This document shows positions 1-64,000 of a DNA stretch of 64,000 bases, one piece after another; the first letter of the stretch is position 1; each line of letters opens with the position of its first letter. The notes under the pieces were generated by a model. It saw only the letters and a list, made by a program, of their open reading frames with translations. It was not told the DNA's origin and did not search any database. The stretch is from Nitrospirota bacterium (GTDB lineage: Bacteria > Nitrospirota > UBA9217): NCBI GenBank assembly GCA_963749655.1, contig CAVVOB010000024.1, positions 128,001-192,000 of the forward strand. Reading direction: 5' to 3'. The translations under genes and the position numbers were made by a program.

Positions 1-2
1 TG

Positions 3-728
3 GGGGCAGCTGCGATGTTCTATCTTCAGACATACCAGCCTCTCACAACGGATTATGCCCGCATGAAGGAAGACATGGCCGCGCTGAACAAAACGAAAGC
101 GGAATTGGCCAAAATCAAAGAAAAAGAGAACAGAGAAACTGCATGGCTGAACCCCGTGATCGACGGATTAAGCAAGGAGTTCGGCGACGAAATAAAGGCG
201 GGCGAGATCGAAGTGCTTGCTGCAGGCAACCGGCTGATCGTGAACATTGCGGAGGATGCGCTCTACCTTTCCGGGTCTTATACTTTTTCAAAGGAAAGTC
301 CTAAGCTGAGAGGAAAACTGGTCTCTTTTCTGAAAAAATCCGAACTCAAAGGCAAGGATATCTGCATTGGAAATACGACTGAATCGACCCCAGCGCAACG
401 CCGGGGAAGAAAGGCAATTCCTCCGAAGGACGCCCGAACGCTTGCTGCGGAACGCTCTGCGGTCCTTATCAAGGATTTCGAGAAGAACGGTGTTGATCAG
501 AGCGTTCTTATTGGAGCGGCATTCGCGCCGAAAAATGCCGCCGCCGGCTTCAAGCTGAAAGATCGTAAGACGATCATCATCATTGAGTCCCCGATTGCCG
601 GACCTGCTGTGGCGACAAAGCAGGGCGCTGCACAGGGAGTCCCTGCGACAGCAACGGCTCCCACTGCCACACAAAAGATGCAACCCAAGACGATCCCGAT
701 CAAGCCTGCTCAACCGAAAACCAACTAG
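3..728 (+). CDS. OmpA/MotB-like domain protein, 5'-truncated by the window edge
   Basis: Frame is open to the window start. A coiled coil is followed by a MotB-like region (IKAGEIEV...LIVNIAEDALYLSGS...LAAERSA) and an Ala/Thr/Pro-rich tail. Confidence 0.55.
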   Translation, partial: GAAAMFYLQTYQPLTTDYARMKEDMAALNKTKAELAKIKEKENRETAWLNPVIDGLSKEFGDEIKAGEIEVLAAGNRLIVNIAEDALYLSGSYTFSKESPKLRGKLVSFLKKSELKGKDICIGNTTESTPAQRRGRKAIPPKDARTLAAERSAVLIKDFEKNGVDQSVLIGAAFAPKNAAAGFKLKDRKTIIIIESPIAGPAVATKQGAAQGVPATATAPTATQKMQPKTIPIKPAQPKTN

Positions 729-796
729 TTGACGGGCTCTTACGGAATGCCGTTCGCGCTGTTCTGCAGGGAGAAACGTCCGCAGTAAGCGGTATA

Positions 797-1924
797 TTGA
801 TGGCCGATGACCACCTCATAGATAGAGTCTCCGCACTGGAGGCGGAACTGCGACAGGCCCATGCCCGCGAAGAGACTCTGGAGGACCTGCTCGAAAAAAA
901 ACTGAACGAAATCTATGTTCATTATCATATCTCACGGACCATCGGTTCCATCGACAACCTGCAGGAGATGCTTCAGCAGGTCATCGACATTATCAAAAAA
1001 GCCCTTCCCTGCGATCGAGTATCAGTCTATCTCCTCAATGAGGAGCTCGAACAGCTGGAGCTCGTGTTCTTCAACGGCCCCGGCCCTGCCCGGCGGGTTC
1101 TCCTGCCGGTCGGCGTCGGGACGCCCGGACGCATTGCGGAAAGCGGCGAACACGTTCACTTCCACGACCTGTCGATTTTCTACGAGACGTTCAACGATTT
1201 TATCCATCACCCCGACGAAGAAAAAAGGAGTGGATCGTATATCGGGATTGCCCTCAAAGTGCACAACGCCACCATCGGTATCATCGGGATCGACAATCAA
1301 ACCCGGTACGGTCTGAGCGTCGATGACATGGACTTCATGGCTATCCTCTCTCACCAGATCGCCGCAGGTGTGGAGAAGTCGCTTCTCTTCGAAAAAATCC
1401 AGAAGATATCCCAGCATGACGGCCTTACCGGTCTCTACAATTACCGGATGTTTCAGGAAAAGCTGGTGCAGGAAATCAACAGAAGAAGCAGAAGCCGAAA
1501 ACCGCTCGCGCTCATGATGCTCGACATCGACCATTTCAAGCGTTTTAACGACACCTACGGACATCAGGCGGGCGACGCTGTGCTGAGGGAGCTGTCAAAA
1601 ATAATCATCAGCCAGACGCGCTGCGGCTCGATTGACATCTGCTGCCGGTATGGGGGAGAGGAATTTGCCGTCATCATGCCGGAGCTCGATTTGGTGCAAG
1701 CCGGAAAAGTCGCCGAACGTCTGAGAAAAACGGTTGAGGAAACGCAGATCGCCACCGGGAACAGGATTGTGCACGACCGTGTCACAATCAGCCTCGGCGT
1801 GGCGTGTATTGAAGGTGAAGACGATTTGTCGCCGGAAGAATTGATCAAGAAAACCGATGACGCACTGTACTGGTCAAAACGAAACGGAAGGAACCGCGTG
1901 AGTTGGAGCCCGAAAGAGAAGTAA
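797..1924 (+). CDS. GAF-GGDEF diguanylate cyclase
   Basis: GAF region, then HDGLTGLYN, DIDHFKRFNDTYGHQAGD and RYGGEEF. Confidence 0.93.
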   Translation: MMADDHLIDRVSALEAELRQAHAREETLEDLLEKKLNEIYVHYHISRTIGSIDNLQEMLQQVIDIIKKALPCDRVSVYLLNEELEQLELVFFNGPGPARRVLLPVGVGTPGRIAESGEHVHFHDLSIFYETFNDFIHHPDEEKRSGSYIGIALKVHNATIGIIGIDNQTRYGLSVDDMDFMAILSHQIAAGVEKSLLFEKIQKISQHDGLTGLYNYRMFQEKLVQEINRRSRSRKPLALMMLDIDHFKRFNDTYGHQAGDAVLRELSKIIISQTRCGSIDICCRYGGEEFAVIMPELDLVQAGKVAERLRKTVEETQIATGNRIVHDRVTISLGVACIEGEDDLSPEELIKKTDDALYWSKRNGRNRVSWSPKEK

Positions 1925-2010
1925 TGTCCTGTCGAAAGTTCAATACCCGAAAGGGTTCTATGATGGTGTCTCCCATCGCGTCCCCCGCCTGGCCACCACC
2001 TTAGTAAGGC

Positions 2011-3900
2011 TTAGAACGGCCTAGACAACTTTACGTAAAAAAGTTGCTGCTCCGTCCGATCAGCATTGTTGGGCGAATCCTGCCGCCACCGATACTGCAC
2101 CGAGACGAGTATCTGCCGGATCCGGTAATCCAGATAGGTATCCAGCAAATAAACTTGAGTCCGAGTCGTGGAGGAATGTCGGTACTCATCCCGCAGGTCC
2201 GATCGAAACTGAAGGTTCCTGGTGAGAGTATAATTAAACTTCGCGGCGCCGTAAATCACGTCATCGTCGGTTTGCGTTTCGCTCGACGATGTCAGAGTGG
2301 AGATCGTATACTCCGTGCTTGTGTTCGACTTCTGGCGCGACAGGCCGGTGCTGAGCGTCAGATAGTAAGTCGGGGTATAGTCGGCGCCGAGGTCATAGGA
2401 GAACGAACGGCCCCTGTTGCTCGTCGTCTGGTTGGCCTCGACCATGGAGAGGACCAGACTCGCGTAGCGCTGCTCCTGGTAAGCGGCTGTAGCGCGCAGC
2501 GTGGTTCTGGTCACACGCCGGGATAAAAAATTGAATTTCAGACTCTCCACTTCCGAGTTGTTCTGGAGCGTAGAGCTGTCCCTTTTATTCGAATAGGAGG
2601 CGTACAGCGAGAGATTCTCCTGTTTCCAGTCTTTGCTGTTGAAGCCCATATCCGCTGCATTCGTATAGTAAATACCGCTCCCGGTCTGCTGGCCGCTTAT
2701 ATTCGATGTATACCGCGCAAAACCATAACCGAAGGTGTAGTCTGTGAGAAACGAAAACGGTCCGAGAAATTCCGGCGTATATATTTTCTTGTACGAAACG
2801 CCTGCCTCTGCGCCGCCGCTTGAAAGAGTGCTGTCTTGTTCCGGCGTGCTGTCGGTCGCCTTCGTCACATAGTTGGCGATGGTATACTTCAAGCCGCCGG
2901 TTGCCGATAAATATTCATTGATCTTATACGTCATACCGGCTGCAGCGGTCTGATAACTACTGAAAACAGACGATGACTGCATATCATAAAAGTTGTAGCT
3001 GTAATAATGACGGATGCTGTTTTTTTCCTTGAAATCAAGCTGCGCGTTCATTGTCGTGGCGAGGGATGAGGAGTCGAAACCGGACATGTTCTTCGTTGTG
3101 CGATCGGTCAAGTTGCCGTTGATTTTCAAGTCGGCATTCCGGGTCACCTGCGTCGTGGCGTCCAGGTTCACCGTTGTGGTATCGTACGCTGAAGAATCTT
3201 CCAGATTTTTGTATTTCTCCAGGCCCGCCGTAAGGTCCAACTTCGTCGAAGAAACCGGATGAAAATTCAGCGCAGCCTGGGTCTTGTCCAGGGTTTCATG
3301 GCGCGGGGAATCAGAACTAAGGGATTCGGATTCGGTGTGAGTGCTGCTGAGAGTGATATCAGGCAGCGGCATTTGCCAGGACTTTTTAAAATTATTATTA
3401 TTATTATTGTTGTTATTATTATTGCTGCTGCTATTGTTCCTTCCATTTCTGATTCCTCTGCTCAAATTCAGGTACACCGTGCCTCCATACTGGGTCGACA
3501 GGATATCATATCCTGCAATGGTGGAGTCGCTTTGTACGGTTGTCGTGCTTTTTGCTACAAAAAAATCGGCGCTGTACTTCATCCCGGGGAAAAGACTTGT
3601 AGAAAAATTATAGTCAAGTGACTTGCTGCCCTGGCCGTGGGCTGAGTCGTCAACCCGATAACCAATGCCGAGCGTATATTGTATCGCCCGGGGATCCAAG
3701 AAATAATTCTGTAAATTCGCCTTATAGTACTGGCTCCATTGCTGATCGGAACTCCGAGCACTGCCTGTTTTTGTTTCGTAATTACGGTAGGAAAATTCCA
3801 CAATACCCGAGACGTTATATGCGTCAGCCTGGCTGGTCAGGAGCGCCAGAGCGAGGGATAGAAAGAAATATATTGCTGCATTTTTAAGAACAGTCTTCAC
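2011..3900 (-). CDS. Large outer-membrane beta-barrel protein (cytochrome-cluster-associated porin/export barrel candidate)
   Basis: Signal peptide (..ADA|YN), alternating aromatic beta-strands rich in Tyr/Ser/Thr, and a C-terminal BAM-type signal FYVKLSRPF. Confidence 0.75.
   Translation of the reverse strand: MKTVLKNAAIYFFLSLALALLTSQADAYNVSGIVEFSYRNYETKTGSARSSDQQWSQYYKANLQNYFLDPRAIQYTLGIGYRVDDSAHGQGSKSLDYNFSTSLFPGMKYSADFFVAKSTTTVQSDSTIAGYDILSTQYGGTVYLNLSRGIRNGRNNSSSNNNNNNNNNNNFKKSWQMPLPDITLSSTHTESESLSSDSPRHETLDKTQAALNFHPVSSTKLDLTAGLEKYKNLEDSSAYDTTTVNLDATTQVTRNADLKINGNLTDRTTKNMSGFDSSSLATTMNAQLDFKEKNSIRHYYSYNFYDMQSSSVFSSYQTAAAGMTYKINEYLSATGGLKYTIANYVTKATDSTPEQDSTLSSGGAEAGVSYKKIYTPEFLGPFSFLTDYTFGYGFARYTSNISGQQTGSGIYYTNAADMGFNSKDWKQENLSLYASYSNKRDSSTLQNNSEVESLKFNFLSRRVTRTTLRATAAYQEQRYASLVLSMVEANQTTSNRGRSFSYDLGADYTPTYYLTLSTGLSRQKSNTSTEYTISTLTSSSETQTDDDVIYGAAKFNYTLTRNLQFRSDLRDEYRHSSTTRTQVYLLDTYLDYRIRQILVSVQYRWRQDSPNNADRTEQQLFYVKLSRPF
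3391..3423 (-). repeat. AAT/AAC trinucleotide tract encoding 11 Asn
   Basis: Plus strand reads attattattattattattgttgttattattatt, in frame inside the barrel gene. Confidence 0.9.
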
Positions 3901-3951
3901 GAGGATATTTGCTTAATTCCTTTGCATCATATTTCACGCCTAACTGATGAA

Positions 3952-3967
3952 TGCAAATATCCTGCCC
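3952..3967 (-). promoter_or_regulatory. sigma54 (-24/-12) promoter of the beta-barrel gene
   Basis: Minus strand GGGCAGGATATTTGCA has exact GG-N10-GC spacing, about 50 nt upstream of the GTG start. Confidence 0.6.
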
Positions 3968-4039
3968 ATTACATAATATATTATTATGTTGTTTTTCAAC
4001 TACTTAATTGTTTATTAGCAGCTCGGTAGGAATGATAAA

Positions 4040-4077
4040 TGAGCATAAATGCTCATTGAGGTGAGTATAAATACACT
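4040..4077. promoter_or_regulatory. Palindromic activator site(s) TGAGC-N6-GCTCA (bEBP UAS candidate)
   Basis: TGAGCATAAATGCTCA at 4040-4055, plus a degenerate copy TGAGTATAAATACACT 22 bp further on. The same motif occurs at 8062. Confidence 0.6.
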
Positions 4078-4122
4078 AATATAGCAACAAAGAATTAGCG
4101 GCTTGATTCAACAGTTTACGGC

Positions 4123-5061
4123 TCACTTGGCCTGTTTCTCTTTAATGGGAATCAATTCAATCTTTGCCTTTGCTCTCAATGATGTCAGCCACGCCTCCAG
4201 CAGTTCTTTATATTTTTCTTTTTCCTGGTCCTTTTTGAGCTTGTCTTTTACTTCAGCGAAAAGCATCTGATGCTCAGGCTGTATATCTTCAACCTTGATG
4301 ATATACCACTCGCCTTCCGCCGCGATAATATCGCTCACCTCGCCAACTTTCATTTTAAAGGCTGCGTTTTCCAGTTCAGGCACGATCCTGCCGCGGTGAA
4401 TATATCCGAGATCGCCACCCTTAACGCGATAAGCGTCAGCAGACATCGCCTCAGCGATGTCGCCGAAATTCTCTCCGGTCTTGATTCTGGTCAGTGCTTC
4501 TTCTGCCTTTTTCAGGGTCGTCGAAGAGATTATACGCAGCCGCACACCTTCCGGTTTAATGAATTTGGATGTATTGTTCTGATAATAATTCTTCAGCGCC
4601 TCGTCACTGATTTTAGAAGGTTCTGCTGCCATCTTTCTGGTTGCCTCCTGCGCGACGAGCCATTTTTCGATCCGCTCAATAAGGGCAGCCTCGGTCAGTC
4701 CCGTCCGTTCAAGGGTCTCCTGATACTCCTTTTTGGACTTGAAGCCGTCCCTGATCCGTTTTATTTCCGCCTTTACCTGTTTTTTGTCCGGCTTAAGACC
4801 TCGTGCGACACCATCCTGATACCGGAGTTCCAGGTTGACCAGATTTTCCAGCGCTTTTTCACGAAATTCCGCACGCCTTTCTTCCGTTACATTCCCGTGA
4901 TATGTTGCACGCGGGATCAAGGCGTTTATTTCCGACTCAACGTCCCCGTTAGAAATAACGGCACCGTTCACTTTGGCGGCAATGTCGATTTGTTCCGCAG
5001 CGAAAGCATGTATGCCGTAAAAAAGAAAAACCGCTTGCACCAACACGACGAACTTCTTCAT
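4123..5061 (-). CDS. Periplasmic parvulin-type peptidyl-prolyl isomerase (SurA/PrsA-like)
   Basis: Signal peptide, AAKVNG SurA-N-like start, and PpiC motifs (GENFGDIA, KGGDLGY, ELENAAF, GEVSDII). Confidence 0.9.
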   Translation of the reverse strand: MKKFVVLVQAVFLFYGIHAFAAEQIDIAAKVNGAVISNGDVESEINALIPRATYHGNVTEERRAEFREKALENLVNLELRYQDGVARGLKPDKKQVKAEIKRIRDGFKSKKEYQETLERTGLTEAALIERIEKWLVAQEATRKMAAEPSKISDEALKNYYQNNTSKFIKPEGVRLRIISSTTLKKAEEALTRIKTGENFGDIAEAMSADAYRVKGGDLGYIHRGRIVPELENAAFKMKVGEVSDIIAAEGEWYIIKVEDIQPEHQMLFAEVKDKLKKDQEKEKYKELLEAWLTSLRAKAKIELIPIKEKQAK

Positions 5062-5182
5062 TACGAGCAGATCTCCTTAATCAAGGTTCAGCGATAAAAC
5101 AAAGCCTCAGGCGCTGCAAAGGGTTCCCGCTTTTTGCACCCCTGCAATTAAGACGTCTCCGGCCGATCGCATCACAATCCGG

Positions 5183-6289
5183 TCACTTCTGCTCCTCGGC
5201 TTTTGCCGGGGGAACGCTCTTCACGACATTTCTCTGACTGAAGTCAAGATAGGCTTTATATTCGTCAGGGTGTTCTTTTTTCCATTTTACGCTCAGATAC
5301 TGGAAAACCTGGATTCTTGAGTTCACTTGATCGGCGACATAGATCCTGTCTTGAGAGTCCACAAACAGGCCTGCCGGCAACTGGAAGGCCCCGGCGCTGC
5401 GGCCTGCGTCGCCGATATAGGATAGGAGCTGTCCGTCCTTATTGAAAATCTGGAAATTATTAAAAGCTGCGTCAGCAACATACACCTGCTCTTCGCTGTC
5501 AACTCCGATGCCTTTGGGTCGCGAAAAGGTGCCGAACACGTCGCCAAGTTCTCCGAACTTGCTGATGAATTTCCCGTCGGGATCAAAAATCTCGACACGG
5601 AAGTTGTTCGTGTCCACAACGTATACATTGCCCGAGGCGCGACTCACGGCTATATTGGTCGGTCCGTACAATTCGCCGTTCTCACTGCCTTGTTTTCCTA
5701 TGCTGAACAGATATTGTCCTGCAAGAGAATACACAAAAATAGTATGGGCCCTGCTGTCTACGACATACAACCTGCCCAAACGGTTATTGACTGCAAGGCC
5801 GCTGGGGTTTTTCATGCCCTCTTTTGAGCCGAAGGTCCTCAAAAACTCGCCCTGTGCATTGAATGCCGCTACTCTTCCCAGTCCGCCGTCCGCGATAAAG
5901 ACAGACCCGTCATCGGCCACAGCCACGCCCAGCGGTTTGCGTATGACCACCTCCGGTCCCTTTGGGAGAAAGGACACCGTCTGCTGCTTTGTATCCATAA
6001 TGACGACGGTCGCATTTACGGAATCGGCAACGTAGATTTTTTCGGCCCATGCGCTAACGCCGTAGGGTTTTTGTATATCCGCCCCGGAAAGTCTGGAGCC
6101 CAGCAGCATATCGAGGAAGGTCGGCTCTTTAAGGTCGATCATCCCCCGATAGTACTTGAGAAATGCTATTTTGGGTTCATCGGGCGCCGGAGGCCATACA
6201 AGCTTATGCGTGGAATCGGTCTTTGCCGCACAGGCGAAGAGCATCGCCGCCAGAGAGACAACAGATGCGAAAAAAAACACTTTTCTCAT
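5183..6289 (-). CDS. NHL-repeat beta-propeller lipoprotein
   Basis: AGGAG RBS before MRKVFF, lipobox LFAC, WPPAPDEPKI motif, and multiple NHL repeats (P.G+AV...+YV.D). Confidence 0.9.
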   Translation of the reverse strand: MRKVFFFASVVSLAAMLFACAAKTDSTHKLVWPPAPDEPKIAFLKYYRGMIDLKEPTFLDMLLGSRLSGADIQKPYGVSAWAEKIYVADSVNATVVIMDTKQQTVSFLPKGPEVVIRKPLGVAVADDGSVFIADGGLGRVAAFNAQGEFLRTFGSKEGMKNPSGLAVNNRLGRLYVVDSRAHTIFVYSLAGQYLFSIGKQGSENGELYGPTNIAVSRASGNVYVVDTNNFRVEIFDPDGKFISKFGELGDVFGTFSRPKGIGVDSEEQVYVADAAFNNFQIFNKDGQLLSYIGDAGRSAGAFQLPAGLFVDSQDRIYVADQVNSRIQVFQYLSVKWKKEHPDEYKAYLDFSQRNVVKSVPPAKAEEQK

Positions 6290-6692
6290 GCTTAACTCCT
6301 CGCCGGGATAAACGGCATTTATAAGCGCTCCCGCCCTGCAAAGGAAGACTTTTTCGAGAGCGCGAACACCATTTTTTACCACAGTTCAATCCTGCAAGTC
6401 AAAACAATAATCACGAACGGACTGGACTGTGCAGGGTGGTCACCGGTAACGCCACTCGCCTCACCATCGGAAATGCACGGAACCCGGAATGCCTGCAAAC
6501 AGACCACAGATGCGCGCTACTTCGAAAATCAGCGCCATGCGTTGAGATACTGACTAACTTCTTTAAAATGACTCGTCAAAATGATCATCCCGAAAAAGTC
6601 GCGAAAGACTCTTTTCGTGCTGCGTTGAAGAGGTGTCATTATTATCGAGGCATCAACAAAGGGATGCGTTTTTTTTATATAAAACTATTTTC

Positions 6693-6718
6693 ACGCGGAG
6701 ACGCGGAGTCGCGGAGAG
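6693..6718 (+). repeat. Three 8-nt-period CGCGGAG units (one arm of an intergenic repeat family)
   Basis: acgcggagacgcggagtcgcggagag; related to the element at 50151-50222. Confidence 0.55.
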
Positions 6719-6923
6719 AGGATAAATCTCTTAAGAGTCGTTAGTTATATAATATTGGATTAATCAGGAGCCTAATTTAATATCTTCTCGTCTTTCGTTG
6801 ACTTCTCTTTAAGTAGCTGGTCGTACCTGGCTGCTTTACACGAGATTGTCATTCGCAGCATTTTTCAGTTTTTTAACCGGTTCTTCTGTGTCCAAATATT
6901 GAGTAGCCTAACCTTGATCAGAG

Positions 6924-6955
6924 AAAAATAAAGGAGGGGTTGCCCCCTCCTTTAT
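6924..6955 (-). terminator. Intrinsic terminator after the cytochrome gene
   Basis: ATAAAGGAGGGG/CCCCTCCTTTAT 12-bp stem followed by a U-tract on the minus strand. Confidence 0.8.
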
Positions 6956-6979
6956 GATAAAACCAGACTGGTACTGCGT

Positions 6980-7658
6980 CTACTTGTTGGCGTGGCATCC
7001 GACGCAGATCCCTGAAATAGCGACGCGGAGGAACTTTGTATGCGTCGTATTGTCATGAGGATCATGGCAGGAACCGCATTCAACCGTAAGGGTGGTCCCG
7101 TTATTATACACTTTCAAACCATTATTCGCGCTAGTGGTAAGATCGGTAAGACCTGCTGCACCGGGACGATACTCGATACCGACCGGATGGTCGTTCGTGA
7201 GTGCGTTCGTGCCGTCGATTATGTCGGCAGTGCTGTCGGCCGTGATCGTATCCGTTGCAGCGTTGAAGCGGGTCGCCGTAGTAGCCGTGATATCGCCGCC
7301 CTGTGTTGCGCCGTACACTGTCGTCACTGCCGTTGCGCCGTCATGGCAGCTGAGACAGGTCAAGGAATTGGGGCCCAATGCAGTCGGGGCCGCGGCGCTC
7401 AATGTGGTCGACGAGTACAGAGAATAAGCATTCGTCGCCGCGACGGTTCTGTTCCAGAGCGGCGCACCAGTGGCTACCCGGGTTCGACCGGTGAGGGGTA
7501 TGGCAATACTGACAAGCCGATATACCCGTGGCGTTCGTATAGGAACCGCCCGTTGAACCAGAAAAATCATGCAAACTCTGCGCAACTGCTGCCATTGCAA
7601 CATTCGCTCCGACGAGCGCCATTGCAACTACTACTGCTACAACCAAAATCTTTTTCAT
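6980..7658 (-). CDS. omcE: Tetrahaem c-type cytochrome, OmcE-like (one-base frameshift near 7477-7482)
   Basis: Joining ORF 7341-7658 with ORF 6980-7627 gives about 225 aa: signal peptide, HDFS, CQYCHTPH, PLWNR, LYSS, CLSCHDG, NDHPV, ECGSCHDPH, FLR, CVGCH. This is the motif order I recall for Geobacter OmcE. Confidence 0.8.
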
Positions 7659-7981
7659 TGCATTTTTCTCCTTTTCTTGTAATTTTACGTCCTCACAAAT
7701 TTACAGAACTTAAAATTAGTCCCCCCCCCGCCATGCTATTCGAAATTTAACGATCATCACTTCGAATCGCCCACCGAAACCAACTAGCGGCGGTTGTGAA
7801 TATGCTGCTTGTTGGCAGCCATTCCCTCCTTCCCGCATTCATGCTGATTAATGAATAAACTTACTGAACATTCAAGTGCGGTTGATAAGTTCTCTAGTAA
7901 ACAAGCTATGAATTAATGATTTTATTTGATTGAATTCAAATGTATTTATGAAGCGCTGTTACTTTTTCATGACGTTATCTT

Positions 7982-7997
7982 AGCAATAGGCATGCCA
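7982..7997 (-). promoter_or_regulatory. sigma54 (-24/-12) promoter of the cytochrome gene
   Basis: Minus strand TGGCATGCCTATTGCT is near the consensus TGGCACG-N4-TTGCW. Confidence 0.75.
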
Positions 7998-8061
7998 TAG
8001 CGTAACAAATTGAAAAATAATATAAAAATTAAAAAAGAGATATCCTAATTGATGGTTATCT

Positions 8062-8097
8062 TGAGCGATATTGCTCATTGCTGATGGTATATGCACA
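8062..8097. promoter_or_regulatory. Palindromic activator site(s) TGAGC-N6-GCTCA (bEBP UAS candidate)
   Basis: TGAGCGATATTGCTCA at 8062-8077, with a weak second copy TGATGGTATATGCACA at 8082-8097. Confidence 0.6.
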
Positions 8098-8488
8098 TGT
8101 GACAATGTATAAATTCAACCTGTCACAGGTCTCTGGATTTCCCAAAAAAAAAGTTTTGTGTACGTATCGTGAAGGAATCGGAAGGCAAAAAAAAATGGTG
8201 TTTGAGAAAAGAGTATAACAAGAAGAAAAAAAATTTGTGAGTTTTTTACTGCAACAAAGAGTTTATTTTATGCGTTTTGTGACATATTTATGCGATCGAC
8301 TGTGAATTTCGATCATTGCCTGATACATATTGACCGAAAATCGAGATCGAAAAACACAGGTGTCCCAGTGTCTTTGAAAGTAGAAATCACGTAAGGCTAA
8401 TAGGTGCAAGAGGCGGGCTTCTTTGACGTTTACAGCAATACTCCGGCAGGAAACAAATGCAGGCAACCGTCACACTGCAACGCGTGAA

Positions 8489-9319
8489 TCAGCGTCGCAT
8501 TTTCAAGGTATTGTTTATGTATTGTACGAAACCTGCGGCCCGTTGACGCGCTGCGGGATCGGATTCCATGGACGCATATTTCGTCGCATACTCCATTGCC
8601 TGCCTGTAATTTCCCGCCTTTTCCATGGCAATGGCCACGTTCCAGTACCGAGCGGGAACATCAGGTTCACGTTCGATGGCCATGAGGAAATACTTGACCG
8701 CTTTTGCGTATTCCTGTTTGCCCATGTATGCCTGGCCCATGGTGTTGAGCGCTTGCGGCATGCCGGGACTTCCGGCAAGGGCAGACTGGGCAACCGAGAC
8801 GGCCTCGTCGAACCGGTTTTTTTGCATCAGGACGATCGACAAATTGTTGAGAAGGCTGGGATCATTCGGAGCATAGCGCAATCCCGTTTTCCACGCCTCG
8901 ATGGCGTCGTAATACCGGGCCATCCTGAAATGTACGACTCCGATCTCGCGATAAAGGTCGCGGAGCGGAACGCTTCCATCGTCCGGCAGGGATATGACCG
9001 TCTCGAATTCGCGCAGGGCGGATTCGTAGTATTTCGTTGCCTCAGCCACGGACTTGGACAACGACCCAGCGGTGGACAGCGCCTGCCCGTAGTTCTCGTG
9101 CGCTCTCCGCTTGTTCGGGGCGCTCTCCGTCACGCTTTTCCAGAGTGTGACATAGGTGTGGTAGATGCTGTTTCTCGCATAGGCCGCCGCGCCCAGGGCG
9201 CCGATTATCAGCATATACAACGCCACCGTTACAAGGACAAGCCTGTTGTCCTGCCGGGGAATTGTCATTGAGACCGAAGCCCCCTGCACCTGCTTCGATC
9301 GTTTCTTTCCTTTCGCCAT
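8489..9319 (-). CDS. Membrane-anchored TPR protein resembling the C-terminal half of TMTC-like glycosyltransferases
   Basis: One TM helix, then ARNSIY..YVTLW....SAPNKRRAHENYG and several TPR repeats. AAGGAG RBS before MAKGKK. Confidence 0.75.
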   Translation of the reverse strand: MAKGKKRSKQVQGASVSMTIPRQDNRLVLVTVALYMLIIGALGAAAYARNSIYHTYVTLWKSVTESAPNKRRAHENYGQALSTAGSLSKSVAEATKYYESALREFETVISLPDDGSVPLRDLYREIGVVHFRMARYYDAIEAWKTGLRYAPNDPSLLNNLSIVLMQKNRFDEAVSVAQSALAGSPGMPQALNTMGQAYMGKQEYAKAVKYFLMAIEREPDVPARYWNVAIAMEKAGNYRQAMEYATKYASMESDPAARQRAAGFVQYINNTLKMRR

Positions 9320-9420
9320 GCCTGCTCCTTGCTTAAGCAACCGCCTGCGTCACCTCAGATTTTGCATTCTATCTGTGCACTCGGCTTTGTGTCAAGAAAA
9401 ATGATTCCTATTCCTGTATC

Positions 9421-10497
9421 TCAGTGAGTCTGCTCCAGGGTCGTACCGGGGTAGTAATGAGACAGGATCGATCGGAAGTCGGAACCGTTCCGGGCCATTT
9501 CTCTCGCGCCCCACTGGCAGAGCCCCACGCCGTGGCCGCTCCCTCTGCCCGAGAACACCGCCTCATCGCCCGACAGTTCCACATCAAAAAAAACGCTTGG
9601 TATCATGCTGTTGCCGATGGCGGCCCTCAGGACTTCCGCGGGGACCGTCCTGGTCCGGGACGGACCGCGGATTATGACGTCCTTGACCCTTCCTGCGGGG
9701 GTTATCTCCCCTATTCCCATGTCCCTGATGTCGACCAGGCCGTATTTGATGCGACGCAGGGCGCCGGCGATTTGCGAGATTTTGATACGCTTTTCCCACA
9801 GCCCGTTGGTCACGATCTCCTGGCAATTGCAGTCCACACCCTTGAGATAGGGTTCGTCTATGCCCCAGAGCTCTGCGGCGTTTTCCGTATGGCCGCCGCA
9901 GCTCGCATGGTAAAACGCCGGTATGATCTCTCCCTGATATGCGACCACAAGTCCCGTGGTCGCCCGTACTGCCTTGATTCCCTGCGGACGCTCACCGCTG
10001 ATTCCGTTATAGACTTGACTGTCGACAGTCGCGCGAATGTGATAAGGCCTGTTCCCCGCCGTCCCCTTCTGATACAGCGCGTAGGTCCGCGATGCAACCG
10101 CCTGCGCCTTCAGTGCCTCTTCCTCCCAGTCCGAAGGGATCTCCGAGGTGATGACTCCCCTGAGATAGTCCTCGATGTCCAGGTCGTTGATCACCAGAAG
10201 AAGCCCATTCTTCTTTTTGCGGAGCTCCATCCAGCCGCGGTATCGTTTTCCGTTCAGCCGGACAATTCCGTCCACGGCCCTGATGCGAAGAGGATTCCGG
10301 TCAAGGTCAGCGGGCGTGAATGTCAGCTCAAGCGAACCTGATCCCGGTTTGCGGCCATCAAGGACAAGTCCTGATGATGAGCCGACCGTAACCGTCTTTC
10401 GGCCGTCTGCAAGGGCTACACGGATGTGATCAGAAGCGACGGTCGGTGAGGGGAAACAGACGATGAACGTCAGCCAGATTAACAGTTTCCATTTCAT
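9421..10497 (-). CDS. SpoIID/LytB-domain lytic transglycosylase
   Basis: YRG..E, IEDYLRGVITSEIP, ALKAQAVASRTYA, and GSGHGVGLCQWGA motifs. Confidence 0.92.
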   Translation of the reverse strand: MKWKLLIWLTFIVCFPSPTVASDHIRVALADGRKTVTVGSSSGLVLDGRKPGSGSLELTFTPADLDRNPLRIRAVDGIVRLNGKRYRGWMELRKKKNGLLLVINDLDIEDYLRGVITSEIPSDWEEEALKAQAVASRTYALYQKGTAGNRPYHIRATVDSQVYNGISGERPQGIKAVRATTGLVVAYQGEIIPAFYHASCGGHTENAAELWGIDEPYLKGVDCNCQEIVTNGLWEKRIKISQIAGALRRIKYGLVDIRDMGIGEITPAGRVKDVIIRGPSRTRTVPAEVLRAAIGNSMIPSVFFDVELSGDEAVFSGRGSGHGVGLCQWGAREMARNGSDFRSILSHYYPGTTLEQTH

Positions 10498-10610
10498 GTT
10501 CACGGACGATCGCCTCAAGAAGGGCCAAAATGCAGAGAAACGCACGGGAGCGTTGACGGAAGCACCATAATTATTCATTCTCATTATCAATTATAAAGAA
10601 GGTGGGAGCG

Positions 10611-11150
10611 CTATCCTCTTGATTTTTTTTCATACCGTTCTTTTTCGCTGTAAATGCACCCGCAATACTGCTGGCGATAAAGTCCCATGGCCTTGGATTC
10701 GACGATTCCCTCGCGCCATCCCCGCCGAAAGTCCTCATAGTAGAACTCGACGCCATACTGGGCGGCCATTTCACGTGCCACCCCGGCAATCAGGTCATGT
10801 TTCTGGTATTTGCTGTAAAGCAGGGACGTCGAAAACAGAGGGAACTTGTCCTGTCGCGCGGCAGCGGCAACTGCATCGAGACGCATCCGGTAGCAGGACT
10901 CGCACCGCAGCGCCCCCCTCCCCGCTACACGAACAAGAAACTCGTCGAGATCATAGCCGTCCCGAAAAGTGACGTCGAGCCCGACGCGGCCGGCAAATTC
11001 CCTGACCGTGTCGAGCCGCCTGCGGTACTCGAGATAGGGATGGATGTTGGGATTGTAGAAAAAACCTCGCGGCTCAAAACCTTCTTCCTTGAGACGGTAG
11101 TAGGGATAGATGGCGCAAGGAGCGCAGCACATATGGAGAAGTATCGTCAC
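10611..11150 (-). CDS. queH: Epoxyqueuosine reductase QueH
   Basis: LLHMCCAPC, YNPNIHP, CESCY..RL, and YRQQYCGC motifs (DUF208 family). Confidence 0.92.
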   Translation of the reverse strand: MTILLHMCCAPCAIYPYYRLKEEGFEPRGFFYNPNIHPYLEYRRRLDTVREFAGRVGLDVTFRDGYDLDEFLVRVAGRGALRCESCYRMRLDAVAAAARQDKFPLFSTSLLYSKYQKHDLIAGVAREMAAQYGVEFYYEDFRRGWREGIVESKAMGLYRQQYCGCIYSEKERYEKKSRG

Positions 11151-11366
11151 AGTATTTCCCTGATTTCAAAACAAACGGCGGCTTCGACGGTGCGCAGATT
11201 GAATAAAACCATTTCTTATATACTGATGTGTCGCAGTCACGTGACTGAGTAAATCATGGGGAATGAGTATTGATCGCCGCATGGTGCCCTCAACAGTGAG
11301 ACGAACCTGTTCTCCCGGAGAAATCGTTTGGATCTCCTCGGGAGTGAGCCCTACGATCTCTGTTCG

Positions 11367-13051
11367 TTACCTACCAGTGCTATTGAGTCTTTGTTCAATT
11401 TGTTCAAAAACCGCCTGATATTTATGCTTCGGCGCTATGCTCAGGAACATCTTGTAGTAAAAGTATGCCCGAGCAGTATTTCCAAGCTTATCGTAGGTCA
11501 GTGCGATGTTGTAGCAGGCGTCGTAATTATCCGGATTTTTCTCTATTGCGGCCCGGTAAAACGTCAGGGCCTTGTTAAATTCTTTCCTAGAAAAATAGTT
11601 ATTCCCCTTTCCTGCGAGCGCCGAAGAACTATTCGGGGCCAGTTCAAGTTCCTTGTCAAAATAGACCATGCTCTCTTCAGCATTGCCAAGTTTGCCGTAA
11701 ATCTGCGCAATGATATCGTAAAGGCCGGCCAACTCATTAGACGGCGCTCGTTGTGTTGCCGTCTTAAGAACGTTCAAAGCGAGGTCGGGTCGCCCTGACC
11801 TCTCATGAAATGCGGCTAATCCCACATATCCCCCGAGCATATCGGGGTTATCGGCGATCAGTTTGGAATAAAATCGTCCGTCATTCTTCCAGTCGTTATT
11901 CGCAATTATCGTCAATGTGCCAAGCGTAACGAAGGGTGGCGGCAGCCATGAGCATCGTCTTGCGGCCAAGGCGCTTATTCATGGCATCGGTAAAATCGGC
12001 AACAATCAACATAAATCCGACAGACGGCAGGTAGAGATGACGCACAGCAAATGCTGGAACGTCTTTAAATGCCAACGACAAGGCAGGACCTAATATGATG
12101 ACAACCCACGCAATGGCAAAAAGCAGTGCGCTTGTTTCTCGGTGTGTAATAGATAAGCGCGCCGATGAGACAAACAGAAAACAGAATCGTTCCCAGGCCA
12201 ATGGTCGCGTTTTTCGGGAGAACAAAATAAAACGGAAGGGGCCACGGCAAAACAAGAAGCTTGATATAATGGGAGAAAAAACTGACCAAATGTGTCATCC
12301 CCTGGCCGGATAAGGATAGTATGCCGGAAACTTTTGTGAGGACCAGGGACCTGGTCAAGAGGTATGCCGCGCCGACTATGATATAAGCCGAGAGCCGAGC
12401 GATGCGAAGCTTCTCGGCCACAAGATAATCATAGAGGAAAACAACAGGAATAAAAACAATTGCCGTTTCTTTCGACAGGACGGCGCAGATGAAAAGAATG
12501 ACTGAGGATACGAAAGCGCTGGTTTTATCGTGAAGCGCATAGGCCCGGTAGGACAAAAATGCAGTAAGGAAAAAGAACGTCGCCAGGACATCAGTGACAC
12601 CTGAGATCCAGGAAACCGATTCCACATGAAGAGGCGTCAGCGCAAAACAAACGGCTGCAACGAGGGCTGGGAATATGCTGTCATATTCTGCGAGGGATCT
12701 GATCAGGAAAAAAACCAGAATTGAGTTGGCTATATGGATCATGATGTTGAATAGGTGATATCCAAAAGCGTGCTCCCCCCAAAGATAATAATTGAGTGCA
12801 ATACTGACCAGGTGGAGAGGCCGATACATTAACGGGTCTGCGAGATTAAGTTCTGAGCTGTTCCATACCCCTTTCGTAAAGTATTCGGGGACATAGGAGA
12901 AAGATGTAATCTTGATATTATTCAGGATCATCGGCCGATCATCGGACACAAAATCTCCACCGATGCTATTTGCGTATACGATCACGATACTTGCAATGAT
13001 TAAGAGAATTGATCCGATATGAAATTTGTTCTCTCTTAAAATTGATCGCAT
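11367..13051 (-). CDS. TMTC-like GT-C glycosyltransferase with C-terminal TPRs (two frameshifts, near 12130 and 11935)
   Basis: Three consecutive ORFs join into a paralogue of 17225-18910: FVSDD, YRPL, GYHLFN, PLHVESVSWISG, SKE, RHLYLPS, NNDWKND, then TPRs. Confidence 0.8.
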
Positions 13052-13099
13052 GCCAAAAACATCCTCCCTACCTCTTTTTTCACCTACCCGTGATTGACC

Positions 13100-13534
13100 T
13101 GCGGGTTGTGCAAAATACAGCGCCGGAAAATCTCGATCCTTATTCCTTTGTAGTCAAGTAGTAGTTGCCGTTCCCCGCGAGAGCCGAAAAGCTGTCCGGG
13201 TTTCGTTCAAGCTCTTTCCGGTAATAAGCAATGCTCTCACCGGTTTTACCTTGTTTGCGGAAAATTTGCCCAATGTGACCGTAAAGATGAGAGCGTTCCT
13301 TGGAAGTCACCCATTGTCACGCCATGTTCAGAACATTGATAGCCAGGCCGGGCTTTCCGAACCATTCATGTGACTCGGCTAATCTGATATATCCGCCTAA
13401 TACCTCGGGCAAACGATCCCTCCCCGATCGAGGACACTGACGAGCGCACGGTAGAGAGGGCTGATCATTTTTTCCTCGTTCAATACCGGAGCTACTATCA
13501 ACAGTGTCGGCGCCGCTTTTCCTTCAGTCATCAT
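13100..13534 (-). pseudogene. Deletion-fused remnant: GT2 N-terminus joined to a TMTC TPR fragment
   Basis: 13534-13397 reads MMTEGKAAPTLLIVAPVLNEEKMISPLYRALVSVLDRGGI (GT2 start). It is followed by PEVLGGYIRLAESHEWFGKPGLAINVLNMA*QW...SALAGNGNYYLTTKE*, which aligns with the 11367 TPR region and has in-frame stops. Confidence 0.75.
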
Positions 13535-13543
13535 CGTGCAGCC

Positions 13544-14272
13544 TTATCGTTTCCTCAGGACCGCCAGATAACTGGTCCCAAGGGGAAGAGATGCAAATTT
13601 CATGGCCAGCCTATCCAATGAGAATATTCCGTATAATGCCGCATTGATCCAGGGCGCCGGCAAGTATAAATCGCTTTTCTGCCGCCCGCTGTCCCGCCTG
13701 ACCAGCCGGAAACAGGCGATCGCGGAAAACAGCATGCAGTTGAAGGACGAGAAAAAAAGCTCGTCCACTGCAGAATCCTTCCAGAGTCGACGCAACTCCC
13801 GTCTGCCATACCGACGCTTGTGCCCCAGCGCCTCATCGTGTCCACTCCAAAGGAAGCGGTGCGCGGGAACGGTAACGACGAGACAGGCGCCTGATTTCAA
13901 ACGGCGGATAATGTCGTTCAAAAAAACGAAATCCTCGCCGACGTGTTCAAGAACGTCGGCCAGCACCACGGCATCCAGGTGCTGCCACCTGCCGCGCAGA
14001 ACGTCGCGGAAGTCACCGCAGTGAACGGTCAGGCCGGGCCTCTGCCGGGCAAATTCCACGGCATGGGACGAGATGTCCACGCCGAGCACGTCATAATACT
14101 CGCGGAATGCGTTGAGATTGCCGCCGGTGCCGCAGCCTATTTCCGCAACGGTTCGCCCCTGATGCTGCGGAACGTATTTCTTCAATGCGTCGAGCAGGAT
14201 GGCTCGTCTGGCCATGAACCACCAGTGAACGTCCTCAATGCGTGCATGCAGCGCGAATTCAGACGGGTCCAT
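13544..14272 (-). CDS. Class I SAM-dependent methyltransferase
   Basis: HWWF..RR, EIGCGTG, DVLEH, TVPA..FLWS.HD..GH.RRY motifs, typical of glycosylation loci. Confidence 0.88.
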   Translation of the reverse strand: MDPSEFALHARIEDVHWWFMARRAILLDALKKYVPQHQGRTVAEIGCGTGGNLNAFREYYDVLGVDISSHAVEFARQRPGLTVHCGDFRDVLRGRWQHLDAVVLADVLEHVGEDFVFLNDIIRRLKSGACLVVTVPAHRFLWSGHDEALGHKRRYGRRELRRLWKDSAVDELFFSSFNCMLFSAIACFRLVRRDSGRQKSDLYLPAPWINAALYGIFSLDRLAMKFASLPLGTSYLAVLRKR

Positions 14273-14274
14273 GG

Positions 14275-15294
14275 CTACAGCAGTTTCTCCTGGGCTGATG
14301 CGGGCTTCTTCCTTCCGAAATATTCATAGGCCAGCCGTGTGGCCAGCCGTCCCCGCGGGGTGCGGTCGAGAAAGCCCTCCTGGATCAGGAAGGGCTCGTA
14401 CACGTCCTCAAGGGTATCCTTTTCTTCGTTGAGCACGGCGGCCAGCGTTTCGAGCCCCACCGGTCCGCCGTCGAACTTGTCGATAATGGACAGCATGAGC
14501 ATGCGGTCCATGTGATCGAGCCCCTTCTCATCCACTTCCAGCCGCTTCATCGTACTCACCACGAGGTCCTGCGTTATCGCGCCGTTTCCCTGAACCTGCG
14601 CAAAATCCCGCACCCTCCGGAGCAGCCGATTGGCGATCCGAGGCGTTCCCCGCGAACGCCGGGCTATCTCAACGGCGGCATCGGCTTCTAATGCGGTCTG
14701 GAGCAGACCGGCCGAACGCTGGACGATCCGTCTGAGTTCTTCGGGAGCATAAAAGCCGAACCGGTCGATGACGCCAAATCGATCACGGAGGGGGGAGGTA
14801 AGCAGGCCCGTCCGTGTGGTTGCGCCCACCAGAGTAAAAGAAGGCAGATCGAGCTTGATCGAGCGCGCTCCCGGGCCCTGCCCGATGATGATGTCCAGCT
14901 GATAATCCTCCATGGCCGGGTAGAGGATTTCCTCGACGACATGGTTCAAACGGTGGATCTCATCGATGAACAGAACATCGCGATCCTGGAGGCTCGTGAG
15001 AATGGCGGCCAGATCACCGGCTCGCTCAAGCACCGGACCTGAGGTGGCCTTGATGCTTACCCCCAGTTCGTGGGCGATGATGTTCGCGAGGGTGGTCTTG
15101 CCGAGCCCCGGCGGTCCGCAGAACAGCACGTGATCGAGCGCCTCCCCCCTTGCCCTGGCCGCGTTGATGAAGACGCGCAGATTGTCTTTGATCCTGTCCT
15201 GACCGACAAAATCTTCGAAGCGAAGAGGTCTCAGGCTACGGTCCAATTTTACATCATCATCATTCTGTTCGGGTTCAATGATTCGTTTCGGCAT
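14275..15294 (-). CDS. ruvB: Holliday junction helicase RuvB
   Basis: [29 protein letters not shown], and [17 protein letters not shown]. Confidence 0.98.
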
Positions 15295-15324
15295 AGTTCC
15301 GGTCCACTCGAATAAAGTATAAGG

Positions 15325-16107
15325 TCAGCATGCCTGTGCGATCACGTATTGCGTCCAGAGCAATTGCTGACACGATCCCCGACGGCATTTCTTTTCCAGC
15401 CATTGTTCAATGAGTACCGCTGTCTCACCTGCCAATTCGGCGAAAACCGGCAAGTAGAAACCCGAAGTAAAGTATTCATTTAAGCGAAATCCGGCCGACG
15501 TCAACTGATGGACGAGATCATTCCGTGTTAAAAGGTTAAGATGGCCGAGACCCTGAACCGGCTCCCGGTAAAGCAAAGAAACAATTCGCTTGATCCCGGG
15601 CAAAAACGCTATTTTTGCCAAAATTTCCAGCGGACTGTATTTCTGAGGCGTTGATAAAATCAAAATCCCGCCGGGCTTTAGAAGACGATGCATTTCCTTG
15701 ATTGCCGTCTGTGAATCCCTAATATGCTCAACGACCTCGCTGCAAAGGATAAGATCAAAGCTGTTTGACGGCAACAATGATCGGGCGATGTCATCACCGA
15801 GGAGCTTCAGGCTCGGATAGCGATGTGCCAACGCTCCAAGGTCGGCGAGAAAACTGTCTTCGACATCGATTACCGTAACATTGGTACAGCACTCGGACAG
15901 TGCCGGTATATAGACGCCGCTGCCCGGACCAACCTCCAATGCATTTTCTATTTTTTCAGCTGCCATTCGTTTTAATGAATTGATTATCCATTCACGACGA
16001 CTGGAATGAAGCCACTTCCGGGTCGGATTCCTGGACTGATATATGGTTTTTTGTATTTGAACCGCTGAGGGATCTTGACTCACGCTATCACCACCGCTCC
16101 CCATCAT
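15325..16107 (-). CDS. Class I SAM-dependent methyltransferase
   Basis: LEVGPGSG, FDLILCSEVVEH, and LKPGG.LILSTP. Confidence 0.88.
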   Translation of the reverse strand: MMGSGGDSVSQDPSAVQIQKTIYQSRNPTRKWLHSSRREWIINSLKRMAAEKIENALEVGPGSGVYIPALSECCTNVTVIDVEDSFLADLGALAHRYPSLKLLGDDIARSLLPSNSFDLILCSEVVEHIRDSQTAIKEMHRLLKPGGILILSTPQKYSPLEILAKIAFLPGIKRIVSLLYREPVQGLGHLNLLTRNDLVHQLTSAGFRLNEYFTSGFYLPVFAELAGETAVLIEQWLEKKCRRGSCQQLLWTQYVIAQAC

Positions 16108-16111
16108 CAGC

Positions 16112-17062
16112 TTATAGCTGTTGATTCCCGTTACTGGTCTCTCTTACGATATAGAGCGGCCTTTTCTGTGATTCGCTATAAATTTTCCCCACATACTCAC
16201 CGATCACGCCGAGAAATGTAAGCTGAACGCCGCCAAGAAAAAACATGCCGGTGGTGAGCAGCGCATACCCGGGGATGTCCAGCCCCCGGAACAATTTATA
16301 AAGAACGATATAGCCGCCCATAAAAAAACTGAAACAAATAGTGAGCAAGCCGAATAAAATGCATATGCGCAACGGCACCAGGCTGAACCCGAAAAGAGCG
16401 TCCATGGAAAGCAAGGTCAGGCGGATCCAGTTATACTTGGTTTTGCCTGATTTCCTCGGCATCCGTTCATATTCGATGGAACACTGCTTGTAACCCAACC
16501 AGGCAAAAAGTCCCCGGACAAACCGATTTCGTTCCGAGAGCTGATTGAAGGCATCAACAACCTTTCTGTCCACCAGTCGGAAATCTCCGACATCCGCAGG
16601 AATTTTGACCGAGCTGAAGGCACTCATGATCCGATAAAATACATGAGACGTAATTTTTTTAAATATATTTTCTCCGCTTCGCGACTTTCGCCGTGCATAA
16701 ACCACTTCATGGCCTTCCCGCCATAATTCGTACATTTTGGGGATCAGTCCCGGCGGATCCTGCATATCGGCATCAATAAGCACAACCGCGCTTCCCCGGG
16801 TCATTCGCAGCCCGCAGCTGGACGCAGCTTCATGACCGAAATTACGGCTGAAAGAAGCAAAACGCACCCGCTTGTCTCTCTCCGCCACTTGCTTTATCAC
16901 CTTCAGGGAGCTGTCCTGCGACCCGTCATCGACAAATATCAGCTCAAAAGCGATTCCCGCCTTGTCCAGAGCGGCGCAGACAGCTTCGTGAAGCTGCTCG
17001 ATCGAATCTTGTTCATTATACACAGGAGTTACCACTGAAAGTATGGGAATAGCTTCAGCCAT
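16112..17062 (-). CDS. GT2 polyprenyl-phosphate glycosyltransferase (GtrB/ArnC-like)
   Basis: SVVTPVYNE, VDDGSQD, SRNFGH, DADMQDPP, GDFRL, two C-terminal TM helices, and GEYVGKIY..RPLY. Confidence 0.92.
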   Translation of the reverse strand: MAEAIPILSVVTPVYNEQDSIEQLHEAVCAALDKAGIAFELIFVDDGSQDSSLKVIKQVAERDKRVRFASFSRNFGHEAASSCGLRMTRGSAVVLIDADMQDPPGLIPKMYELWREGHEVVYARRKSRSGENIFKKITSHVFYRIMSAFSSVKIPADVGDFRLVDRKVVDAFNQLSERNRFVRGLFAWLGYKQCSIEYERMPRKSGKTKYNWIRLTLLSMDALFGFSLVPLRICILFGLLTICFSFFMGGYIVLYKLFRGLDIPGYALLTTGMFFLGGVQLTFLGVIGEYVGKIYSESQKRPLYIVRETSNGNQQL

Positions 17063-17224
17063 TACGCCTCCCGACCTTTTTCAGAACAAGCAATAACTGG
17101 CGCCGCAAGGCAGGGGAACGATACTGATCACAAACATCAGCAACGAGATTATAGGGTGCTGTATCCATCACAGGTTTTATAATTTGGCTGTCGATCACGA
17201 CACATCGGCTGCAGATGCAATTTA

Positions 17225-18910
17225 TCATTTTCTCAGCCGGAGGAGATCGCTCTTCGCCTGCTGAATACTGGCGGCATATTCGAGAACCGGAGCAGAAGAA
17301 ATAAACAGCTCATAAAACCGCGCGGCTTTTTTTGGCTCTCCCAGCACTTCATATGCCATCGCAACATTGTAACATGCTTCGTAGTTCTTCTTATCGTTCG
17401 CGAAGGCTTCCAGGTAGAAATCCAGGGCTTTTCGATATTCCCCTGCGCCCCAGTAGTTATTTCCAATGCCGGTAAACGCACGGGAATCTCCGGGTGACAG
17501 GGCAAGCAGCTTGTCATAATAGAACAGGCTTTGCTTCTTGTCGCCGCTTTTCCCGTAGATCATTCCCAGGTTTTGATACAGCGATGTCAGCTCCGTGCCG
17601 ACGGCATATCTCGTCGCGCGCAAATATTCTTCTATGGCCTTTCCGGAATTTCCGGTCCTTTCATAATACGCCCCCAAACCGCTGTAAGCCCCGGCATATT
17701 CAGGATTGTACTTAATTGCTTTCGTGTAAAAGACGCCATCATCCTTCCAGTCCCTGTTTGCCTCCACGGTCAGAACTCCGAAAACCAAAACAACGGCAAT
17801 AACAAGGGCGGCGGTCACGACTCTACTTTTTTCAACACCCGCCTCGATGAACCAAGCCGCTGCAATACTGAATCCTACGGAAGGTAAATAAAGCACCCGC
17901 TCCATGATATGCGGTTTATCGTTAAATGCCACCAGCAGCGGCGGCGACAGGGTGACGAGAAGCCACCCAAGCGCAAAGAGCACCGTTTTTTGTTTTCTCG
18001 CATATAGGACAAAGACCGCAAAGCAGAAAAGAACGGTAAAGGCGCCGGCGATGTTCATGAATCCCTGAGCTGGACGGGTAAAATAAAAAGCAAGCGGCCA
18101 TGGAAAAAGCAGCAGCTTTATGTATGCAGCGAAAAACTCCACAACATGGCTGATCCCCTTCCAGGAAAGCTGCAGTGTGGCGGCAGAGTCGCCCAGGGCC
18201 ATACCCCTGAGCAGCATAAAGAGCGCGATAGGGATGGTGAACACTGCCACGCGCTGAAGAGAATTTTTTTTATCCCCCCTTGCCATATCGTACCCCCAGA
18301 CAAGTGCGGGGAATACAATGCCTACCTCCTTGAGCAACATGGCCACGCAGGACAGGATCACGGCCCAAATTAGAAAAATCGCCTTGTTCGTTTTCAGATA
18401 ACGAATATACAACAATAAGCCGCCGACGACCGCGCCGGTAAGCAGCAGATCGTTGCGTCCGACTATCCAGCTTACCGCTTCGGAATGAACGGGATGAACC
18501 GCAAAAATGACGGCTCCCGCAAACGGAACCAGTATCGAAGCATCGCTGAAAAAAGCCCTCATCAGCAGGAAGACGAGAAGAGAATTGACGACATGCAGGA
18601 GGATGTTTTCGAGATGATAACCGAAGGGTCCGGTTCCCCATACCCGATAGGACAAATAGAGCTCGACAAGCAGCAGCGGCCTGTATAAGTATTGATCCTC
18701 GACATTAATCGCCGTGTTGTTCCATAGTCCTGTTTTGAAATAATCGGGTAAGTAGCGGACCGAAGTTATCCTGGCGTTCTCGGCGATGACCGGCCTATCG
18801 TCGCTGACGAACTCACCGTCAAGACTGTTTATGAAAACAAAGAAAGATATGAACGCGACGAGGGTCATTGCGACCAAAGAATTGAGCTGAAAGTTTTTTA
18901 AAATAACCAT
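17225..18910 (-). CDS. TMTC-like GT-C glycosyltransferase with C-terminal TPRs
   Basis: FVSDD, YRPL, GYHL.N..LH, FAVHPVHSEAVSWIVGR, LLKE, ERVLYLPS, NRDW, many TM segments, then TPRs. Confidence 0.85.
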   Translation of the reverse strand: MVILKNFQLNSLVAMTLVAFISFFVFINSLDGEFVSDDRPVIAENARITSVRYLPDYFKTGLWNNTAINVEDQYLYRPLLLVELYLSYRVWGTGPFGYHLENILLHVVNSLLVFLLMRAFFSDASILVPFAGAVIFAVHPVHSEAVSWIVGRNDLLLTGAVVGGLLLYIRYLKTNKAIFLIWAVILSCVAMLLKEVGIVFPALVWGYDMARGDKKNSLQRVAVFTIPIALFMLLRGMALGDSAATLQLSWKGISHVVEFFAAYIKLLLFPWPLAFYFTRPAQGFMNIAGAFTVLFCFAVFVLYARKQKTVLFALGWLLVTLSPPLLVAFNDKPHIMERVLYLPSVGFSIAAAWFIEAGVEKSRVVTAALVIAVVLVFGVLTVEANRDWKDDGVFYTKAIKYNPEYAGAYSGLGAYYERTGNSGKAIEEYLRATRYAVGTELTSLYQNLGMIYGKSGDKKQSLFYYDKLLALSPGDSRAFTGIGNNYWGAGEYRKALDFYLEAFANDKKNYEACYNVAMAYEVLGEPKKAARFYELFISSAPVLEYAASIQQAKSDLLRLRK

Positions 18911-18973
18911 CGTCAGTATCCGGCTCGATCTTTTTTGAATTCGAAATACACCCTTTTCGATACCCGATCAGGA

Positions 18974-19073
18974 GTGGAGCCCCCTCCGGCAGGAGCCGGA
19001 GGCTCCCTCGAACAACGCGACCACCCGGAACTGCGAACTCGCGCATGCGTGACACGTTTGTGTCACGCGCGAG
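18974..19073. repeat. Structured intergenic element, copy A
   Basis: Blocks GTGGAGCCCCCTCCGGCA, ACGCGAC and GGAACTGCGAACTCGCG are shared with 41155-41271; internal hairpins are present. Confidence 0.65.
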
Positions 19074-19136
19074 TGAGCGCTTTCCCCCCCGGCCGGAGCC
19101 GGGGGATGCCAAGGCGCGGGATAGCACGTTCTCAAG

Positions 19137-19745
19137 TCATGGATTCCGTCGCATCAACGCTGCCAGCGCTTCCCGGATCAACTCCTCGACCGTAAGGCCC
19201 GAACGGCTCTGGCCGGCTTTCCTGACTGCCTCTTCCGCCAGGGCTCTTTTGTATCCAAGGTTCACGAGCGCTGAAACTACATCCTCAACCTCGCCGCCCG
19301 TTGCACCAGAGGGCGTCCGCAAAGCAACCCCCGAGGGTATAAGCAGTTTCATCTTGTCCCTGAGCTCCAGCACCATCCTGGCCGCTGTCTTCTTGCCGAT
19401 GCCCGGGATCGTGCAGAGTTTTGAATCGTCGGAAGATTGAAGGGCTGTAGCGATGTCTCCGATGGACAGGCTCGAAAGGATGGCAAGCGCCAGACGGGGG
19501 CCGATGCCGGAGACACCCATGAGCAGGAGGAACATCTCCTTTTCCGCCTCCGTCAGAAAACCGAAGAGCAAAAGGGCGTCCTCGCGAACATGGGTATGGA
19601 TATGGAGAGTGACATCTTCGCCTACCTCAGGAATGCTGCAGTAGGTCGAAAGCGGCGCCTGGACCTGGTATCCCACGCCTGAAACATCGACGACCAGGTA
19701 ATCAGCGGCCTTGCGCAACAGCCTGCCGGAAAGCCTTGCGATCAT
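19137..19745 (-). CDS. ruvA: Holliday junction DNA-binding protein RuvA
   Basis: MIARLSG, VDVSGVGY, VRED..LFGF, GVSGIGPRLA, PGIGKKTA, and ALVNLGY. Confidence 0.97.
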   Translation of the reverse strand: MIARLSGRLLRKAADYLVVDVSGVGYQVQAPLSTYCSIPEVGEDVTLHIHTHVREDALLLFGFLTEAEKEMFLLLMGVSGIGPRLALAILSSLSIGDIATALQSSDDSKLCTIPGIGKKTAARMVLELRDKMKLLIPSGVALRTPSGATGGEVEDVVSALVNLGYKRALAEEAVRKAGQSRSGLTVEELIREALAALMRRNP

Positions 19746-19746
19746 T

Positions 19747-20310
19747 TCATCCTGCCTGGAGCCTGCGAACGTCCGCGTTCCGAAGGGCGCCGACCCCCCT
19801 GGTTTGACGAAGCGATGCCGGAGACTTGAGGATCTCTCTGAGCCGCGAGGAGTGGATATGACAGATCGCGGCGGCCAGGGCGTCGGCCGCATCGGCGGGA
19901 TGAGGAATTTTCGGCATGTCAAGAATGGCCTTGACCATCAACTGCACCTGCTTTTTTTCCGCCTTGCCGTGCCCGACGACCGCCTGTTTGACCTCCAGGG
20001 GGGCGTATTCAAACACGGGAAGATCGGCGTTCATGGCTGCAAGGATGGCAACCCCCCGCGCATGCCCCAGTTTCAATGCCGACTTGATGTTCTTCGAAAC
20101 GAAAAGATCCTCGATCACCACGACGTGAGGCCGGTGCTTGCTGATGATTTTTTCAAGTTCCTCATAGATTTTCTTAAGCCGCTTGGGAAAAGGCTGGTTT
20201 GCGGACGGACTGATGCCGCCCGATACGACATGGAACAACTTGTGGTCTTCCTCCGCCACGATCCCGTACCCGCTCGTCAGTGTTCCCGGATCAATTCCCA
20301 GAACTCGCAT
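19747..20310 (-). CDS. ruvC: Holliday junction resolvase RuvC
   Basis: MRVLGIDPG, IEDLF, LGHARG, EYAP.EVK, and DAADALAAAICH. Confidence 0.97.
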   Translation of the reverse strand: MRVLGIDPGTLTSGYGIVAEEDHKLFHVVSGGISPSANQPFPKRLKKIYEELEKIISKHRPHVVVIEDLFVSKNIKSALKLGHARGVAILAAMNADLPVFEYAPLEVKQAVVGHGKAEKKQVQLMVKAILDMPKIPHPADAADALAAAICHIHSSRLREILKSPASLRQTRGVGALRNADVRRLQAG

Positions 20311-20405
20311 ACCGCCCCCCGCATGATCCCGCTCAATGAGCATAATGGGCGATGCCGGAAAGCCTCCCTCCGGCACCGCCTGAACCCAGTTGAACCGATT
20401 CGATT

Positions 20406-21149
20406 TTATTCGGCGTTCATCAATTCTTCAGGAATGTCAAAGTTCGCGTACACGTTCTGCACGTCGTCATTGTCTTCCAGGTTTTCCACGAGGCGCAGCA
20501 TCTGCTGCGCTTCCTTGCCCTGAAGCTGCACATAGGTTTGCGGAATCATGGTGACTTCCGCGACTTCGGGCTGCACTTCGCCGTCTTCGAGGGCTTTTTT
20601 CACCTTCTCAAACTCGTTCGGCGGCGTTGTAATCGCAAAATTGTCGTCCTCGGTCTGCATGTCCTCGGCGCCGGCGTCGAGCGCGAGCGTCATGAGCTTG
20701 TCCTCATCGACCTTGGCGCGGTTGACCACCAGATACCCTTTTTTATTGAACATCCAGGCGACGCAGCCCGCCTCGCCCATGTTGCCTCCGCCCTTGCTGA
20801 AGATGTTCCGGATTTCGGATACCGTCCTGTTCCGGTTATCGGTCAGGACTTCGATGATGACCGCCACGCCGCCGGGTCCGTATCCTTCGTAGGTGATCTC
20901 CTCGTAGGAGACTCCCGGCAGTTCACCGGTGCCCTTCTGGATCGCCCGCTTGATGTTTTCCGCCGGCATGCTGACGCCTTTCGCCTTGGCGACCGCGGTC
21001 CTGAGCCGGGGGTTCCCGTTGGGATCGCCGCCTCCGAGTTTGGCGGCCACGGTGATTTCCTTCGTGATCTTGGTGAAGATCTTGCCGCGTTTTGCGTCAG
21101 TGGCGGCCTTTTTGTGCTTCGTAGTTGCCCACTTCGAATGACCTGACAT
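20406..21149 (-). CDS. yebC: YebC/PmpR family protein
   Basis: [27 protein letters not shown], and DDVQNVY. Confidence 0.97.
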
Positions 21150-21162
21150 GAAGCCTCCCTGT

Positions 21163-21297
21163 AATTCAAATTCCAATTTCCAAATCGCAAATCCCAGGTA
21201 CTATTCAAATTCGAAATTTTAATTTTCAAACCGTTTGGAATTCGGTGTTTGAAATTTGGAGCGTATTTGTAATTTGTCGCTTGTTATTTGATGCTTG
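21163..21297. repeat. Inverted array of about 7-nt CAAAT/ATTTG units (intergenic hairpin cassette)
   Basis: CAAAT-type units on the left arm and ATTTG-type units on the right arm; it is a reverse-oriented relative of 31335-31445. Confidence 0.65.
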
Positions 21298-21299
21298 AT

Positions 21300-22319
21300 C
21301 TACCGCTCCGCAGTCTGCAGGTCGTGCTCCATCTCTTCCTTGAGCTTGGTGAAGATCATCCTGCCTGCCGCGGTCTGAAGTACGCTGGTGACGGAAACGT
21401 CGATGTTCTTGTTGATGTACTTTCTCCCGTTTTCCACGACGATCATCGTCCCGTCGTCGAGGTAGGCCACCCCTTGGCCCGGCTCCTTTCCTTCTTTGAG
21501 CACGAACACCCGCATGCTTTCTCCGGGCAGCGCGACCGGCTTGACCGCGTTCGAGAGATCGTTGATGTTGAGCACTTTGACGCCCTGGAGTTCGGCGACC
21601 TTGTTGAGGTTAAAATCGTTCGTGATCACTTTAGCGCCCAGCTTTTTGGCGAGGGCAATCAGTTTGCTGTCGACATCGCGGATTTTGGGGAAATCCTCAT
21701 CAACGATCCGGACCTCCATGTGGCTCATCTTCTGGATGCGGTGAAGAATATCGAGCCCGCGGCGGCCCCGCGCCCGCTTGAGGGAGTCCGAAGAATCGGC
21801 AATATGCTGAAGTTCGTGCAGGATGAACTGGGGAATGATGATCGTGCCGTCGAGGAACTCCGTTTCGCACACGTCGGCGATTCTGCCGTCGATGATGACG
21901 CTCGTATCCATGATCTTGATGTTCTCTTCAGCGCCGCTCTTGAAGAGTTTCTTGATGTTGGCAGGATTGAACCGTTCACCCTCTCTGACGCCGATCATGA
22001 TGCCGATGTAGCCGAAGAAACCATTCATCAGCAGCAGGATGAAATTGACGATGCTCCGCTCGAGAGGGACGAGCTTGAGCGGCGCCGCGATAATGCTCGC
22101 GGACGTGAGTCCGAGGATAAAGCCGAGGATGCCGCCGATAATGACCTTTAATGAGACCCGTCTGAACAGATATTCGGTAAGAATGATTAGAACCGTGACG
22201 CTGAAACCGACGATCATGCCTTCCAGTTTGCCGACCTGGTCATAGAGCTGGGTGGAAACATAATAGCCCAGCAAAGTGCCCAGACAGACAAAAACCAACC
22301 GTATAAGAATAAGACCCAT
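21300..22319 (-). CDS. Membrane PIN/TRAM domain protein (YacL-like)
   Basis: TM helices, [28 protein letters not shown], and [11 protein letters not shown]; AGGAGG RBS. Confidence 0.93.
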
Positions 22320-22412
22320 TGTTTTCACCTCCTTTTCGTGAGAATTTCGAAATAACGACTTGAAGCGCTCCGTTGCCGTCATGAGGAGCGCACGGCCCCG
22401 TTTGCGCGAAGT

Positions 22413-23913
22413 CTATTCCGGCTTTACCGTGACGAACAGATCCTGTCCCTTCCTGCGGATGAGCAGCAGAATCCGGTCCTTGGGCTTGATCTTCGAGGCG
22501 GCCTTCCGGTAATCCGCCAGTGTCGCAATATCATTCTGGTTGATCTGGAGAATAATATCGCCGGGCCTGATGCCGGCGTCGTAGATCCTGCTCTCGGTGT
22601 CTATCTTCATCACCACGACGCCTTTTTCTCCCTCGTCGAGGCCATAGCGCTGTGCGAGGGCCGGATTGAGTTCACGGACGACCAGCCCGTTCAGGACGGT
22701 ACTCTCTTCTTCGCCGGATCCGCCGGAGTCTTCTTCCTCGGGCACGGCATCAGCCATTTTCTTCGTCAGTTCAGCAATGACCACGTCCATGGCGAGTTCT
22801 TTCTTATGGCGAAGGACCTTGACTTCGACCTTCGAGCCGATCGGCGTCTGGGAAACCATGTTCCTCAGGTGGCCGGTGTCCTCGACGATTTTGCCGTTGT
22901 ACTGAAGAATCACGTCGCCCTGCTTGATCCCTGCCTTTTCCGCAGGGCTTCCTTTCATCACACCGCTCACCAGCGCTCCTTTCAGGTCTTTGACGCCGAA
23001 CTCCTCGGCGAGATCGGAGGTGACCTCCTGGATGCTGACGCCGAGCCAGCCGCGGACCACTTTCTTATACTTGACCAGGCTGTCCATCACCTGCCGTGCC
23101 ATGCTGCTCGGCACCGCGAAACCGATCCCCTGGTAGCCGCCGGTCCGCGACAGGATGGCGGTATTGATGCCGATGAGCTCCCCGCGGGCGTTGATGAGCG
23201 CGCCGCCCGAATTGCCGGGGTTGATGGCCGCATCGGTCTGGATAAAATCCTCATAGTCAGCGATGCCCACATTGGCCCGTGCCCACGGCGCTGATCACGC
23301 CCATGGTCACGGTCTGGTTCAGGCCGAAGGGGTTGCCGATCGCGAAGACGATCTCGCCGACCTTCAGTTTATTGGAATCACCCCAGGGCAGGGCGGACAA
23401 TCCCTTTGCCTCGATCTTGATGACCGCGATGTCGGTTTTCGGATCTGCGCCGATCAGTTTTGCCTTGAAATCCTTCTTGTTCAAGAGCAGGACCTTGATC
23501 TCCTGCGCCTTTTCGATCACATGATTGTTCGTGACGATGTACCCGTCCTCGGAAACGATGACGCCCGAACCCAGGCTCTGTTCCTTGTGTTCCTTCGGAA
23601 CATTCGGGTGCGGGAACTGGTCTCCGAAAAACTTCCGGAAAAAAGGGTCGTCGAACAGATCGAAGGGCGTCTCGTCCCGCGACTTGATCACCCGTGTGGT
23701 CGAGATATTCACGACCGACGGCGTTGCAACCGCTGCGACCTCGGACTGGGCCTCGCTCAGCTGTGTCAGGATGTCGACTGACTTTGACGATATCTGGCTT
23801 TTCGCAGGGAGCGGCGACATGATGCCGAGATGCGATGACAGGATCAGGCCGACGAAGACGCCGAGAGCGAGGACGAGTGCTGAACAAATAAATCTTTTCT
23901 TCTTATCGATCAT
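22413..23913 (-). CDS. degP: HtrA/DegP-family serine protease with two PDZ domains (frameshift near 23280)
   Basis: SLGSGVI, TNNHV, IGNPFGL, then in the next frame [15 protein letters not shown] and RGWLGV. Confidence 0.9.
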
Positions 23914-24081
23914 GATTGCTGCAGTCCTCCGGGATGGGACGAGATCAACGGTGCGGACGCGCATTCTGCTAATTCGGCTATTCTACCAGAAAGAAGCAAG
24001 TCTTTTCAAGCCCTTTTTATTATTGACAAAAACGGCGTGAACATATAATAACGCCGATATCGGTAAGCACGAAGGAGACCT

Positions 24082-25470
24082 ATGGTGACCACTCGACGCC
24101 CGGGAAAAGGGCTGGCCGCGCGTCACCTCGAAAAACTGGACAAACAGTACGTCTGGCATCCCTTTACCCAGATGCAGGATTGGGTAAAAGAGCCCCAGCT
24201 GATCATCGAAAGCGGAAAAGGGTGCACTCTCACCGACGTCCACGGCAAGACCTTTCTGGACGGGGTATCTTCGCTCTGGGTGACGGTCCACGGCCACCGG
24301 AAAAAAGAGATCGACGCTGCGGTTTCGGCGCAGCTCAAGAAAATCGCCCACTCCACCCTGCTCGGCCTGTCCAATGTCCCTGCCGTGCTGTTGGCCGAGA
24401 AACTGGTCACGATCGCCCCGAAGGGGCTTTCCAAAGTATTCTATTCCGACAGCGGGTCAACGGCAGTGGAGATCGCGCTCAAGATCGCCTTCCAGTACTG
24501 GCAGCAGAAAGGGCCGGAGTATCAGCGCAAAACCGGGTTTATTTCCCTCACCGAGGCGTATCACGGCGACACCATCGGATCGGTGAGCGTCGGCGGGATC
24601 GACCTCTTCCATTCGCTTTACAAGCCGCTCCTGTTCCAGACCCGCAAAATAGAATCCCCCTATTGCTATCGCTGCAAGTACGGCCTGACCTTTCCGGAAT
24701 GCCAAAAGACCTGCTTCGTCCATGCCGAGAGGACCATCCAGAAATACGCTTCCGTAACCGCGGCCCTGGTCATTGAACCGCTGGTCCAGGGAGCGGCCGG
24801 CATGCTGATGCAGCCGGCAGGATATCTTAAGCGGATCCGCGAACTCTGCACGGAGCACAACATCCTGATGATCGCCGATGAAGTGGCGACGGGTTTCGGC
24901 AGGACAGGCAAGATGTTCGCCTGCGAGCATGAAGGCGTGACGCCGGACATCCTCTGCACGGCCAAAGGAATCACGGGCGGATACCTCCCCCTGGCCGCCA
25001 CGCTTACCTCGGAAGAAATCTATCAGGCGTTCCTCGGAGCCTACCAGGAGTTCAGGGCGTTCTTTCACGGCCATACCTACACGGGAAATCCGCTTGCCTG
25101 TGCGGCGGCCATCGCCAACATCGACCTGTTCAGGAAAGAGAAGACGCTGACAAAGCTCCAGCCGAAGATACGGCTGCTCGCCAAGGAATTGAAGCGATTT
25201 TACGGGCTGGACCATGTCGGTGAAATAAGACAGCAAGGGTTCATGGTAGGCATCGAACTGGTGAAAAACAGGTTGACGAGAATACCCTACCCTCCCGAGG
25301 ACAAGATCGGCATCCGGGTGATCCGTGAATGCAGGAAACAGGGTCTCATTCTCCGGCCGCTCGGGAATGTCATCGTTCTTATGCCGCCGCTCACGATGTC
25401 TCCGGCGGAGCTGACGCGCATGCTGCAGATCACCTATACATCCATAAAAACAGTCACGGAAAACCCTTGA
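24082..25470 (+). CDS. bioA: Adenosylmethionine-8-amino-7-oxononanoate aminotransferase
   Basis: VWHPFTQM, DSGSTAVE, YHGDT, ADEVATGFGRTG, AKGITGG, HGHTY, and LRPLG. Confidence 0.96.
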   Translation: MVTTRRPGKGLAARHLEKLDKQYVWHPFTQMQDWVKEPQLIIESGKGCTLTDVHGKTFLDGVSSLWVTVHGHRKKEIDAAVSAQLKKIAHSTLLGLSNVPAVLLAEKLVTIAPKGLSKVFYSDSGSTAVEIALKIAFQYWQQKGPEYQRKTGFISLTEAYHGDTIGSVSVGGIDLFHSLYKPLLFQTRKIESPYCYRCKYGLTFPECQKTCFVHAERTIQKYASVTAALVIEPLVQGAAGMLMQPAGYLKRIRELCTEHNILMIADEVATGFGRTGKMFACEHEGVTPDILCTAKGITGGYLPLAATLTSEEIYQAFLGAYQEFRAFFHGHTYTGNPLACAAAIANIDLFRKEKTLTKLQPKIRLLAKELKRFYGLDHVGEIRQQGFMVGIELVKNRLTRIPYPPEDKIGIRVIRECRKQGLILRPLGNVIVLMPPLTMSPAELTRMLQITYTSIKTVTENP

Positions 25471-25808
25471 GACAACTGCCGGTAGGACTGATCGGCTGCG
25501 TCGAGAGCGAATCGCTAGTCCCTCATCCCCCCCCCCGTGCAGCCAACCTCTGAAACAGCGAAAGTATGACGGTCAAAACGGGTCTTGCCGGCAGACCTCA
25601 GCCTCTCCCAGCCTCCCGCTCGCCAAAATTCCGGTTCTTATCGTAAAAATCTACGACCCTATTGTATTCTTCCCTGTGAATAACATGCGGGAACGTTTGA
25701 ATTGCTCGGAAGCCTGCTCGCGGAATAAGATGCTGAACAGAAATGCGAAGAGTACCTTTCAAAATTTGACAGGACCATTCCGAAGCAGCACCGTCGATCT
25801 GCGGGCAC

Positions 25809-26459
25809 TCAAGGCTTCTGCTCCTGATCTGCGTCCGGCTGGCCCGTAGATCCCTCGTTGCCCACCTGTTCTACAAATGCGTTGAACTCCCTGATTTTTT
25901 GAGCCGTCTTTTTTCCCTTTTCCTCTCTTTCTCGCTGCGCCTCCGACGCGCTTTTCCCCACCCGGTCAAAGAGGTGAACGACATCCATAGTATGGGCATA
26001 GAGCAGAAAGACGGACACCCCCCACAAAATGACGAGGCGGACGATCTTGACGGCTTTTTCGTAGTCACTGCTCAGAATGCCGAGGATGGAAAATGCGAAC
26101 AGAGCGCTTACCACGACGATGAGCGAGATCAAGATTCTGCGGCTGAAAGGATTTCTTTCGGCGGTCACGGAAGTGGCTGCTGCCATAGGAGCCGGCGTCT
26201 CGATTGACGACGATCCCGTCGGAGACTGGTCCTGGGGCCTGCTTTGCGGTTGAGAACTTTTCTCTTTCTCCGGTTCTCCGCCGACAATTTTTGCCGAAGA
26301 TCTGAATTGCACAGGAATGGTCTGGAGGTCGTCGGCAAAATTGATCAGCCCGTCATTGTCGACATACTTGAATATCGCGGCCGACCCTTCCTGCACCAGT
26401 ACCAAACCGAGAACGCAGGCAATGCCTATCAGCATAAATACGAGCGTTGATCGCATCAC
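25809..26459 (-). CDS. DUF4124-like domain membrane protein
   Basis: Signal peptide, IFKYVDNDG.INFAD..IP motif, linker, and two TM helices. Confidence 0.65.
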   Translation of the reverse strand: MMRSTLVFMLIGIACVLGLVLVQEGSAAIFKYVDNDGLINFADDLQTIPVQFRSSAKIVGGEPEKEKSSQPQSRPQDQSPTGSSSIETPAPMAAATSVTAERNPFSRRILISLIVVVSALFAFSILGILSSDYEKAVKIVRLVILWGVSVFLLYAHTMDVVHLFDRVGKSASEAQREREEKGKKTAQKIREFNAFVEQVGNEGSTGQPDADQEQKP

Positions 26460-26869
26460 GATCCTCCCTGAGCTTTGAGATGCAGAACTATAGATAAATC
26501 GTCGTTGAATGTCAATATGTTCAAAGGGGTATTTTTAGGGTATGCCGCATCATTCAGAACCGTTACTCATTTACACGATCCGGGAGGAATTTTTCTTAAG
26601 CACAGCGCTTTTTCAGCAGTTACTATCGTAACGAACGGACGCAATTGATCATACGAAAACGCGTTCTGCACCGACTTGCAGGCGTCAGGCGCGAGCGGAC
26701 ACTTCTATATTCATCCTGAAACGGACAAGGAGTTCCGAGCAGCAGGAGAATAACCTGCTGACAATGACCCGACCTTTAGCGTATACTGTCGCCAGGCTGC
26801 AAGGGACCTATCCGACGGCTGCATGATGCTTATCGCATCATCTCTTTCTGAAAAACACGATACTCTCAT

Positions 26870-28120
26870 TTGGAGAAAACTGTGGTGAACAGAAAACAAA
26901 TTGCAAGCTGGTGTCTGTTCGATTTTGCCAACTCAAGCTACTCTGCCGTGATCGCCGCCGTCATCTTCCCGGTCTATTACACCTCAATCATCGTCGGTAA
27001 CCGTTCCGGGGAAGGAGATCTCTGGTGGGGACGGGCCATATCCTCGAGCATGCTTTTTATCGCCCTCTCTTCCCCCTTTCTCGGAGGAATTGCGGATTAT
27101 GCAGGCTCTCGGAAAAAACTCCTGGCATTATACACCGCAGTGTGCGTCTCCGCCGTAGCGGGGCTTTCCATCCTTGTACCCGGTGCCGTTGTTCCGGGTT
27201 TTATCCTGATCGTCCTGGCAAACATCGGCATGGAAGGCGGGTTGGTATTCTACAATTCGTTCCTGCCCACGATCGCTCCCCCGGAATACCAGGGACGCGT
27301 ATCGAGTTGGGGCTTTTCCATCGGCTATGCAGGTTCGATCGCGTCCCTTCTCATGGCGCTTCCGCTCGTAAAGAATACACACTATGGCCCGGCCTGGATC
27401 GCCACGGCGGCATTCTTCGCGATCTTTTCCCTGCCTGCATTCCTGTTCCTGCCGGAAGACAGGCGCGAAGGAACTTCTCTGAAAGAAGCGGGATCGAAGG
27501 GTGTCCGACAGGCGTTGAGGACGCTGAAAGAGCTCTGGCAAAGGCCGGAACCGAGAAAATTCCTGATCGCCTATCTTTTTTATGAGGACGGCGTTAATAC
27601 GGTCATCGTTTTTTCAAGCATCTATGCGGCAACAACCCTTCACTTCGCCGCCACCGAGCTTGTAGGCCTCTATATAACCGTCCAGGTGACTGCACTACTC
27701 GGCGCCTTCGCCCTTGCCAGGCCCACGGACACCTGGGGCCCCAAGAAGATCGTCGTGCTTTCCCTTTTTCTCTGGACAGTCGTTGCGGTCTCAGCCTTTT
27801 TCGTGGAGACTGGGATGCAGTTCTGGGCGGTGGCCTGCACGGCCGGGCTCGGCCTGGGCACCGTGCAGGCCGGGACCCGCGCCTTCTATGCGCAATTCAT
27901 CCCGCCGGGGAGGGAAGCGGAATATTTCGGCGTCTATTCCCTTGTGGGGAAATCATCAGCGATCATGGGGCCTTTGGTGTTCGGCTTCGTGTCTTCCTCT
28001 TTCGGCAGCCAGCGGCCGGCAATTCTTTCAATAGCGCTGTTCTTCATTGTCGGCCTGATTCTTCTGAACGAAGTGAAAGGCGGCGGACCGAACGTACAGT
28101 CAGGACCGCAGAAATCATAG
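26870..28120 (+). CDS. MFS transporter, UMF1/ATG22-like
   Basis: SWCLFDFANS, LGGIADY, FYNSFLP, GRVSSWG, and EYFGVY..GK; about 12 TM helices. Confidence 0.88.
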   Translation: MEKTVVNRKQIASWCLFDFANSSYSAVIAAVIFPVYYTSIIVGNRSGEGDLWWGRAISSSMLFIALSSPFLGGIADYAGSRKKLLALYTAVCVSAVAGLSILVPGAVVPGFILIVLANIGMEGGLVFYNSFLPTIAPPEYQGRVSSWGFSIGYAGSIASLLMALPLVKNTHYGPAWIATAAFFAIFSLPAFLFLPEDRREGTSLKEAGSKGVRQALRTLKELWQRPEPRKFLIAYLFYEDGVNTVIVFSSIYAATTLHFAATELVGLYITVQVTALLGAFALARPTDTWGPKKIVVLSLFLWTVVAVSAFFVETGMQFWAVACTAGLGLGTVQAGTRAFYAQFIPPGREAEYFGVYSLVGKSSAIMGPLVFGFVSSSFGSQRPAILSIALFFIVGLILLNEVKGGGPNVQSGPQKS

Positions 28121-28516
28121 GGCAGGATTGAATAATGATCGATAACGCTTCTGGAATCCCGATTCTTACGGCAGCAGTTTCCGGCCGACTCGAACGAACT
28201 GCCGGCTTCATTAGGGAAATGCATCGACCCGAGTTTGTAACAGCATTTCATGGTTTTCGATTCGATTCCCTTCCTTCGGACGGGCTCTCTGCACCGCCGA
28301 AGAAAGCCGGGATACTCCTGTTCGGTCACTCCTTACAAAAACACTCCCCTTCTTCCCGGAGGGTAAGGTTCCGGTAATGTGTCATAGAGTCAACAATACT
28401 TTTCAAAATTCGCATAGGTGCCATTTCCGTCCTGTCAATTGTTCCCGGTATTTTTTCTTGACAAATCGGGAGCTTCTCTATATAATTCGTCACTTGCAGC
28501 CCCTGGAGTAAAAGCA

Positions 28517-29035
28517 ATGGGCATCAAAATCAAAGACATACCGCCTGAGGGGCTGTCACTGAAATTGGAGCAGCAGCTCGATCTTTTCGATCAGGGCAGC
28601 GCGTCGACCACGTTCACCGCGGTCCTGAATATCGCCCCGGGCGGAAACGGCGTCATCCATATCTCGGGGCGCGTCAAGGCGGTTCCTGTCCTGGAATGCA
28701 GCCGCTGCCTCGAACGCTTCGGTTTCAGCATAGACTCGGAAGTGAATATCGATCTTGCTCCGGTGAGTTCGCTCAGCGGCGGTGCAGAGCATGAGCTCGG
28801 CGGCGCGGAACTCGACATGGAGTTTTACGACGGTGAGGAAGTCGAGCCTGTTGACATTATAAAAGAGCAGATGCTCATTTCCCTGCCCATGGTCCCGCTT
28901 CACAGTCCCGGCTGCAAGGGTCTTTGCACCGTCTGCGGGGCGGACCTGAATAAAACAGATTGCGGTCATCAGCGGAATGCACCGGGAGACTTCGGTGCAT
29001 TTTCAGCGTTGAAGGATTTCCTGAAAAAACAATAA
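28517..29035 (+). CDS. yceD: YceD/DUF177 family protein
   Basis: ECSRCL and CKGLC.VCG.DLN motifs; canonical position before rpmF. Confidence 0.9.
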   Translation: MGIKIKDIPPEGLSLKLEQQLDLFDQGSASTTFTAVLNIAPGGNGVIHISGRVKAVPVLECSRCLERFGFSIDSEVNIDLAPVSSLSGGAEHELGGAELDMEFYDGEEVEPVDIIKEQMLISLPMVPLHSPGCKGLCTVCGADLNKTDCGHQRNAPGDFGAFSALKDFLKKQ

Positions 29036-29053
29036 AAGGAGCTTATTACCACC

Positions 29054-29239
29054 ATGGCAAACCCAAAACACAGACATTCCAAGTCCCGCAGGGACAAGCG
29101 ACGCACGGAAAAACAAAAACTCATGGCCCCGAACCTTGCCGTATGCCCGCAATGTCAGGAGGTCAAGAAGCCCCATCATGCCTGCCTGTCATGCGGAACC
29201 TATAACGGCCGCGAGGTCGTGACTGTTCAGCAGATCTAA
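29054..29239 (+). CDS. rpmF: 50S ribosomal protein L32
   Basis: MANPKHRHSKSRRDKRR and CPQC...HHACLSCGTYNGR. Confidence 0.97.
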   Translation: MANPKHRHSKSRRDKRRTEKQKLMAPNLAVCPQCQEVKKPHHACLSCGTYNGREVVTVQQI

Positions 29240-29252
29240 TCAAGGCTTGCTC

Positions 29253-29304
29253 AAAGGCAAAGGGATGATACTGGACGGAGTACCGGTATGTCCCTTTGCC
29301 TTTT
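29253..29304 (+). terminator. Hairpin or partial terminator between rpmF and plsX
   Basis: AAAGGCAAAGGGA...TCCCTTTGCCTTTT inverted repeat. Confidence 0.55.
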
Positions 29305-29322
29305 ATATTGTAGGGAGTCGTC

Positions 29323-30336
29323 ATGAAGATTGCCGTTGATGCGATGGGGGGGGACAACGCGCCGCAAGCCATCGTCGCCGGAGCGGTGCAGGCGGCGAAG
29401 GAATTCGGCGTCGGCATCATCCTGGTGGGCATCGAGCAGGTTGTTCTCGAAGAACTGGCCAGACACCAGCAGGCAAAAACGCTTCCGATCGAAGTCAGGA
29501 ACGCCACGGAAGTGGTGGATATGCTCGACTCCCCTGCCACGGTCTTCCGCCGGAAAAAGAACTCCTCCATCCGGGTGGCCAATGATCTCGTTAAAAGCGG
29601 CGAGGCGGTTGCCGTCATCAGCGCGGGGCATACCGGGGCTGCAATGGCCACCTCCCTGTTCGTGCTCGGTCCGGTGGAAGGAGTGGAGCGCCCTGCGATT
29701 GCGACGTTCATGCCTTCGCTTCGGGGTACGTCCCTCATCCTGGATATGGGTGCAAACGTGGACTGCAAGCCGAACCATCTGCTGCAGTTCGCTATCATGG
29801 GTGATGTCTACGCCAAATATCTGCTGAAGATCGCGAATCCCCGCGTGGGCCTGCTGTCCATCGGAGAGGAAGAGACGAAGGGAAATGAGCTGACGAAGGA
29901 AGCTTTCAAGCTCCTGACGGAGACCTCTCTCAACTTCATCGGAAATGTCGAGGGACGGGACGTCATGTCGGGCAAAGCGGACGTTATCGTCTGCGATGGT
30001 TTCATCGGCAATGTCGTGTTGAAGGTCTCGGAAGCCGTCGCTGAAACCGTGGGGCTCTTCCTGAAGGAGGACATCGAGAAAAGCCTCATCAGGAAACTCG
30101 GCTATCTGCTCGTGCGGCCGGCCTTCCGTAATCTGAAGCGCCGCGTCGACTACGCGGAATACGGCGGCGCGCCGCTTGTCGGCATCAACGGCATCAGCAT
30201 CATCAGCCACGGACGGTCCTCGGACCGGGCCATCAAGAATGCCGTACGGGTAGCCGCCGATCTCGCAAAGAGCGAGGTCAACAAACACATACACGAGGAC
30301 ATTCAAAAGAATATGGAGCTTGCCAAAACCAAATGA
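29323..30336 (+). CDS. plsX: Phosphate acyltransferase PlsX
   Basis: IAVDAMGGD, SAGHTGA, LDMGANVD, GNVEG, DGFIGN, and YGGAPL.G. Confidence 0.97.
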   Translation: MKIAVDAMGGDNAPQAIVAGAVQAAKEFGVGIILVGIEQVVLEELARHQQAKTLPIEVRNATEVVDMLDSPATVFRRKKNSSIRVANDLVKSGEAVAVISAGHTGAAMATSLFVLGPVEGVERPAIATFMPSLRGTSLILDMGANVDCKPNHLLQFAIMGDVYAKYLLKIANPRVGLLSIGEEETKGNELTKEAFKLLTETSLNFIGNVEGRDVMSGKADVIVCDGFIGNVVLKVSEAVAETVGLFLKEDIEKSLIRKLGYLLVRPAFRNLKRRVDYAEYGGAPLVGINGISIISHGRSSDRAIKNAVRVAADLAKSEVNKHIHEDIQKNMELAKTK

Positions 30337-31313
30337 TCCATGCGCGAATTACAGGAACAGGTTCCTATGTACCGAAAAAGATCATCACGAATCAGGACCT
30401 GGAAAAACTCGTTGACACGAGCGATCAATGGATCATCGAGCGGACCGGCATCAAGGAACGCAGGATAGCGGAAAAAGGGCAGACCACCTCGGACCTGGCC
30501 TTCGAGGCAAGCAAAAAGGCCCTCAAGGCAGCCGGTCTCGGACCGGAGGAACTGGACCTCATCCTGGTCGCGACGATGACTCCGGACATGATTCTGCCGA
30601 GCGTAAGCTGCGTGCTCCAGGAAAAACTAGGAGCCCGAAAGGCGGCTTCCTTCGATCTCTATGCCGCCTGTTCCGGCTTTATCTACGGAATGTCCGTAGC
30701 GAACGCTTTCATCAAGGCCGACCTGTATAAAAACATCCTGCTGGTCGGCGCCGAAGTCCTGTCCCGGTTCACGGACTGGGAAGACCGGACCACCTGCATA
30801 CTCTTCGGGGACGGAGCGGGCGCTGCAGTGATCCAGCGCCAGTCCGGCAAACGGGGCATTCTTTCGACGCACCTGCATTCCGACGGATCGCTCGGCGATC
30901 TGATCCACGTTCCCGCCGGCGGAGCCCAGCACCCGGCATCGCACGACACCATCCGCAAACGGATGCACTTCATCAAGATGAAGGGCAATGAGACCTTCAA
31001 GGCGGCTGTGCGGGCTCTTGAGGACGTGGTTGAGGAAGCGTTGGAGCACAACAAGGTAAAACCGGAGGAGATCGATTTCATGGTCCCGCACCAGGCCAAT
31101 CTGCGGATCATCCAGGCCATGGCGCAGCGCCTGAACATGCCCATGGAAAAGGTCGTGCTCACGCTGCCCAAGTACGGCAATACCTCTGCGGCCTCGATCC
31201 CCATGGCCCTGGATGAAGCGGTCCGGGACGGCAGGATCAAGGACAATCACCTCCTCCTGTTCGAGGCCTTCGGCGGCGGCCTGACCTGGGCATCGGCGCT
31301 GGTAAGATGGTGA
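30333..31313 (+). CDS. fabH: 3-oxoacyl-ACP synthase III
   Basis: AACSGF, FGDGAGA, PHQANLRI, GNTSAAS, and FGGGLTW. Confidence 0.97.
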   Translation: MIHARITGTGSYVPKKIITNQDLEKLVDTSDQWIIERTGIKERRIAEKGQTTSDLAFEASKKALKAAGLGPEELDLILVATMTPDMILPSVSCVLQEKLGARKAASFDLYAACSGFIYGMSVANAFIKADLYKNILLVGAEVLSRFTDWEDRTTCILFGDGAGAAVIQRQSGKRGILSTHLHSDGSLGDLIHVPAGGAQHPASHDTIRKRMHFIKMKGNETFKAAVRALEDVVEEALEHNKVKPEEIDFMVPHQANLRIIQAMAQRLNMPMEKVVLTLPKYGNTSAASIPMALDEAVRDGRIKDNHLLLFEAFGGGLTWASALVRW

Positions 31314-31334
31314 AACAGGACAAACACCACGTGG

Positions 31335-31445
31335 CAAGCATCAAATTTCAAACAAACTCCAGATACGAAATGTAAAACGTTTCAGAGAGTGAAATTCCGT
31401 ATTTAGAATTTATTTGTGATTTGTTATTTGGAATTTGAAATTTTC
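31335..31445. repeat. Inverted array of about 7-nt CAAAT/ATTTG units (intergenic hairpin cassette)
   Basis: Starts CAAGCATCAAAT (reverse complement of 21286-21297) and ends gatttgttatttggaatttgaaattt. Confidence 0.65.
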
Positions 31446-31462
31446 TGTAATCGGAGGATGTC

Positions 31463-32619
31463 ATGGACTATTTGCTGACAGAGGATCAGATCATGATACG
31501 CGATCTCGCACGGCAGATCGCGGTCGAGAAGATCGTGCCGGTGCGCGCAGAACTGGACGAACAGAACAAGTTTCCGACGGACATCATGAAGGCCATGGCC
31601 CAGGCGGACCTCTTCGGCATCTACATTCCCGAAGAATACGGCGGCCTCGGCAAAAAGAGCCTCGATCTTTATATCGCCATCGAAGAAATATCGAAGGCCT
31701 GCGTCGGAGTTTCCACCAGCTACGCAGCCAATGCCCTCGGCACCTACCCCATCCTGCTCCACGGTTCCGATGCCCAGAAAAAGAAGTATCTGCCCGACAT
31801 CGCGTCGGGAAAAAACCTCGCGGCATTCGGACTGACCGAAGCGAACGCCGGCAGCGACGCCAGCGGCGTACAGACCACGGCCAAGCTCGACGGAAACGAG
31901 TATGTTGCTGAACGGCACGAAGCAATGGATCACGAACGGCGGCGAGGCGGAGATATACACCGTCATCGCCATCACGGACAAGTCAAAGGGCGCCCGCGGC
32001 GCCTCTGCTTTATCGTGGAAAAAGGTACGCCCGGCTTCACCTTCGGGAAGAAAGAAAACAAGATGGGCATCCGCGCATCGTCCACGACCGAACTCATCTT
32101 CAACAACTGCCGCATTCCCAAGGAAAACCTGATCGCCAAGGAAGGCCTGGGATTCATCGTGGCCATGAAGACCCTCGACTGCTCCCGTGCAGGAGTGGGC
32201 GCCCAGGGCGTCGGCGTGGCCCAGGGCGCCATCGACGAGGCATCAAGTTCGCCAAGGGCAGGGTCCAGTTCGGCCAGCCCATCACCTCATTCCAGGCCAT
32301 TCAGCACATGCTTGCGGACATGCAGACCCAGACCGAGGCGGCCCGCGCCCTGGTCTATTCCGTGGCCCGCATGATGGACAGCGGAGCCAAGGACTTCTCC
32401 CGTGCTTCTGCCATGGCAAAGCTCTTCGCCACCGACACCGCCATGAAGGTGACCACCGACGCCGTCCAGATCATGGGCGGTTCGGGCTATATGAAAGAGT
32501 ACCCCGTCGAAAAAATGATGCGCGACGCCAAGATCCTCCAGATCTATGAGGGAACGAACCAGATCCAGCGCAACGTCATCGCCCTCGACATGATCAAGGA
32601 AGCAACGAGACAGAAATAG
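31463..32619 (+). CDS. Acyl-CoA dehydrogenase, short-chain Bcd/CarC-like (frameshifted)
   Basis: Fragments give PEEYGG, AFGLTEANAGSDA, NGTKQWITNG, KMGIRAS, GGSGY, and RDAKILQIYEGTNQIQR. Confidence 0.9.
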
Positions 32620-32709
32620 CAGATACCGAAGCGGTGAGGCGTAAGGAGTAAGGTGAACAAAAGCCTTCGATCGTTTCCGTCTCCCGGTCCTAATGATTCG
32701 GAGAAACCC

Positions 32710-33498
32710 ATGAACATCATCGTTCTTGTCAAACAGGTTCCGGACACATCGGAAGTAAAGATCAACCGGGAGACGAACACGCTCATCCGCGACGGCGTCC
32801 CGAGCATCATCAACCCCTTCGATATGTACGCCATCGAAGAAGCGCTCCGTCTGCGCGAACAACACGGCGGCAAGGTGACGGCCGTGACCATGGGGCCGCC
32901 CCAGGCGGCCGAAGCGCTGAAAGAGGCCGTGGCCATGGGCGTGGACGACGTCGTGCTGCTGTCCGACCGGCGCTTTTGCCGGCGCCGATACCTGGGCCAC
33001 CTCCTATACCCTTTCGCAGGGCATCAAGAAGATCGGCGAGTTACGACCTCATTATTGCGGGCAAGCAGGCCATCGACGGCGACACGGCGCAGGTCGGCCC
33101 GGAGACCGCGGACATGCTCGGCATTCCCTTCGTCGCCTATATAAGGAAGATCGAGCAGGTCGAACGGGAAGAAGATGGTCGTGGAACGCATGATGGACGA
33201 AGGATACGATGTGGTGGAGTCCTCCCTCCCGGCGCTGATAACCGTGGTCAAAGAGATCAACCAGCCGCGGCTGCCCTCGCTGAAGGGCAAAATGAAGGCC
33301 AAAAACCTCAAGGTCACGACCTGGAACGCAAAGATATCGACGCTGACGAGAACATGCTCGGCCTCAAGGGTTCTCCCACGAAGGTCGTCAGGATATTCCC
33401 GCCGGCTCCGCGCGGCCAGCGGGAGATTCTGTCCGGCACGATCGAAGAGCAGGTCGAGCAGGTCGTGAAGAAGTTGAAAGAGCAATCGTTTATTCTAA
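32710..33498 (+). CDS. etfB: Electron transfer flavoprotein beta subunit (frameshifted; end approximate)
   Basis: IVLVKQVPDT, NPFD, TMGPPQA, GKQAIDGDTAQVGP, PRLPS, and GLKGSPTKV across frames. Confidence 0.9.
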
Positions 33499-33586
33499 TG
33501 CAGGATTCAAGTGAAGCAGGATGTGATCATGTCGTCCTTCCCGGCACGGCTTCTGGATTCGGTTGCATCTTTTCAAGGAGCTTCCC

Positions 33587-34780
33587 GTGAGCGTTCAAGT
33601 CATTTCCGACACCTGCACCGGCTGCGAGACCTGTGTCTCCGCCTGCCCCTTCGGCGCCATCGAGATGCGCGACGGCAAGGCCTTCATCACGGAAGGCTGC
33701 ACCCTGTGCGGTGCCTGCATCGAGGCCTGCGAATTCAAGGCCATCGAGCGGACCGGCGAAGAAGCCGTGCCGCGGCAAAGGACCTTTCGGCGTTCAAAGG
33801 CGTCTGGGTCTTTGCAGAACAGCACAAGGGAGAGCATCTCCAGCGTCGCGCTTGAGCTCCTCGGAGAAGGAAGAAAACTGGCCGACAAGCGCAAAACAAA
33901 GCTTTCAGCCGTCTTCATCGGCCACGGCATCAAGGACAAGGCAAAGGACCTCATCGCCTACGGGGCTGACATCGTCTATCTCGCCGATGACCCGGCGCTC
34001 AAGGATTTTAACGACGATTCCTACGCCGCCGTCCTGACCACGCTTGCAACGCAGCACAAACCCGAGATCATCCTCGCCGGCGCAACGGCGATCGGCCGTT
34101 CGTTCTTTCCCAAGGTCGCCGCTAAGCTCTATACCGGACTTACGGCCGACTGCACCGTGCTCGATATCGACGCCGAGACCGGCCACCTGCACCAGACCCG
34201 TCCGGCTTTCGGCGGCAATATCATGGCCACCATCGTCACGCCGAACCACCGGCCCCAGATGGCGACGGTCAGGCACAAGGTCATGAAACCGTCCGTCCGC
34301 GACGATTCCCGGACCGGCGATATCATCACGATCTCATACAATCAGTCGGGCAGCCTGCGCACGAAGGTCCTCAAGACCGTAGAAGAACTGGGCGAGACCG
34401 TGAATATCTGCGAAGCCGACATCATCGTCGCCGGAGGCCGCGGCCTCGGCAGCGCCAAGAACTTCCAGCTGATCGAAGAGCTCGCCAAGGTCCTCGGCGG
34501 CGCTGTCGCGGCAACGCGCGGCGCAGTTGATGAAGGATGGATCCCCTATCCTCACCAGGTGGGACAGACCGGCAAGACCGTCTGCCCCAAGCTCTACATC
34601 GCCTGCGGCATCTCCGGCGCAATCCAGCATGTAGCCGGCATGCAGTCCTCTGAAGTGATCGTCGCCATCAACAAAGACCCCGACGCGCCCATCTTCAACG
34701 TCGCCACTTACGGCATCGTCGGCGACGTCCACGAGGTCCTTCCCATCATGATCAAGAAGATCAAGGAAATGCGGGGATAA
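33587..34780 (+). CDS. etfA: Electron transfer flavoprotein alpha subunit with N-terminal 2[4Fe-4S] ferredoxin domain
   Basis: [12 protein letters not shown] and [11 protein letters not shown], then [20 protein letters not shown] and GISGAIQH. Compensating indels near 33770-33835 hide GVWVFAEQ. Confidence 0.92.
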
Positions 34781-34781
34781 C

Positions 34782-35718
34782 ATGAAAATCGCCTTCCTTT
34801 TCCCGGCCAGGGCTCTCAGTACGCGGGCATGGCCAAGGAGTTCATCGAACACTTCCACGGAATCCAAGGAGGTCTTCGACAGTGCCAGCCGACGCACTCG
34901 GCTATCGACCTTGCGGACTGTGCATGCACGGCCCTGTCGAGAAGCTGAACCTCACGGAGAACACCCAGCCTGCGATCCTCGCTGCGAGCATCGCCATCCT
35001 GATGCCCCTCGAGCGGAGGGGGCTTTCGGCATCGGCGGCAGCCGGCCACAGCCTCGGCGAGTATACGGCAATAACGGCGGTGGGCGGTTTCGACTTCAAG
35101 GACGCGGTTTCACTGGTCCGGAAGCGCGGCAGTACATGCAGGAGGCCGTTCCCGAGGGAACCGGCCTCATGGCGGCCATCCTCGGCATGGACCGCCAGGA
35201 CGTAGAAAAAACTTGCCTTGAAGCGTCCAAAAATGGTATAGTTGCCCCTGCAAATTACAACACCCCGGGCCAGATCGTCATCGCAGGCGAGAAAAAAGCT
35301 GTTGAAAAGGCCATGGAACTCGCCAAAGTCCGGGGGAGCAAAAAAAGTCGTCCCGCTTGCGGTCAGCGTGCCATCACACTGCTCCTTGATGACAACAGGC
35401 CGGAGAGCGGCTTGTCGCGGGAACTCGAGAACGTCACCATCAGCGACCTCCGCGTCCCGATCGTAAACAACGCCGACGCAAAGTTTCTGAGCAAAGCCTC
35501 GGAGCTGAGACCGTCGCTCATCAGGCAGATCAGCTCTCCGCTCTTCTGGGAAGATTCCATCACGGCAATGGTCGCAGGACGGCTTCGACACCTTCATCGA
35601 GATCGGCCCGGGCAAGGTGCTCTCGGGCCTGGTGAAGCGGATCGCCAAGGACGCCCAGGTGCTGAACGTGGAAGATCAAAAGAGCATGAACGATACGCTC
35701 AGCGCTCTCGGATTATAA
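34782..35718 (+). CDS. fabD: Malonyl-CoA:ACP transacylase (several frameshifts)
   Basis: AFLFP(GQG), TENTQPA, GHSLGEY, ANYN.PGQIVIAG, LAVSVPSH, and FIEIGPGKVL across frames. Confidence 0.9.
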
Positions 35719-35739
35719 CAACGGGATCAGGAGCTTGAA

Positions 35740-36795
<1,056 letters not shown>

Positions 36796-37064
36796 GCATC
36801 AGATAATCAAGAATACGGACGGCGGGAGAGGGTTCGAAGCATAAGCAACGGCCTTTCATCAGCGCTCCCTCCTCTGTGTTCTGCACCACTTCCAAAAGCC
36901 AGAAGACCTCTCCCGCATGCACAGGGACCGGTTTTTTGGCTTTTCGGATTTTTTCTCCGTAAAAAAGTGAGGCCCCGATTTTTGTCGGCCGGCCGGCGCT
37001 GTTCGTATATATTTTTCATCCGTCAGGCTTCCCTGAACGGAACCCAGGCAGGAGGTATCCTCTT

Positions 37065-38308
37065 TTGAAGAAAAGAGTTGTTGTCACCGGCGTCGGGATG
37101 ATCACTCCCGTCGGTCTCGATACGGAAACAAGCTGGGACAGGCCTCGATCAACGGCAAATCCGGCATCGGCCCGATCACCCAGTTCGATGATAAGACCAT
37201 CCCGACCCAGATCGCGGGCGAGATCCACGGATTCGAGCCGGAAAAGTACATCGAGCCCAAAGAGATAAAAAAGATGGACCGGTTCATCCATCTGGCCATC
37301 GCGGCAAGCCAGATGGCCATGGACATGTCCGGTCTCAAGATCACACCGGAGAACGCCGACCGCGTCGGCGTCATCGTCAGCGCGGGCATCGGCGGCCTGC
37401 CGGCCATCGAGAAATACCACAAGGTCTATCTCGAACGGGGCATCCGCAAGATAACGCCCTTCTTCATCCCCATGCTGATCATCAACGAATCGGCGGGCAT
37501 GATATCGATCCGCTACGGCGCCAAAGGCCCCAACATCTGCGTCGTCACGGCCTGCGCCACGGGGACCCATTCGATCGGCGACGCCTTCAAGTGGATCCAG
37601 CGCGGCGACGCTGATGCCATGATCGCCGGCGGCACGGAATCCTGCATCTGCCCGACCGGCGTAGGCGGTTTCAACGCCATGAAGGCGCTTTCAACACGAA
37701 ACGACGAGCCGGAGCGCGCGAGCCGTCCCTTCGATGCGGAACGCGACGGATTCATCATGGGTGAGGGCTCCGGCGTCGTCATCCTCGAGGAAATGGAGTT
37801 CGCGCTGAAACGCGGCGCGCGCATCTATGCCGAGGTTGTCGGCTACGGGGCCACGGGCGACGCCTATCACATTACGTCGCCGGCGCCGAACGGCGAAGGA
37901 GCCGCGCGGTGCATGAAGATGGCGATCAAGGACGCGGGAATCGCTCCGACGGAGATGGGCTACATCAACGCCCACGGCACATCCACCAAGTTCGGCGACG
38001 AGCTCGAAACAACGGCCATCAAGACCGTGTTCGGCGACTTCGCTTACAAGATACCGGTCAGTTCCACGAAATCCATGACCGGCCATCTGCTCGGCGCGGC
38101 CGGCGGCGTGGAAGCGGTCATCACGGTCCTCGCGCTTGACCGCGGGATGCTGCCTCCGACGATCAATCTCGACAACCCTGATCCGGAGTGCGACCTTGAT
38201 TATATCCCGAATAAAGCGCGGCACACGCAGGTGGACGTTGCCATGTCGAACTCCTTCGGCTTCGGCGGTACGAATGCCTGCCTGGTCTTCAAAAGATTCC
38301 GGAGCTAA
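37065..38308 (+). CDS. fabF: 3-oxoacyl-ACP synthase II (frameshift near 37140)
   Basis: [40 protein letters not shown], and SNSFGFGG. Confidence 0.95.
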
Positions 38309-38309
38309 G

Positions 38310-39002
38310 ATGCCGCTCCTATCGGACATTCAACTGCGGATCAGCCACCGTTTCCGCGACCAGGAGCTGCTCGAACGCGCCCTGACGCACAAGTCCTATG
38401 CTAATGAGAACCGGGTCCCTGCTCACAACGAACGGCTCGAGTTCCTGGGCGACGCCGTTCTCAGCCTCATCGTCAGCGAACACCTGATGAAAAACTGTCC
38501 GGACTCGACCGAGGGGGACCTCTCCCGCCTCCGGGCTGCCGTCGTGAGCGAGCCGGCGCTTGCCGCTGTTGCGCGCGACATCGGCCTCGGCAGTTATCTC
38601 CTGCTCGGCAAAGGAGAGGAACAGACCGGCGGCAGAGACAAGGATTCCCTGCTCGCGAACTGCCTTGAAGCGCTCATCGCATCCGTCTACCTCGATGGGG
38701 GCCTGCCTGTCGCCGAAGCCCTGGTCATCCGCCTTTTCGAAAAAACGGTCCAAAGGACCTGCACCTCCCGGGGCACCCTCGACTACAAAACGGAGCTCCA
38801 GGAGCTGAGTCAGGAGCGCATGAAACAGCTCCCTGAATACCGGATCGTGTCCGAAACCGGTCCTGACCATCAGAAGCAGTTCACCGTAGAGCTCTCCATC
38901 AACAGTGAAATCTGCGGCCGCGGCACAGGCAGGAGTAAAAAGGATGCGGAGCAGAAAGCGGCCAGGGAAGCGCTGAAAAAACTGACTGGCCGGGAAGCGT
39001 GA
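38310..39002 (+). CDS. rnc: Ribonuclease III
   Basis: ALTHKS, NERLEFLGDAVL, and dsRBD (DYKTELQE, GPDH, SKKDAEQ.AA). Confidence 0.97.
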   Translation: MPLLSDIQLRISHRFRDQELLERALTHKSYANENRVPAHNERLEFLGDAVLSLIVSEHLMKNCPDSTEGDLSRLRAAVVSEPALAAVARDIGLGSYLLLGKGEEQTGGRDKDSLLANCLEALIASVYLDGGLPVAEALVIRLFEKTVQRTCTSRGTLDYKTELQELSQERMKQLPEYRIVSETGPDHQKQFTVELSINSEICGRGTGRSKKDAEQKAAREALKKLTGREA

Positions 39003-39100
39003 TTGCGGATTGTGCATCTCAACAACGTGCGGATCATGCCGTGCAATCAGCGAATTTCCCCCATTTCTAAATCCGCATTTTCGACATAAAGCAACGTGAC

Positions 39101-40114
39101 ATGATCATCCCATTCTTCATCACCCACGCCGGATGTCCGCACCAATGTGTGTTCTGCAACCAGAAGAATATCGTCGGCCAATATGAACCGGAAACGCCTG
39201 CAGCCGTATCCCATAAAATAGACGCTTATCTGGGACAACACAGCTCGCCGGAGTCCGTTTACGTTGCCTTCTACGGTGGAACGTTTACGGCCCTTCCGCT
39301 GGAGATGCAAAACTCCTACCTCGAATCCGTCATGCCGTTCATCCGCGACGGCCGCGTCCGGAGCACCAGGGTTTCCACCCGTCCTGATTGCCTGAGCCGT
39401 GAAAAAATTCAGTTTCTCAAGGCCGGTCATGTGGCCGTCGTGGAGCTGGGCATCCAGTCCATGGACGATCGTGTCCTTGAGCTTTCCGGCCGCGGCCACA
39501 CCGCAGAGGATGCGCGGAATGCCGTGGCCTTGTTAAAGGAATTCGGCATGGGCGTCGGCTTGCAGCTCATGCCCGGACTGCCCGGTGATTCTGAAGTTCT
39601 GTTCTCGGAAACCGTTGACAAAGTCCTTCAGCTCAAGCCTGATGCTGTCCGTCTTTATCCCGCGGTCGTTATCAAAGGCACCCCGCTCGAGGAGCTGTAC
39701 CTCGCGCGGCGATACATTCCGCTGACGCTGGAACAGGCCGTTGCCGTCTGCCGGGATGCCCTGGCGAAATTCAGGCGAGCCGGCATCCCGGTCATCCGCA
39801 TGGGACTGCAGCCGTGCGTTGAGCTGGAAACGCCGGGTACGGTCCTTGACGGTCCGTTCCATCCTGCCTTTGGCCAGCTTGTGGAATCTGCTCTCTTCCT
39901 GGAGAACATGCGGATTGAAGTGCGCAGCCGGGAAAAATACGTTGGCAACACCGCTGTTTTTCTGGTGCACCCCAGGGATATCTCTACAGCAACAGGGCAG
40001 CGGCGTTCAAATATCGATGCGTTGAGGAAAGAGTTCGGATTTCAGGCTGTGCGTATCAGGGGAGACTGTGTCGTTCCGGCCGGGGGGACGCCTATCCTTC
40101 TTTCAGTTTCTTGA
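39101..40114 (+). CDS. Radical SAM protein, Elp3/YhcC-like
   Basis: GCPHQCVFC, FYGGTFT, STRPD, ELGIQS, and QLMPGLPG. Confidence 0.88.
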   Translation: MIIPFFITHAGCPHQCVFCNQKNIVGQYEPETPAAVSHKIDAYLGQHSSPESVYVAFYGGTFTALPLEMQNSYLESVMPFIRDGRVRSTRVSTRPDCLSREKIQFLKAGHVAVVELGIQSMDDRVLELSGRGHTAEDARNAVALLKEFGMGVGLQLMPGLPGDSEVLFSETVDKVLQLKPDAVRLYPAVVIKGTPLEELYLARRYIPLTLEQAVAVCRDALAKFRRAGIPVIRMGLQPCVELETPGTVLDGPFHPAFGQLVESALFLENMRIEVRSREKYVGNTAVFLVHPRDISTATGQRRSNIDALRKEFGFQAVRIRGDCVVPAGGTPILLSVS

Positions 40115-40391
40115 GAAGGAACAGGCTGAGTTGAAATTTTTTGCCTTCTTCTTCCAGCACGAGCTTGTAAAAATCGCACTTCTCGCAATGCTCGTATTTT
40201 TTCGCAAAGGTACCCTGGATTTCGCCCGCGCACATCGTTCCCGCAACAACCCAGCATGCCCTCCCGGCGTTCCTGCCGTCATGGGTTCCCTGCAGCTTTT
40301 TCTCCGTTGCCGAAGGGCAAATACCGAGGTCTTCATGGTTGCCGCCGGGCTCACGGCCGCATTTCTTTACTTCCCAGCAATTCTTCTTCAT
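40092..40391 (-). CDS. Small Cys-rich two-CW domain protein
   Basis: NCWEVKKCGR...ICP...AGRACWVVAGTMC...CEKCDFY. Confidence 0.75.
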   Translation of the reverse strand: MKKNCWEVKKCGREPGGNHEDLGICPSATEKKLQGTHDGRNAGRACWVVAGTMCAGEIQGTFAKKYEHCEKCDFYKLVLEEEGKKFQLSLFLLKKLKEG

Positions 40392-40550
40392 CGTAGCTCT
40401 CGTTTCTTGCAGGTTTGAGCCCATTCCGGCATCCGGATTTTAACGACAGGCAAGACCGGCCACGCTTCAGGATCGATACGCCAGGAGAATAGAAATCAGG
40501 AAAACGGGAAAGAGTGTGGGGAACCGACGAAATCCCTTCAGGGACTTCGC

Positions 40551-40739
40551 TCACACCGGTTCTACAACAATGCGGTTTTTGACGAGCGAGACCTCGCGCA
40601 CTTCGCCTTGCACCTTCTTTTCCTCACCGAACAGATTTCGAAAAACGACCTGGCCTTTTTCAGCGCTGACCTGGTTTACTGATTCGAGAACGAGTTCTTC
40701 TTTTCCATTCTTTCTGATATACGCCTTGAGATCGCACAT
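40551..40739 (-). CDS. cooT: CooT family nickel-binding protein
   Basis: 62 aa: MCDLKAY...EELVLESV...NLFGEEKKV.G...EVSL..NRIVV; Cys2 is the CooT Ni ligand. AGGAG RBS. Confidence 0.85.
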   Translation of the reverse strand: MCDLKAYIRKNGKEELVLESVNQVSAEKGQVVFRNLFGEEKKVQGEVREVSLVKNRIVVEPV

Positions 40740-40766
40740 GCGCTCCAGCTCCTGCCCGCTCACCTG

Positions 40767-40796
40767 AAAAAAAAACGCCGCAATCACGACTCGGCG
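40767..40796 (-). terminator. Intrinsic terminator in the cooT 5' leader
   Basis: Minus strand CGCCGAGTCGTGATTGCGGCG followed by T9, ending 27 nt before the ATG. Confidence 0.75.
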
Positions 40797-40890
40797 GAGT
40801 ATCTTCTGGAAGTCTTGCTGCTCTCCGGAGGCGGTTGGCCGCGAAGAGCTGCTGTTCTTTGTATCATACCGCGGCACTCCGCCATATAGG

Positions 40891-40986
40891 CCAGCGTCCC
40901 GCAGGGAGATTTCTGTATTCGTCCGCCCCGGGACGACTGCATGTCCCTGTTCTTTTCCACCGACCGCTTCATAACCACTCCGCTGA
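40891..40986 (-). ncRNA. Candidate NiCo-like metal riboswitch aptamer
   Basis: Four-way junction: P1 UCAGCG/CGCUGG, AUG..CAUGCAGUC, GUCC/GGAC stem, and CAG..CUG followed by CGGGAC. This resembles the NiCo CAUGCAGCC...CAG..CUGUGGGACAG layout (compared from memory). Confidence 0.5.
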
Positions 40987-41007
40987 AAAATCATCCGTCC
41001 TTGTTCT

Positions 41008-41036
41008 TCTATAACATAAGCTCCGGGAGAAATCAA
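41008..41036 (-). promoter_or_regulatory. sigma70-type promoter for the cooT leader
   Basis: TTGATT-N17-TATAGA with an extended -10 TG. Confidence 0.55.
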
Positions 41037-41154
41037 GGGAAATTACCTAACAGCGTTTTCGCAGTCCCTTATTCCCTGATGAACACCGCCGGAAATACAT
41101 GCCCCGTGAAACATCATCGCTTTTCAACGTTACAAATCTGCACCCGTTCGGTCG

Positions 41155-41271
41155 GTGGAGCCCCCTCCGGCATCCCGACTTGCCGGGACTAAAATTGACG
41201 CGACTTCCCACCTGCACCCGGCGTTTACGAGTGCGGGTGCACGGAGTGCCAGGTGGAACTGCGAACTCGCG
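41155..41271. repeat. Structured intergenic element, copy B
   Basis: Same three sequence blocks as 18974-19043, with different inserted hairpins. Confidence 0.65.
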
Positions 41272-41392
41272 GGATTGCAAAAACATCATCCGGCCGGCAA
41301 CAAATCGATGCGACGTTCTCACCGTTTTCATCGCAATAGCCTGACACCGTGCGATGTTCCCGGAATCCTGGCAATACAGAAACGTAACCGGT

Positions 41393-42237
41393 CTAATCCA
41401 TGAAGACATAGTCCGTGTCGTGGTCCGTAACCATTCCCGGTCCGGTCTGATCGGGAATGAGAGGAAGAAGCTACCTTGTACGGATAGCGGGACAGGCCTG
41501 CAAGCTGTTCGGGAATGCCCCTTTTCCAGGCGTGCCCGATGCCGGCCAGCACGACCATGGTTCTTCCCGGATTTTTTTCCAGATACTCCATGATATGCCA
41601 CGCCATGGTTTTGTCCCACACCATCTGTGCTTCGCAGAAGTTCAGGAATGTTTTGTCGCTCTTCGGCGAATGGCCAGCATAGGCTTTTCTGATGAACTCC
41701 ATGTAGGTGGGATCGACGTTGCAGCTGATGCCTTGCGGGAGCTGACTTTTCTGGCGCGCATTCAGGGACGCGAATCCCCTCCTCGCAATGGCGTCCGCAA
41801 TATCGTCAGGTATATTCAAACCTATCACCGGAATCCTGTATTGCCGAAGGTACTCGAATATATCGCGATAGAGCGGCCATGGTTCACTCCAGTTGTCGTA
41901 ATAGGCAGGAAGAAAATCATGGGTCTTCAGCGAGCCGTCGATCCATTGGGCCAGGACTTTATTATTCTCCGAACGGAACATCTCAATCCCCACAGCCAGC
42001 GGCGTGCCCGCCTTATGAAGAGCCCGGATGACGGCGAGCTCGTCGCGGTGGTGATCCGCGATGTCATGCACCTCGCCGACGAAAACGATCTTTGCCAGTT
42101 CGCACATCGCTGATCATGTTATCGAAAGGGATCTTCTTCCCGTCGCTTGCGCGAAACACCCTCTCATCGGGGACCAGCCAGGCGGCAAGGGCAAAACAGA
42201 CGAATACGGACAGAATAATGAACGCTTTTATCTTCAT
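41393..42237 (-). CDS. ChaN family (DUF399, iron-regulated haem-binding) protein (frameshifted)
   Basis: VFVGEVHD..DHH, AVGIEMF, LYRDIF, EAQMVWDKTMA, and VLAG.GH; the N- and C-termini lie in other frames. Confidence 0.8.
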
Positions 42238-42426
42238 ACTGTAATTGTTACGCCTCTTTGCAGCAATGTCAAGGATGAGATATGATGAATGCATGATCAC
42301 CATCACGCGCTCACCAAAGAGACATCATTGAACATCCTCATGGAGTGAGCTAGAATCTAGAGAAGGGAAAAAACCGAGTCGATCGTGCGGCGTCGGACAG
42401 CGTGCCGCACGGACAAGGGAGGATAT

Positions 42427-43290
42427 ATGAAAATAGGTTTCGTCGGACTTGGCATCATGGGCAGCCGCATGGCCGCCAATCTGCAAAAGAAAGGACATGA
42501 GCTGGTAGTCTATAACCGGACCCGGCAGAAGGCCGATGCGCTCGTGGCCAACGGAGCCCTCTGGGCCCCGACGCCGGCGGACCTGGCTAAACAGGTTACG
42601 GTCCTCATTACCATGCTTTCCAAACCCGATGCCGTGGCTGAAGCGGCCCTTCTCGGCAAGTACGGATTCCTGAACCATCTTGGAGACAACGCCCTCTGGA
42701 TCGATTGCAGCACCGTGAATCCCTCATTCTCCCGGCTCATGGCCGCCGAAGCCAGGCAACGCAAGGTCAGGTTCATCGACGCGCCGGTAGGGGGTTCGAA
42801 GGGACCTGCCGAACAGGGACAGCTGCTCTTTTTCGTGGGTGGGGAAAAAAAAGACGTTGACGAGGTCCGGCCGCTGTTCGAAGCAATGGGGAAGGCGGTT
42901 TTTCACCTGGGCGGCAACGGCATGGGAACGGCTATGAAAATGGTGAACAACATCGTTCTTGCACAGGCAATGGCCGCCTTTTCCGAGGCGCTGGTCCTCG
43001 GGGAATCGCTCGGACTGACCAGAGAAACGCTGTTCAACACGCTCCTGAACTCTCCTGTTACGGCACCGTTCCTCGCTTTCAAGAGGACAAAACTTGAACA
43101 GGGAAACTTCGACGCCGAGTTCCCGCTCCTGTGGATGCATAAGGACCTGCAGCTTGCAGCCGATACCGCCTATGAAACCGGCGCGGTCCTGCCCCTGGCA
43201 AGCGCGACGAAGGAAATCTACGGGATGGCGGTCAAAAACGGACTCGGAGAACAGGATTTTTCAGCGGTGTTCAAAGTATTGAGCAAATAG
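42427..43290 (+). CDS. NAD(P)-dependent beta-hydroxyacid dehydrogenase (3-hydroxyisobutyrate/tartronate semialdehyde reductase family)
   Basis: GFVGLGIMG, DAPVGGS, KMVNN, and KDL. Confidence 0.92.
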   Translation: MKIGFVGLGIMGSRMAANLQKKGHELVVYNRTRQKADALVANGALWAPTPADLAKQVTVLITMLSKPDAVAEAALLGKYGFLNHLGDNALWIDCSTVNPSFSRLMAAEARQRKVRFIDAPVGGSKGPAEQGQLLFFVGGEKKDVDEVRPLFEAMGKAVFHLGGNGMGTAMKMVNNIVLAQAMAAFSEALVLGESLGLTRETLFNTLLNSPVTAPFLAFKRTKLEQGNFDAEFPLLWMHKDLQLAADTAYETGAVLPLASATKEIYGMAVKNGLGEQDFSAVFKVLSK

Positions 43291-43312
43291 GCCTTCTTCC
43301 GAAGCCCGGCTG

Positions 43313-43913
43313 TCAGCCCCACACATCGACAGGGGGCACTGCCTTTTCCTGTTTCTCGATTGTCTTCAGCCAGAACTGGCGTTCGCTCTGGACCAGTTTC
43401 CGTTGCTGTCGATTTGCCGATCTTTTTTACGTGGACGGAGAAGTCGTCCTGGAGAAAATGAATGACGCGGGCCTGATCGCCTCCCAGGTCCTCGGCTATG
43501 AGCGGGATTCCGTCGTTCTTCAGAAACTCACGGATAAAACGGCTGTTGACGTCGCCGACGCAGAAAAAATTGTCCCTCGACTCGGTGCCCAGATTGATCG
43601 AACCGCCGCCGAAGGCCTTTGCCTTGAGATTGGCCCGCCGTGCTCCGAGCTTCAGCATCTCGTTGATGATGAGCTCCATGGCGTGAATGCCGTACCTGCC
43701 CGCTTCGCTCATGCAGGTCGGAAGGTTCTTGGCATACCGCCGGTTGCTCAGCATGAAATGGTTCATACCGATGACCCTGTTGACAGGATCGTAGAGACAG
43801 GCGGCGACGCAGGAGCCGAGCAGTGTCCGGACCGTAACGGGCTTGTTCGTTGCGTAAAACTCTCCAGGCATGATATTGATGTGCAACCTCGATCCTCGTT
43901 CCTGTACCATCAT
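43313..43913 (-). CDS. cheD: Chemoreceptor glutamine deamidase CheD (C-terminal frameshift likely)
   Basis: TLLGSCVAACLYD, GMNHFML, RYG..AMELIIN, AKAFGGG, and EDLGG. Confidence 0.9.
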
Positions 43914-44016
43914 GGGTAATCGTCCCCGACTCACGGCTCATCAGAAGTAACTTTAGAATTATTATAACCTATTTTTGCACTAAATTGCAGCAAAACTTCC
44001 GCATAAAACGCGCTTA

Positions 44017-45543
44017 TCACGACCTCTGCCATGCGAGCCACCGGAAAAAAAGCTTCCTGATGAGAGGAGTGAGCCTCGTCCGGTTGTAGGCGTCGGCAAG
44101 CTTCCTGATCGCCTCTGCCTGCGTGGGATAGGGATGAATGGTCTTGCCGATGGCGGACAAACCGATGCCCGCGGTGATCGCGAGCGTCAGTTCACTGATC
44201 ATCTCGCCAGCGTGCCGGGCCACGATCGTGGCGCCGTGGATCCTGTCGCTTCCCTTACGGAGATGTACCCGGGCAAATCCTTCCGTCTCGCCGTCGAGAA
44301 GCGCCCGGTCGACCTCGGACAGAGGCACGGTCAGGGTCAGGACGTCGATGCCCTCCTTTCCGGCATCGTGCTCGTTCATTCCTACATGGGCGACTTCCGG
44401 ATCGGTATAGGTGCACCAGGGGACCACGAGCGAAGAAACGGTTTGCCGCGCTTTGAACAGAGCATTGGCGATGACGATGCGAGCCATGGCGTCGGCGGCG
44501 TGGGTGAATTTGTAGGGGGAGCAGACGTCTCCCGCAGCATACACACGGGGATTCGAGGTCTGCAGCCGGTCATTTACGAGGATGCCCTGCCGGCTGTCGT
44601 ACTCGATCCCGCCTGACTCGAGACCCAACCCGTCCACGTTGGGCTTTCTGCCCGTTGCGGCGAGAATTTCATCGACCGTGAGCTCCATGGTGCTCCTGTC
44701 GTCCTGAACAATGATGATCCTCTCCGCTCCCCGCTGTTCGATCCTTTTGATCTGCGTTTTGAGCCGAAGCTCCACACCGTCCCGAAGCAGAGAACGTTCG
44801 ATTACGGCCGCAGCATCGGCGTCCTCCCTCGGGAGGACCTGCGCACCTCGCTGAAGCATGGTGACCCGGCTTCCCATCCGGGCAAAGGACTGGGCAAGCT
44901 CGACTCCCACGGGGCCGCCGCCGATAACGGCAAGCCGTTTCGGAAGCGCGGTGAGCCGGAAGATGGTTTCATTGGTCAGGCAGCCCTTCCCGTCGATGCC
45001 GGGAATTGGCGGGAGCGCGGCTCTCGCACCCGTGCAGATCGCCGCCTTCTTGAAACGGAGACGTTTGCCGTCGACCCCGATGGTGTCGGGACCAAGGAAC
45101 CTGCCGCTGCCGATAAAGACATCGACGCCGAGGTCCCTGCTGAACCGCTCTGCTGAATCATGGGAGCTGATGCCGGCCCTGATGCGGCGCATGCGCTCCA
45201 TAGCCTTGCTGAAATCGACCTTTACGTCCCTTCCCGGTTCGACACCGAATTCTTCGGACGCTCTGACATCATAAGCCGCCCGCGCCGCTCTGATGATGCC
45301 CTTGGAGGGAACGCAGCCGACATTGAGGCAGTCTCCGCCGAGCAGATGCCGTTCGATGAGAGCGACCTTTGCTCCCAGGGCGGAAGCGCCTGCAGCCGTC
45401 ACCAATCCCGCAGTGCCACCCCCCAGAACGACAAGGTTGTAGTGATCGGCGGGTTCGGGGTTGGTCCATGCAGAAGGATGAACATTGGCGACCAGCTTCC
45501 GGTTGTACTCATCATCCGGCAGGATAAGATCGGCATCATCCAT
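44017..45543 (-). CDS. Pyridine nucleotide-disulphide oxidoreductase (mercuric-reductase-like, lacking the C-terminal CC)
   Basis: GGDCLNVGCVPSK, GGGPVGVE, YAAGD, and IHPYPT. Confidence 0.88.
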   Translation of the reverse strand: MDDADLILPDDEYNRKLVANVHPSAWTNPEPADHYNLVVLGGGTAGLVTAAGASALGAKVALIERHLLGGDCLNVGCVPSKGIIRAARAAYDVRASEEFGVEPGRDVKVDFSKAMERMRRIRAGISSHDSAERFSRDLGVDVFIGSGRFLGPDTIGVDGKRLRFKKAAICTGARAALPPIPGIDGKGCLTNETIFRLTALPKRLAVIGGGPVGVELAQSFARMGSRVTMLQRGAQVLPREDADAAAVIERSLLRDGVELRLKTQIKRIEQRGAERIIIVQDDRSTMELTVDEILAATGRKPNVDGLGLESGGIEYDSRQGILVNDRLQTSNPRVYAAGDVCSPYKFTHAADAMARIVIANALFKARQTVSSLVVPWCTYTDPEVAHVGMNEHDAGKEGIDVLTLTVPLSEVDRALLDGETEGFARVHLRKGSDRIHGATIVARHAGEMISELTLAITAGIGLSAIGKTIHPYPTQAEAIRKLADAYNRTRLTPLIRKLFFRWLAWQRS

Positions 45544-45598
45544 GGGAGGGAATCCTTTCGAAGCATGAAGGACCCGATTTCACGCATCAGGAAAAAAT

Positions 45599-45910
45599 TT
45601 AAAAAATCAGTACCGCATCGGGCGGACGCAGCGCGATCCGGCGCACAGCCGTGAGAATGAAAAATTGTATGCACTCAACGTGGTGGCCGAAATAGACCGA
45701 ATGGGCGATCTCAAGAATGGCCGTCGACAATTCGGTGTTGTTGACGGCGATCTTTGTCCCCAGTTCCTGGATCGTCCGCTTGCTGGCATTCACGTTATCG
45801 AGAACGTTGAGCCCGGCGAGGTCGAAGCCGAGATCGATACTGGCCAGGACCTTCTGCAGTACGCCTTCGATAAGGTCCTTTTCTTCCCTTGTTAAAACAT
45901 CAGGTGCCAT
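45599..45910 (-). CDS. Hypothetical protein
   Basis: Fills the gap between arsS and the flavoprotein gene on the same strand; no family recognised. Confidence 0.45.
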   Translation of the reverse strand: MAPDVLTREEKDLIEGVLQKVLASIDLGFDLAGLNVLDNVNASKRTIQELGTKIAVNNTELSTAILEIAHSVYFGHHVECIQFFILTAVRRIALRPPDAVLIF

Positions 45911-45955
45911 ATCGTTGTCCTGCTCTTTCCTGATGCTGCATGCCTGCTTCGGTTA

Positions 45956-45973
45956 AGCGGGCGACCGCCCGCT
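45956..45973 (-). promoter_or_regulatory. Candidate bacterial SECIS hairpin
   Basis: AGCGGGC-GGUC-GCCCGCU stem-loop starting 17 nt after the in-frame UGA of arsS. Confidence 0.6.
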
Positions 45974-46940
45974 ACGCAATGGCCCCTATTCATGACGATC
46001 CCTGCCCTGCCGTGCAGCCGAAACAGTGCTCGCCCGCCGCTATAACCCGATCCGAAAGCGCATCGTAGTCGAAGGCTTCGATGCGGTGAGCCGGGGACTG
46101 CGCCGGAAGATCCAGAACCTGGTTGAAATCACAGTCGTACAACGTTCCGTTCCATCCTACGCTCAGAATATGCCTGCACATGACTTTATCGAGTGCGGCG
46201 GGATTGAAGGCCCCGGCAAGCTTGTCCAGATATCTATCGAGGTTCCCGGTGCGTTCGAGAAAATTGCGGAACCTCCCGATCGGCATGTTGGCGAAGGCAT
46301 AGAGCCGCGTGAACGACAGGCCGAAGCGGTCTTTGAGCGACCGCCGGTATTCCGTTTCCAGAGCTTCCTGCGCAGGCGGGAGGAACATTCCCTGGGGATT
46401 GTACACGAGATTCAAAGGGAGGTCGTTGGATTCGCCCGCGCCGCACCCATATCCAAGGCTGTTCAACATTTTGAGGGCATTGATGCTTTTCAGGAAGGTT
46501 CCGCTCCCCCTCACCCGGTCAACGCCGTCTTCAAGATAAAAGGGCAGCGATGCGATCAGTTCAACCTGATGGCCGCAATAGAACTCCGCCAACCCCTCCA
46601 TCCCCGGTTCAAAAAGGACGGTCAGGTTCGTCCGGACGATGACGCGGCGTCCGGCTTTTCTTGCCTCTGCAACCAGCATGCGGAACGAAGGATTGAGTTC
46701 CGGAGAACCTCCCGTCAGATCGAGAGTTTCGAACGGATGATTGGCAACAACATGCAGGACCTCACGTGCGGTTTTCTCATCCATGACCTCCGTACGGTCC
46801 GGTCCACCCTGAACGTGGCAGTGTTTGCACGCCATATTGCATCGGTAGCCCAGGTTGGCCTGGAGAATCTTGAGCTCCCGTGCCTTGAGAGGTCCTCCCT
46901 GCGCGGCCTGGAGCCGTTGTTCAAACTTCGTCTGCGTCAT
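45972..46940 (-). CDS. arsS: ArsS-family radical SAM (seleno)protein with DUF3641
   Basis: QANLGYRCNMACKHCHV, DLTGGSPELN, NMPIGRF, YDCDFNQ, and HCFGCTAGQGSS-TGA-IGAIA-TAG. Confidence 0.85.
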
Positions 46941-46987
46941 TCTATCCTGCCCTTGAATCCGAAGAAGAGTACGCCGAACCCGGAAAA

Positions 46988-47320
46988 CTACAGTGAATTT
47001 CGATCAACGGCATTATGCGCCTGGATGGTATGGATGAGTGATGCCCCGCCCCGGATGGCCGATGCCACGTGCACTGCCTCGGTGATGTGCTCCAGGCCCA
47101 TTCCTTCTTCGAGACAGGACCGGGAATAGGCGTCGATGCAGTAAGGACACTGGAGCGCATGGGCCACGGCCACGGCGATCAGGACCTTCTCGCGCTTCGT
47201 AAGCGATCCCGGCTCGAGCGATGCATTGTACCATTCCATAAATTTTTTGAACAACGTCGTATTGTGCTTCCCGACTTCCCCGAACCGGTCGAGGTCTTCC
47301 GCCTTGTAGTATTCCGTCAT
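46988..47320 (-). CDS. CMD/AhpD-family peroxidase-like protein associated with ArsS
   Basis: YY..EDL..F, REK.LIA.AVAHALQCPYCIDAY, and EAVHVA.AIRGGASL. Confidence 0.85.
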   Translation of the reverse strand: MTEYYKAEDLDRFGEVGKHNTTLFKKFMEWYNASLEPGSLTKREKVLIAVAVAHALQCPYCIDAYSRSCLEEGMGLEHITEAVHVASAIRGGASLIHTIQAHNAVDRNSL

Positions 47321-47440
47321 GCCCTGTCTCCCTGCCCTGAAATTGTTGTCACGAAAGAATTTTATGCTAAATTATACCACACGAGGGGATTGCTATCGAA
47401 CGTATCATAAGGAATTGCGACGTCCCGCCTTTATCTGCCG

Positions 47441-48538
47441 TCAGGCGCCCCTGTTCCGCGCCGGCCGGATGAAAAGAAAATATACCATCGTCCAGTTGCC
47501 CAGAAAGATGAAGGCATTCGCCACCCAGCTCGATACCGCAAGCGTCGACACACCGGTGAGACCGTGGCCGATATTGCACCCTCCCCCGATCTCGGCGCCT
47601 ATCCCCATAAGGAATCCGCCGAAAAGCCCTTTCAGCAGTTCTTTCGGCGGCGGTACCTTGAGCCCGAACTCGTGCAGCAGTCTGGCGCTGATGAAGGAAC
47701 CCACGGGAACGGCAAGAACGTAGAGCGCGCTCCACGAAAAGGTCACGCCCAGTATGGTCCGCGATTCTGCGGGCACAACGGCAGAAAGGTTGTTTTGGTA
47801 ATTGCCGAAAACCACTGCAAAGAAGAATTCCCGCACCGGCCCGGTGAACGAAAGACCCCGCGCCCGGCCGCCGAAATCTTCAGACGCCCACCAGGCCGCC
47901 ACGGCCACAAGACCGACCAGCAATCCGGTGAAGGACCACGAGTACCCTCTTTTCGCCCTGCGGAACGGTTTCCCCTGGAATATGAACATCAGGAAAACCG
48001 CTGATATCGCGGTTATTACGATCCACTTGTTCACCCCGAGCACGCTGTAGAGCGTCGGCGCCGGTCCTATTGCGGGAATCTCGACCGAGAGGAGACGTTT
48101 GTACGCCGGCCGCAGAATCCCGAATTTCGTTGTCGCTATTCCGAAGAAGAAGCCGAAAACGGCCAGCAGGTAGGCGAGGTTGCCCTCTCCGACACGATAC
48201 AGGATGCCGCTGCCGCATCCTCCGGCCAGCACGATCCCCAAACCGAAAATATACCCGCCGATCACATTGGCCCAAGGTACAAAACCCTGGCGCTCGAGCT
48301 CGCCGGCAACCACTCCGCCGGCGGCATTGCCATGATGCAGCCTCCCCAGGTCTTCGAGCAGGTTTGCACCGATCATCGTGACCACCACGGCAAGCAGGTA
48401 GGCGCGCAGAAGCGTATAATCCCCGAACAGCACCTCGCGGTATGCGGAGTTCATGCAGAAACGGCCGCGCTGGAGCACGAAGCCGAAGGACAGGCCGATG
48501 ACGAGGCCCGATATGACAAATGCCGTGGCCGATACCAT
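47441..48538 (-). CDS. YeeE/YedE family sulfur-compound (thiosulfate) transporter
   Basis: GFVLQRGRFC, GG.IFG.G.VLAGGC.SG, and GGCNIGH. Confidence 0.9.
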   Translation of the reverse strand: MVSATAFVISGLVIGLSFGFVLQRGRFCMNSAYREVLFGDYTLLRAYLLAVVVTMIGANLLEDLGRLHHGNAAGGVVAGELERQGFVPWANVIGGYIFGLGIVLAGGCGSGILYRVGEGNLAYLLAVFGFFFGIATTKFGILRPAYKRLLSVEIPAIGPAPTLYSVLGVNKWIVITAISAVFLMFIFQGKPFRRAKRGYSWSFTGLLVGLVAVAAWWASEDFGGRARGLSFTGPVREFFFAVVFGNYQNNLSAVVPAESRTILGVTFSWSALYVLAVPVGSFISARLLHEFGLKVPPPKELLKGLFGGFLMGIGAEIGGGCNIGHGLTGVSTLAVSSWVANAFIFLGNWTMVYFLFIRPARNRGA

Positions 48539-48717
48539 GCTTCGCCTCCCTGAAAGAACACCCGCCGGAGTTCTTCACATGGTTCTCTGACCGTGAACTG
48601 CTGCGAAAAGCGCTCCCTTCAGGAAACTGGTGGGCATTTCTCTGCAGCATTCTTCTTTATTAAATTATATCACTCACTCTGCGATCCGGTATCGAGGATG
48701 CTGCAGACCGGGGGGAA

Positions 48718-50091
48718 TCATGTCTTCATCTCTTTGATGCGACGGATCACTTCGCTGACAGCCTGCTGGGCGTTCCCATAGAGCATGTGGGTATTGTCAG
48801 CGGTAAAAAGCGCGTTCTCGATTCCCGAATAGCCCGCGCCCTTGCCGCGCTTGATCACGATCACGTTGCGCGCCTTGTCCGCATTCAGGATCGGCATGCC
48901 GTAGAGAGGGCTTGTGCGGTCGCTGCGCGCCGCGGGATTGACCACGTCATTGGCGCCGATCACGAGGGCAACGTCGGTCTGCTCGAACTCCTCGTTGATC
49001 TCCTCGAGATCGAAGATCCGGTCGTAGGACACGCCCGCTTCAGCGAGCAGCACGTTCATATGGCCCGGCATTCTCCCGGCCACCGGGTGGATGGCGTACT
49101 TGACCGTCACGCCGGCCTCTTCCAGGAGAAGCGACATTTCCTTTACCTTGTGCTGGGCCTGGCCCACGGCCATACCGTATCCCGGCACGATGATCACCTT
49201 CTGCGCATAGAGCAAGAGTGAGGCAACATCGAGCGCCGACAGTTCCTTGAGTGAACCGGCTGCGGAAGCGCCTGACGTCTGCGACTCGCCCGAGATCGGA
49301 CGGAAGAGGATGGCCCCGATCTTTCGGTTCATTGCTTTTGCCATGAGCTGGGTCAGGAGCGTACCTGCAGCGCCGACCACGATGCCGGCCACGATGAGCG
49401 CAGGATTATTCAGAACATATCCTTCGAAGCCCACGGCCAGGCCTGTCATGGCGTTAAACAGGGAAATCACCACCGGCATGTCTGCGCCGCCGATGGGCAG
49501 CGTGACCACCGTTCCCAGAACAAGCGACAGGACAAAGAACCAGATAATGGGATAGACCGTCATCCCCCCCGACCGGAGAAGCCCGATTCCCGACACGACG
49601 ACGGCGACGGCCAGGACCAGGTTGATCGCGTTCTGGGCGGGCATGGTGAAGGACTTTCGCATGATCCCCTGCAGTTTCGCGAACGCCACGACGGACCCGG
49701 CAAAGGACACTGCTCCGATCAAGCCGCCCGCGATCGCCAGGGACGAGACAATGAGGCCGCGAGTTCCGCCGCGGGCCATTTCGATGGCGGCTATGGAAGC
49801 GGCAGCGCCGCCGCCCATGCCGTTGAACAGCGCCACCATCTGCGGCATGTCGGTCACCTTGACGGTCCTGCCGAACCACCAGGACAGACCGCCGCCCGAG
49901 GCCGCAGCGATGATCATGAGCAGATAATTGTTCATGCCCGGCCAGCCGAAGGTGACCAGGGCGGCCAGCGCCATGCCCAAACCGGCCCATGTCATGCCGC
50001 GCCGGGCAGTGACGGGCGATGACATCCCTTTCAGGCCGAGTATGAAAAGAACTGCAGCGATGATGTAGCTTGTGTTGATGAGGATCTTCAT
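48718..50091 (-). CDS. pntB: NAD(P) transhydrogenase beta subunit
   Basis: MPQMVA.FNG.GG, IGGADMPV, PGYGMAV, IHPVAGRMPGHMNVLLAEA, and GANDVVNP. Confidence 0.97.
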   Translation of the reverse strand: MKILINTSYIIAAVLFILGLKGMSSPVTARRGMTWAGLGMALAALVTFGWPGMNNYLLMIIAAASGGGLSWWFGRTVKVTDMPQMVALFNGMGGGAAASIAAIEMARGGTRGLIVSSLAIAGGLIGAVSFAGSVVAFAKLQGIMRKSFTMPAQNAINLVLAVAVVVSGIGLLRSGGMTVYPIIWFFVLSLVLGTVVTLPIGGADMPVVISLFNAMTGLAVGFEGYVLNNPALIVAGIVVGAAGTLLTQLMAKAMNRKIGAILFRPISGESQTSGASAAGSLKELSALDVASLLLYAQKVIIVPGYGMAVGQAQHKVKEMSLLLEEAGVTVKYAIHPVAGRMPGHMNVLLAEAGVSYDRIFDLEEINEEFEQTDVALVIGANDVVNPAARSDRTSPLYGMPILNADKARNVIVIKRGKGAGYSGIENALFTADNTHMLYGNAQQAVSEVIRRIKEMKT

Positions 50092-50150
50092 GGTCGGGAA
50101 TCGTCTCTATAAGTCTTCATTATTCGATGAAATAGCAATACGTCTTGTTT

Positions 50151-50222
50151 AACCGCTGAGTCGCAGAGGGCGCGGAGAAACTTCAGTGTAAACCCTCTCG
50201 GCGTCTCAGCGTCTCCGCGTTG
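50151..50222. repeat. Inverted array of CGC(A/G)GAG units (hairpin cassette)
   Basis: aaccgctgagtcgcagagggcgcggag...ctctcggcgtctcagcgtctccgcgttg. Confidence 0.7.
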
Positions 50223-50231
50223 ACGAGTTCT

Positions 50232-50513
50232 TCACTTCTTTTCGTTCTTGAACATCCCGAGCATGCGGTCCGTAACAATGTAGCCGCCTGCAGCGTTCGC
50301 GGCCCCCAGGAACACGGCGATGAACCCGATGATCTCTTCGAGCGGCGTCTGCGCTTCTCCCAGGGCGACCATTGCGCCGACGAGCACGACGCCGTGTATG
50401 AAGTTCGATCCCGACATGAGCGGCGTGTGCAGGATCACCGGCACGCGGGATATCACCTCGTAGCCGGTGAACGCAGCGAGCATGAATATATAGAGCGCAG
50501 CAAAGCCTTCCAT
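50232..50513 (-). CDS. pntA: NAD(P) transhydrogenase alpha subunit, membrane part
   Basis: LHTPLMSGSN and GGYIVTDRML.MF. Confidence 0.95.
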   Translation of the reverse strand: MEGFAALYIFMLAAFTGYEVISRVPVILHTPLMSGSNFIHGVVLVGAMVALGEAQTPLEEIIGFIAVFLGAANAAGGYIVTDRMLGMFKNEKK

Positions 50514-51640
50514 CAGGAACCTCCTTCGAGGACCTTTCTCACCCCTTCGTGCATGATCCGCCCCTGGCGGGTAAAAAGACTTCCCGCCACGATCTCGTCG
50601 TTCCAGTCCAGCGCCAGCTCTCCCTTTTTAATGAAAGGCGAGAGAAAATTGAACAGGTTTCTCGCGTACATTTCCGAGGCGTGGACCGGCATGCGTGAAG
50701 CGAGATTGATCGTTCCCACGATCGTGACCCCGTCCTTGACCACGGTTTCTCCCGGCCGGGACCCGTCCACATTGCCCCCGCTGTCGGCTGCCATGTCAAC
50801 GATGATCGCGCCTGTCTTCATTCGGCCAACCATGTCGGCGGTGACGATAAGAGGGCTCTTCCTGCCCGGGATCGCCGCCGTGGTGATCAGGACATCGACC
50901 TGGGAGATCGCCTTCGACAGTTTCTCCTGCTGCGCCAGCCGCTCGTCCTGCGTCAATTCCCGGGCATAACCGCCGCTGCCCACGGCGGACACGCCCGTAT
51001 CCACGAACCGCGCCCCGAGGGATTCGACCTGCTCCCGCGTCTCGGGCCGCACGTCATATGCCTCAACCACGGCGCCCAACCGGTGCGCGGTGGCGATGGC
51101 CTGCAGGCCCGCGACCCCCGCGCCGATCACGAGCACCCTGGCGGGGCGGAGCGTGCCGGCCGCATAGGTGATCATGGGGAAAAATTTGGGGGAGATGACG
51201 CCCGCGATAAGGGCGCACTGATAGCCGGCCACCGTGGCCTGGGAAGAGAGCGCATCCATACTCTGCGCCCGCGAGATGCGCGGGATGAGTTCGACTGCAA
51301 AGCTCGTGATATTCCGATCGCACAGCAGGCGCGCCCGCTGCCGGTCCTCGTAGGGATGAAGGAAACCGATCAGAACGGTATCGGGCCGCATGAGCGCGAT
51401 CTCCTCCAAGGACGGGGGTTGGACCTTCAAAACGACGTCCGATCGGGTGTATACTTCTGCTCCCGAGATCACGCACGTAGCGCCGAATTCCTCGTCGCTG
51501 AAAAAGCTGGCCGCGCCCGCGCCCCGCTCCAGGCACACTTCCGCACCCAGGGAGACGAATTTCTTCGCCACGTCGGGAACAATAGCAACCCGCTTCTCTC
51601 CCAGCGCTTTCTCTTTCATTACACCGATAGTAAGAGGCAT
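50513..51640 (-). CDS. pntA: NAD(P) transhydrogenase alpha subunit, NAD(H)-binding part
   Basis: EKRVAIVP, PRISRAQSMDALSS, GAGVAGLQA, GGYA, and TAAIPG. Confidence 0.96.
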   Translation of the reverse strand: MPLTIGVMKEKALGEKRVAIVPDVAKKFVSLGAEVCLERGAGAASFFSDEEFGATCVISGAEVYTRSDVVLKVQPPSLEEIALMRPDTVLIGFLHPYEDRQRARLLCDRNITSFAVELIPRISRAQSMDALSSQATVAGYQCALIAGVISPKFFPMITYAAGTLRPARVLVIGAGVAGLQAIATAHRLGAVVEAYDVRPETREQVESLGARFVDTGVSAVGSGGYARELTQDERLAQQEKLSKAISQVDVLITTAAIPGRKSPLIVTADMVGRMKTGAIIVDMAADSGGNVDGSRPGETVVKDGVTIVGTINLASRMPVHASEMYARNLFNFLSPFIKKGELALDWNDEIVAGSLFTRQGRIMHEGVRKVLEGGS

Positions 51641-51854
51641 GAACTCCCCCTCCCCGCCTGCCGACAAGACGAGTTTGCTCCGGCTGCCGGGGGCAAGAAC
51701 GACCATCTCTCTATCTTGTTTAATTATACCTTCTTTTTCCTGCAGCTCGCTCAGCAGCAGAATCAGCAGTGCCCGGTTCCGGACTGCGGAGTTTGGACAG
51801 GATTGTCCTTCTGATTCCTTGACCGGATACTGCCATCGATTATAATAGAAGGAT

Positions 51855-52602
51855 ATGGAAAACGATCCCGATCATTTTGTCCGAAACCGTCTTGGCTGGC
51901 TCGTCCTGTTCGGCATTGCCATGGGACTGCTGGAAGCGATCGTCGTAGTGTATCTGCGGGAGCTCTACTTCCCCCATGGCTTCCGCTTTCCCCTGCAATC
52001 CATGCCGCAGCGGATGGTCACGCTTGAGCTGCTGCGCGAGGCTTGCACGATAATCATGCTGGCGGCAGTTGCGGCTGTAAGCGTCAGGACCCTTCTGCAG
52101 CGATCCTCGGTGTTTCTCATCGCCTTCGGAGTGTGGGACATATTTTATTATGTATTCCTGAAGTTGCTCCTGGGCTGGCCGGACTCGCTTTTAACCTGGG
52201 ACGTACTGTTCCTCATCCCCGTGACGTGGCTCGGACCGGTTCTTGCGCCGCTTGTCTGTTCGGTTATCATGATCGCGTACGGCCTGCTCTGCATAAACCT
52301 GCGCTGGATTCACGGAACCGTGGAGAGCGGCCTGACAGGGTGGTTGCTCCTTGCTTCGGGCGCCGTCCTGTTTTGCTCACCTTTATTGCGGATTCTCTGT
52401 CAATCCTCGCCCGTCAGGAGCGATGGGGAGATTCAGCCGCCTTTCAGACAGCTATGGCAGCTCATGTACCGGGGAACTATCACTGGACGATCTTTCTAGC
52501 GGGAGAACTGTTGATAGCGGCGTCTGCGGTGATGATTTACCGAAAAACCATTCGCAAGGCTCGTGCCGGATACAGGCGAAACGTGCAGGAGAGAAAAAAT
52601 AG
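51855..52602 (+). CDS. Conserved membrane protein (frameshift near 52370)
   Basis: FGIAMGLLEA.VVVYLR, REACTIIML, FGVWDIFYY, and WDVLFLIP.TW.GPVLAP; the C-terminus continues in ORF 52043-52606. Confidence 0.65.
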
Positions 52603-52619
52603 CTGAGGCAGGCGTATGG

Positions 52620-53375
52620 TCAGACGATAATTCTTCTTCTCATCAGTTTGAAGGGGAACGGCGAAAGGACCGCCGCGGCTGTAATGAGCCAGACGATGCT
52701 CCCGAGCGCGTCACCGACAGCCCCGGAGGAGCATGCCCGGCAGACGACGACAAGGTGGTACAGCGGGGTGAACCAGGCGAGGTCCGCGACCACGCGCGGC
52801 ATGGCGTCGAGGGGGAAGAAGATACCCGAGAACAGGAACAGGGGGGTCATGAAGAGCGTGTAAAAATAACTGAAGGAATCTATCCCGGGAACGATGGCCC
52901 CGAACATGACTGAAAGCCCCGCAAAGATCAGTCCGCCTAGAAAAATGAAGGGGATCGCGAGCAGGATGAGCGGGGAATCGACCAGCCCGAACAGGGCGAC
53001 CACGATGGTTATCGTGATCCCGAAGATCACGCTCTTGGTCGCGCCCCAGAGCAGCTCGCCCGCGATAAGGTCGTCGAGGCCGACGGGCGTGGCGAGGATC
53101 GCGTCGAAGGTCTTCTGGAAGGTCATCCTGATATACGTGCCGTAGGTGCACTCGTACACCGCGGCAAACACCGACGATGAAGCGACGATGCCCGGCGCGA
53201 TGTACCGGATGTACGGCTGGCCGTGAATGTCCTTTACGAACGAACCGAGGCCGAGCCCCATGGCGACGAGGTACAGGGCCGGCTCCGCGAAGTTGAGCGC
53301 AAAACTCGTCTTGTACAGTTTGGTATAGACCAGCCAGTGCCGCTGCCATACCCTGAAGGCGCGTTTAATCCGCAA
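52620..53375 (-). CDS. ABC-2 type exporter permease (NodJ-like)
   Basis: EP.LYL..MG.GLG, YIAPG, TFDAILATP, FLFSGIFFP, and PLYH. Confidence 0.9.
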   Translation of the reverse strand: MRIKRAFRVWQRHWLVYTKLYKTSFALNFAEPALYLVAMGLGLGSFVKDIHGQPYIRYIAPGIVASSSVFAAVYECTYGTYIRMTFQKTFDAILATPVGLDDLIAGELLWGATKSVIFGITITIVVALFGLVDSPLILLAIPFIFLGGLIFAGLSVMFGAIVPGIDSFSYFYTLFMTPLFLFSGIFFPLDAMPRVVADLAWFTPLYHLVVVCRACSSGAVGDALGSIVWLITAAAVLSPFPFKLMRRRIIV

Positions 53376-54096
53376 GGCTCCTCCCCGTCAGCTTGAGATA
53401 GACGTCCTCCAGATTCCCGCCGTGAACGGACATGAGATGGACGGGCGAATCGATGGTCACGATCCTGCCCGAATCCATGATGGCCACGCGGTCGCAGAGC
53501 TTTTCCGCCTCTTCCATATAATGGGTCGTGAGCAAAAGGGTCGTGTTCTTCTTCTTGAGATGATTCAGCTTGTCCCAGACCGCCCGCCTGCTGTGGGGGT
53601 CAAGGCCCGTCGTGGGCTCGTCGAGGATCAGGATCTCGGGGTTGTTCAAGAGGGACCGGGCGAGCAGGAGCCGGTGCTTCATGCCGCCGGACAGCTGATC
53701 GATCTTCGCATCGGCCTTGTCCTGGAGCTCCACGAATTCAAGGAGCGTGCGGCCCAGGCGCAGCGAATTGTTCTTGCTGATGTCGAAGTACCGTCCGTAG
53801 ACGATGAGGTTCTCGATGACCGAGAGGTCGGGGTCCAGGTTGTTGTCCTGGGGCATGACGCCGAGGCGCGACTTGATCTCGCCGGGGTTCACCGTCACGT
53901 CCATGCCCAGGACCGAGACCGACCCCGCCGTGGGCGGCATGAAGCATGACAGGATGCGCATCACCGTGGTCTTGCCTGCGCCGTTCGGGCCGAGAAAACC
54001 GAAAAACTCCCCCTGCCTGATCGAAAAGGACACGCCGTCAAGCGCGCGGAGGCCATTGTAGTTTTTAATGAGTGACGTTGCGGTGATGATGTCCAT
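53365..54096 (-). CDS. ABC exporter ATP-binding protein (NodI-like)
   Basis: GPNGAGKTT, LSGGMK, LDEPTTGLDP, and TTHYMEEA. Confidence 0.93.
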   Translation of the reverse strand: MDIITATSLIKNYNGLRALDGVSFSIRQGEFFGFLGPNGAGKTTVMRILSCFMPPTAGSVSVLGMDVTVNPGEIKSRLGVMPQDNNLDPDLSVIENLIVYGRYFDISKNNSLRLGRTLLEFVELQDKADAKIDQLSGGMKHRLLLARSLLNNPEILILDEPTTGLDPHSRRAVWDKLNHLKKKNTTLLLTTHYMEEAEKLCDRVAIMDSGRIVTIDSPVHLMSVHGGNLEDVYLKLTGRSLAD

Positions 54097-54115
54097 AGAT
54101 CCTGAAAACGCAGGG

Positions 54116-54248
54116 AACCACAGATGAACACGGATGGACACTGATGAAAGGAAAAAACGGACGCGCAGGAAATAAAAATCCGCCTCCTGGCAATTCCGTT
54201 CGCGTCCTCAAACTTCTTATCCGTGTTTATCCGTGTTAATCCGTGGTT
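54116..54248. repeat. Inverted array of 10-nt-period CAC(A/G)GAT units (hairpin cassette)
   Basis: aaccacagatgaacacggatggacactgat...atccgtgtttatccgtgttaatccgtggtt. Confidence 0.75.
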
Positions 54249-54261
54249 ACGATGACCTGTT

Positions 54262-55161
54262 TTATGAGTCCAAAGTCACCCGGTTCCTGCCCTCCTGCTT
54301 GCTGCGATACATCAGTCCGTCTGCACGCTTTATGATCGAGTCGACCGTATCGCCGGCCCTGGCCAGCGTTGCTCCCAGGGAAATGGTCACGCGAAGCTCA
54401 GGCTCCAGGGGCAGACTCGACTGCTCGACGAGCGACCGGCACCGGTTGGCCGTGGATACGAGCTCGTCGCCCTCGACATTGGCGATGATGATGAGGTACT
54501 CCTCCCCGCCCCAGCGGCCGACGACATCGAAGGACCGCACGCAGTTCTGGAGCGTCCTCGCCACGGTCTTCAGCACCTCGTCCCCCTGGTCGTGGCCATA
54601 CCGGTCGTTTACATTCTTGAAGCGGTCGATATCGATGAAGAGGACCCCGAATTTCCAGCCGTAGCGCTCGAGTTCCTCGATGCGGGAGCGCAGGGTGATC
54701 TCCGCATAGCGCCGGTTCGCGAGCCCCGTCAGTGCGTCCACGTACGCCATGCGCTCGAGTTCCGCGAGCCGTTCAAGGGCCACTGCCTGCGGCGTCGTGT
54801 TCGTAAAGACTTCCACGCCGCCGATGATAGCGCCGCTCTCGTCACGGATCGGCGCCACCCGGATGGTTACCGGCACGCGGTGCCCGTTTTTGTGGTGCAG
54901 ATAGAGGTCGCTGGTCCTGACGCCGCCGTCGCAGATCGTATCTGCCAGGGGGCAGATGCCGGTGCAGAGGCTGCGCCCTTCCTCGTCCACATGAACGAGG
55001 ATGTTGTCTGAACAGAGCCTGCCGACGACTTCGTCGGCCGTATACCCGGTGATGCGCTCCGCTCCCTTGTTCCAGTAGGTGAGCCTGCGGTCCTGGTCCA
55101 CAAAATAGACGCCGTCATACAGATTGTCCAGGAGTGTCTTGTAAAAAGCATTGTTGATCAT
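54262..55161 (-). CDS. PAS-GGDEF diguanylate cyclase
   Basis: PAS (YWNKGAERITGY), DALTGLANRR, DIDRFKNVND.YGHDQGD, and RWGGEEY; RxxD I-site RSFD. Confidence 0.93.
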   Translation of the reverse strand: MINNAFYKTLLDNLYDGVYFVDQDRRLTYWNKGAERITGYTADEVVGRLCSDNILVHVDEEGRSLCTGICPLADTICDGGVRTSDLYLHHKNGHRVPVTIRVAPIRDESGAIIGGVEVFTNTTPQAVALERLAELERMAYVDALTGLANRRYAEITLRSRIEELERYGWKFGVLFIDIDRFKNVNDRYGHDQGDEVLKTVARTLQNCVRSFDVVGRWGGEEYLIIIANVEGDELVSTANRCRSLVEQSSLPLEPELRVTISLGATLARAGDTVDSIIKRADGLMYRSKQEGRNRVTLDS

Positions 55162-55183
55162 CAGGTCCTTACCAGCGGACAGG

Positions 55184-55459
55184 CTATTCCGGCGCATCGA
55201 GTCGTTTCTTTTCCGTGAGCGACTCCAGGCTTTTCAGGATTCCCCCGATCTTTTCCCGGAGGCGCAGCTTTACCGCCTGCAGCTGTTCAAGCTCCCCTGA
55301 TGCGTCCCCTTTGCGGGCGAGCTCCTGCTCGAGCTCGACGATACGGGCCTCGAGCGTCTTGTTCCGGTCCAGGAGAGCCTGGATGCGCCGTTCGATTACG
55401 GCGAAGCGCTCCTCAAAGCCGGTCACACTGCTGTCATCATCCGTTCTGGTCTGCACCAT
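55184..55459 (-). CDS. Small coiled-coil protein (ZapB-like)
   Basis: Heptad pattern F..IE.RI..L...N..L...I.ELE, ending LREKIGGILKSLE. Confidence 0.55.
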   Translation of the reverse strand: MVQTRTDDDSSVTGFEERFAVIERRIQALLDRNKTLEARIVELEQELARKGDASGELEQLQAVKLRLREKIGGILKSLESLTEKKRLDAPE

Positions 55460-55473
55460 GCTCTCCCGAGGCA

Positions 55474-57882
55474 TCAGGGGTTCTTCGCCTGCCGGTCGCT
55501 GTTCCCGGTCGTTGATGCGGCTCCGGGCCGCTGCGGGAACGGCTGCAGGTCGCCGGCGCCGCCGTAGATCCTTTTGTACTCTGCATAGTTCCGGAGCACC
55601 TTTTTTACGTACCCCCGGGTCTCCGCAAAGGGGATCCCTTCGACAAACACATCACGTTCGCTACCGTATCCGTATTTTTCGATCCAGAGCGATACAGCGT
55701 CCGGCCCGGCGTTGTACGCCGCGGCAACGAGCAGCGGATCGCCCTTGAAACGCTTCATGAGGTGGCTGATGTACCAGGTCCCGATGTTGATGCCCGTCTC
55801 GGAATCATACAATTTCCCGCGGTCGAAGCCCGCAAGCTTGATAAGCTGCGCAGCCCACTCTCCCGTGGCGGGCATGACCTGCATGAGCCCCCGCGCACCG
55901 GCAGGCGACTGGGCTGAAGCCGAAAACTGGCTCTCCTCGCGGATGATCGCGGCGATAAAGTACGGGTCCTGGCCGTATTTCCTTGAATAGAGCAGGATCG
56001 AGTCCCAGTACCCCTGGGGGTAAGCCAGGAGCCACAGATCCCCGGAGGCGCCCGATGCGGAACCTTCGAGATATCGTTCGTAATTCCTGAGCACCAGCTG
56101 AAGCGAGCGGTAGTAATCGCCGAGTTCGAAGAACGCTTTGGAGAGTCCGATAAGCATGCCGCGTTTTTTCGGCAGACGGTCCTGCAAGGCCCATAGCTCA
56201 CGGGCGGCCTCTTTCTTCATGTCAAGGTGCATGAGCTCCAGGGTTTTCGCAAAAGAAGGCACGGCAGACAGGACCTGCCTGGTCTCGTCGGTCCATACAG
56301 GCGGACCGATGTCGGTCTCGAAAGAAGCCAGGGGATCTTCCGGGCATGGCGTCTCCGTGCATGTCGACACGACCTCCGCATCGATTTCGACAGGGGCAAC
56401 AGCGTCCTTTGACTCGATGCGGGCCAGGCGCTCCGAAGCGCGATACCCGTAGTAGGTGTAAGGACTTTTCTTCCGTACCCTGCTGTAATACGAAACCGCC
56501 CGCCCGGCGGCTCCCCGTTTTTCGGCCGACCTTCCCTGCCAGTAGCGGGCCTGGGCCACGAGAAACGAACGGGGATAACGGTTGATGAGCTCCTGGAGGC
56601 CCTGTTCCGCCTTTGCATACTCTCCAGCCGTATAGAAGGACCACGCCTTCCACCAGAGGGCGCTGTCGGCATACTTGCTGTCCGGGTACTCCCTGACGAG
56701 GCGGCCGTAGGACTTGAGCGCCTTCTCCATGTCGCCTGTTTCGCGGTAGATGTTGCCCGTAAGGAAGAGCGCATCGTCTGCCCAATCGGACTCGGGAAAA
56801 CGGTCGAGGAGTTTCTGGAAGGTTGATGTCCCGCGCTCCCAGTCCGCAAGCTTGCTGTAGGATTTGCCGGCCCAGTACAGGGCTTCGGGCGTGCGCTGGT
56901 CCACCGGATAATCGCGCACCATCTTTTCCAGGATGACCGCCGCGTCTCCCCGTTTCCCCAGGAAAAAGCAGGCTACTCCCGCCCGCAGCATAACTTCGGG
57001 CCGGATCTGCGGCGATGGATTCTTTTGAAGGACCTTCGTGAAGACGTCGAGCGCCATGTCGTACTGACTCGACCGGAAAAGGTTCACACCGCGCTCGTAC
57101 AGATCGTCGATCGTGAGCTCGGGGATTTCTGCGCCTCCGCCCTTCAAGTCCGCCAAACCCTGCTCGATCTCGCGGTCCGTGAAACGGTCGGGATACCGGA
57201 CCCATACCGTACGGTAGGCGCGAACCGCGTCCGCTAGCCGCGCCTCGGCGGTGTAAGCGCGGGCGAGGCCGAGGCCGGCTGCCGGTGCAAACTCGCTCCG
57301 GGGATTGTCCTGGAAGAATTTTTCCAGGACGTCGACGGCCGGGCCGTAGGCATAGGAGTTGAGAAGGGCAAGTCCCGTGCGAAAGGACGATTCCGGGACG
57401 AGAAAGCTGTTCGGGTAGTGATCCGTCACCTGCTGATAGAGCGCCGCGGCCTGGCTGAACCGGCCGCCCGCGGCATGGTGATCCGCAAGCAGGAACAGGG
57501 CATAGTCCGCCACTTCCGGGTACGCTTCCCGAACCCGAAGCATGGCTGCTTCAGCCTCGGAAGACCGCGCCTGAAGGATCAGAGCTTCCTCCGTAACGAA
57601 AAGCGCCCGCTTGTACCAGACCGTATCAGGGAACTGTTCGATCACCTGGCGGGCGGCCGTGAGAGCGGCCTCGCCGTCGCTGCTCTTGAGAGCGTCCAGG
57701 GCGGATCTGAGCGCCTGATCAGGGTCTCCTGCAGCAGTGACAGCGACCCTGGCCTTAACGGCCGGTTTTGCAGAACGTGGGGGGACGACATCGGAAAGGT
57801 CGGGGCGATGGGACTGTCCGGAAGCACAGGCCGTTAACAGCAACAGCGCACAGGGCGGTATGATCCTCTTCAGAAAGGGCAT
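55474..57882 (-). CDS. TPR-containing soluble lytic transglycosylase lipoprotein (Slt-like)
   Basis: Lipobox LTAC, many TPRs, AIIREES, GARGLMQVMP, AAYNAG, and ETRGYV. Confidence 0.92.
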   Translation of the reverse strand: MPFLKRIIPPCALLLLTACASGQSHRPDLSDVVPPRSAKPAVKARVAVTAAGDPDQALRSALDALKSSDGEAALTAARQVIEQFPDTVWYKRALFVTEEALILQARSSEAEAAMLRVREAYPEVADYALFLLADHHAAGGRFSQAAALYQQVTDHYPNSFLVPESSFRTGLALLNSYAYGPAVDVLEKFFQDNPRSEFAPAAGLGLARAYTAEARLADAVRAYRTVWVRYPDRFTDREIEQGLADLKGGGAEIPELTIDDLYERGVNLFRSSQYDMALDVFTKVLQKNPSPQIRPEVMLRAGVACFFLGKRGDAAVILEKMVRDYPVDQRTPEALYWAGKSYSKLADWERGTSTFQKLLDRFPESDWADDALFLTGNIYRETGDMEKALKSYGRLVREYPDSKYADSALWWKAWSFYTAGEYAKAEQGLQELINRYPRSFLVAQARYWQGRSAEKRGAAGRAVSYYSRVRKKSPYTYYGYRASERLARIESKDAVAPVEIDAEVVSTCTETPCPEDPLASFETDIGPPVWTDETRQVLSAVPSFAKTLELMHLDMKKEAARELWALQDRLPKKRGMLIGLSKAFFELGDYYRSLQLVLRNYERYLEGSASGASGDLWLLAYPQGYWDSILLYSRKYGQDPYFIAAIIREESQFSASAQSPAGARGLMQVMPATGEWAAQLIKLAGFDRGKLYDSETGINIGTWYISHLMKRFKGDPLLVAAAYNAGPDAVSLWIEKYGYGSERDVFVEGIPFAETRGYVKKVLRNYAEYKRIYGGAGDLQPFPQRPGAASTTGNSDRQAKNP

Positions 57883-58007
57883 AGAGCTGATGTGCAGACG
57901 ATCCTCGCAAAAAGTATGATGACGCGCATGTTGGTCTATAATATAGTCCCCTGCAGTGCAAGTCAATAGAAGTTATGCGCGGCGAAAACGAGGGCTGAGG
58001 CGGGAAA

Positions 58008-58703
58008 TCAGGTGTTCCGGAGGAACCGCGGCAGCTGGTCCCTGGCGGTCTCGAGGCGAAGGAGGAACCGCTCCTCGGGCGCAGTGATGGAGTCGGCGTT
58101 CTCGGACCGGGGAACAGGAGGCGTATCAGGGCTGTAAACAAGCATATGAAAGGCGACCGAGGTGACGGGCTTGTCCGGAAGAGGCGGAGTCTCGAACTCG
58201 TTCACAAAATCGATCCACTGATCGGCCATCGCGATGTGCTTTGCCGTGATCCTGCTCCCGGAGATAGTCTGCGACCGTCTTCGCCGGTGAAGCGGATACG
58301 CCCGAACACACGTTCAGTTCGGGGAGCACGATGTGAGACCTGCCCTGATCATAGATCCTGCCCAGGGGAAAAAGACGGCAGGCAAGCGGCCGGCCTTCGT
58401 AGATGCGGCATCCCTTCCCGGTCCAAAAATGGCAGGCAGGATCGCGCGGCAGCATCACCAGCGGAAATCCCCTGTCCCGGCCGGTGTCGACGATATCAAG
58501 CAGGTCTTCGTAGCTCATTCTCGCGGCCCGGCAGATCAAGGGCGATCTCATAGGGGTTGAGGACCACGGGCGCGCTTTTCGTGCAGCAGTTGGACGTGCA
58601 GCCGTTGATGCCGCAGGAGAGCTGGACGGGATCGGTATCCGATGAGTACCTGCGCGGAAGCTCCGGCGACGTAAAGTATATTCGGGGATTTACCTGACGA
58701 CAT
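58008..58703 (-). CDS. YkgJ-family Cys-cluster (CxxxCxxCC) protein (several frameshifts)
   Basis: CGINGCTSNCC, LNPYEI, and CHF...GCRIYEGRPLACRLFPL across frames. Confidence 0.75.
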
Positions 58704-58723
58704 GATCACCATTATAAAACAAA

Positions 58724-58758
58724 GGGGACACGGATTCTATGCCAAAATCCGTGTCCCC
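58724..58758. repeat. Perfect 13-bp inverted repeat (REP-like element or terminator after secF)
   Basis: GGGGACACGGATT-N9-AATCCGTGTCCCC. Confidence 0.7.
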
Positions 58759-58822
58759 GTGACTTGTTTTCAGATTCAGAAGAGCTCCGCTGCGGGATTA
58801 CGAACCGCCGCGGAAGTTCCAT

Positions 58823-59729
58823 TTACTTCCCGATCAGCTTGCCGCCCGATCTCACATGCCAGACCACGAGAAGCGGGCTGGCCACGAAAATCGACGAGTA
58901 CGTCCCTACGATCACGCCCATGAGAAGGGCCAGCGAAAAGTCGTGGAGCACGTCGCCGCCGAACAGGACGAGCGGGACGAGCACCAGGACCACGGTGAGC
59001 GAGGTGATGATCGTCCGGGACAGCACTTCGTTGATGCTGTTGTTCACGACGCCGAAGAGCGGATCCTTTCTGTTGCGTCTTGAGGTTCTCGCGGATCCGG
59101 TCGAAGACGACGACCGTGTCGGTCAGCGAGTAGCCGGCAAGGGTCAGGAGCGCGGTGACGATGAGGAGGTTAATCTCCTTGTTCATGACGTAAAAGATAC
59201 CGAGCACGGCGAGGATATCGTGGACCGTCGCGATCGCCGCCGACACGCCGAACTTGAACTGAAAACGGAATGCGATGTAGACGATGATCGCGGCGATCGA
59301 AATCGTTATGGCCCAGAGCGCCTGGCCCTTGATGGCCTGTCCGATGACCGGTCCGATCTCGGTGATGCTCTCGACTTCAAAGGGATCTGCTGCGAACTCC
59401 TGCTTGAATACGGCCTGCACCTTGTCCGAAGTGCCCTCCGATTCCCGGAGCCGGATCAGGATGCTGTTTCCGTCCCCCACTTCCTGGATCGTCGATCCCT
59501 GAAAGCCGCTTTTTTCGAGCGCGGTCCTGGCCTGGTCGATGGGGATCTTGTTCTTGAACTTGAGCTGCACCGTCGTGCCGCCCACGAAATCGATGCCCAG
59601 GTTCGCCTTGCCGCGTCCGATCTGGACCAGGCTGACGATGCCGAGAACGATGAGCAGCCCCGAGACCGCAAAGGAGACGGTTTTCCATCCCATGAAGTCG
59701 ATGTTGGTTTTATGCAGAATTTGAAGCAT
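58823..59729 (-). CDS. secF: Protein translocase subunit SecF (frameshift near 59060)
   Basis: LGIDFVGG, IGPVIG, YIAFRF, HD, GYSLTDTVVVFDRIREN, SRTIITS, and GTYSSIFVA. Confidence 0.95.
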
Positions 59730-59750
59730 TGCTTTCCTCCCGTGCAAACA

Positions 59751-59826
59751 GTAAGTGAAGAGTCAGGAGTCAGGAGTCGGGAGTTTTTCGTATTTTCTCC
59801 CTTACTCCTCCCGCCTCACTCCTTAC
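59751..59826. repeat. Inverted array of 7-nt GAGTCAG/CTTACTC-type units
   Basis: gagtcaggagtcaggagtcgggag...ctcccttactcctcccgcctcactccttac; related units occur at about 32633-32655 and 61447-61532. Confidence 0.65.
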
Positions 59827-59830
59827 GGAT

Positions 59831-61402
59831 CTAAATGCTCAATTTCTCCAGCTTCCACTTCGTGTTGATGATGTCGAAGATCACCTTGGTACCGACCAGG
59901 GCGGAATAGAGGTTGATCATGATGCCGAGGCTGAGCGACACGGCAAATCCCTTGATGGGGCCCGTACCGAACATGAACAGCGCAGCGGCCGTAATGAGCG
60001 TCGTCACATGGGAGTCGAGGATCGTCAGGAACGCCTTGTCGTATCCCGAGTCGACGGCCGGCCGGGGAAGCTTGCCGGCGCGCACTTCTTCCCGGATGCG
60101 CTCGAACATGAGCACGTTGGAGTCCACGCCCATGCCGATCGTCAGGATGATGCCGGCGATGCCGGGCAGGGTAAGCGTGGCGTTCAGCAGGGCCATGGCC
60201 CCGAGGAGCAGGACGAGGTTCAGCACGATGGCGTAGTCTGCAATGACGCCCGACATCCGGTAGTAGACGACCATGAATACGATGACGAAAAGACCGCCGA
60301 CGAGCGCCGCATGGACGCCCTTGTCGATGGAATCCTGGCCGAGCGACGGGCCGACGGTGATGTTCTGGATGATCTTCATGGGAGCGGGAAGCGATTCGCG
60401 CAGCACGATCGCCAGTTTGGCAGCCTCGTCATGGGTGAAGTTGCCGGTGATCTGGGCGTTGCCGCCGCTGATCCGGTCCTGGATCCGGGGGGCGGAATAG
60501 ACGAGGCCGTCGAGCACGATCGCGAGCTGCTTGCCCACGTTGTCTCCCGTGATGCGGTCGAAGATCCGGGCGCCCTCGTTGTCGAAAGAGATGGACACGG
60601 CGGGCTTGTTGTACTGGTCGATCCCTACCTTGGCTTCCTTCAGGCGGTCGCCGGTCAGGAGCGTCTGCTTATACAGCAGGTACGGCCGCTTCACGATCTT
60701 GCCGGTCTCGTCCGTGTCCTCTCCGTAGAGTACCTCGCTGTCGGCGGGAACGTCGCCCGCCAGGGCCTTCTGAAGGTCGCCCACCGTGTTCAGCATCTTG
60801 AACTCGAGCCGTCCCGCGGTCTTGATGAACGTGATCGCTTCCTGCGGGTTCTTGATACCGGGCAGCTGCAGGGAGATCTGGTCGTTCTGCTGCTTATAGA
60901 TCTGCGGCTCGGCCACGCCGTACTTGTCGATCCTCCGGCGCGTACGCTCAAGGGCCTGGGTCACCGCCCACTCCTTGAGCCGCTTCACTTCGGCCGGCTT
61001 CATCGCGTACACGATTTCGCCCTTGGCCCTGTTCTTGATGTCGACGATCGCGTAGCTGTCCTTCACGAGCTTTTCGACCTTCTCGCTTTCGGCGTCGGAA
61101 GACTTCGCAACGATGTCCTGGCCCGTCCTGCTGAACGCAACCGGGATCTTCTGCTGCGAGGCGTTCGTCTGAAGATCGGCGACGATGTTGTCGATGGACG
61201 ACTCCACCGCCTTGTCCGTGTCCACCTGCATCACCAGGTGGCTGCCTCCCCTGAGGTCGAGGCCGAGCGATATTTTCGGCACGCTCCTGTGCCACCACCC
61301 GGGCAGGCTTTCCGAAATCGGTGTGGACGGCAACGAAAGGAACAGCGCTATCACGACCGAAAGGGCGATGAGCGCCACCCGCCACTGAATACTCTTTTTC
61401 AT
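59831..61402 (-). CDS. secD: Protein translocase subunit SecD
   Basis: [43 protein letters not shown], and GPIKGFA. Confidence 0.97.
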   Translation of the reverse strand: MKKSIQWRVALIALSVVIALFLSLPSTPISESLPGWWHRSVPKISLGLDLRGGSHLVMQVDTDKAVESSIDNIVADLQTNASQQKIPVAFSRTGQDIVAKSSDAESEKVEKLVKDSYAIVDIKNRAKGEIVYAMKPAEVKRLKEWAVTQALERTRRRIDKYGVAEPQIYKQQNDQISLQLPGIKNPQEAITFIKTAGRLEFKMLNTVGDLQKALAGDVPADSEVLYGEDTDETGKIVKRPYLLYKQTLLTGDRLKEAKVGIDQYNKPAVSISFDNEGARIFDRITGDNVGKQLAIVLDGLVYSAPRIQDRISGGNAQITGNFTHDEAAKLAIVLRESLPAPMKIIQNITVGPSLGQDSIDKGVHAALVGGLFVIVFMVVYYRMSGVIADYAIVLNLVLLLGAMALLNATLTLPGIAGIILTIGMGVDSNVLMFERIREEVRAGKLPRPAVDSGYDKAFLTILDSHVTTLITAAALFMFGTGPIKGFAVSLSLGIMINLYSALVGTKVIFDIINTKWKLEKLSI

Positions 61403-61526
61403 AACACATGCCTCCTGCTGGGATTCTAAATCTTCACAGTTGAACTGAGAGTAAGGATGTGAGGAGTCGGAGTCGAAGGATTGATTTCTCCGGAACCTTC
61501 GTCTTCTGCGGAAAACTCTTTACTTT

Positions 61527-61868
61527 TTACTCTTTCGGCTTGTCTTTCTGTTCCGTGATGACGTGGCCCACGGAGCCTCGGGTGATCTTGATCTTGACGC
61601 CCTCGGCGATCTTGACGGTCAGCGTCTCGGGCGTGGTGTTCTCCACCGTGCCGTAAATGCCGCCGCCGGTGACGATCTCGTCGCCCTTCTTGAGATCTTC
61701 CACCATCTTTTTGTGCTCCTTCATCTTCTTCTGCTGGGGACGGATCAGGATGAAGTAGAAGATGGCGAAAATAGCCACCATCATGATGAGGCTTGAGTAT
61801 CCGCCTCCTCCCTGTGTAGCCGCGTCGCCGCCGGGCGCCCCCATTGCATATGCTGTTGCGATGAACAT
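61527..61868 (-). CDS. yajC: Preprotein translocase subunit YajC
   Basis: FYFILIRPQQK and LKKGDEIVTGGGIYG. Confidence 0.96.
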   Translation of the reverse strand: MFIATAYAMGAPGGDAATQGGGGYSSLIMMVAIFAIFYFILIRPQQKKMKEHKKMVEDLKKGDEIVTGGGIYGTVENTTPETLTVKIAEGVKIKITRGSVGHVITEQKDKPKE

Positions 61869-61915
61869 GGTTCCCTCCTGAGAGATTATTTTCAAATATC
61901 AAAATGCAACTTCTG

Positions 61916-63034
<1,119 letters not shown>

Positions 63035-63037
63035 TTA

Positions 63038-63179
63038 GCCACGAATTGACACGAATTTTCACGAATTAAAATCTAAAAGAATTTATTAACGGTAAAACTC
63101 AAATCCGCAAGAACCAAGTAATTGCACTTATCTTCGGGCCCGTCTTTTCAATTCGTGTCAATTCGTGAAAATTCGTGGC
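63038..63179. repeat. Inverted array of 10-nt-period CACGAATT units (hairpin cassette)
   Basis: gccacgaattgacacgaattttcacgaatt...attcgtgtcaattcgtgaaaattcgtggc. Confidence 0.8.
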
Positions 63180-63192
63180 CAAAAACATTTTT

Positions 63193-64000
63193 TCACATCC
63201 GGTCCGGCGCATTCACCCCGAGGATCCTGAGCGCGCTCACGATCACCGTCTTGACCTGCTTCATGAGAAAAAGCTTCGCACCGGTCCTGGCAATGTCCTC
63301 GGTGATGACGCGGTGCTTGAAATAGTAGTTATGCAGCAGGCCGGCGAGGTCCTGGAGGTAAAAGGTCAGCCGGTGCGGTTCGTATGCCAGCGCCGCTTCT
63401 TCGACGACCTCGGGATACTTTGCCAGCGCCTTGATGATGTTCTGCTCTTCCTCGAGGTCGAGCAGGGCCGGATCCATGGTTTCGCGGGTCGGCACGGGTA
63501 TCGCTCTCGACTCAGCTTCCCGGAACAGGCTGGCCAGCCGGGCGTGTGCGTACTGGACATAGTAGACCGGGTTTTCCCGGGACTGCTCCTTGGCCACATC
63601 GAGATCGAAGTCGAGATGGCTGTCCGAACGGCGGGTCAGGAAAATATACCGCGCCGCGTCCGCGCCCACGTCCTGGACCACGTCCCGGAGCGTCACAAAG
63701 GTGCCCGCCCGCTTGGACATGGGCACCGGCTTCCCGTGCCGCAGGATCGCCACGAGCTGCACCAGAACGACATGAAGCGAATCTTTGGGATGTCCGAAGG
63801 CCTGGATCACCGCCTGAACGCGCGGGATATAGCCATGGTGGTCGGCGCCCCAGATATTGACGAGCGTTTTGAAGCCCCGGCCGAGCTTGTTCCGGTGATA
63901 GGCGATGTCCGTGGCAAGATAGGTGTAGCTCCCGTCCTTTTTCACCACCACCCGGTCCTTGTCGTCGCCGTAGGTCGTGGAGCGAAGCCAGAAAGCGCCT
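63193..64000 (-). CDS. argS: Arginine-tRNA ligase, 3' part (5' end outside the window)
   Basis: TY...[28 protein letters not shown], and LGV.APDRM. Confidence 0.97.

Follow-up and report, generated by a model that had tools for sequence, protein, structure and literature searches.

The locus described here lies in a window of 64,000 nucleotides (the whole stretch of DNA analysed) and probably represents, in the Nitrospirota, the gene clusters for extracellular cytochromes ("nanowires") of the OmcE type; in it the cytochrome gene is interrupted by a frameshift that is most likely an indel. The first-pass annotation had proposed a cytochrome gene split at CCCGGG and encoding a secreted tetrahaem protein of about 225 amino acids, followed on the same strand by genes for an NHL lipoprotein, a parvulin peptidyl-prolyl isomerase (PPIase) and a 629-residue barrel, in a lineage other than Geobacter. 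All of these elements were recovered on the minus strand, and the host was placed in the Nitrospirota. The features are the following:

1925..8538, no strand assigned: block of about 6.6 kb comprising the four genes and an 830-bp upstream spacer, between conserved GGDEF and TPR flanks

7341..7658, minus strand: 5' part of the cytochrome gene, with signal peptide MKKILVVAVVVAMALVGANVAMA, a distal histidine in HDF and the first haem motif in CQYCHTPH

7477..7482, minus strand: frame-break site CCCGGG, with one base too many; relatives' contigs are without one base at 7476/7477

6980..7480, minus strand: 3' part of the cytochrome gene in another frame, with PLWN, CLSCH, NDHP, CGSCHDPH and CVGCH; stop at 6980

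6928..6955, minus strand: hairpin resembling an intrinsic terminator, with a 12-bp stem, 6 G-C pairs and a T-run, directly 3' of the cytochrome stop

5183..6382, minus strand: NHL-repeat beta-propeller, probable lipoprotein, with 4 NHL repeats (Pfam E 1.4e-34)

4123..5061, minus strand: SurA-like parvulin peptidyl-prolyl isomerase, periplasmic, with SurA_N_3 and Rotamase_2 domains and a signal peptide

2011..3900, minus strand: outer-membrane beta-barrel of 629 amino acids, with 28 predicted strands, a signal peptide and the C-terminus ...SRPF

Two open reading frames cover the cytochrome gene, one of 105 amino acids (7341-7658) bearing the signal peptide and CQYCHTPH, the other of 215 amino acids (6980-7627) bearing PLWN and the remaining motifs through CVGCH. 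A single four-letter step at CCCGGG joins them into a protein of 225 amino acids with four CxxCH motifs and further histidines at HDF, CHTPH, NDHP and CHDPH. When searched against the PDB, the joined protein aligned end to end with OmcE of G. sulfurreducens (7tfs_A, E 1.7e-23, 86.8 bits, query residues 13-223 on target residues 13-231) and with 9yuq_N (E 1.4e-19, residues 1-223); 7TFS corresponds to OmcE in excerpts of PMC12954529 and 9YUQ to the OmcE bundle of D. soudanensis (strain WTL) in excerpts of PMC13712944. No other haem protein appeared under an E-value of 0.4, and no OmcS chain was among the matches at E<=10. Since the alignment with both OmcE chains runs smoothly across the frame break, the joined reading frame is, as judged by sequence comparison, far beyond chance.

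In an alignment of 49 sequences, all eight cysteines, the four proximal histidines and the four further histidines (H30, H56, H157 and H201) are invariant, the haem sites being C49/C52/H53, C101/C104/H105, C194/C197/H198 and C218/C221/H222. These haem motifs and further histidines align with those of 7TFS and 9YUQ in the same order (HD-, CHTPH, NDHP and CH--H for the latter), and the proteins belong to the same length class, with 225 amino acids in the window against 232 and 218 for OmcE, and with a signal peptide. Conservation is restricted to the haem-binding regions while the loops differ. Taken together, these comparisons support the hidden gene as a true OmcE-family tetrahaem cytochrome. 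OmcE itself is a filament-former of Desulfuromonadia, whereas the cytochrome of the window is a putative filament subunit from a Nitrospirota host, and its gene is frame-broken in the assembly. OmcE-like tetrahaem cytochromes are very common, with 5706 clusters at E<=1e-5 among 8000 candidates scored, and an orthologue from another genome of the phylum (G030) is 38% identical to that of the window. An AF2 monomer model of the read-through protein, built from the 49-row alignment with no haems, had a mean pLDDT of 51.4 and a pTM of 0.36, a low confidence that is expected because the cytochrome is coil-rich and scaffolded by its haems; the model was too poor to serve as a fold-search query and was dropped as such. 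A complex prediction with two mature copies of the G030 orthologue and four haems scored 0.10 against a mark of 0.42 and carries no weight either way.

The block was not found in any of the 14 same-genus genomes searched, where it is missing between the GGDEF and TPR flanks; these flanks are about 90-145 bp apart in two of the genomes (G006 and G009). The same chromosomal site is occupied in a genome of the same family (G018), which reads SpoIID...cytochrome-NHL, a contig break, then PPIase-barrel...GGDEF, and G030 has the order cytochrome-NHL-PPIase-barrel exactly as in the window. The four-gene order, whose lack of conservation in relatives would have counted against the initial reading, is thus retained in two Nitrospirota genomes. 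As none of the 14 genomes searched within the genus has it, the block is an accessory trait, and it is possibly being lost. Its presence in some genomes of one family and absence from others is a natural polymorphism that should be useful for comparative tests.

Two contigs span the frame break, X1 record 1 (530 nt, 33 differences) and X5 record 12 (371 nt, 20 differences); both represent relatives that are 94-95% identical rather than reads of the source sample. Each omits one letter at 7476/7477 and has no other indel within the cytochrome coding region. The contigs of runs X2 and X4 do not bridge the site, that of X4, the sole contig from a DNA run, beginning at 7478, and none of the sequencing runs contained at least half of the words of the window. 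The relatives' contigs occur in soil RNA libraries, and transcription of the cytochrome gene in soils is hinted at; X1 and X5 derive from such RNA libraries, for which carried-over DNA is possible. The orthologue in G018 has a reading frame that is open across the break site. Frame breaks also affect at least four further genes of the 64-kb window, namely DegP (with Trypsin_2 positions 1-108 and 114-144 on separate ORFs), acyl-CoA dehydrogenase, ETF-beta and FabG. Since the relatives are without the extra base and other genes of the window are broken too, the cytochrome frameshift would most likely be a sequencing or assembly indel and not the mark of a dead gene. Programmed frameshifting was discarded on the same two grounds.

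A real frameshift would make the cytochrome gene of this strain a pseudogene and would mark the block as an accessory island in decay. The extra base is present in the assembly, and the bridging contigs come only from relatives at 94-95% identity, which would allow for a strain-specific lesion. That none of the 14 same-genus genomes searched has the block, several of them with the two flanks side by side, would then show that this lineage loses it readily. Yet the genes for the NHL protein, the PPIase and the barrel are intact over their full length, neither part of the cytochrome gene contains further stops or indels, and the relatives keep the frame at exactly the same base. Moreover, the broken genes of the window include fabG, a fatty-acid-synthesis reductase gene, and therefore point to assembly indel errors instead of selective decay. 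We consider a pseudogene quite improbable. With an assembly indel as the preferred reading, the locus carries a practical warning, as one such error concealed the key gene from ORF-based annotation.

The cytochrome gene was also proposed to have its own terminator, and a hairpin does lie at 6955-6928, with a similar one 3' of the G018 orthologue. A spacer of about 640 bp separates the cytochrome gene from the NHL gene, whose true start is likely at 6289 (MRKVFFFASVVSLAAMLFAC; MRKVFFF...MLFAC), which, read from the sequence, would provide a lipobox-like LFAC. An Rfam scan of positions 1-12000, a span that takes in the 830-bp spacer 5' of the cytochrome gene, gave no match at E<=1. Given its own terminator and the spacer, the cytochrome gene need not share one transcript with the other three. 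The linkage could be incidental, the cytochrome being a periplasmic electron carrier while the NHL protein, the PPIase and the barrel serve an unrelated envelope function.

The distribution of the barrel family argues against such a coincidence. While tblastn with the window barrel against 79 genome-contig loci returned nothing at 1e-5, a profile made from a single alignment matched in 12 of them, and an iterated profile detected a full-length, same-strand member beside OmcE-like genes in 47, spread over many phyla. NHL genes are present in 69 of the 79 OmcE-like loci and PPIase genes in 21; the exact order cytochrome-NHL-PPIase-barrel occurred in none of the 79. Full-length matches to the barrel profile (E 1e-47 to 1e-95) were obtained in 12 of 61 genomes of the order Desulfuromonadales. 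In all five Desulfuromonadales loci that were fetched (L114-L118, profile E 1e-39 to 1e-58), the barrel gene adjoins OmcE-like cytochrome and NHL genes, and a separate 4-haem OmcE-like gene is found in three (L115, L117 and L118). These clusters fit the omcE cluster as described in excerpts of PMC13712944. The suggestion that the companions are nanowire-locus partners therefore gains ground, as the module to which they belong is found with OmcE-like genes in Desulfuromonadales and in other phyla alike. Recurrence of the linkage of OmcE-like, NHL and barrel-family genes in 47 of 79 loci, the gain or loss of the whole block as a unit, and the finding that the iterated barrel profile matches nothing in the 4.27-Mb genome besides the window's own barrel together make an incidental linkage highly improbable.

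The AF2 model of the barrel is a 28-strand beta-barrel with a mean pLDDT of 80.7, and the gene encodes a poly-Asn loop at 3391-3423. Pfam and NCBIfam scans of the barrels from the window, G030 and L115 matched no family. Matches in the ESM Atlas were unnamed clusters of about 620 amino acids, and the single automatic ESM Atlas label, 'TIGR03016', was set aside as unsupported by the NCBIfam scan. Structurally, the first neighbour of the model is MtrB (6r2q_B, Z 18.1, 476 residues aligned, TMq 0.44), with BtuB (Z 17.4) and LptD also among the best; since BtuB and other unrelated barrels are within 1 Z unit of MtrB, the likeness of the predicted barrel to MtrB shows only its fold class.

A porin-cytochrome conduit, as opposed to a filament, would place a monomeric tetrahaem cytochrome in or on the barrel together with the propeller lipoprotein, as MtrC and MtrA are with MtrB, so that electrons would cross the outer membrane only. 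Such a conduit agrees with MtrB of the Mtr complex being the nearest structure, and with the size of the OmcE-like family, which greatly exceeds the small number of its members proven to form filaments. In 35 of the 47 barrel loci, moreover, the gene after barrel-NHL encodes a cytochrome with 8 to 12 haems and a complete OmcE-like N-terminal domain, which resembles a conduit component. The window shares with the MtrCAB/Pcc conduits a large outer-membrane barrel linked to a multihaem cytochrome gene, but its barrel, with 28 predicted strands, has no detected sequence likeness to any Pfam or NCBIfam family, its structural match to MtrB is tied with those to unrelated barrels, and its cluster is without an MtrA-like periplasmic multihaem or decahaem gene. 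In addition, the window subunit is nearer to OmcE (86.8 bits) than are the 4-haem proteins of the Desulfuromonadales clusters (69.5, 53.8 and 50.8 bits against 7tfs_A), and all eight histidines used by OmcE are invariant, one of which ligates a haem across the subunit interface according to excerpts of PMC12954529 and PMC13712944. We regard a conduit as unlikely and retain an OmcE-type filament as the probable function.

Solved filament structures exist for OmcE of both G. sulfurreducens and D. soudanensis, and imaging of G. metallireducens has shown putative nanowires and bundles of cytochromes (PMC13712944, excerpts). The same excerpts (Petersen et al. 2026, mBio) report OmcE homologues accompanied by a barrel and a propeller in five phyla, among them the Nitrospirota, and take genes nearby for a large outer-membrane barrel and a beta-propeller lipoprotein as indicating nanowire capability; both are present in the window on the same strand as the cytochrome (NHL at 5183-6382, barrel at 2011-3900). 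The novelty implied by the first-pass annotation was accordingly overstated, and the general picture is unchanged, as both the cluster type and its occurrence in Nitrospirota were already published there. In its smallest form, the Desulfuromonadia cluster described in these excerpts combines OmcE and a large beta-barrel with two multihaem cytochromes and two lipoproteins of the beta-propeller type. The window has in common with it the OmcE-like subunit, the NHL propeller lipoprotein and the large barrel, which is homologous, the full published arrangement being found in L115. It differs by having one propeller instead of two, no extra multihaem cytochrome, an added SurA-like parvulin, and the order cytochrome-NHL-PPIase-barrel. 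The block has a single cytochrome gene and a single NHL gene, and no CxxCH-rich ORF was found next to it in the window. The content here is lean, with no partner multihaem cytochromes, one propeller and a PPIase. This soil Nitrospirota example, with its unusually lean gene content, shortens the list of candidate assembly genes.

The osc (omcS companion) genes of G. sulfurreducens include those for a prolyl isomerase, OscH, and for a porin, OscG. OscH is assigned to folding, OscE, OscF and OscG to secretion and OscD to morphology (excerpts of PMC13194489, citing Shen et al. 2025), and a porin-like pathway is mentioned (excerpts of PMC13712944, citing the same work). Likened by description, the two clusters are similar in concept, each placing the gene for a filament cytochrome, putative in the window, beside genes for its folding and for its secretion across the outer membrane; the osc subunit is an OmcS-like hexahaem protein, whereas that of the window is a tetrahaem protein that is not OmcS-like.

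We can only infer what the three companion proteins do, that the cytochrome leaves through the barrel, that it polymerises and which electron acceptor it serves in the living cell. The apo-cytochrome, a 225-residue tetrahaem protein with predicted bis-histidine ligation, would be exported by Sec and loaded with four haems in the periplasm, where the SurA-like parvulin may hold this largely coil-structured, haem-scaffolded protein in an assembly-competent state. Together, the NHL lipoprotein and the barrel of 28 strands would form an outer-membrane passage or anchor, through which the cytochrome may reach the cell surface, probably to polymerise there in a head-to-tail manner. A histidine of the neighbouring subunit would ligate one haem, as in OmcE, and the haem chain so formed would serve extracellular electron transfer.

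The four genes might also form an irreducible core sufficient for export and filament assembly, in which case the multihaem cytochromes of almost all other clusters would only feed or anchor the filament and could be encoded elsewhere, and the 8-to-12-haem cytochromes that have an OmcE-like N-domain would act as base or anchor subunits for polymerisation; we find this unlikely. No candidate for an anchor or base subunit is evident in OmcE operons according to excerpts of PMC13712944. The earlier view of the four genes as a self-sufficient minimal system is conjectural; in 42 of the 47 barrel loci of relatives, the barrel gene is closely followed by one for an OmcE-like cytochrome, mostly with a second propeller gene in between. 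In the present genome the partner multihaem cytochromes that belong to the cluster in most relatives are encoded elsewhere, for example in the pair on another contig (C32) made up of an NHL gene and a 10-haem (decahaem) cytochrome gene, whose product has an OmcE-like N-domain.

The cytochrome gene of the block is divided between two overlapping open reading frames; a single step of four letters, taken in the CCCGGG run (7477-7482), unites them in one 225-aa product, P0001, in which CxxCH occurs four times.

Features of the four-gene block, with the basis of each call
7341-7658, minus strand: 5' cytochrome ORF, 105 aa, with signal peptide and CQYCHTPH (sequence)
6980-7627, minus strand: 3' cytochrome ORF, overlapping, in another frame, 215 aa, with PLWN, CLSCH, NDHP, CGSCHDPH and CVGCH (sequence)
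6955-6928, minus strand: terminator-like hairpin, 12-bp stem, 3' of the cytochrome stop (sequence)
5183-6382, minus strand: NHL-repeat protein (Pfam NHL, E 1.4e-34)
4123-5061, minus strand: parvulin with SurA_N_3 and Rotamase_2 (Pfam)
2011-3900, minus strand: barrel, 629-aa ORF (AF2 model)

Compared with all PDB chains, P0001 matched 7tfs_A (E 1.7e-23, residues 13-223 on 13-231) and, over its full length, 9yuq_N (E 1.4e-19); the next haem protein followed at E 0.45. These entries are the OmcE filament of G. sulfurreducens (7TFS; PMC12954529, Fig. 2 legend) and the OmcE bundle of D. soudanensis WTL (9YUQ; PMC13712944, data availability). The alignment is undisturbed across the frameshift (CHTPH...PLWNR). 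All four CxxCH motifs have counterparts in the sequences of the OmcE structures, and so do the His of HD-, CHTPH, NDHP and CH--H. Eight Cys, the four CxxCH His and the further His H30, H56, H157 and H201 are invariant in a 49-member family alignment. The window cytochrome belongs to the OmcE family and retains every haem ligand, as the first-pass annotation had proposed; its description of genes and motifs was correct at every point that could be checked, and the terminator that it assigned to the cytochrome lies after the stop. With 5706 clusters at E<=1e-5 among 8000 candidates scored, this is a very large family; the best of these clusters is just ~48% identical.

All four block proteins carry a signal peptide, as read from their sequences. 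The likely NHL start at 6289 gives MRKVFFF...MLFAC, ending lipobox-like. Scans of Pfam and NCBIfam with the barrel ORF returned zero matches, and its k-mer-detectable homologues number eight, itself counted. Searched against 1.84 billion proteins, a profile from an alignment of ten sequences collected 339 representatives at E<=1e-3; 60 of these reach <=1e-30. The AF2 model built on that alignment has 28 strands (mean pLDDT 80.7) and falls among large outer-membrane barrels (Foldseek, VIA), with MtrB (Z 18.1), BtuB (17.4), LptD and TonB-dependent receptors so closely tied that the comparison speaks for fold class alone. The barrel also contains an 11-Asn run (window 3391-3423, residues 160-170) in a low-confidence loop (pLDDT about 30-35); at this point an Asn run also stands in the consensus sequence of its ten nearest homologues.

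A P0001 scan over one genome per species yielded 79 loci in many phyla, the best in a Thermodesulfovibrionales MAG (42% identity). By tblastn over these loci, an NHL gene was found in 69 and a parvulin gene in 21, with zero matches to the window barrel. A barrel profile retrieved 12 of the 79, and an iterated profile a full-length, same-strand member in 47. Over the whole 4.27-Mb genome of the window, the sole match of the iterated profile was the window's barrel, so the profile had not drifted to barrels in general. With C for cytochrome, N for NHL, P for parvulin and B for barrel, the usual gene strings are C-N-B-N-C and N-C-B-N-C, and C-P-B-N-C in Nitrospirota. The companions recur beside the cytochrome and are homologous across loci, and their assignment to an OmcE-linked module stands.

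A 24-sequence barrel profile was also run on 61 genomes of the Desulfuromonadales, taken as the order of a MAG so labelled, and gave full-length matches (E 1e-47 or better) in 12. The barrel adjoins OmcE-like cytochrome and NHL genes in all five loci fetched (L114-L118). L115 displays the full arrangement: 13-haem cytochrome, OmcE-like 4-haem, NHL, 5-haem cytochrome, barrel, NHL and 10-haem cytochrome. A separate 4-haem OmcE-like gene is also present in L117 and L118, and none lies within the stretches fetched for L114 and L116. Scored against 7TFS, P0001 reaches 86.8 bits and these 4-haem proteins 69.5 (L115), 53.8 (L117) and 50.8 (L118). These loci fit the smallest omcE clusters described in section 8 of PMC13712944.

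In 35 of the 47 barrel-bearing loci (within L009-L083), the gene after barrel-NHL encodes a ~560-700-aa cytochrome with 8-12 haems; such cytochromes also occur in L114-L117 and in the window's own genome (contig C32, L085 8198-10291). Their N-terminal ~210 residues form a complete OmcE-like domain, scoring cytHMM E 1e-46 to 1e-50 in the Desulfuromonadales loci. They could be the base or anchor subunit of OmcE-type polymers, for which PMC13712944, in its passages on OmcE operons, sees no evident candidate.

Under a filament-type reading of the cluster, the parvulin would chaperone the coil-rich cytochrome in the periplasm, and the NHL lipoprotein and barrel would provide its outer-membrane passage or anchor. 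The cytochrome would then polymerise outside the cell, with an interfacial haem taking a His ligand from the adjacent subunit, as in PMC12954529 and PMC13712944. A "porin-like pathway" for outer-membrane passage is discussed in PMC13712944, and for OmcS, citing text in PMC13194489 ascribes the same roles to OscH and OscE/F/G. We consider an OmcE nanowire cluster the probable reading; its main rival, a porin-cytochrome conduit that does not polymerise, seems rather unlikely.

That the cluster is self-contained, the minimal system first proposed, is not established, since the same genome has further loci. Contig C32 holds an NHL gene paired with a 697-aa decahaem cytochrome that has an OmcE-like N-terminal domain. 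On C10 (L084 849-4611), an intact 252-aa OmcE-like tetrahaem gene precedes one whose 1004-aa product combines NHL, BACON and FG-GAP repeats; G018, a genome of the same family, has this pair too (L105), with a gene for a 1686-aa, 29-haem cytochrome next in line. The pair on C10 seems to represent a second OmcE-linked module of a different kind. C15 (L086 8557-17391) carries multihaem cytochromes (ORFs with 7, 9, 6, 13 and 8 CxxCH) and then two NHL lipoprotein genes, and may constitute a further locus for outer-membrane electron transfer in this organism.

To examine the frameshift, contigs from four public runs were aligned on 6900-7800. Two of them bridge the site, X1 record 1 (530 nt, 33 differences) and X5 record 12 (371 nt, 20 differences); each lacks exactly one letter at 7476/7477, and neither has a further indel inside the cytochrome coding region. 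With one letter fewer, the relatives' protein reads ...HRSNPAATGAPLWN... Both come from soil metatranscriptome libraries of a single study. They represent, however, relatives at 94-95% identity, and the DNA-run contig X4, which begins at 7478, does not bridge the site. The G018 orthologue is open over the break, its own interruption being a run of N. Four other genes of the window are frame-broken.

Other frame-broken genes in the window
23257-23964 and 22413-23270: DegP-like protease, Trypsin_2 profile divided between the two ORFs (positions 1-108 and 114-144), in adjacent frames
31451-32374 and 31912-32619: acyl-CoA dehydrogenase, Pfam domain halves in adjacent frames
32638-33144 and 32697-33590: ETF-beta, Pfam domain halves in adjacent frames
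35719-36387 and 36125-36481: FabG, Pfam domain halves in adjacent frames

Together, the bridging contigs, the open orthologue and these genes indicate that the frameshift is probably not real; a true pseudogene is very improbable. The source is a MAG of 39 contigs (completeness 86.6%). The four split genes suggest many indel errors in the assembly, through which genes would be missed by ORF-based annotation. Expression of the cytochrome in soil is hinted at by the RNA-library contigs, and no more than that, as such libraries can carry DNA.

The host lineage is not Geobacter, as anticipated, but Nitrospirota: the window RuvB shares 88% identity with a protein whose name derives from a "Nitrospiraceae bacterium" MAG and 65-68% with RuvB of four MAGs labelled Thermodesulfovibrionales, Nitrospirae or Candidatus Sulfobium. 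The novelty of the cluster was overstated, since PMC13712944 already reports OmcE homologues from five phyla, Nitrospirota among them, with a barrel and a beta-propeller lipoprotein encoded nearby. What distinguishes the window cluster is its lean content (a single propeller and a parvulin, with partner multihaem cytochromes absent), its presence/absence polymorphism and the assembly indel that hid the cytochrome gene.

The predicted four-gene synteny was recovered in relatives. The complete genome G030, of the same phylum, has NHL, 4-haem OmcE-like, NHL, parvulin, barrel, NHL, 10-haem and 4-haem genes, a string containing the window order C-N-P-B. In G018, which belongs to another genus, the block occupies the same chromosomal site across two contigs, one with SpoIID, the cytochrome with a like terminator hairpin and an NHL gene reaching the contig end, the other with parvulin and barrel (41% identical, E 1e-131) adjoining a GAF-GGDEF gene. 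A search of 14 same-genus genomes turned up neither the barrel nor any close orthologue of the cytochrome. In these genomes, DNA comparison places the GGDEF and TPR flanks next to each other (~92 bp apart in G006, ~144 bp in G009), so the ~6.6-kb block (1925-8538) was gained or lost as one unit.

Immediately next to the barrel gene is a GAF-GGDEF diguanylate cyclase gene (797-1924); farther on, at 54262-55197, is a PAS-GGDEF gene. The GAF-GGDEF flank is conserved also in block-less genomes and is thus not specifically tied to the block. Upstream on the same strand (11367-18910) are TPR proteins, an apparently split PMT_2 glycosyltransferase-like gene, two methyltransferases and a GT2 glycosyltransferase, resembling the glycosylation genes that section 8 of PMC13712944 describes after freshwater omcE clusters; the flanks close to the block are conserved in block-less genomes too. 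In the spacer that separates the NHL gene from the cytochrome terminator is a dispersed repeat of 35-40 nt (6680-6720), with 9 other copies in the genome (78-94% identity) and more in same-genus genomes.

Follow-up and report, generated by a model that had tools for sequence, protein, structure and literature searches.

The window, a 64,000-nucleotide stretch of a Nitrospirota genome (G000), carries a cluster of fatty-acid synthesis genes, all on the plus strand, in the order yceD-rpmF-plsX-fabH-acd-etfB-(ferredoxin)etfA-fabD-fabG-acpP-fabF-rnc, followed by a radical-SAM gene. Open reading frames and Pfam matches bear out this order and strand, which had first been read from the sequence alone. 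The features are listed below in window coordinates; G002 is a genome of the same genus with intact orthologues.

28418-29035, + strand: yceD (DUF177); Pfam YceD, 81 bits
28458-28486, + strand: sigma-70-like promoter match TTGACA-17-TATAAT, 12/12 consensus positions, upstream of yceD
29054-29239, + strand: rpmF, 61 aa, translated
29323-30336, + strand: plsX (phosphate acyltransferase); Pfam FA_synthesis, 388.9 bits; intact
30333-31313, + strand: fabH (KAS III); Pfam ACP_syn_III and ACP_syn_III_C; intact
31463-32619, + strand: acd (Bcd-type acyl-CoA dehydrogenase family); Pfam Acyl-CoA_dh_N and part of Acyl-CoA_dh_M
32710 to about 33497, + strand: etfB (Etf beta, small subunit, bifurcating type); Pfam ETF on both fragments
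33563-34780, + strand: ferredoxin-fused etfA (Etf alpha, large subunit); Pfam Fer4, ETF and ETF_alpha; 405-aa open frame
34782-35718, + strand: fabD (malonyl-CoA:ACP transacylase); frame-corrected product shares 243/308 residues with G002 FabD
35740-36481, + strand: fabG (3-oxoacyl-ACP reductase); Pfam adh_short; 221/246 residues identical to G002
36553-36795, + strand: acpP (acyl carrier protein); Pfam PP-binding; DSL motif; intact
37029-38308, + strand: fabF (KAS II); Pfam ketoacyl-synt N and C; 356/425 residues identical to G002
38310-39002, + strand: rnc (RNase III); Pfam Ribonucleas_3_3 and dsrm; intact
39101-40114, + strand: radical-SAM gene; Pfam Radical_SAM and Radical_SAM_C

The genes plsX and fabH, which overlap by 4 nt, each occupy a single frame (83.7% and 89.6% identity with the G002 orthologues, respectively). 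We take rpmF to encode ribosomal protein L32 from its sequence pattern and its place before plsX, an unscored assignment. The raw fabD frame has no match in a Pfam search, and FabD of G002 matches Acyl_transf_1. The interval originally highlighted, 30333-35718, runs from fabH through fabD; the acd-etfB-etfA trio proper occupies 31463-34780. The etfA stop codon ends at 34780 and the fabD ATG begins at 34782, which confirms the 1-nt gap noted before, and the cluster indeed contains no FabI- or FabK-like open reading frame. The radical-SAM gene lies directly 3' of rnc in every family locus examined. The real start of yceD is probably downstream of 28418. Five promoter-like sites occur in the region against 3.7 expected, and the one at 28458-28486 is a consensus match only; judged by its sequence, it is a possible start of a yceD-rpmF-plsX-fab transcription unit. 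No intergenic terminator-like sites were found in the cluster on the strand of the trio.

Although the genes of the cluster are present, as the sequence-only reading had it, six of them are not intact in the window. Frameshift-aware alignment against the intact G002 orthologues mapped 20 frame-breaking indels, of which three fall in acd (near 31907, 32007, and 32243), four in etfB (near 32971, 33041, 33165, and 33328), two in etfA, eight in fabD, one in fabG (near 36211), and two in fabF (near 37137 and 37147); plsX, fabH, acpP, rnc, and the radical-SAM gene have none. The etfA indels form a compensating pair at about 33773 and 33835 that garbles some 20 linker residues while the frame stays open. 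The EtfB motifs NPFD and DGDTAQVGP and the EtfA motif TRPAFGG are all there, but because of the etfB indels, the two EtfB motifs stand in different reading frames. Such damage might suggest a decaying pseudogene array without current function in this organism, which we consider very improbable. The essential genes fabD, fabG, and fabF are damaged as heavily as the trio, and after frame correction, the six interrupted genes have 79 to 90% residue identity to G002 with no internal stop codons. Moreover, 12 random 20-kb pieces of G002 gave a sample of 31 conserved orthologues, of which eight are likewise split over frames in G000, on seven contigs, and the relatives' orthologues are intact (in nine of 10 family-level loci examined for these same genes). 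For four inferred breaks, short wetland metagenome contigs of related organisms also carry the base gained or lost, at or within 6 nt of 32011, 32239, 33767, and 33833. The frame breaks are genome-wide assembly noise rather than local decay, and it is on this ground that the copies in the window are treated as whole.

By sequence, the trio is a Bcd/CarCDE-type complex of an acyl-CoA dehydrogenase (ACD) and a bifurcating-type Etf. The frame-corrected ACD shares 345 of 383 residues with the intact 385-aa orthologue of G002, which contains all three ACAD domains recognized by Pfam. Frame-corrected EtfB is identical to its G002 counterpart at 223 of 260 residues, and the latter reaches 209 to 266 bits with solved Etf beta subunits of the bifurcating type and 66 to 91 bits with nonbifurcating ones. 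EtfA likewise scores 280 to 392 bits against bifurcating and 128 to 155 bits against nonbifurcating Etfs, so that both subunits cluster with experimentally bifurcating Etfs. The N-terminal 2[4Fe-4S] domain of EtfA, already noticed in the first reading, is evident at about 33593 to 33758 from two Cys-x2-Cys-x2-Cys-x3-Cys groups and Pfam Fer4 matches; a ferredoxin domain of this CarE type is found in 50 of 52 loci. Gene identity, family membership, and operon position are thereby established.

Two known systems invite comparison. The Bcd-Etf complex couples NADH-driven reduction of an enoyl thioester to the reduction of ferredoxin, and CarCDE acts on an aromatic acyl-CoA in caffeate respiration. 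The three-subunit makeup is like that of Bcd-Etf from Clostridium difficile (PDB 5OL2; EtfA, 291 bits; EtfB, 238 bits; ACD, 418 bits, with 5OL2_C being the best solved match of the ACD), and the chemistry is presumably alike. However, C. difficile Bcd-Etf has an EtfA without a ferredoxin domain, is not located among fab genes, and acts on crotonyl-CoA in the butyrate pathway beside crotonase and Hbd, neither of which was found in three complete genomes that have the present complex. Relative to Bcd, the present ACDs also form a tight group of their own, at least 59 to 67% identical across phyla. CarE of Acetobacterium woodii CarCDE (PDB 6FAH) is the top solved match of EtfA, N-terminal 2x[4Fe-4S] domain included (6FAH_A; 392 bits over residues 10 to 401), and CarD is the top solved match of EtfB (266 bits), whereas CarC takes only 23rd place among the solved structures that match the ACD (312 bits) and the genomic context of CarCDE is different. 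The best NCBIfam match of the ACD is the acryloyl-CoA reductase AcrC, at 474 bits, which is below the cutoff of 640. In its sequence, then, the ACD resembles ordinary enzymes of short-chain acyl-CoA, and this counts against a role with ACP.

Linkage between acd-etf and fab genes, the conservation of which the sequence-only reading had left to be checked, extends over many phyla. The best 80 ACD loci from GTDB species genomes show identities of 67% or more, and 45 of them have fab genes within 10 kb, including 27 of the 34 that are neither Nitrospirota nor Bacillota. The trio occurs in at least four arrangements: between fabH and fabD, before fabG without fabD, after rnc, and, in Omnitrophota, after fabF. 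The order plsX-fabH-acd-etfB-etfA-fabD-fabG-acpP-fabF-rnc recurs in nine of 10 same-family loci and in both loci of a second family, while two further Nitrospirota families have acd elsewhere and keep etfB-etfA-fabD as a block, which in one of these families is immediately preceded by acpS. Between Nitrospirota families, ACD identity is 81%, and the ACD tree is ordered by phylum; such slow evolution along phylum lines is expected of a housekeeping enzyme. Conservation of the linkage is thus established. Within the same orthologous group, a monophyletic Bacillota clade (68 to 72% identical) has acd-etfB-etfA without nearby fab genes, and FabI is present in six of its nine genomes, indicating that the complex is able to serve, or formerly served, a different function.

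Known enoyl-ACP reductases are distributed in complementary fashion. A search of G000 (86.6% complete), which the first reading had suggested, found no FabI, FabK, FabL, or FabV, and none of the four was found in 27 more Nitrospirota genomes with an orthologue of the ferredoxin-fused EtfA (Fd-EtfA), four of them 100% complete. Thus, within a set of 41 Nitrospirota genomes, 0 of the 28 with Fd-EtfA have FabI, FabV, or a FabK or FabL over the cutoff, absence of the last two meaning none over the cutoff and the FabV searches having no positive control in any set. In contrast, 12 of the 13 genomes without Fd-EtfA have FabI (10) or FabK (three), one having both; the thirteenth, G011, lacks plsX and ACD as well, and therefore the locus is absent from that assembly. 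A similar pattern appears independently in 71 Omnitrophota genomes, where FabI or a FabL-like protein occurs in 0 of 34 ACD-positive genomes and in 27 of 37 ACD-negative genomes, although absence calls are noisy, with no reductase candidate at all in the other 10. In 30 fab-linked genomes of other phyla, there is no FabI, FabK over the cutoff, or FabV, and a single FabL. Nevertheless, complementarity is not absolute: a Cys-less FabK-like protein (260 to 358 bits, below the cutoff) occurs in five of these 30, and a FabK-like protein of 150 to 258 bits occurs in four of 24 family genomes (G004, G010, G016, and G018). The anticorrelation envisaged in the sequence-only reading therefore exists for FabI, FabK, and FabL-like proteins in two phyla, with these exceptions, and phyletic complementarity is established in that sense. 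Because the genomes are mostly metagenome-assembled and relatives are not independent, Fisher P values overstate it.

Could the complex be a CoA-specific, Bcd/Car-type enoyl-CoA reductase, the real enoyl-ACP reductase being some unrecognized protein? Its location among fab genes might then reflect, for example, the supply of saturated short-chain acyl-CoA primers to FabH or the disposal of reducing equivalents. The ACD is nearest to solved butyryl-CoA dehydrogenases and the AcrC model, the orthologous Bacillota clade lacks the fab linkage and mostly has FabI, and the upstream neighbor in the window is fabH, whose product uses acyl-CoA primers. Yet in the complete genomes G036, G027, and G071 (an Omnitrophota chromosome of 1.14 Mb), each of which has FabZ and a single gene with an ACAD N-domain, namely, the acd of the trio, searches for crotonase and a real 3-hydroxyacyl-CoA dehydrogenase found neither. 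There is therefore no CoA pathway for the complex to serve in these three organisms, which lack the enzymes that make enoyl-CoA and have no other ACAD; on the same grounds, primer supply to FabH, the second alternative of the sequence-only reading, is disfavored. Also, two Nitrospirota families keep the Etf genes with fabD and acpS rather than fabH, Omnitrophota place the trio after fabF, and a CoA-specific enzyme would leave the missing reductase unexplained in 28 Nitrospirota, 34 Omnitrophota, and 24 of 30 other linked genomes. We consider this explanation quite improbable.

A second candidate for the reductase is an NMO-family, FabK-like or FabX-like flavoprotein, with the trio doing another redox job in lipid synthesis, such as dehydrogenating acyl-ACP or transferring electrons when unsaturated fatty acids are made anaerobically. 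Matches to a conserved NMO protein (about 367 aa, 77 to 84% identical between families) occur in 21 of 24 family genomes, the cluster with acd-etfBA at loci L116 and L089 also contains a 324- to 326-aa relative, placed between acpP and fabF, and nine of 10 Omnitrophota NMO-like matches fall in ACD-positive genomes. However, among solved structures, the 367-aa protein matches best the Helicobacter pylori FabX entries 7E1Q, 7E1R, and 7E1S (216 bits, full length), whose identity PMC8626469 confirms, and scores 57 to 77 bits against FabK structures. Four Cys residues occupy the FabX-type subdomain of the Nitrospirota proteins, the two in-cluster proteins, and all six Omnitrophota proteins examined, whereas true FabKs have no Cys in the corresponding subdomain. 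We thus rejected an assignment as FabK; structure matches and the Cys pattern identify a FabX homologue. The distribution fits poorly too, in that the 367-aa protein was not found in G000 (86.6% complete), no NMO match above 38 bits occurs in G071 and four other small linked genomes (G071 itself yielding none above 34 bits), and 25 of 34 ACD-positive Omnitrophota genomes are without an NMO-like match, while NMO matches that score similarly stand alongside FabK in family f2 and alongside FabI in family f5. This alternative strikes us as doubtful. FabX is one of the nearest known systems, its homologues being present in the same genomes as the trio and twice within the same fab cluster. It is a flavin and [4Fe-4S] enzyme that carries out an enoyl/acyl redox step on acyl-ACP, as an acyl-ACP dehydrogenase/isomerase for unsaturated fatty acids (PMC8626469). 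Unlike the ACAD of the trio, it belongs to the NMO family; it works in the dehydrogenase direction with isomerization of the product and is not an elongation-cycle reductase.

On balance, and with some confidence, we propose that the trio is an Etf-dependent, probably ferredoxin-reducing, enoyl-ACP reductase of FAS II, a kind of enzyme for which our literature search found no earlier description. Because it stands in the fab operon of anaerobes that are without every known enoyl-ACP reductase, it probably provides the last, otherwise missing enzyme of the fatty-acid cycle here and in many other anaerobic bacteria. Own-genome search, linkage, and anticorrelation thus lend support to the first alternative of the sequence-only reading. 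The proposed pathway role is that of FabI and FabL (SDR), FabK (NMO TIM barrel), and FabV, and the operon position is comparable to that of true fabK, which lies about 1.2 to 1.3 kb upstream of a fabG-like SDR match in two f2 Nitrospirota genomes. Those enzymes have folds and cofactors unrelated to the present complex, however, and each is a one-chain protein that draws directly on NAD(P)H, with no Etf, iron-sulfur clusters, or energy conservation. As for the substrate, the acyl-ACP dehydrogenase MbtN and the prolyl-PCP dehydrogenases RedW and PigA (NCBIfam names) have the ACAD fold and phosphopantetheine-tethered substrates, and therefore this fold can work on carrier proteins. The ACD matches them weakly (MbtN, 85 bits; RedW, 258 bits; PigA, 239 bits; all far below the cutoff), and unlike the trio, they catalyze oxidations in secondary metabolism, without Etf-bifurcating complexes.

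From homology, we propose a mechanism in which ACP as substrate carrier, the range of chain lengths, the reaction direction, and the reduction of ferredoxin are inferred. In place of FabI, FabK, FabL, or FabV, the complex would act on trans-2-enoyl-ACP made by FabZ. NADH would reduce the bifurcating FAD on EtfB, from which one electron would pass via the FAD of EtfA to that of the ACAD subunit, which would reduce the enoyl thioester, the proton donor/acceptor presumably being the conserved Glu in the YEGTNQIQ motif. Ferredoxin or flavodoxin would receive the other electron, relayed by the pair of [4Fe-4S] clusters in the ferredoxin domain of EtfA. The sum of two rounds would be 2 NADH + enoyl-ACP + 2 Fd(ox) -> 2 NAD+ + acyl-ACP + 2 Fd(red), and if this is true, low-potential reducing power would also be gained in every elongation cycle.

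We propose that three genes inserted in the fatty-acid synthesis operon of the window, namely acd, etfB, and a ferredoxin-fused etfA, probably encode this organism's enoyl-ACP reductase for FAS II. On the plus strand the gene order is yceD, rpmF, plsX, fabH, acd, etfB, etfA, fabD, fabG, acpP, fabF, rnc, and a radical-SAM (rSAM) gene, an arrangement that amounts to the classical yceD-rpmF-plsX-fab cluster expanded by three genes between fabH and fabD. Only 1 nt separates etfA from fabD, plsX and fabH overlap by 4 nt, and the remaining gaps measure 21 to 233 nt. A site that matches the -35/-10 consensus perfectly precedes yceD, and terminator-like matches on the plus strand from fabH to the end of the rSAM gene are at chance expectation in number, with none outside genes. 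The 110-aa ORF downstream of the cluster has no Pfam match.

Features of the window
about 23279: one more split gene, upstream of the fab cluster
31463-34780 (+): acd, etfB, and etfA (the trio)
about 31511-31513 and 31544-31546: R17 and R28 of the acyl-CoA dehydrogenase family protein ACD (numbering of the same-genus reference genome G002)
40092-40424 (-): 110-aa Cys-rich ORF (nine Cys, two CW pairs), just 3' of the rSAM gene

All the features of the locus named in the sequence-only reading are present, but that reading missed that the genes are broken in frame. Frame-tolerant alignment of the intact G002 proteins to the window needs 20 indels, and six genes are not intact ORFs. We read these indels as assembly noise that is genome-wide in G000, the genome of the window (4.27 Mb, 39 contigs, completeness of 86.6%, contamination of 5.8%), because essential fab genes are broken as heavily as the trio, because the six interrupted genes after frame correction are 79 to 90% identical to G002 and free of internal stops, because 8 of 31 conserved G000 orthologues, on seven contigs, are split over frames in a sample of 12 arbitrary 20-kb G002 pieces, and because intact copies of the broken genes are present in relatives.

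Frame breaks in the window and in G000
Indels per gene: acd 3, etfB 4, etfA 2, fabD 8, fabG 1, fabF 2
Indel-free genes in the window: plsX, fabH, acpP, rnc, rSAM gene
Split-gene sites by contig: C28:218531, C38:154914, C30:314574, C13:253977, C32:58082, C16:97535-102550

At four of the break sites, or no more than 6 nt away, short contigs of related organisms (88 to 99% alike) from a single wetland metagenome have the opposite indel, which shows only that relatives are in frame there. Long-ORF coverage was dropped as a measure of integrity, and the orthologue frame test was used in its place; stop-free frames of at least 250 aa cover 0.71 of G000 versus 0.735 of the relatives' loci, a failure to separate the two that arises because wrong frames stay open at this G+C. 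Gene calls and completeness estimates for G000 will suffer from these genome-wide breaks.

The ACD of G002 belongs to the ACAD superfamily, as evidenced by matches to the Pfam models Acyl-CoA_dh_N, Acyl-CoA_dh_M, and Acyl-CoA_dh_1 (119, 94, and 176 bits), while frame breaks leave the window ACD with matches to the N domain plus a portion of the M domain. Residue E363 of the YEGTNQIQ motif, the presumed catalytic base by analogy with MCAD and Bcd, is invariant in all seven aligned orthologues. Among solved structures, ACD is best matched by the Bcd subunit of the Clostridium difficile Bcd-Etf complex (5OL2_C, 418 bits), followed by short- and medium-chain ACADs and by CarC at 312 bits. CarE of the caffeyl-CoA reductase complex CarCDE matches EtfA over residues 10-401, ferredoxin domain included, at 392 bits. 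EtfA scores 280 to 310 bits against the alpha subunits of other experimentally bifurcating Etfs versus 128 to 155 bits against canonical (AMP-containing) Etfs, and EtfB scores 209 to 266 bits versus 66 to 91 bits in the same comparison. Judged by these scores, both Etf subunits are closer to the experimentally bifurcating Etfs (the type found in Bcd-Etf, CarDE, Ldh-Etf, and EtfABCX) than to the canonical ones.

The NPFD and DGDTAQVGP motifs that the sequence-only reading quoted for EtfB, and that we, like that reading, assume to mark the second FAD/NADH site of bifurcating Etfs, were found in the window translations as well as in the alignment of the G002 protein with CarD. The N terminus of EtfA contains eight Cys in two CxxCxxCxxxC groups, with two stretches matching Pfam Fer4 and a further match to Fer4_7, and the CarE-type ferredoxin domain aligned in 50 of 52 related EtfA matches. 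None of the three proteins reaches an NCBIfam equivalog cut-off; the nearest models are those of acryloyl-CoA reductase (AcrC, 473.7 versus a cut-off of 640; AcrB, 242.4 versus 475; AcrA, 336.9 versus 600), and NCBIfam holds no dedicated model for this complex. By family, then, the Etf and ACAD assignments make the trio a Bcd/CarCDE-type complex of a bifurcating-type Etf with an ACAD, and the same membership sets it apart from the SDR, NMO, and FabV families of the known enoyl-ACP reductases FabI, FabL, FabK, and FabV.

Linkage of the trio to fab genes extends well beyond the window. Nine of 10 loci in the family of the window (f1) have the full order plsX-fabH-acd-etfB-etfA-fabD-fabG-acpP-fabF-rnc-rSAM, the 10th retaining plsX-fabH-acd-etfB-etfA, and the full order also recurs in both loci of a second Nitrospirota family (f3), with proteins 59 to 73% identical. 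In two other families (f4 and f11), acd stands alone elsewhere (81% identity), and etfB-etfA-fabD are still adjacent. In the complete genome G036, where the ACD gene lies 380 kb off, pdxJ and then the holo-ACP synthase gene acpS (L018:7580-7963) sit directly upstream of etfB-etfA-fabD, a second, independent tie of the Etf genes to ACP metabolism.

A wider scan took one genome per GTDB species, used the seven-ACD alignment as a query, and kept the best 80 loci, all at least 67% identical; fab neighbors were scored by tblastn with G002 fab proteins, and a locus with at least one fab gene was counted as linked. The acd-etf-fab linkage proved to be conserved in 45 of these best 80 loci, across many phyla, while 14 have etfBA only and 21 have acd alone, several of the latter on short contigs. 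Within the same 80, 27 of the 34 loci from outside Nitrospirota and Bacillota are fab linked, with labels such as Thermodesulfobacteriota/"Deltaproteobacteria," Omnitrophota, Margulisiibacteriota, Saganbacteria, and Rokubacteria. The trio takes at least four arrangements, and linkage that persists through so much rearrangement is strong evidence for a function shared with FAS II.

Arrangements of the trio in fab clusters
Trio between fabH and fabD
plsX-(fabH)-acd-etfBA-fabG-acpP-fabF, without fabD
Trio downstream of rnc, closing a complete fab cluster
Trio directly after fabF

One Omnitrophota chromosome has a 282-aa ORF without a Pfam match between etfB and the ferredoxin-fused etfA (L113:12040-12888), and a similar gap of about 0.9 kb separates the two genes in another locus (L129).

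A tree of 86 ACD sequences (80 loci, four relatives, and two outgroup paralogues; MAFFT, FastTree with LG+gamma), rooted on the two 45%-identical paralogues, has a long stem (0.55) leading to a tight group in which clades follow phyla and fab linkage occurs in nearly all clades. Nine Bacillota ACDs form one nested clade (support of 0.90) without fab neighbors. The genes around them are uninformative and encode RACo, a corrinoid protein, FolD, an MFS transporter, a MiaB-like protein, SpoIIR, and VanY, and no fab, crt, or hbd genes were found in the neighborhoods examined. Mean net charge is -1.1 for fab-linked ACDs (n = 47) versus -6.1 for the Bacillota clade (n = 9), and R17 and R28, kept in at least 91% of the 47 linked ACDs, are Ala in that clade. 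We give this contrast no weight as evidence; the positions lie in N-terminal helices that presumably dock Etf rather than substrate.

The distribution of known enoyl-ACP reductases is complementary to that of the trio. In G000 itself, FabI, FabK, and FabL were not found: the FabK model (TIGR03151) scores 25 bits at best, and the best match in the NMO family (the FabK/FabX superfamily) is a 490-aa IMPDH-like ORF; an Escherichia coli FabI query finds only a FabG paralogue (2.8e-12), which is also the best SDR match; and no FabL match reaches 1e-55. The FabV model (PF12241) matches nothing in 80 plus 71 genomes, G000 included, and nothing in any control genome either, so that these blanks, for want of a positive control, are weak.

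Among 41 Nitrospirota genomes (G000 and 40 relatives), an orthologue of the ferredoxin-fused EtfA (E of at most 1e-144) is present in 28, namely, G000, 23 of 24 f1 genomes, both f3 genomes, f4, and f11. True FabI (E of at most 1e-58) occurs in 10 genomes and FabK over the cut-off in 3, all among the 13 that lack this orthologue, and FabL over the cut-off occurs in none of the 41. G011, which is 90% complete, has neither the EtfA orthologue nor a known reductase; it also lacks an ACD orthologue and plsX, which indicates that the whole locus is missing from its assembly. G025, which has a true FabK and no ACD orthologue, carries a 67-aa open frame 75% identical to the C terminus of the window EtfA (C89:1744-1944), which could be contamination or a remnant.

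Similar results come from other phyla. In the 48 genomes behind loci L083 to L130, strong FabI matches occur in exactly 6, all of them Bacillota with unlinked acd-etfBA; the 30 fab-linked genomes among the 48 have no FabI, no FabK over the cut-off, no FabV, and a single FabL (G068). Omnitrophota were sampled evenly (71 genomes): an ACD orthologue (59 to 70% identical) occurs in 34, FabI in 16, and a FabL-like protein (276 to 316 bits versus a cut-off of 328, with FabG cross-matches at about 190 to 210 bits) in 21. None of the 34 ACD-positive genomes has FabI or a FabL-like protein, while 27 of the 37 ACD-negative genomes have one or both; the other 10 are without any reductase candidate, which indicates that absence calls are noisy. 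Fisher tests of complementarity give p values of about 1e-9 and 1e-11, which overstate the case because related genomes are not independent, and the same anti-correlation in two phyla, Nitrospirota and Omnitrophota, is more telling than either value. The proposal in the sequence-only reading that the trio may be an enoyl-ACP reductase is supported by all the genomic tests that could be applied, linkage and complementarity with known reductases among them.

Another candidate for the reductase is an NMO-family protein. Many genomes contain a 90- to 200-bit match to the FabK model, and in two loci the NMO gene sits inside a cluster that also holds acd-etfBA; at face value, these findings would undercut a replacement role for the trio.

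Genes of the NMO family
L116 (Margulisiibacteriota), 15197-16171: NMO gene between acpP and fabF
L089, 15167-16147: NMO gene between acpP and fabF
L131:5346-6449, L132:4704-5822, L134:4683-5783: stand-alone FabX-like copies

Nevertheless, the Nitrospirota protein (about 367 aa, 77 to 84% identical between families, without fab neighbors) matches 7E1Q, 7E1R, and 7E1S over its full length at 216 bits versus 57 to 77 bits for FabK structures. According to PMC8626469, these three entries are Helicobacter pylori FabX, an acyl-ACP dehydrogenase/isomerase of unsaturated fatty-acid synthesis. The Nitrospirota proteins, the two in-cluster proteins, all six Omnitrophota proteins examined, and those of G027, G046, G058, G075, and G081 share a C-terminal subdomain with four Cys; this subdomain is without Cys in true FabKs and in a second set of sub-cut-off matches (G041, G052, G059, G062, G069, and G079, with G004, G010, G016, and G018 from f1). 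Given the structure match and the four Cys, most NMO matches are FabX-like and point to unsaturated fatty-acid synthesis, and such a putative function fits a fab cluster without competing for the reductase role. A second, FabK-type reductase is possible in 5 of 30 linked and 4 of 24 f1 genomes; two enoyl-ACP reductases in one bacterium are common.

Moreover, no FabX-like protein was found in G000, NMO matches do not exceed 38 bits in G071, a complete Omnitrophota chromosome, or in four more small linked genomes, and 25 of 34 ACD-positive Omnitrophota are without an NMO match, so the general reductase cannot be a FabX-like protein. Nine of the 10 FabX-like matches in Omnitrophota fall in ACD-positive genomes. 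PMC8626469 describes oxygen as the final electron acceptor of H. pylori FabX, and one idea is that in strict anaerobes the ferredoxin domain of EtfA is a candidate acceptor for FabX-like proteins.

The gene content of three complete genomes, the single-contig G036, G027, and G071, fits poorly with a role for the trio in a CoA pathway, whether in butyrate fermentation, in beta-oxidation, or in supplying primers from crotonyl-CoA. In these genomes, the crotonase model (PF00378) finds no match, and the 3-hydroxyacyl-CoA dehydrogenase model (PF02737) finds only Rossmann-type matches of 26 to 27.5 bits. FabZ is present (113 to 131 bits), and the ACAD N-domain model finds one gene only, the fab-associated ACD. 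A Bcd-Etf butyrate pathway would be expected to have partners that make crotonyl-CoA, unlike what is found in the three genomes, and a single, 81%-conserved ACD without an enoyl-CoA route is hard to square with any CoA-pathway role. The alternative raised in the sequence-only reading, a supply of acyl-CoA primers to FabH, fares poorly on the same grounds where crotonyl-CoA is the source. An enzyme that takes enoyl-ACP made by FabZ is easily reconciled with this gene content. The argument rests on the smaller genomes because FadB-like fusions occur in both G000 and G002, the latter with two additional ACADs.

If the trio is the enoyl-ACP reductase, its electron path can be modeled on the Bcd-Etf and CarCDE mechanisms. 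NADH would reduce the FAD of EtfB; one electron would pass through the FAD of EtfA to the FAD of the ACAD and on to the enoyl thioester, and the other would reach ferredoxin by way of the two [4Fe-4S] clusters in the N-terminal domain of EtfA. Each FAS II elongation cycle would then end in an energy-conserving reaction. We suggest tentatively that the trio may also bifurcate electrons to ferredoxin. The ACP substrate, the chain-length range, and bifurcation are our inferences, while the family assignments and genomic evidence are direct observations.

More broadly, the trio may perhaps represent a fifth class of bacterial enoyl-ACP reductase with a new mechanism, in which a bifurcating ACAD/EtfB/ferredoxin-EtfA complex uses NADH to reduce both enoyl-ACP and ferredoxin and so, with every elongation cycle, returns low-potential electrons to energy metabolism or CO2 fixation in strict anaerobes. 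Such a complex would serve as the housekeeping reductase of much of the Nitrospirota (Thermodesulfovibrionia), Thermodesulfobacteriota, Omnitrophota, Margulisiibacteriota, Saganbacteria, and further anaerobic phyla, often alongside an enzyme of the FabX type that makes unsaturated fatty acids. The context expected of an enoyl-ACP reductase, linkage to FAS II and presence where other reductases are not found, was observed with exceptions. Weighing against the reductase reading, ACD looks unremarkable and Bcd-like in sequence, the unlinked Bacillota clade mostly has FabI, and a minority of linked genomes have FabK-like proteins or FabL.

In the full-text literature searched, outside which most subscription journals lie, no ACAD/Etf complex is described in the role of FAS II reductase, and no acd-etf insertion in fab operons is mentioned. 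Complexes of this kind are known as such; the novelty would lie in the pathway role and the energetic consequence. If the reading is true, a missing enoyl-ACP reductase step would be filled in many uncultured and cultured anaerobic lineages by a class of reductase with another fold, other cofactors, and other energetics, at a classic antibiotic-target step, and flavin-based electron bifurcation would extend beyond fermentations into core anabolism. Also, the generic annotation as acyl-CoA dehydrogenase/Etf would inflate predictions of beta-oxidation or butyrate metabolism in metagenome-assembled genomes of the Nitrospirota, Omnitrophota, and Desulfobacterota types. The candidate is concrete and testable for several anaerobic phyla, and its matches include the cultured Thermodesulfovibrio and Thermodesulfatator.

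Two further loci in G000 lie outside the window. A second fab-like cluster on the minus strand, which presumably resembles an aryl-polyene or flexirubin-type pigment cluster, was searched for a hidden reductase and contains no recognizable enoyl reductase; the best named NCBIfam models for its FabG-like reductase are FabG, and the flexirubin FlxB model scores 235 bits. The other locus is a 2,629-aa ORF that fuses several redox modules. ORFs of 2,639 to 2,690 aa with the same ETF_alpha match are present in many f1 genomes and in both genomes of family f5, and the G000 protein looks like a giant single-chain ACAD-Etf-reductase.

Further loci in G000
C30:102000-117000 (L170), minus strand: two ketosynthases, FabA-like dehydratase, FabG-like reductase, two methyltransferases, amine-oxidase-like flavoprotein
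C3, L137:1085-8974 (+): 2,629-aa ORF with an N-terminal FAD/NAD(P) pyridine-nucleotide-disulfide oxidoreductase, ACAD middle and C-terminal domains (1678-1894), ETF (2079-2185), and ETF_alpha (2496-2577)
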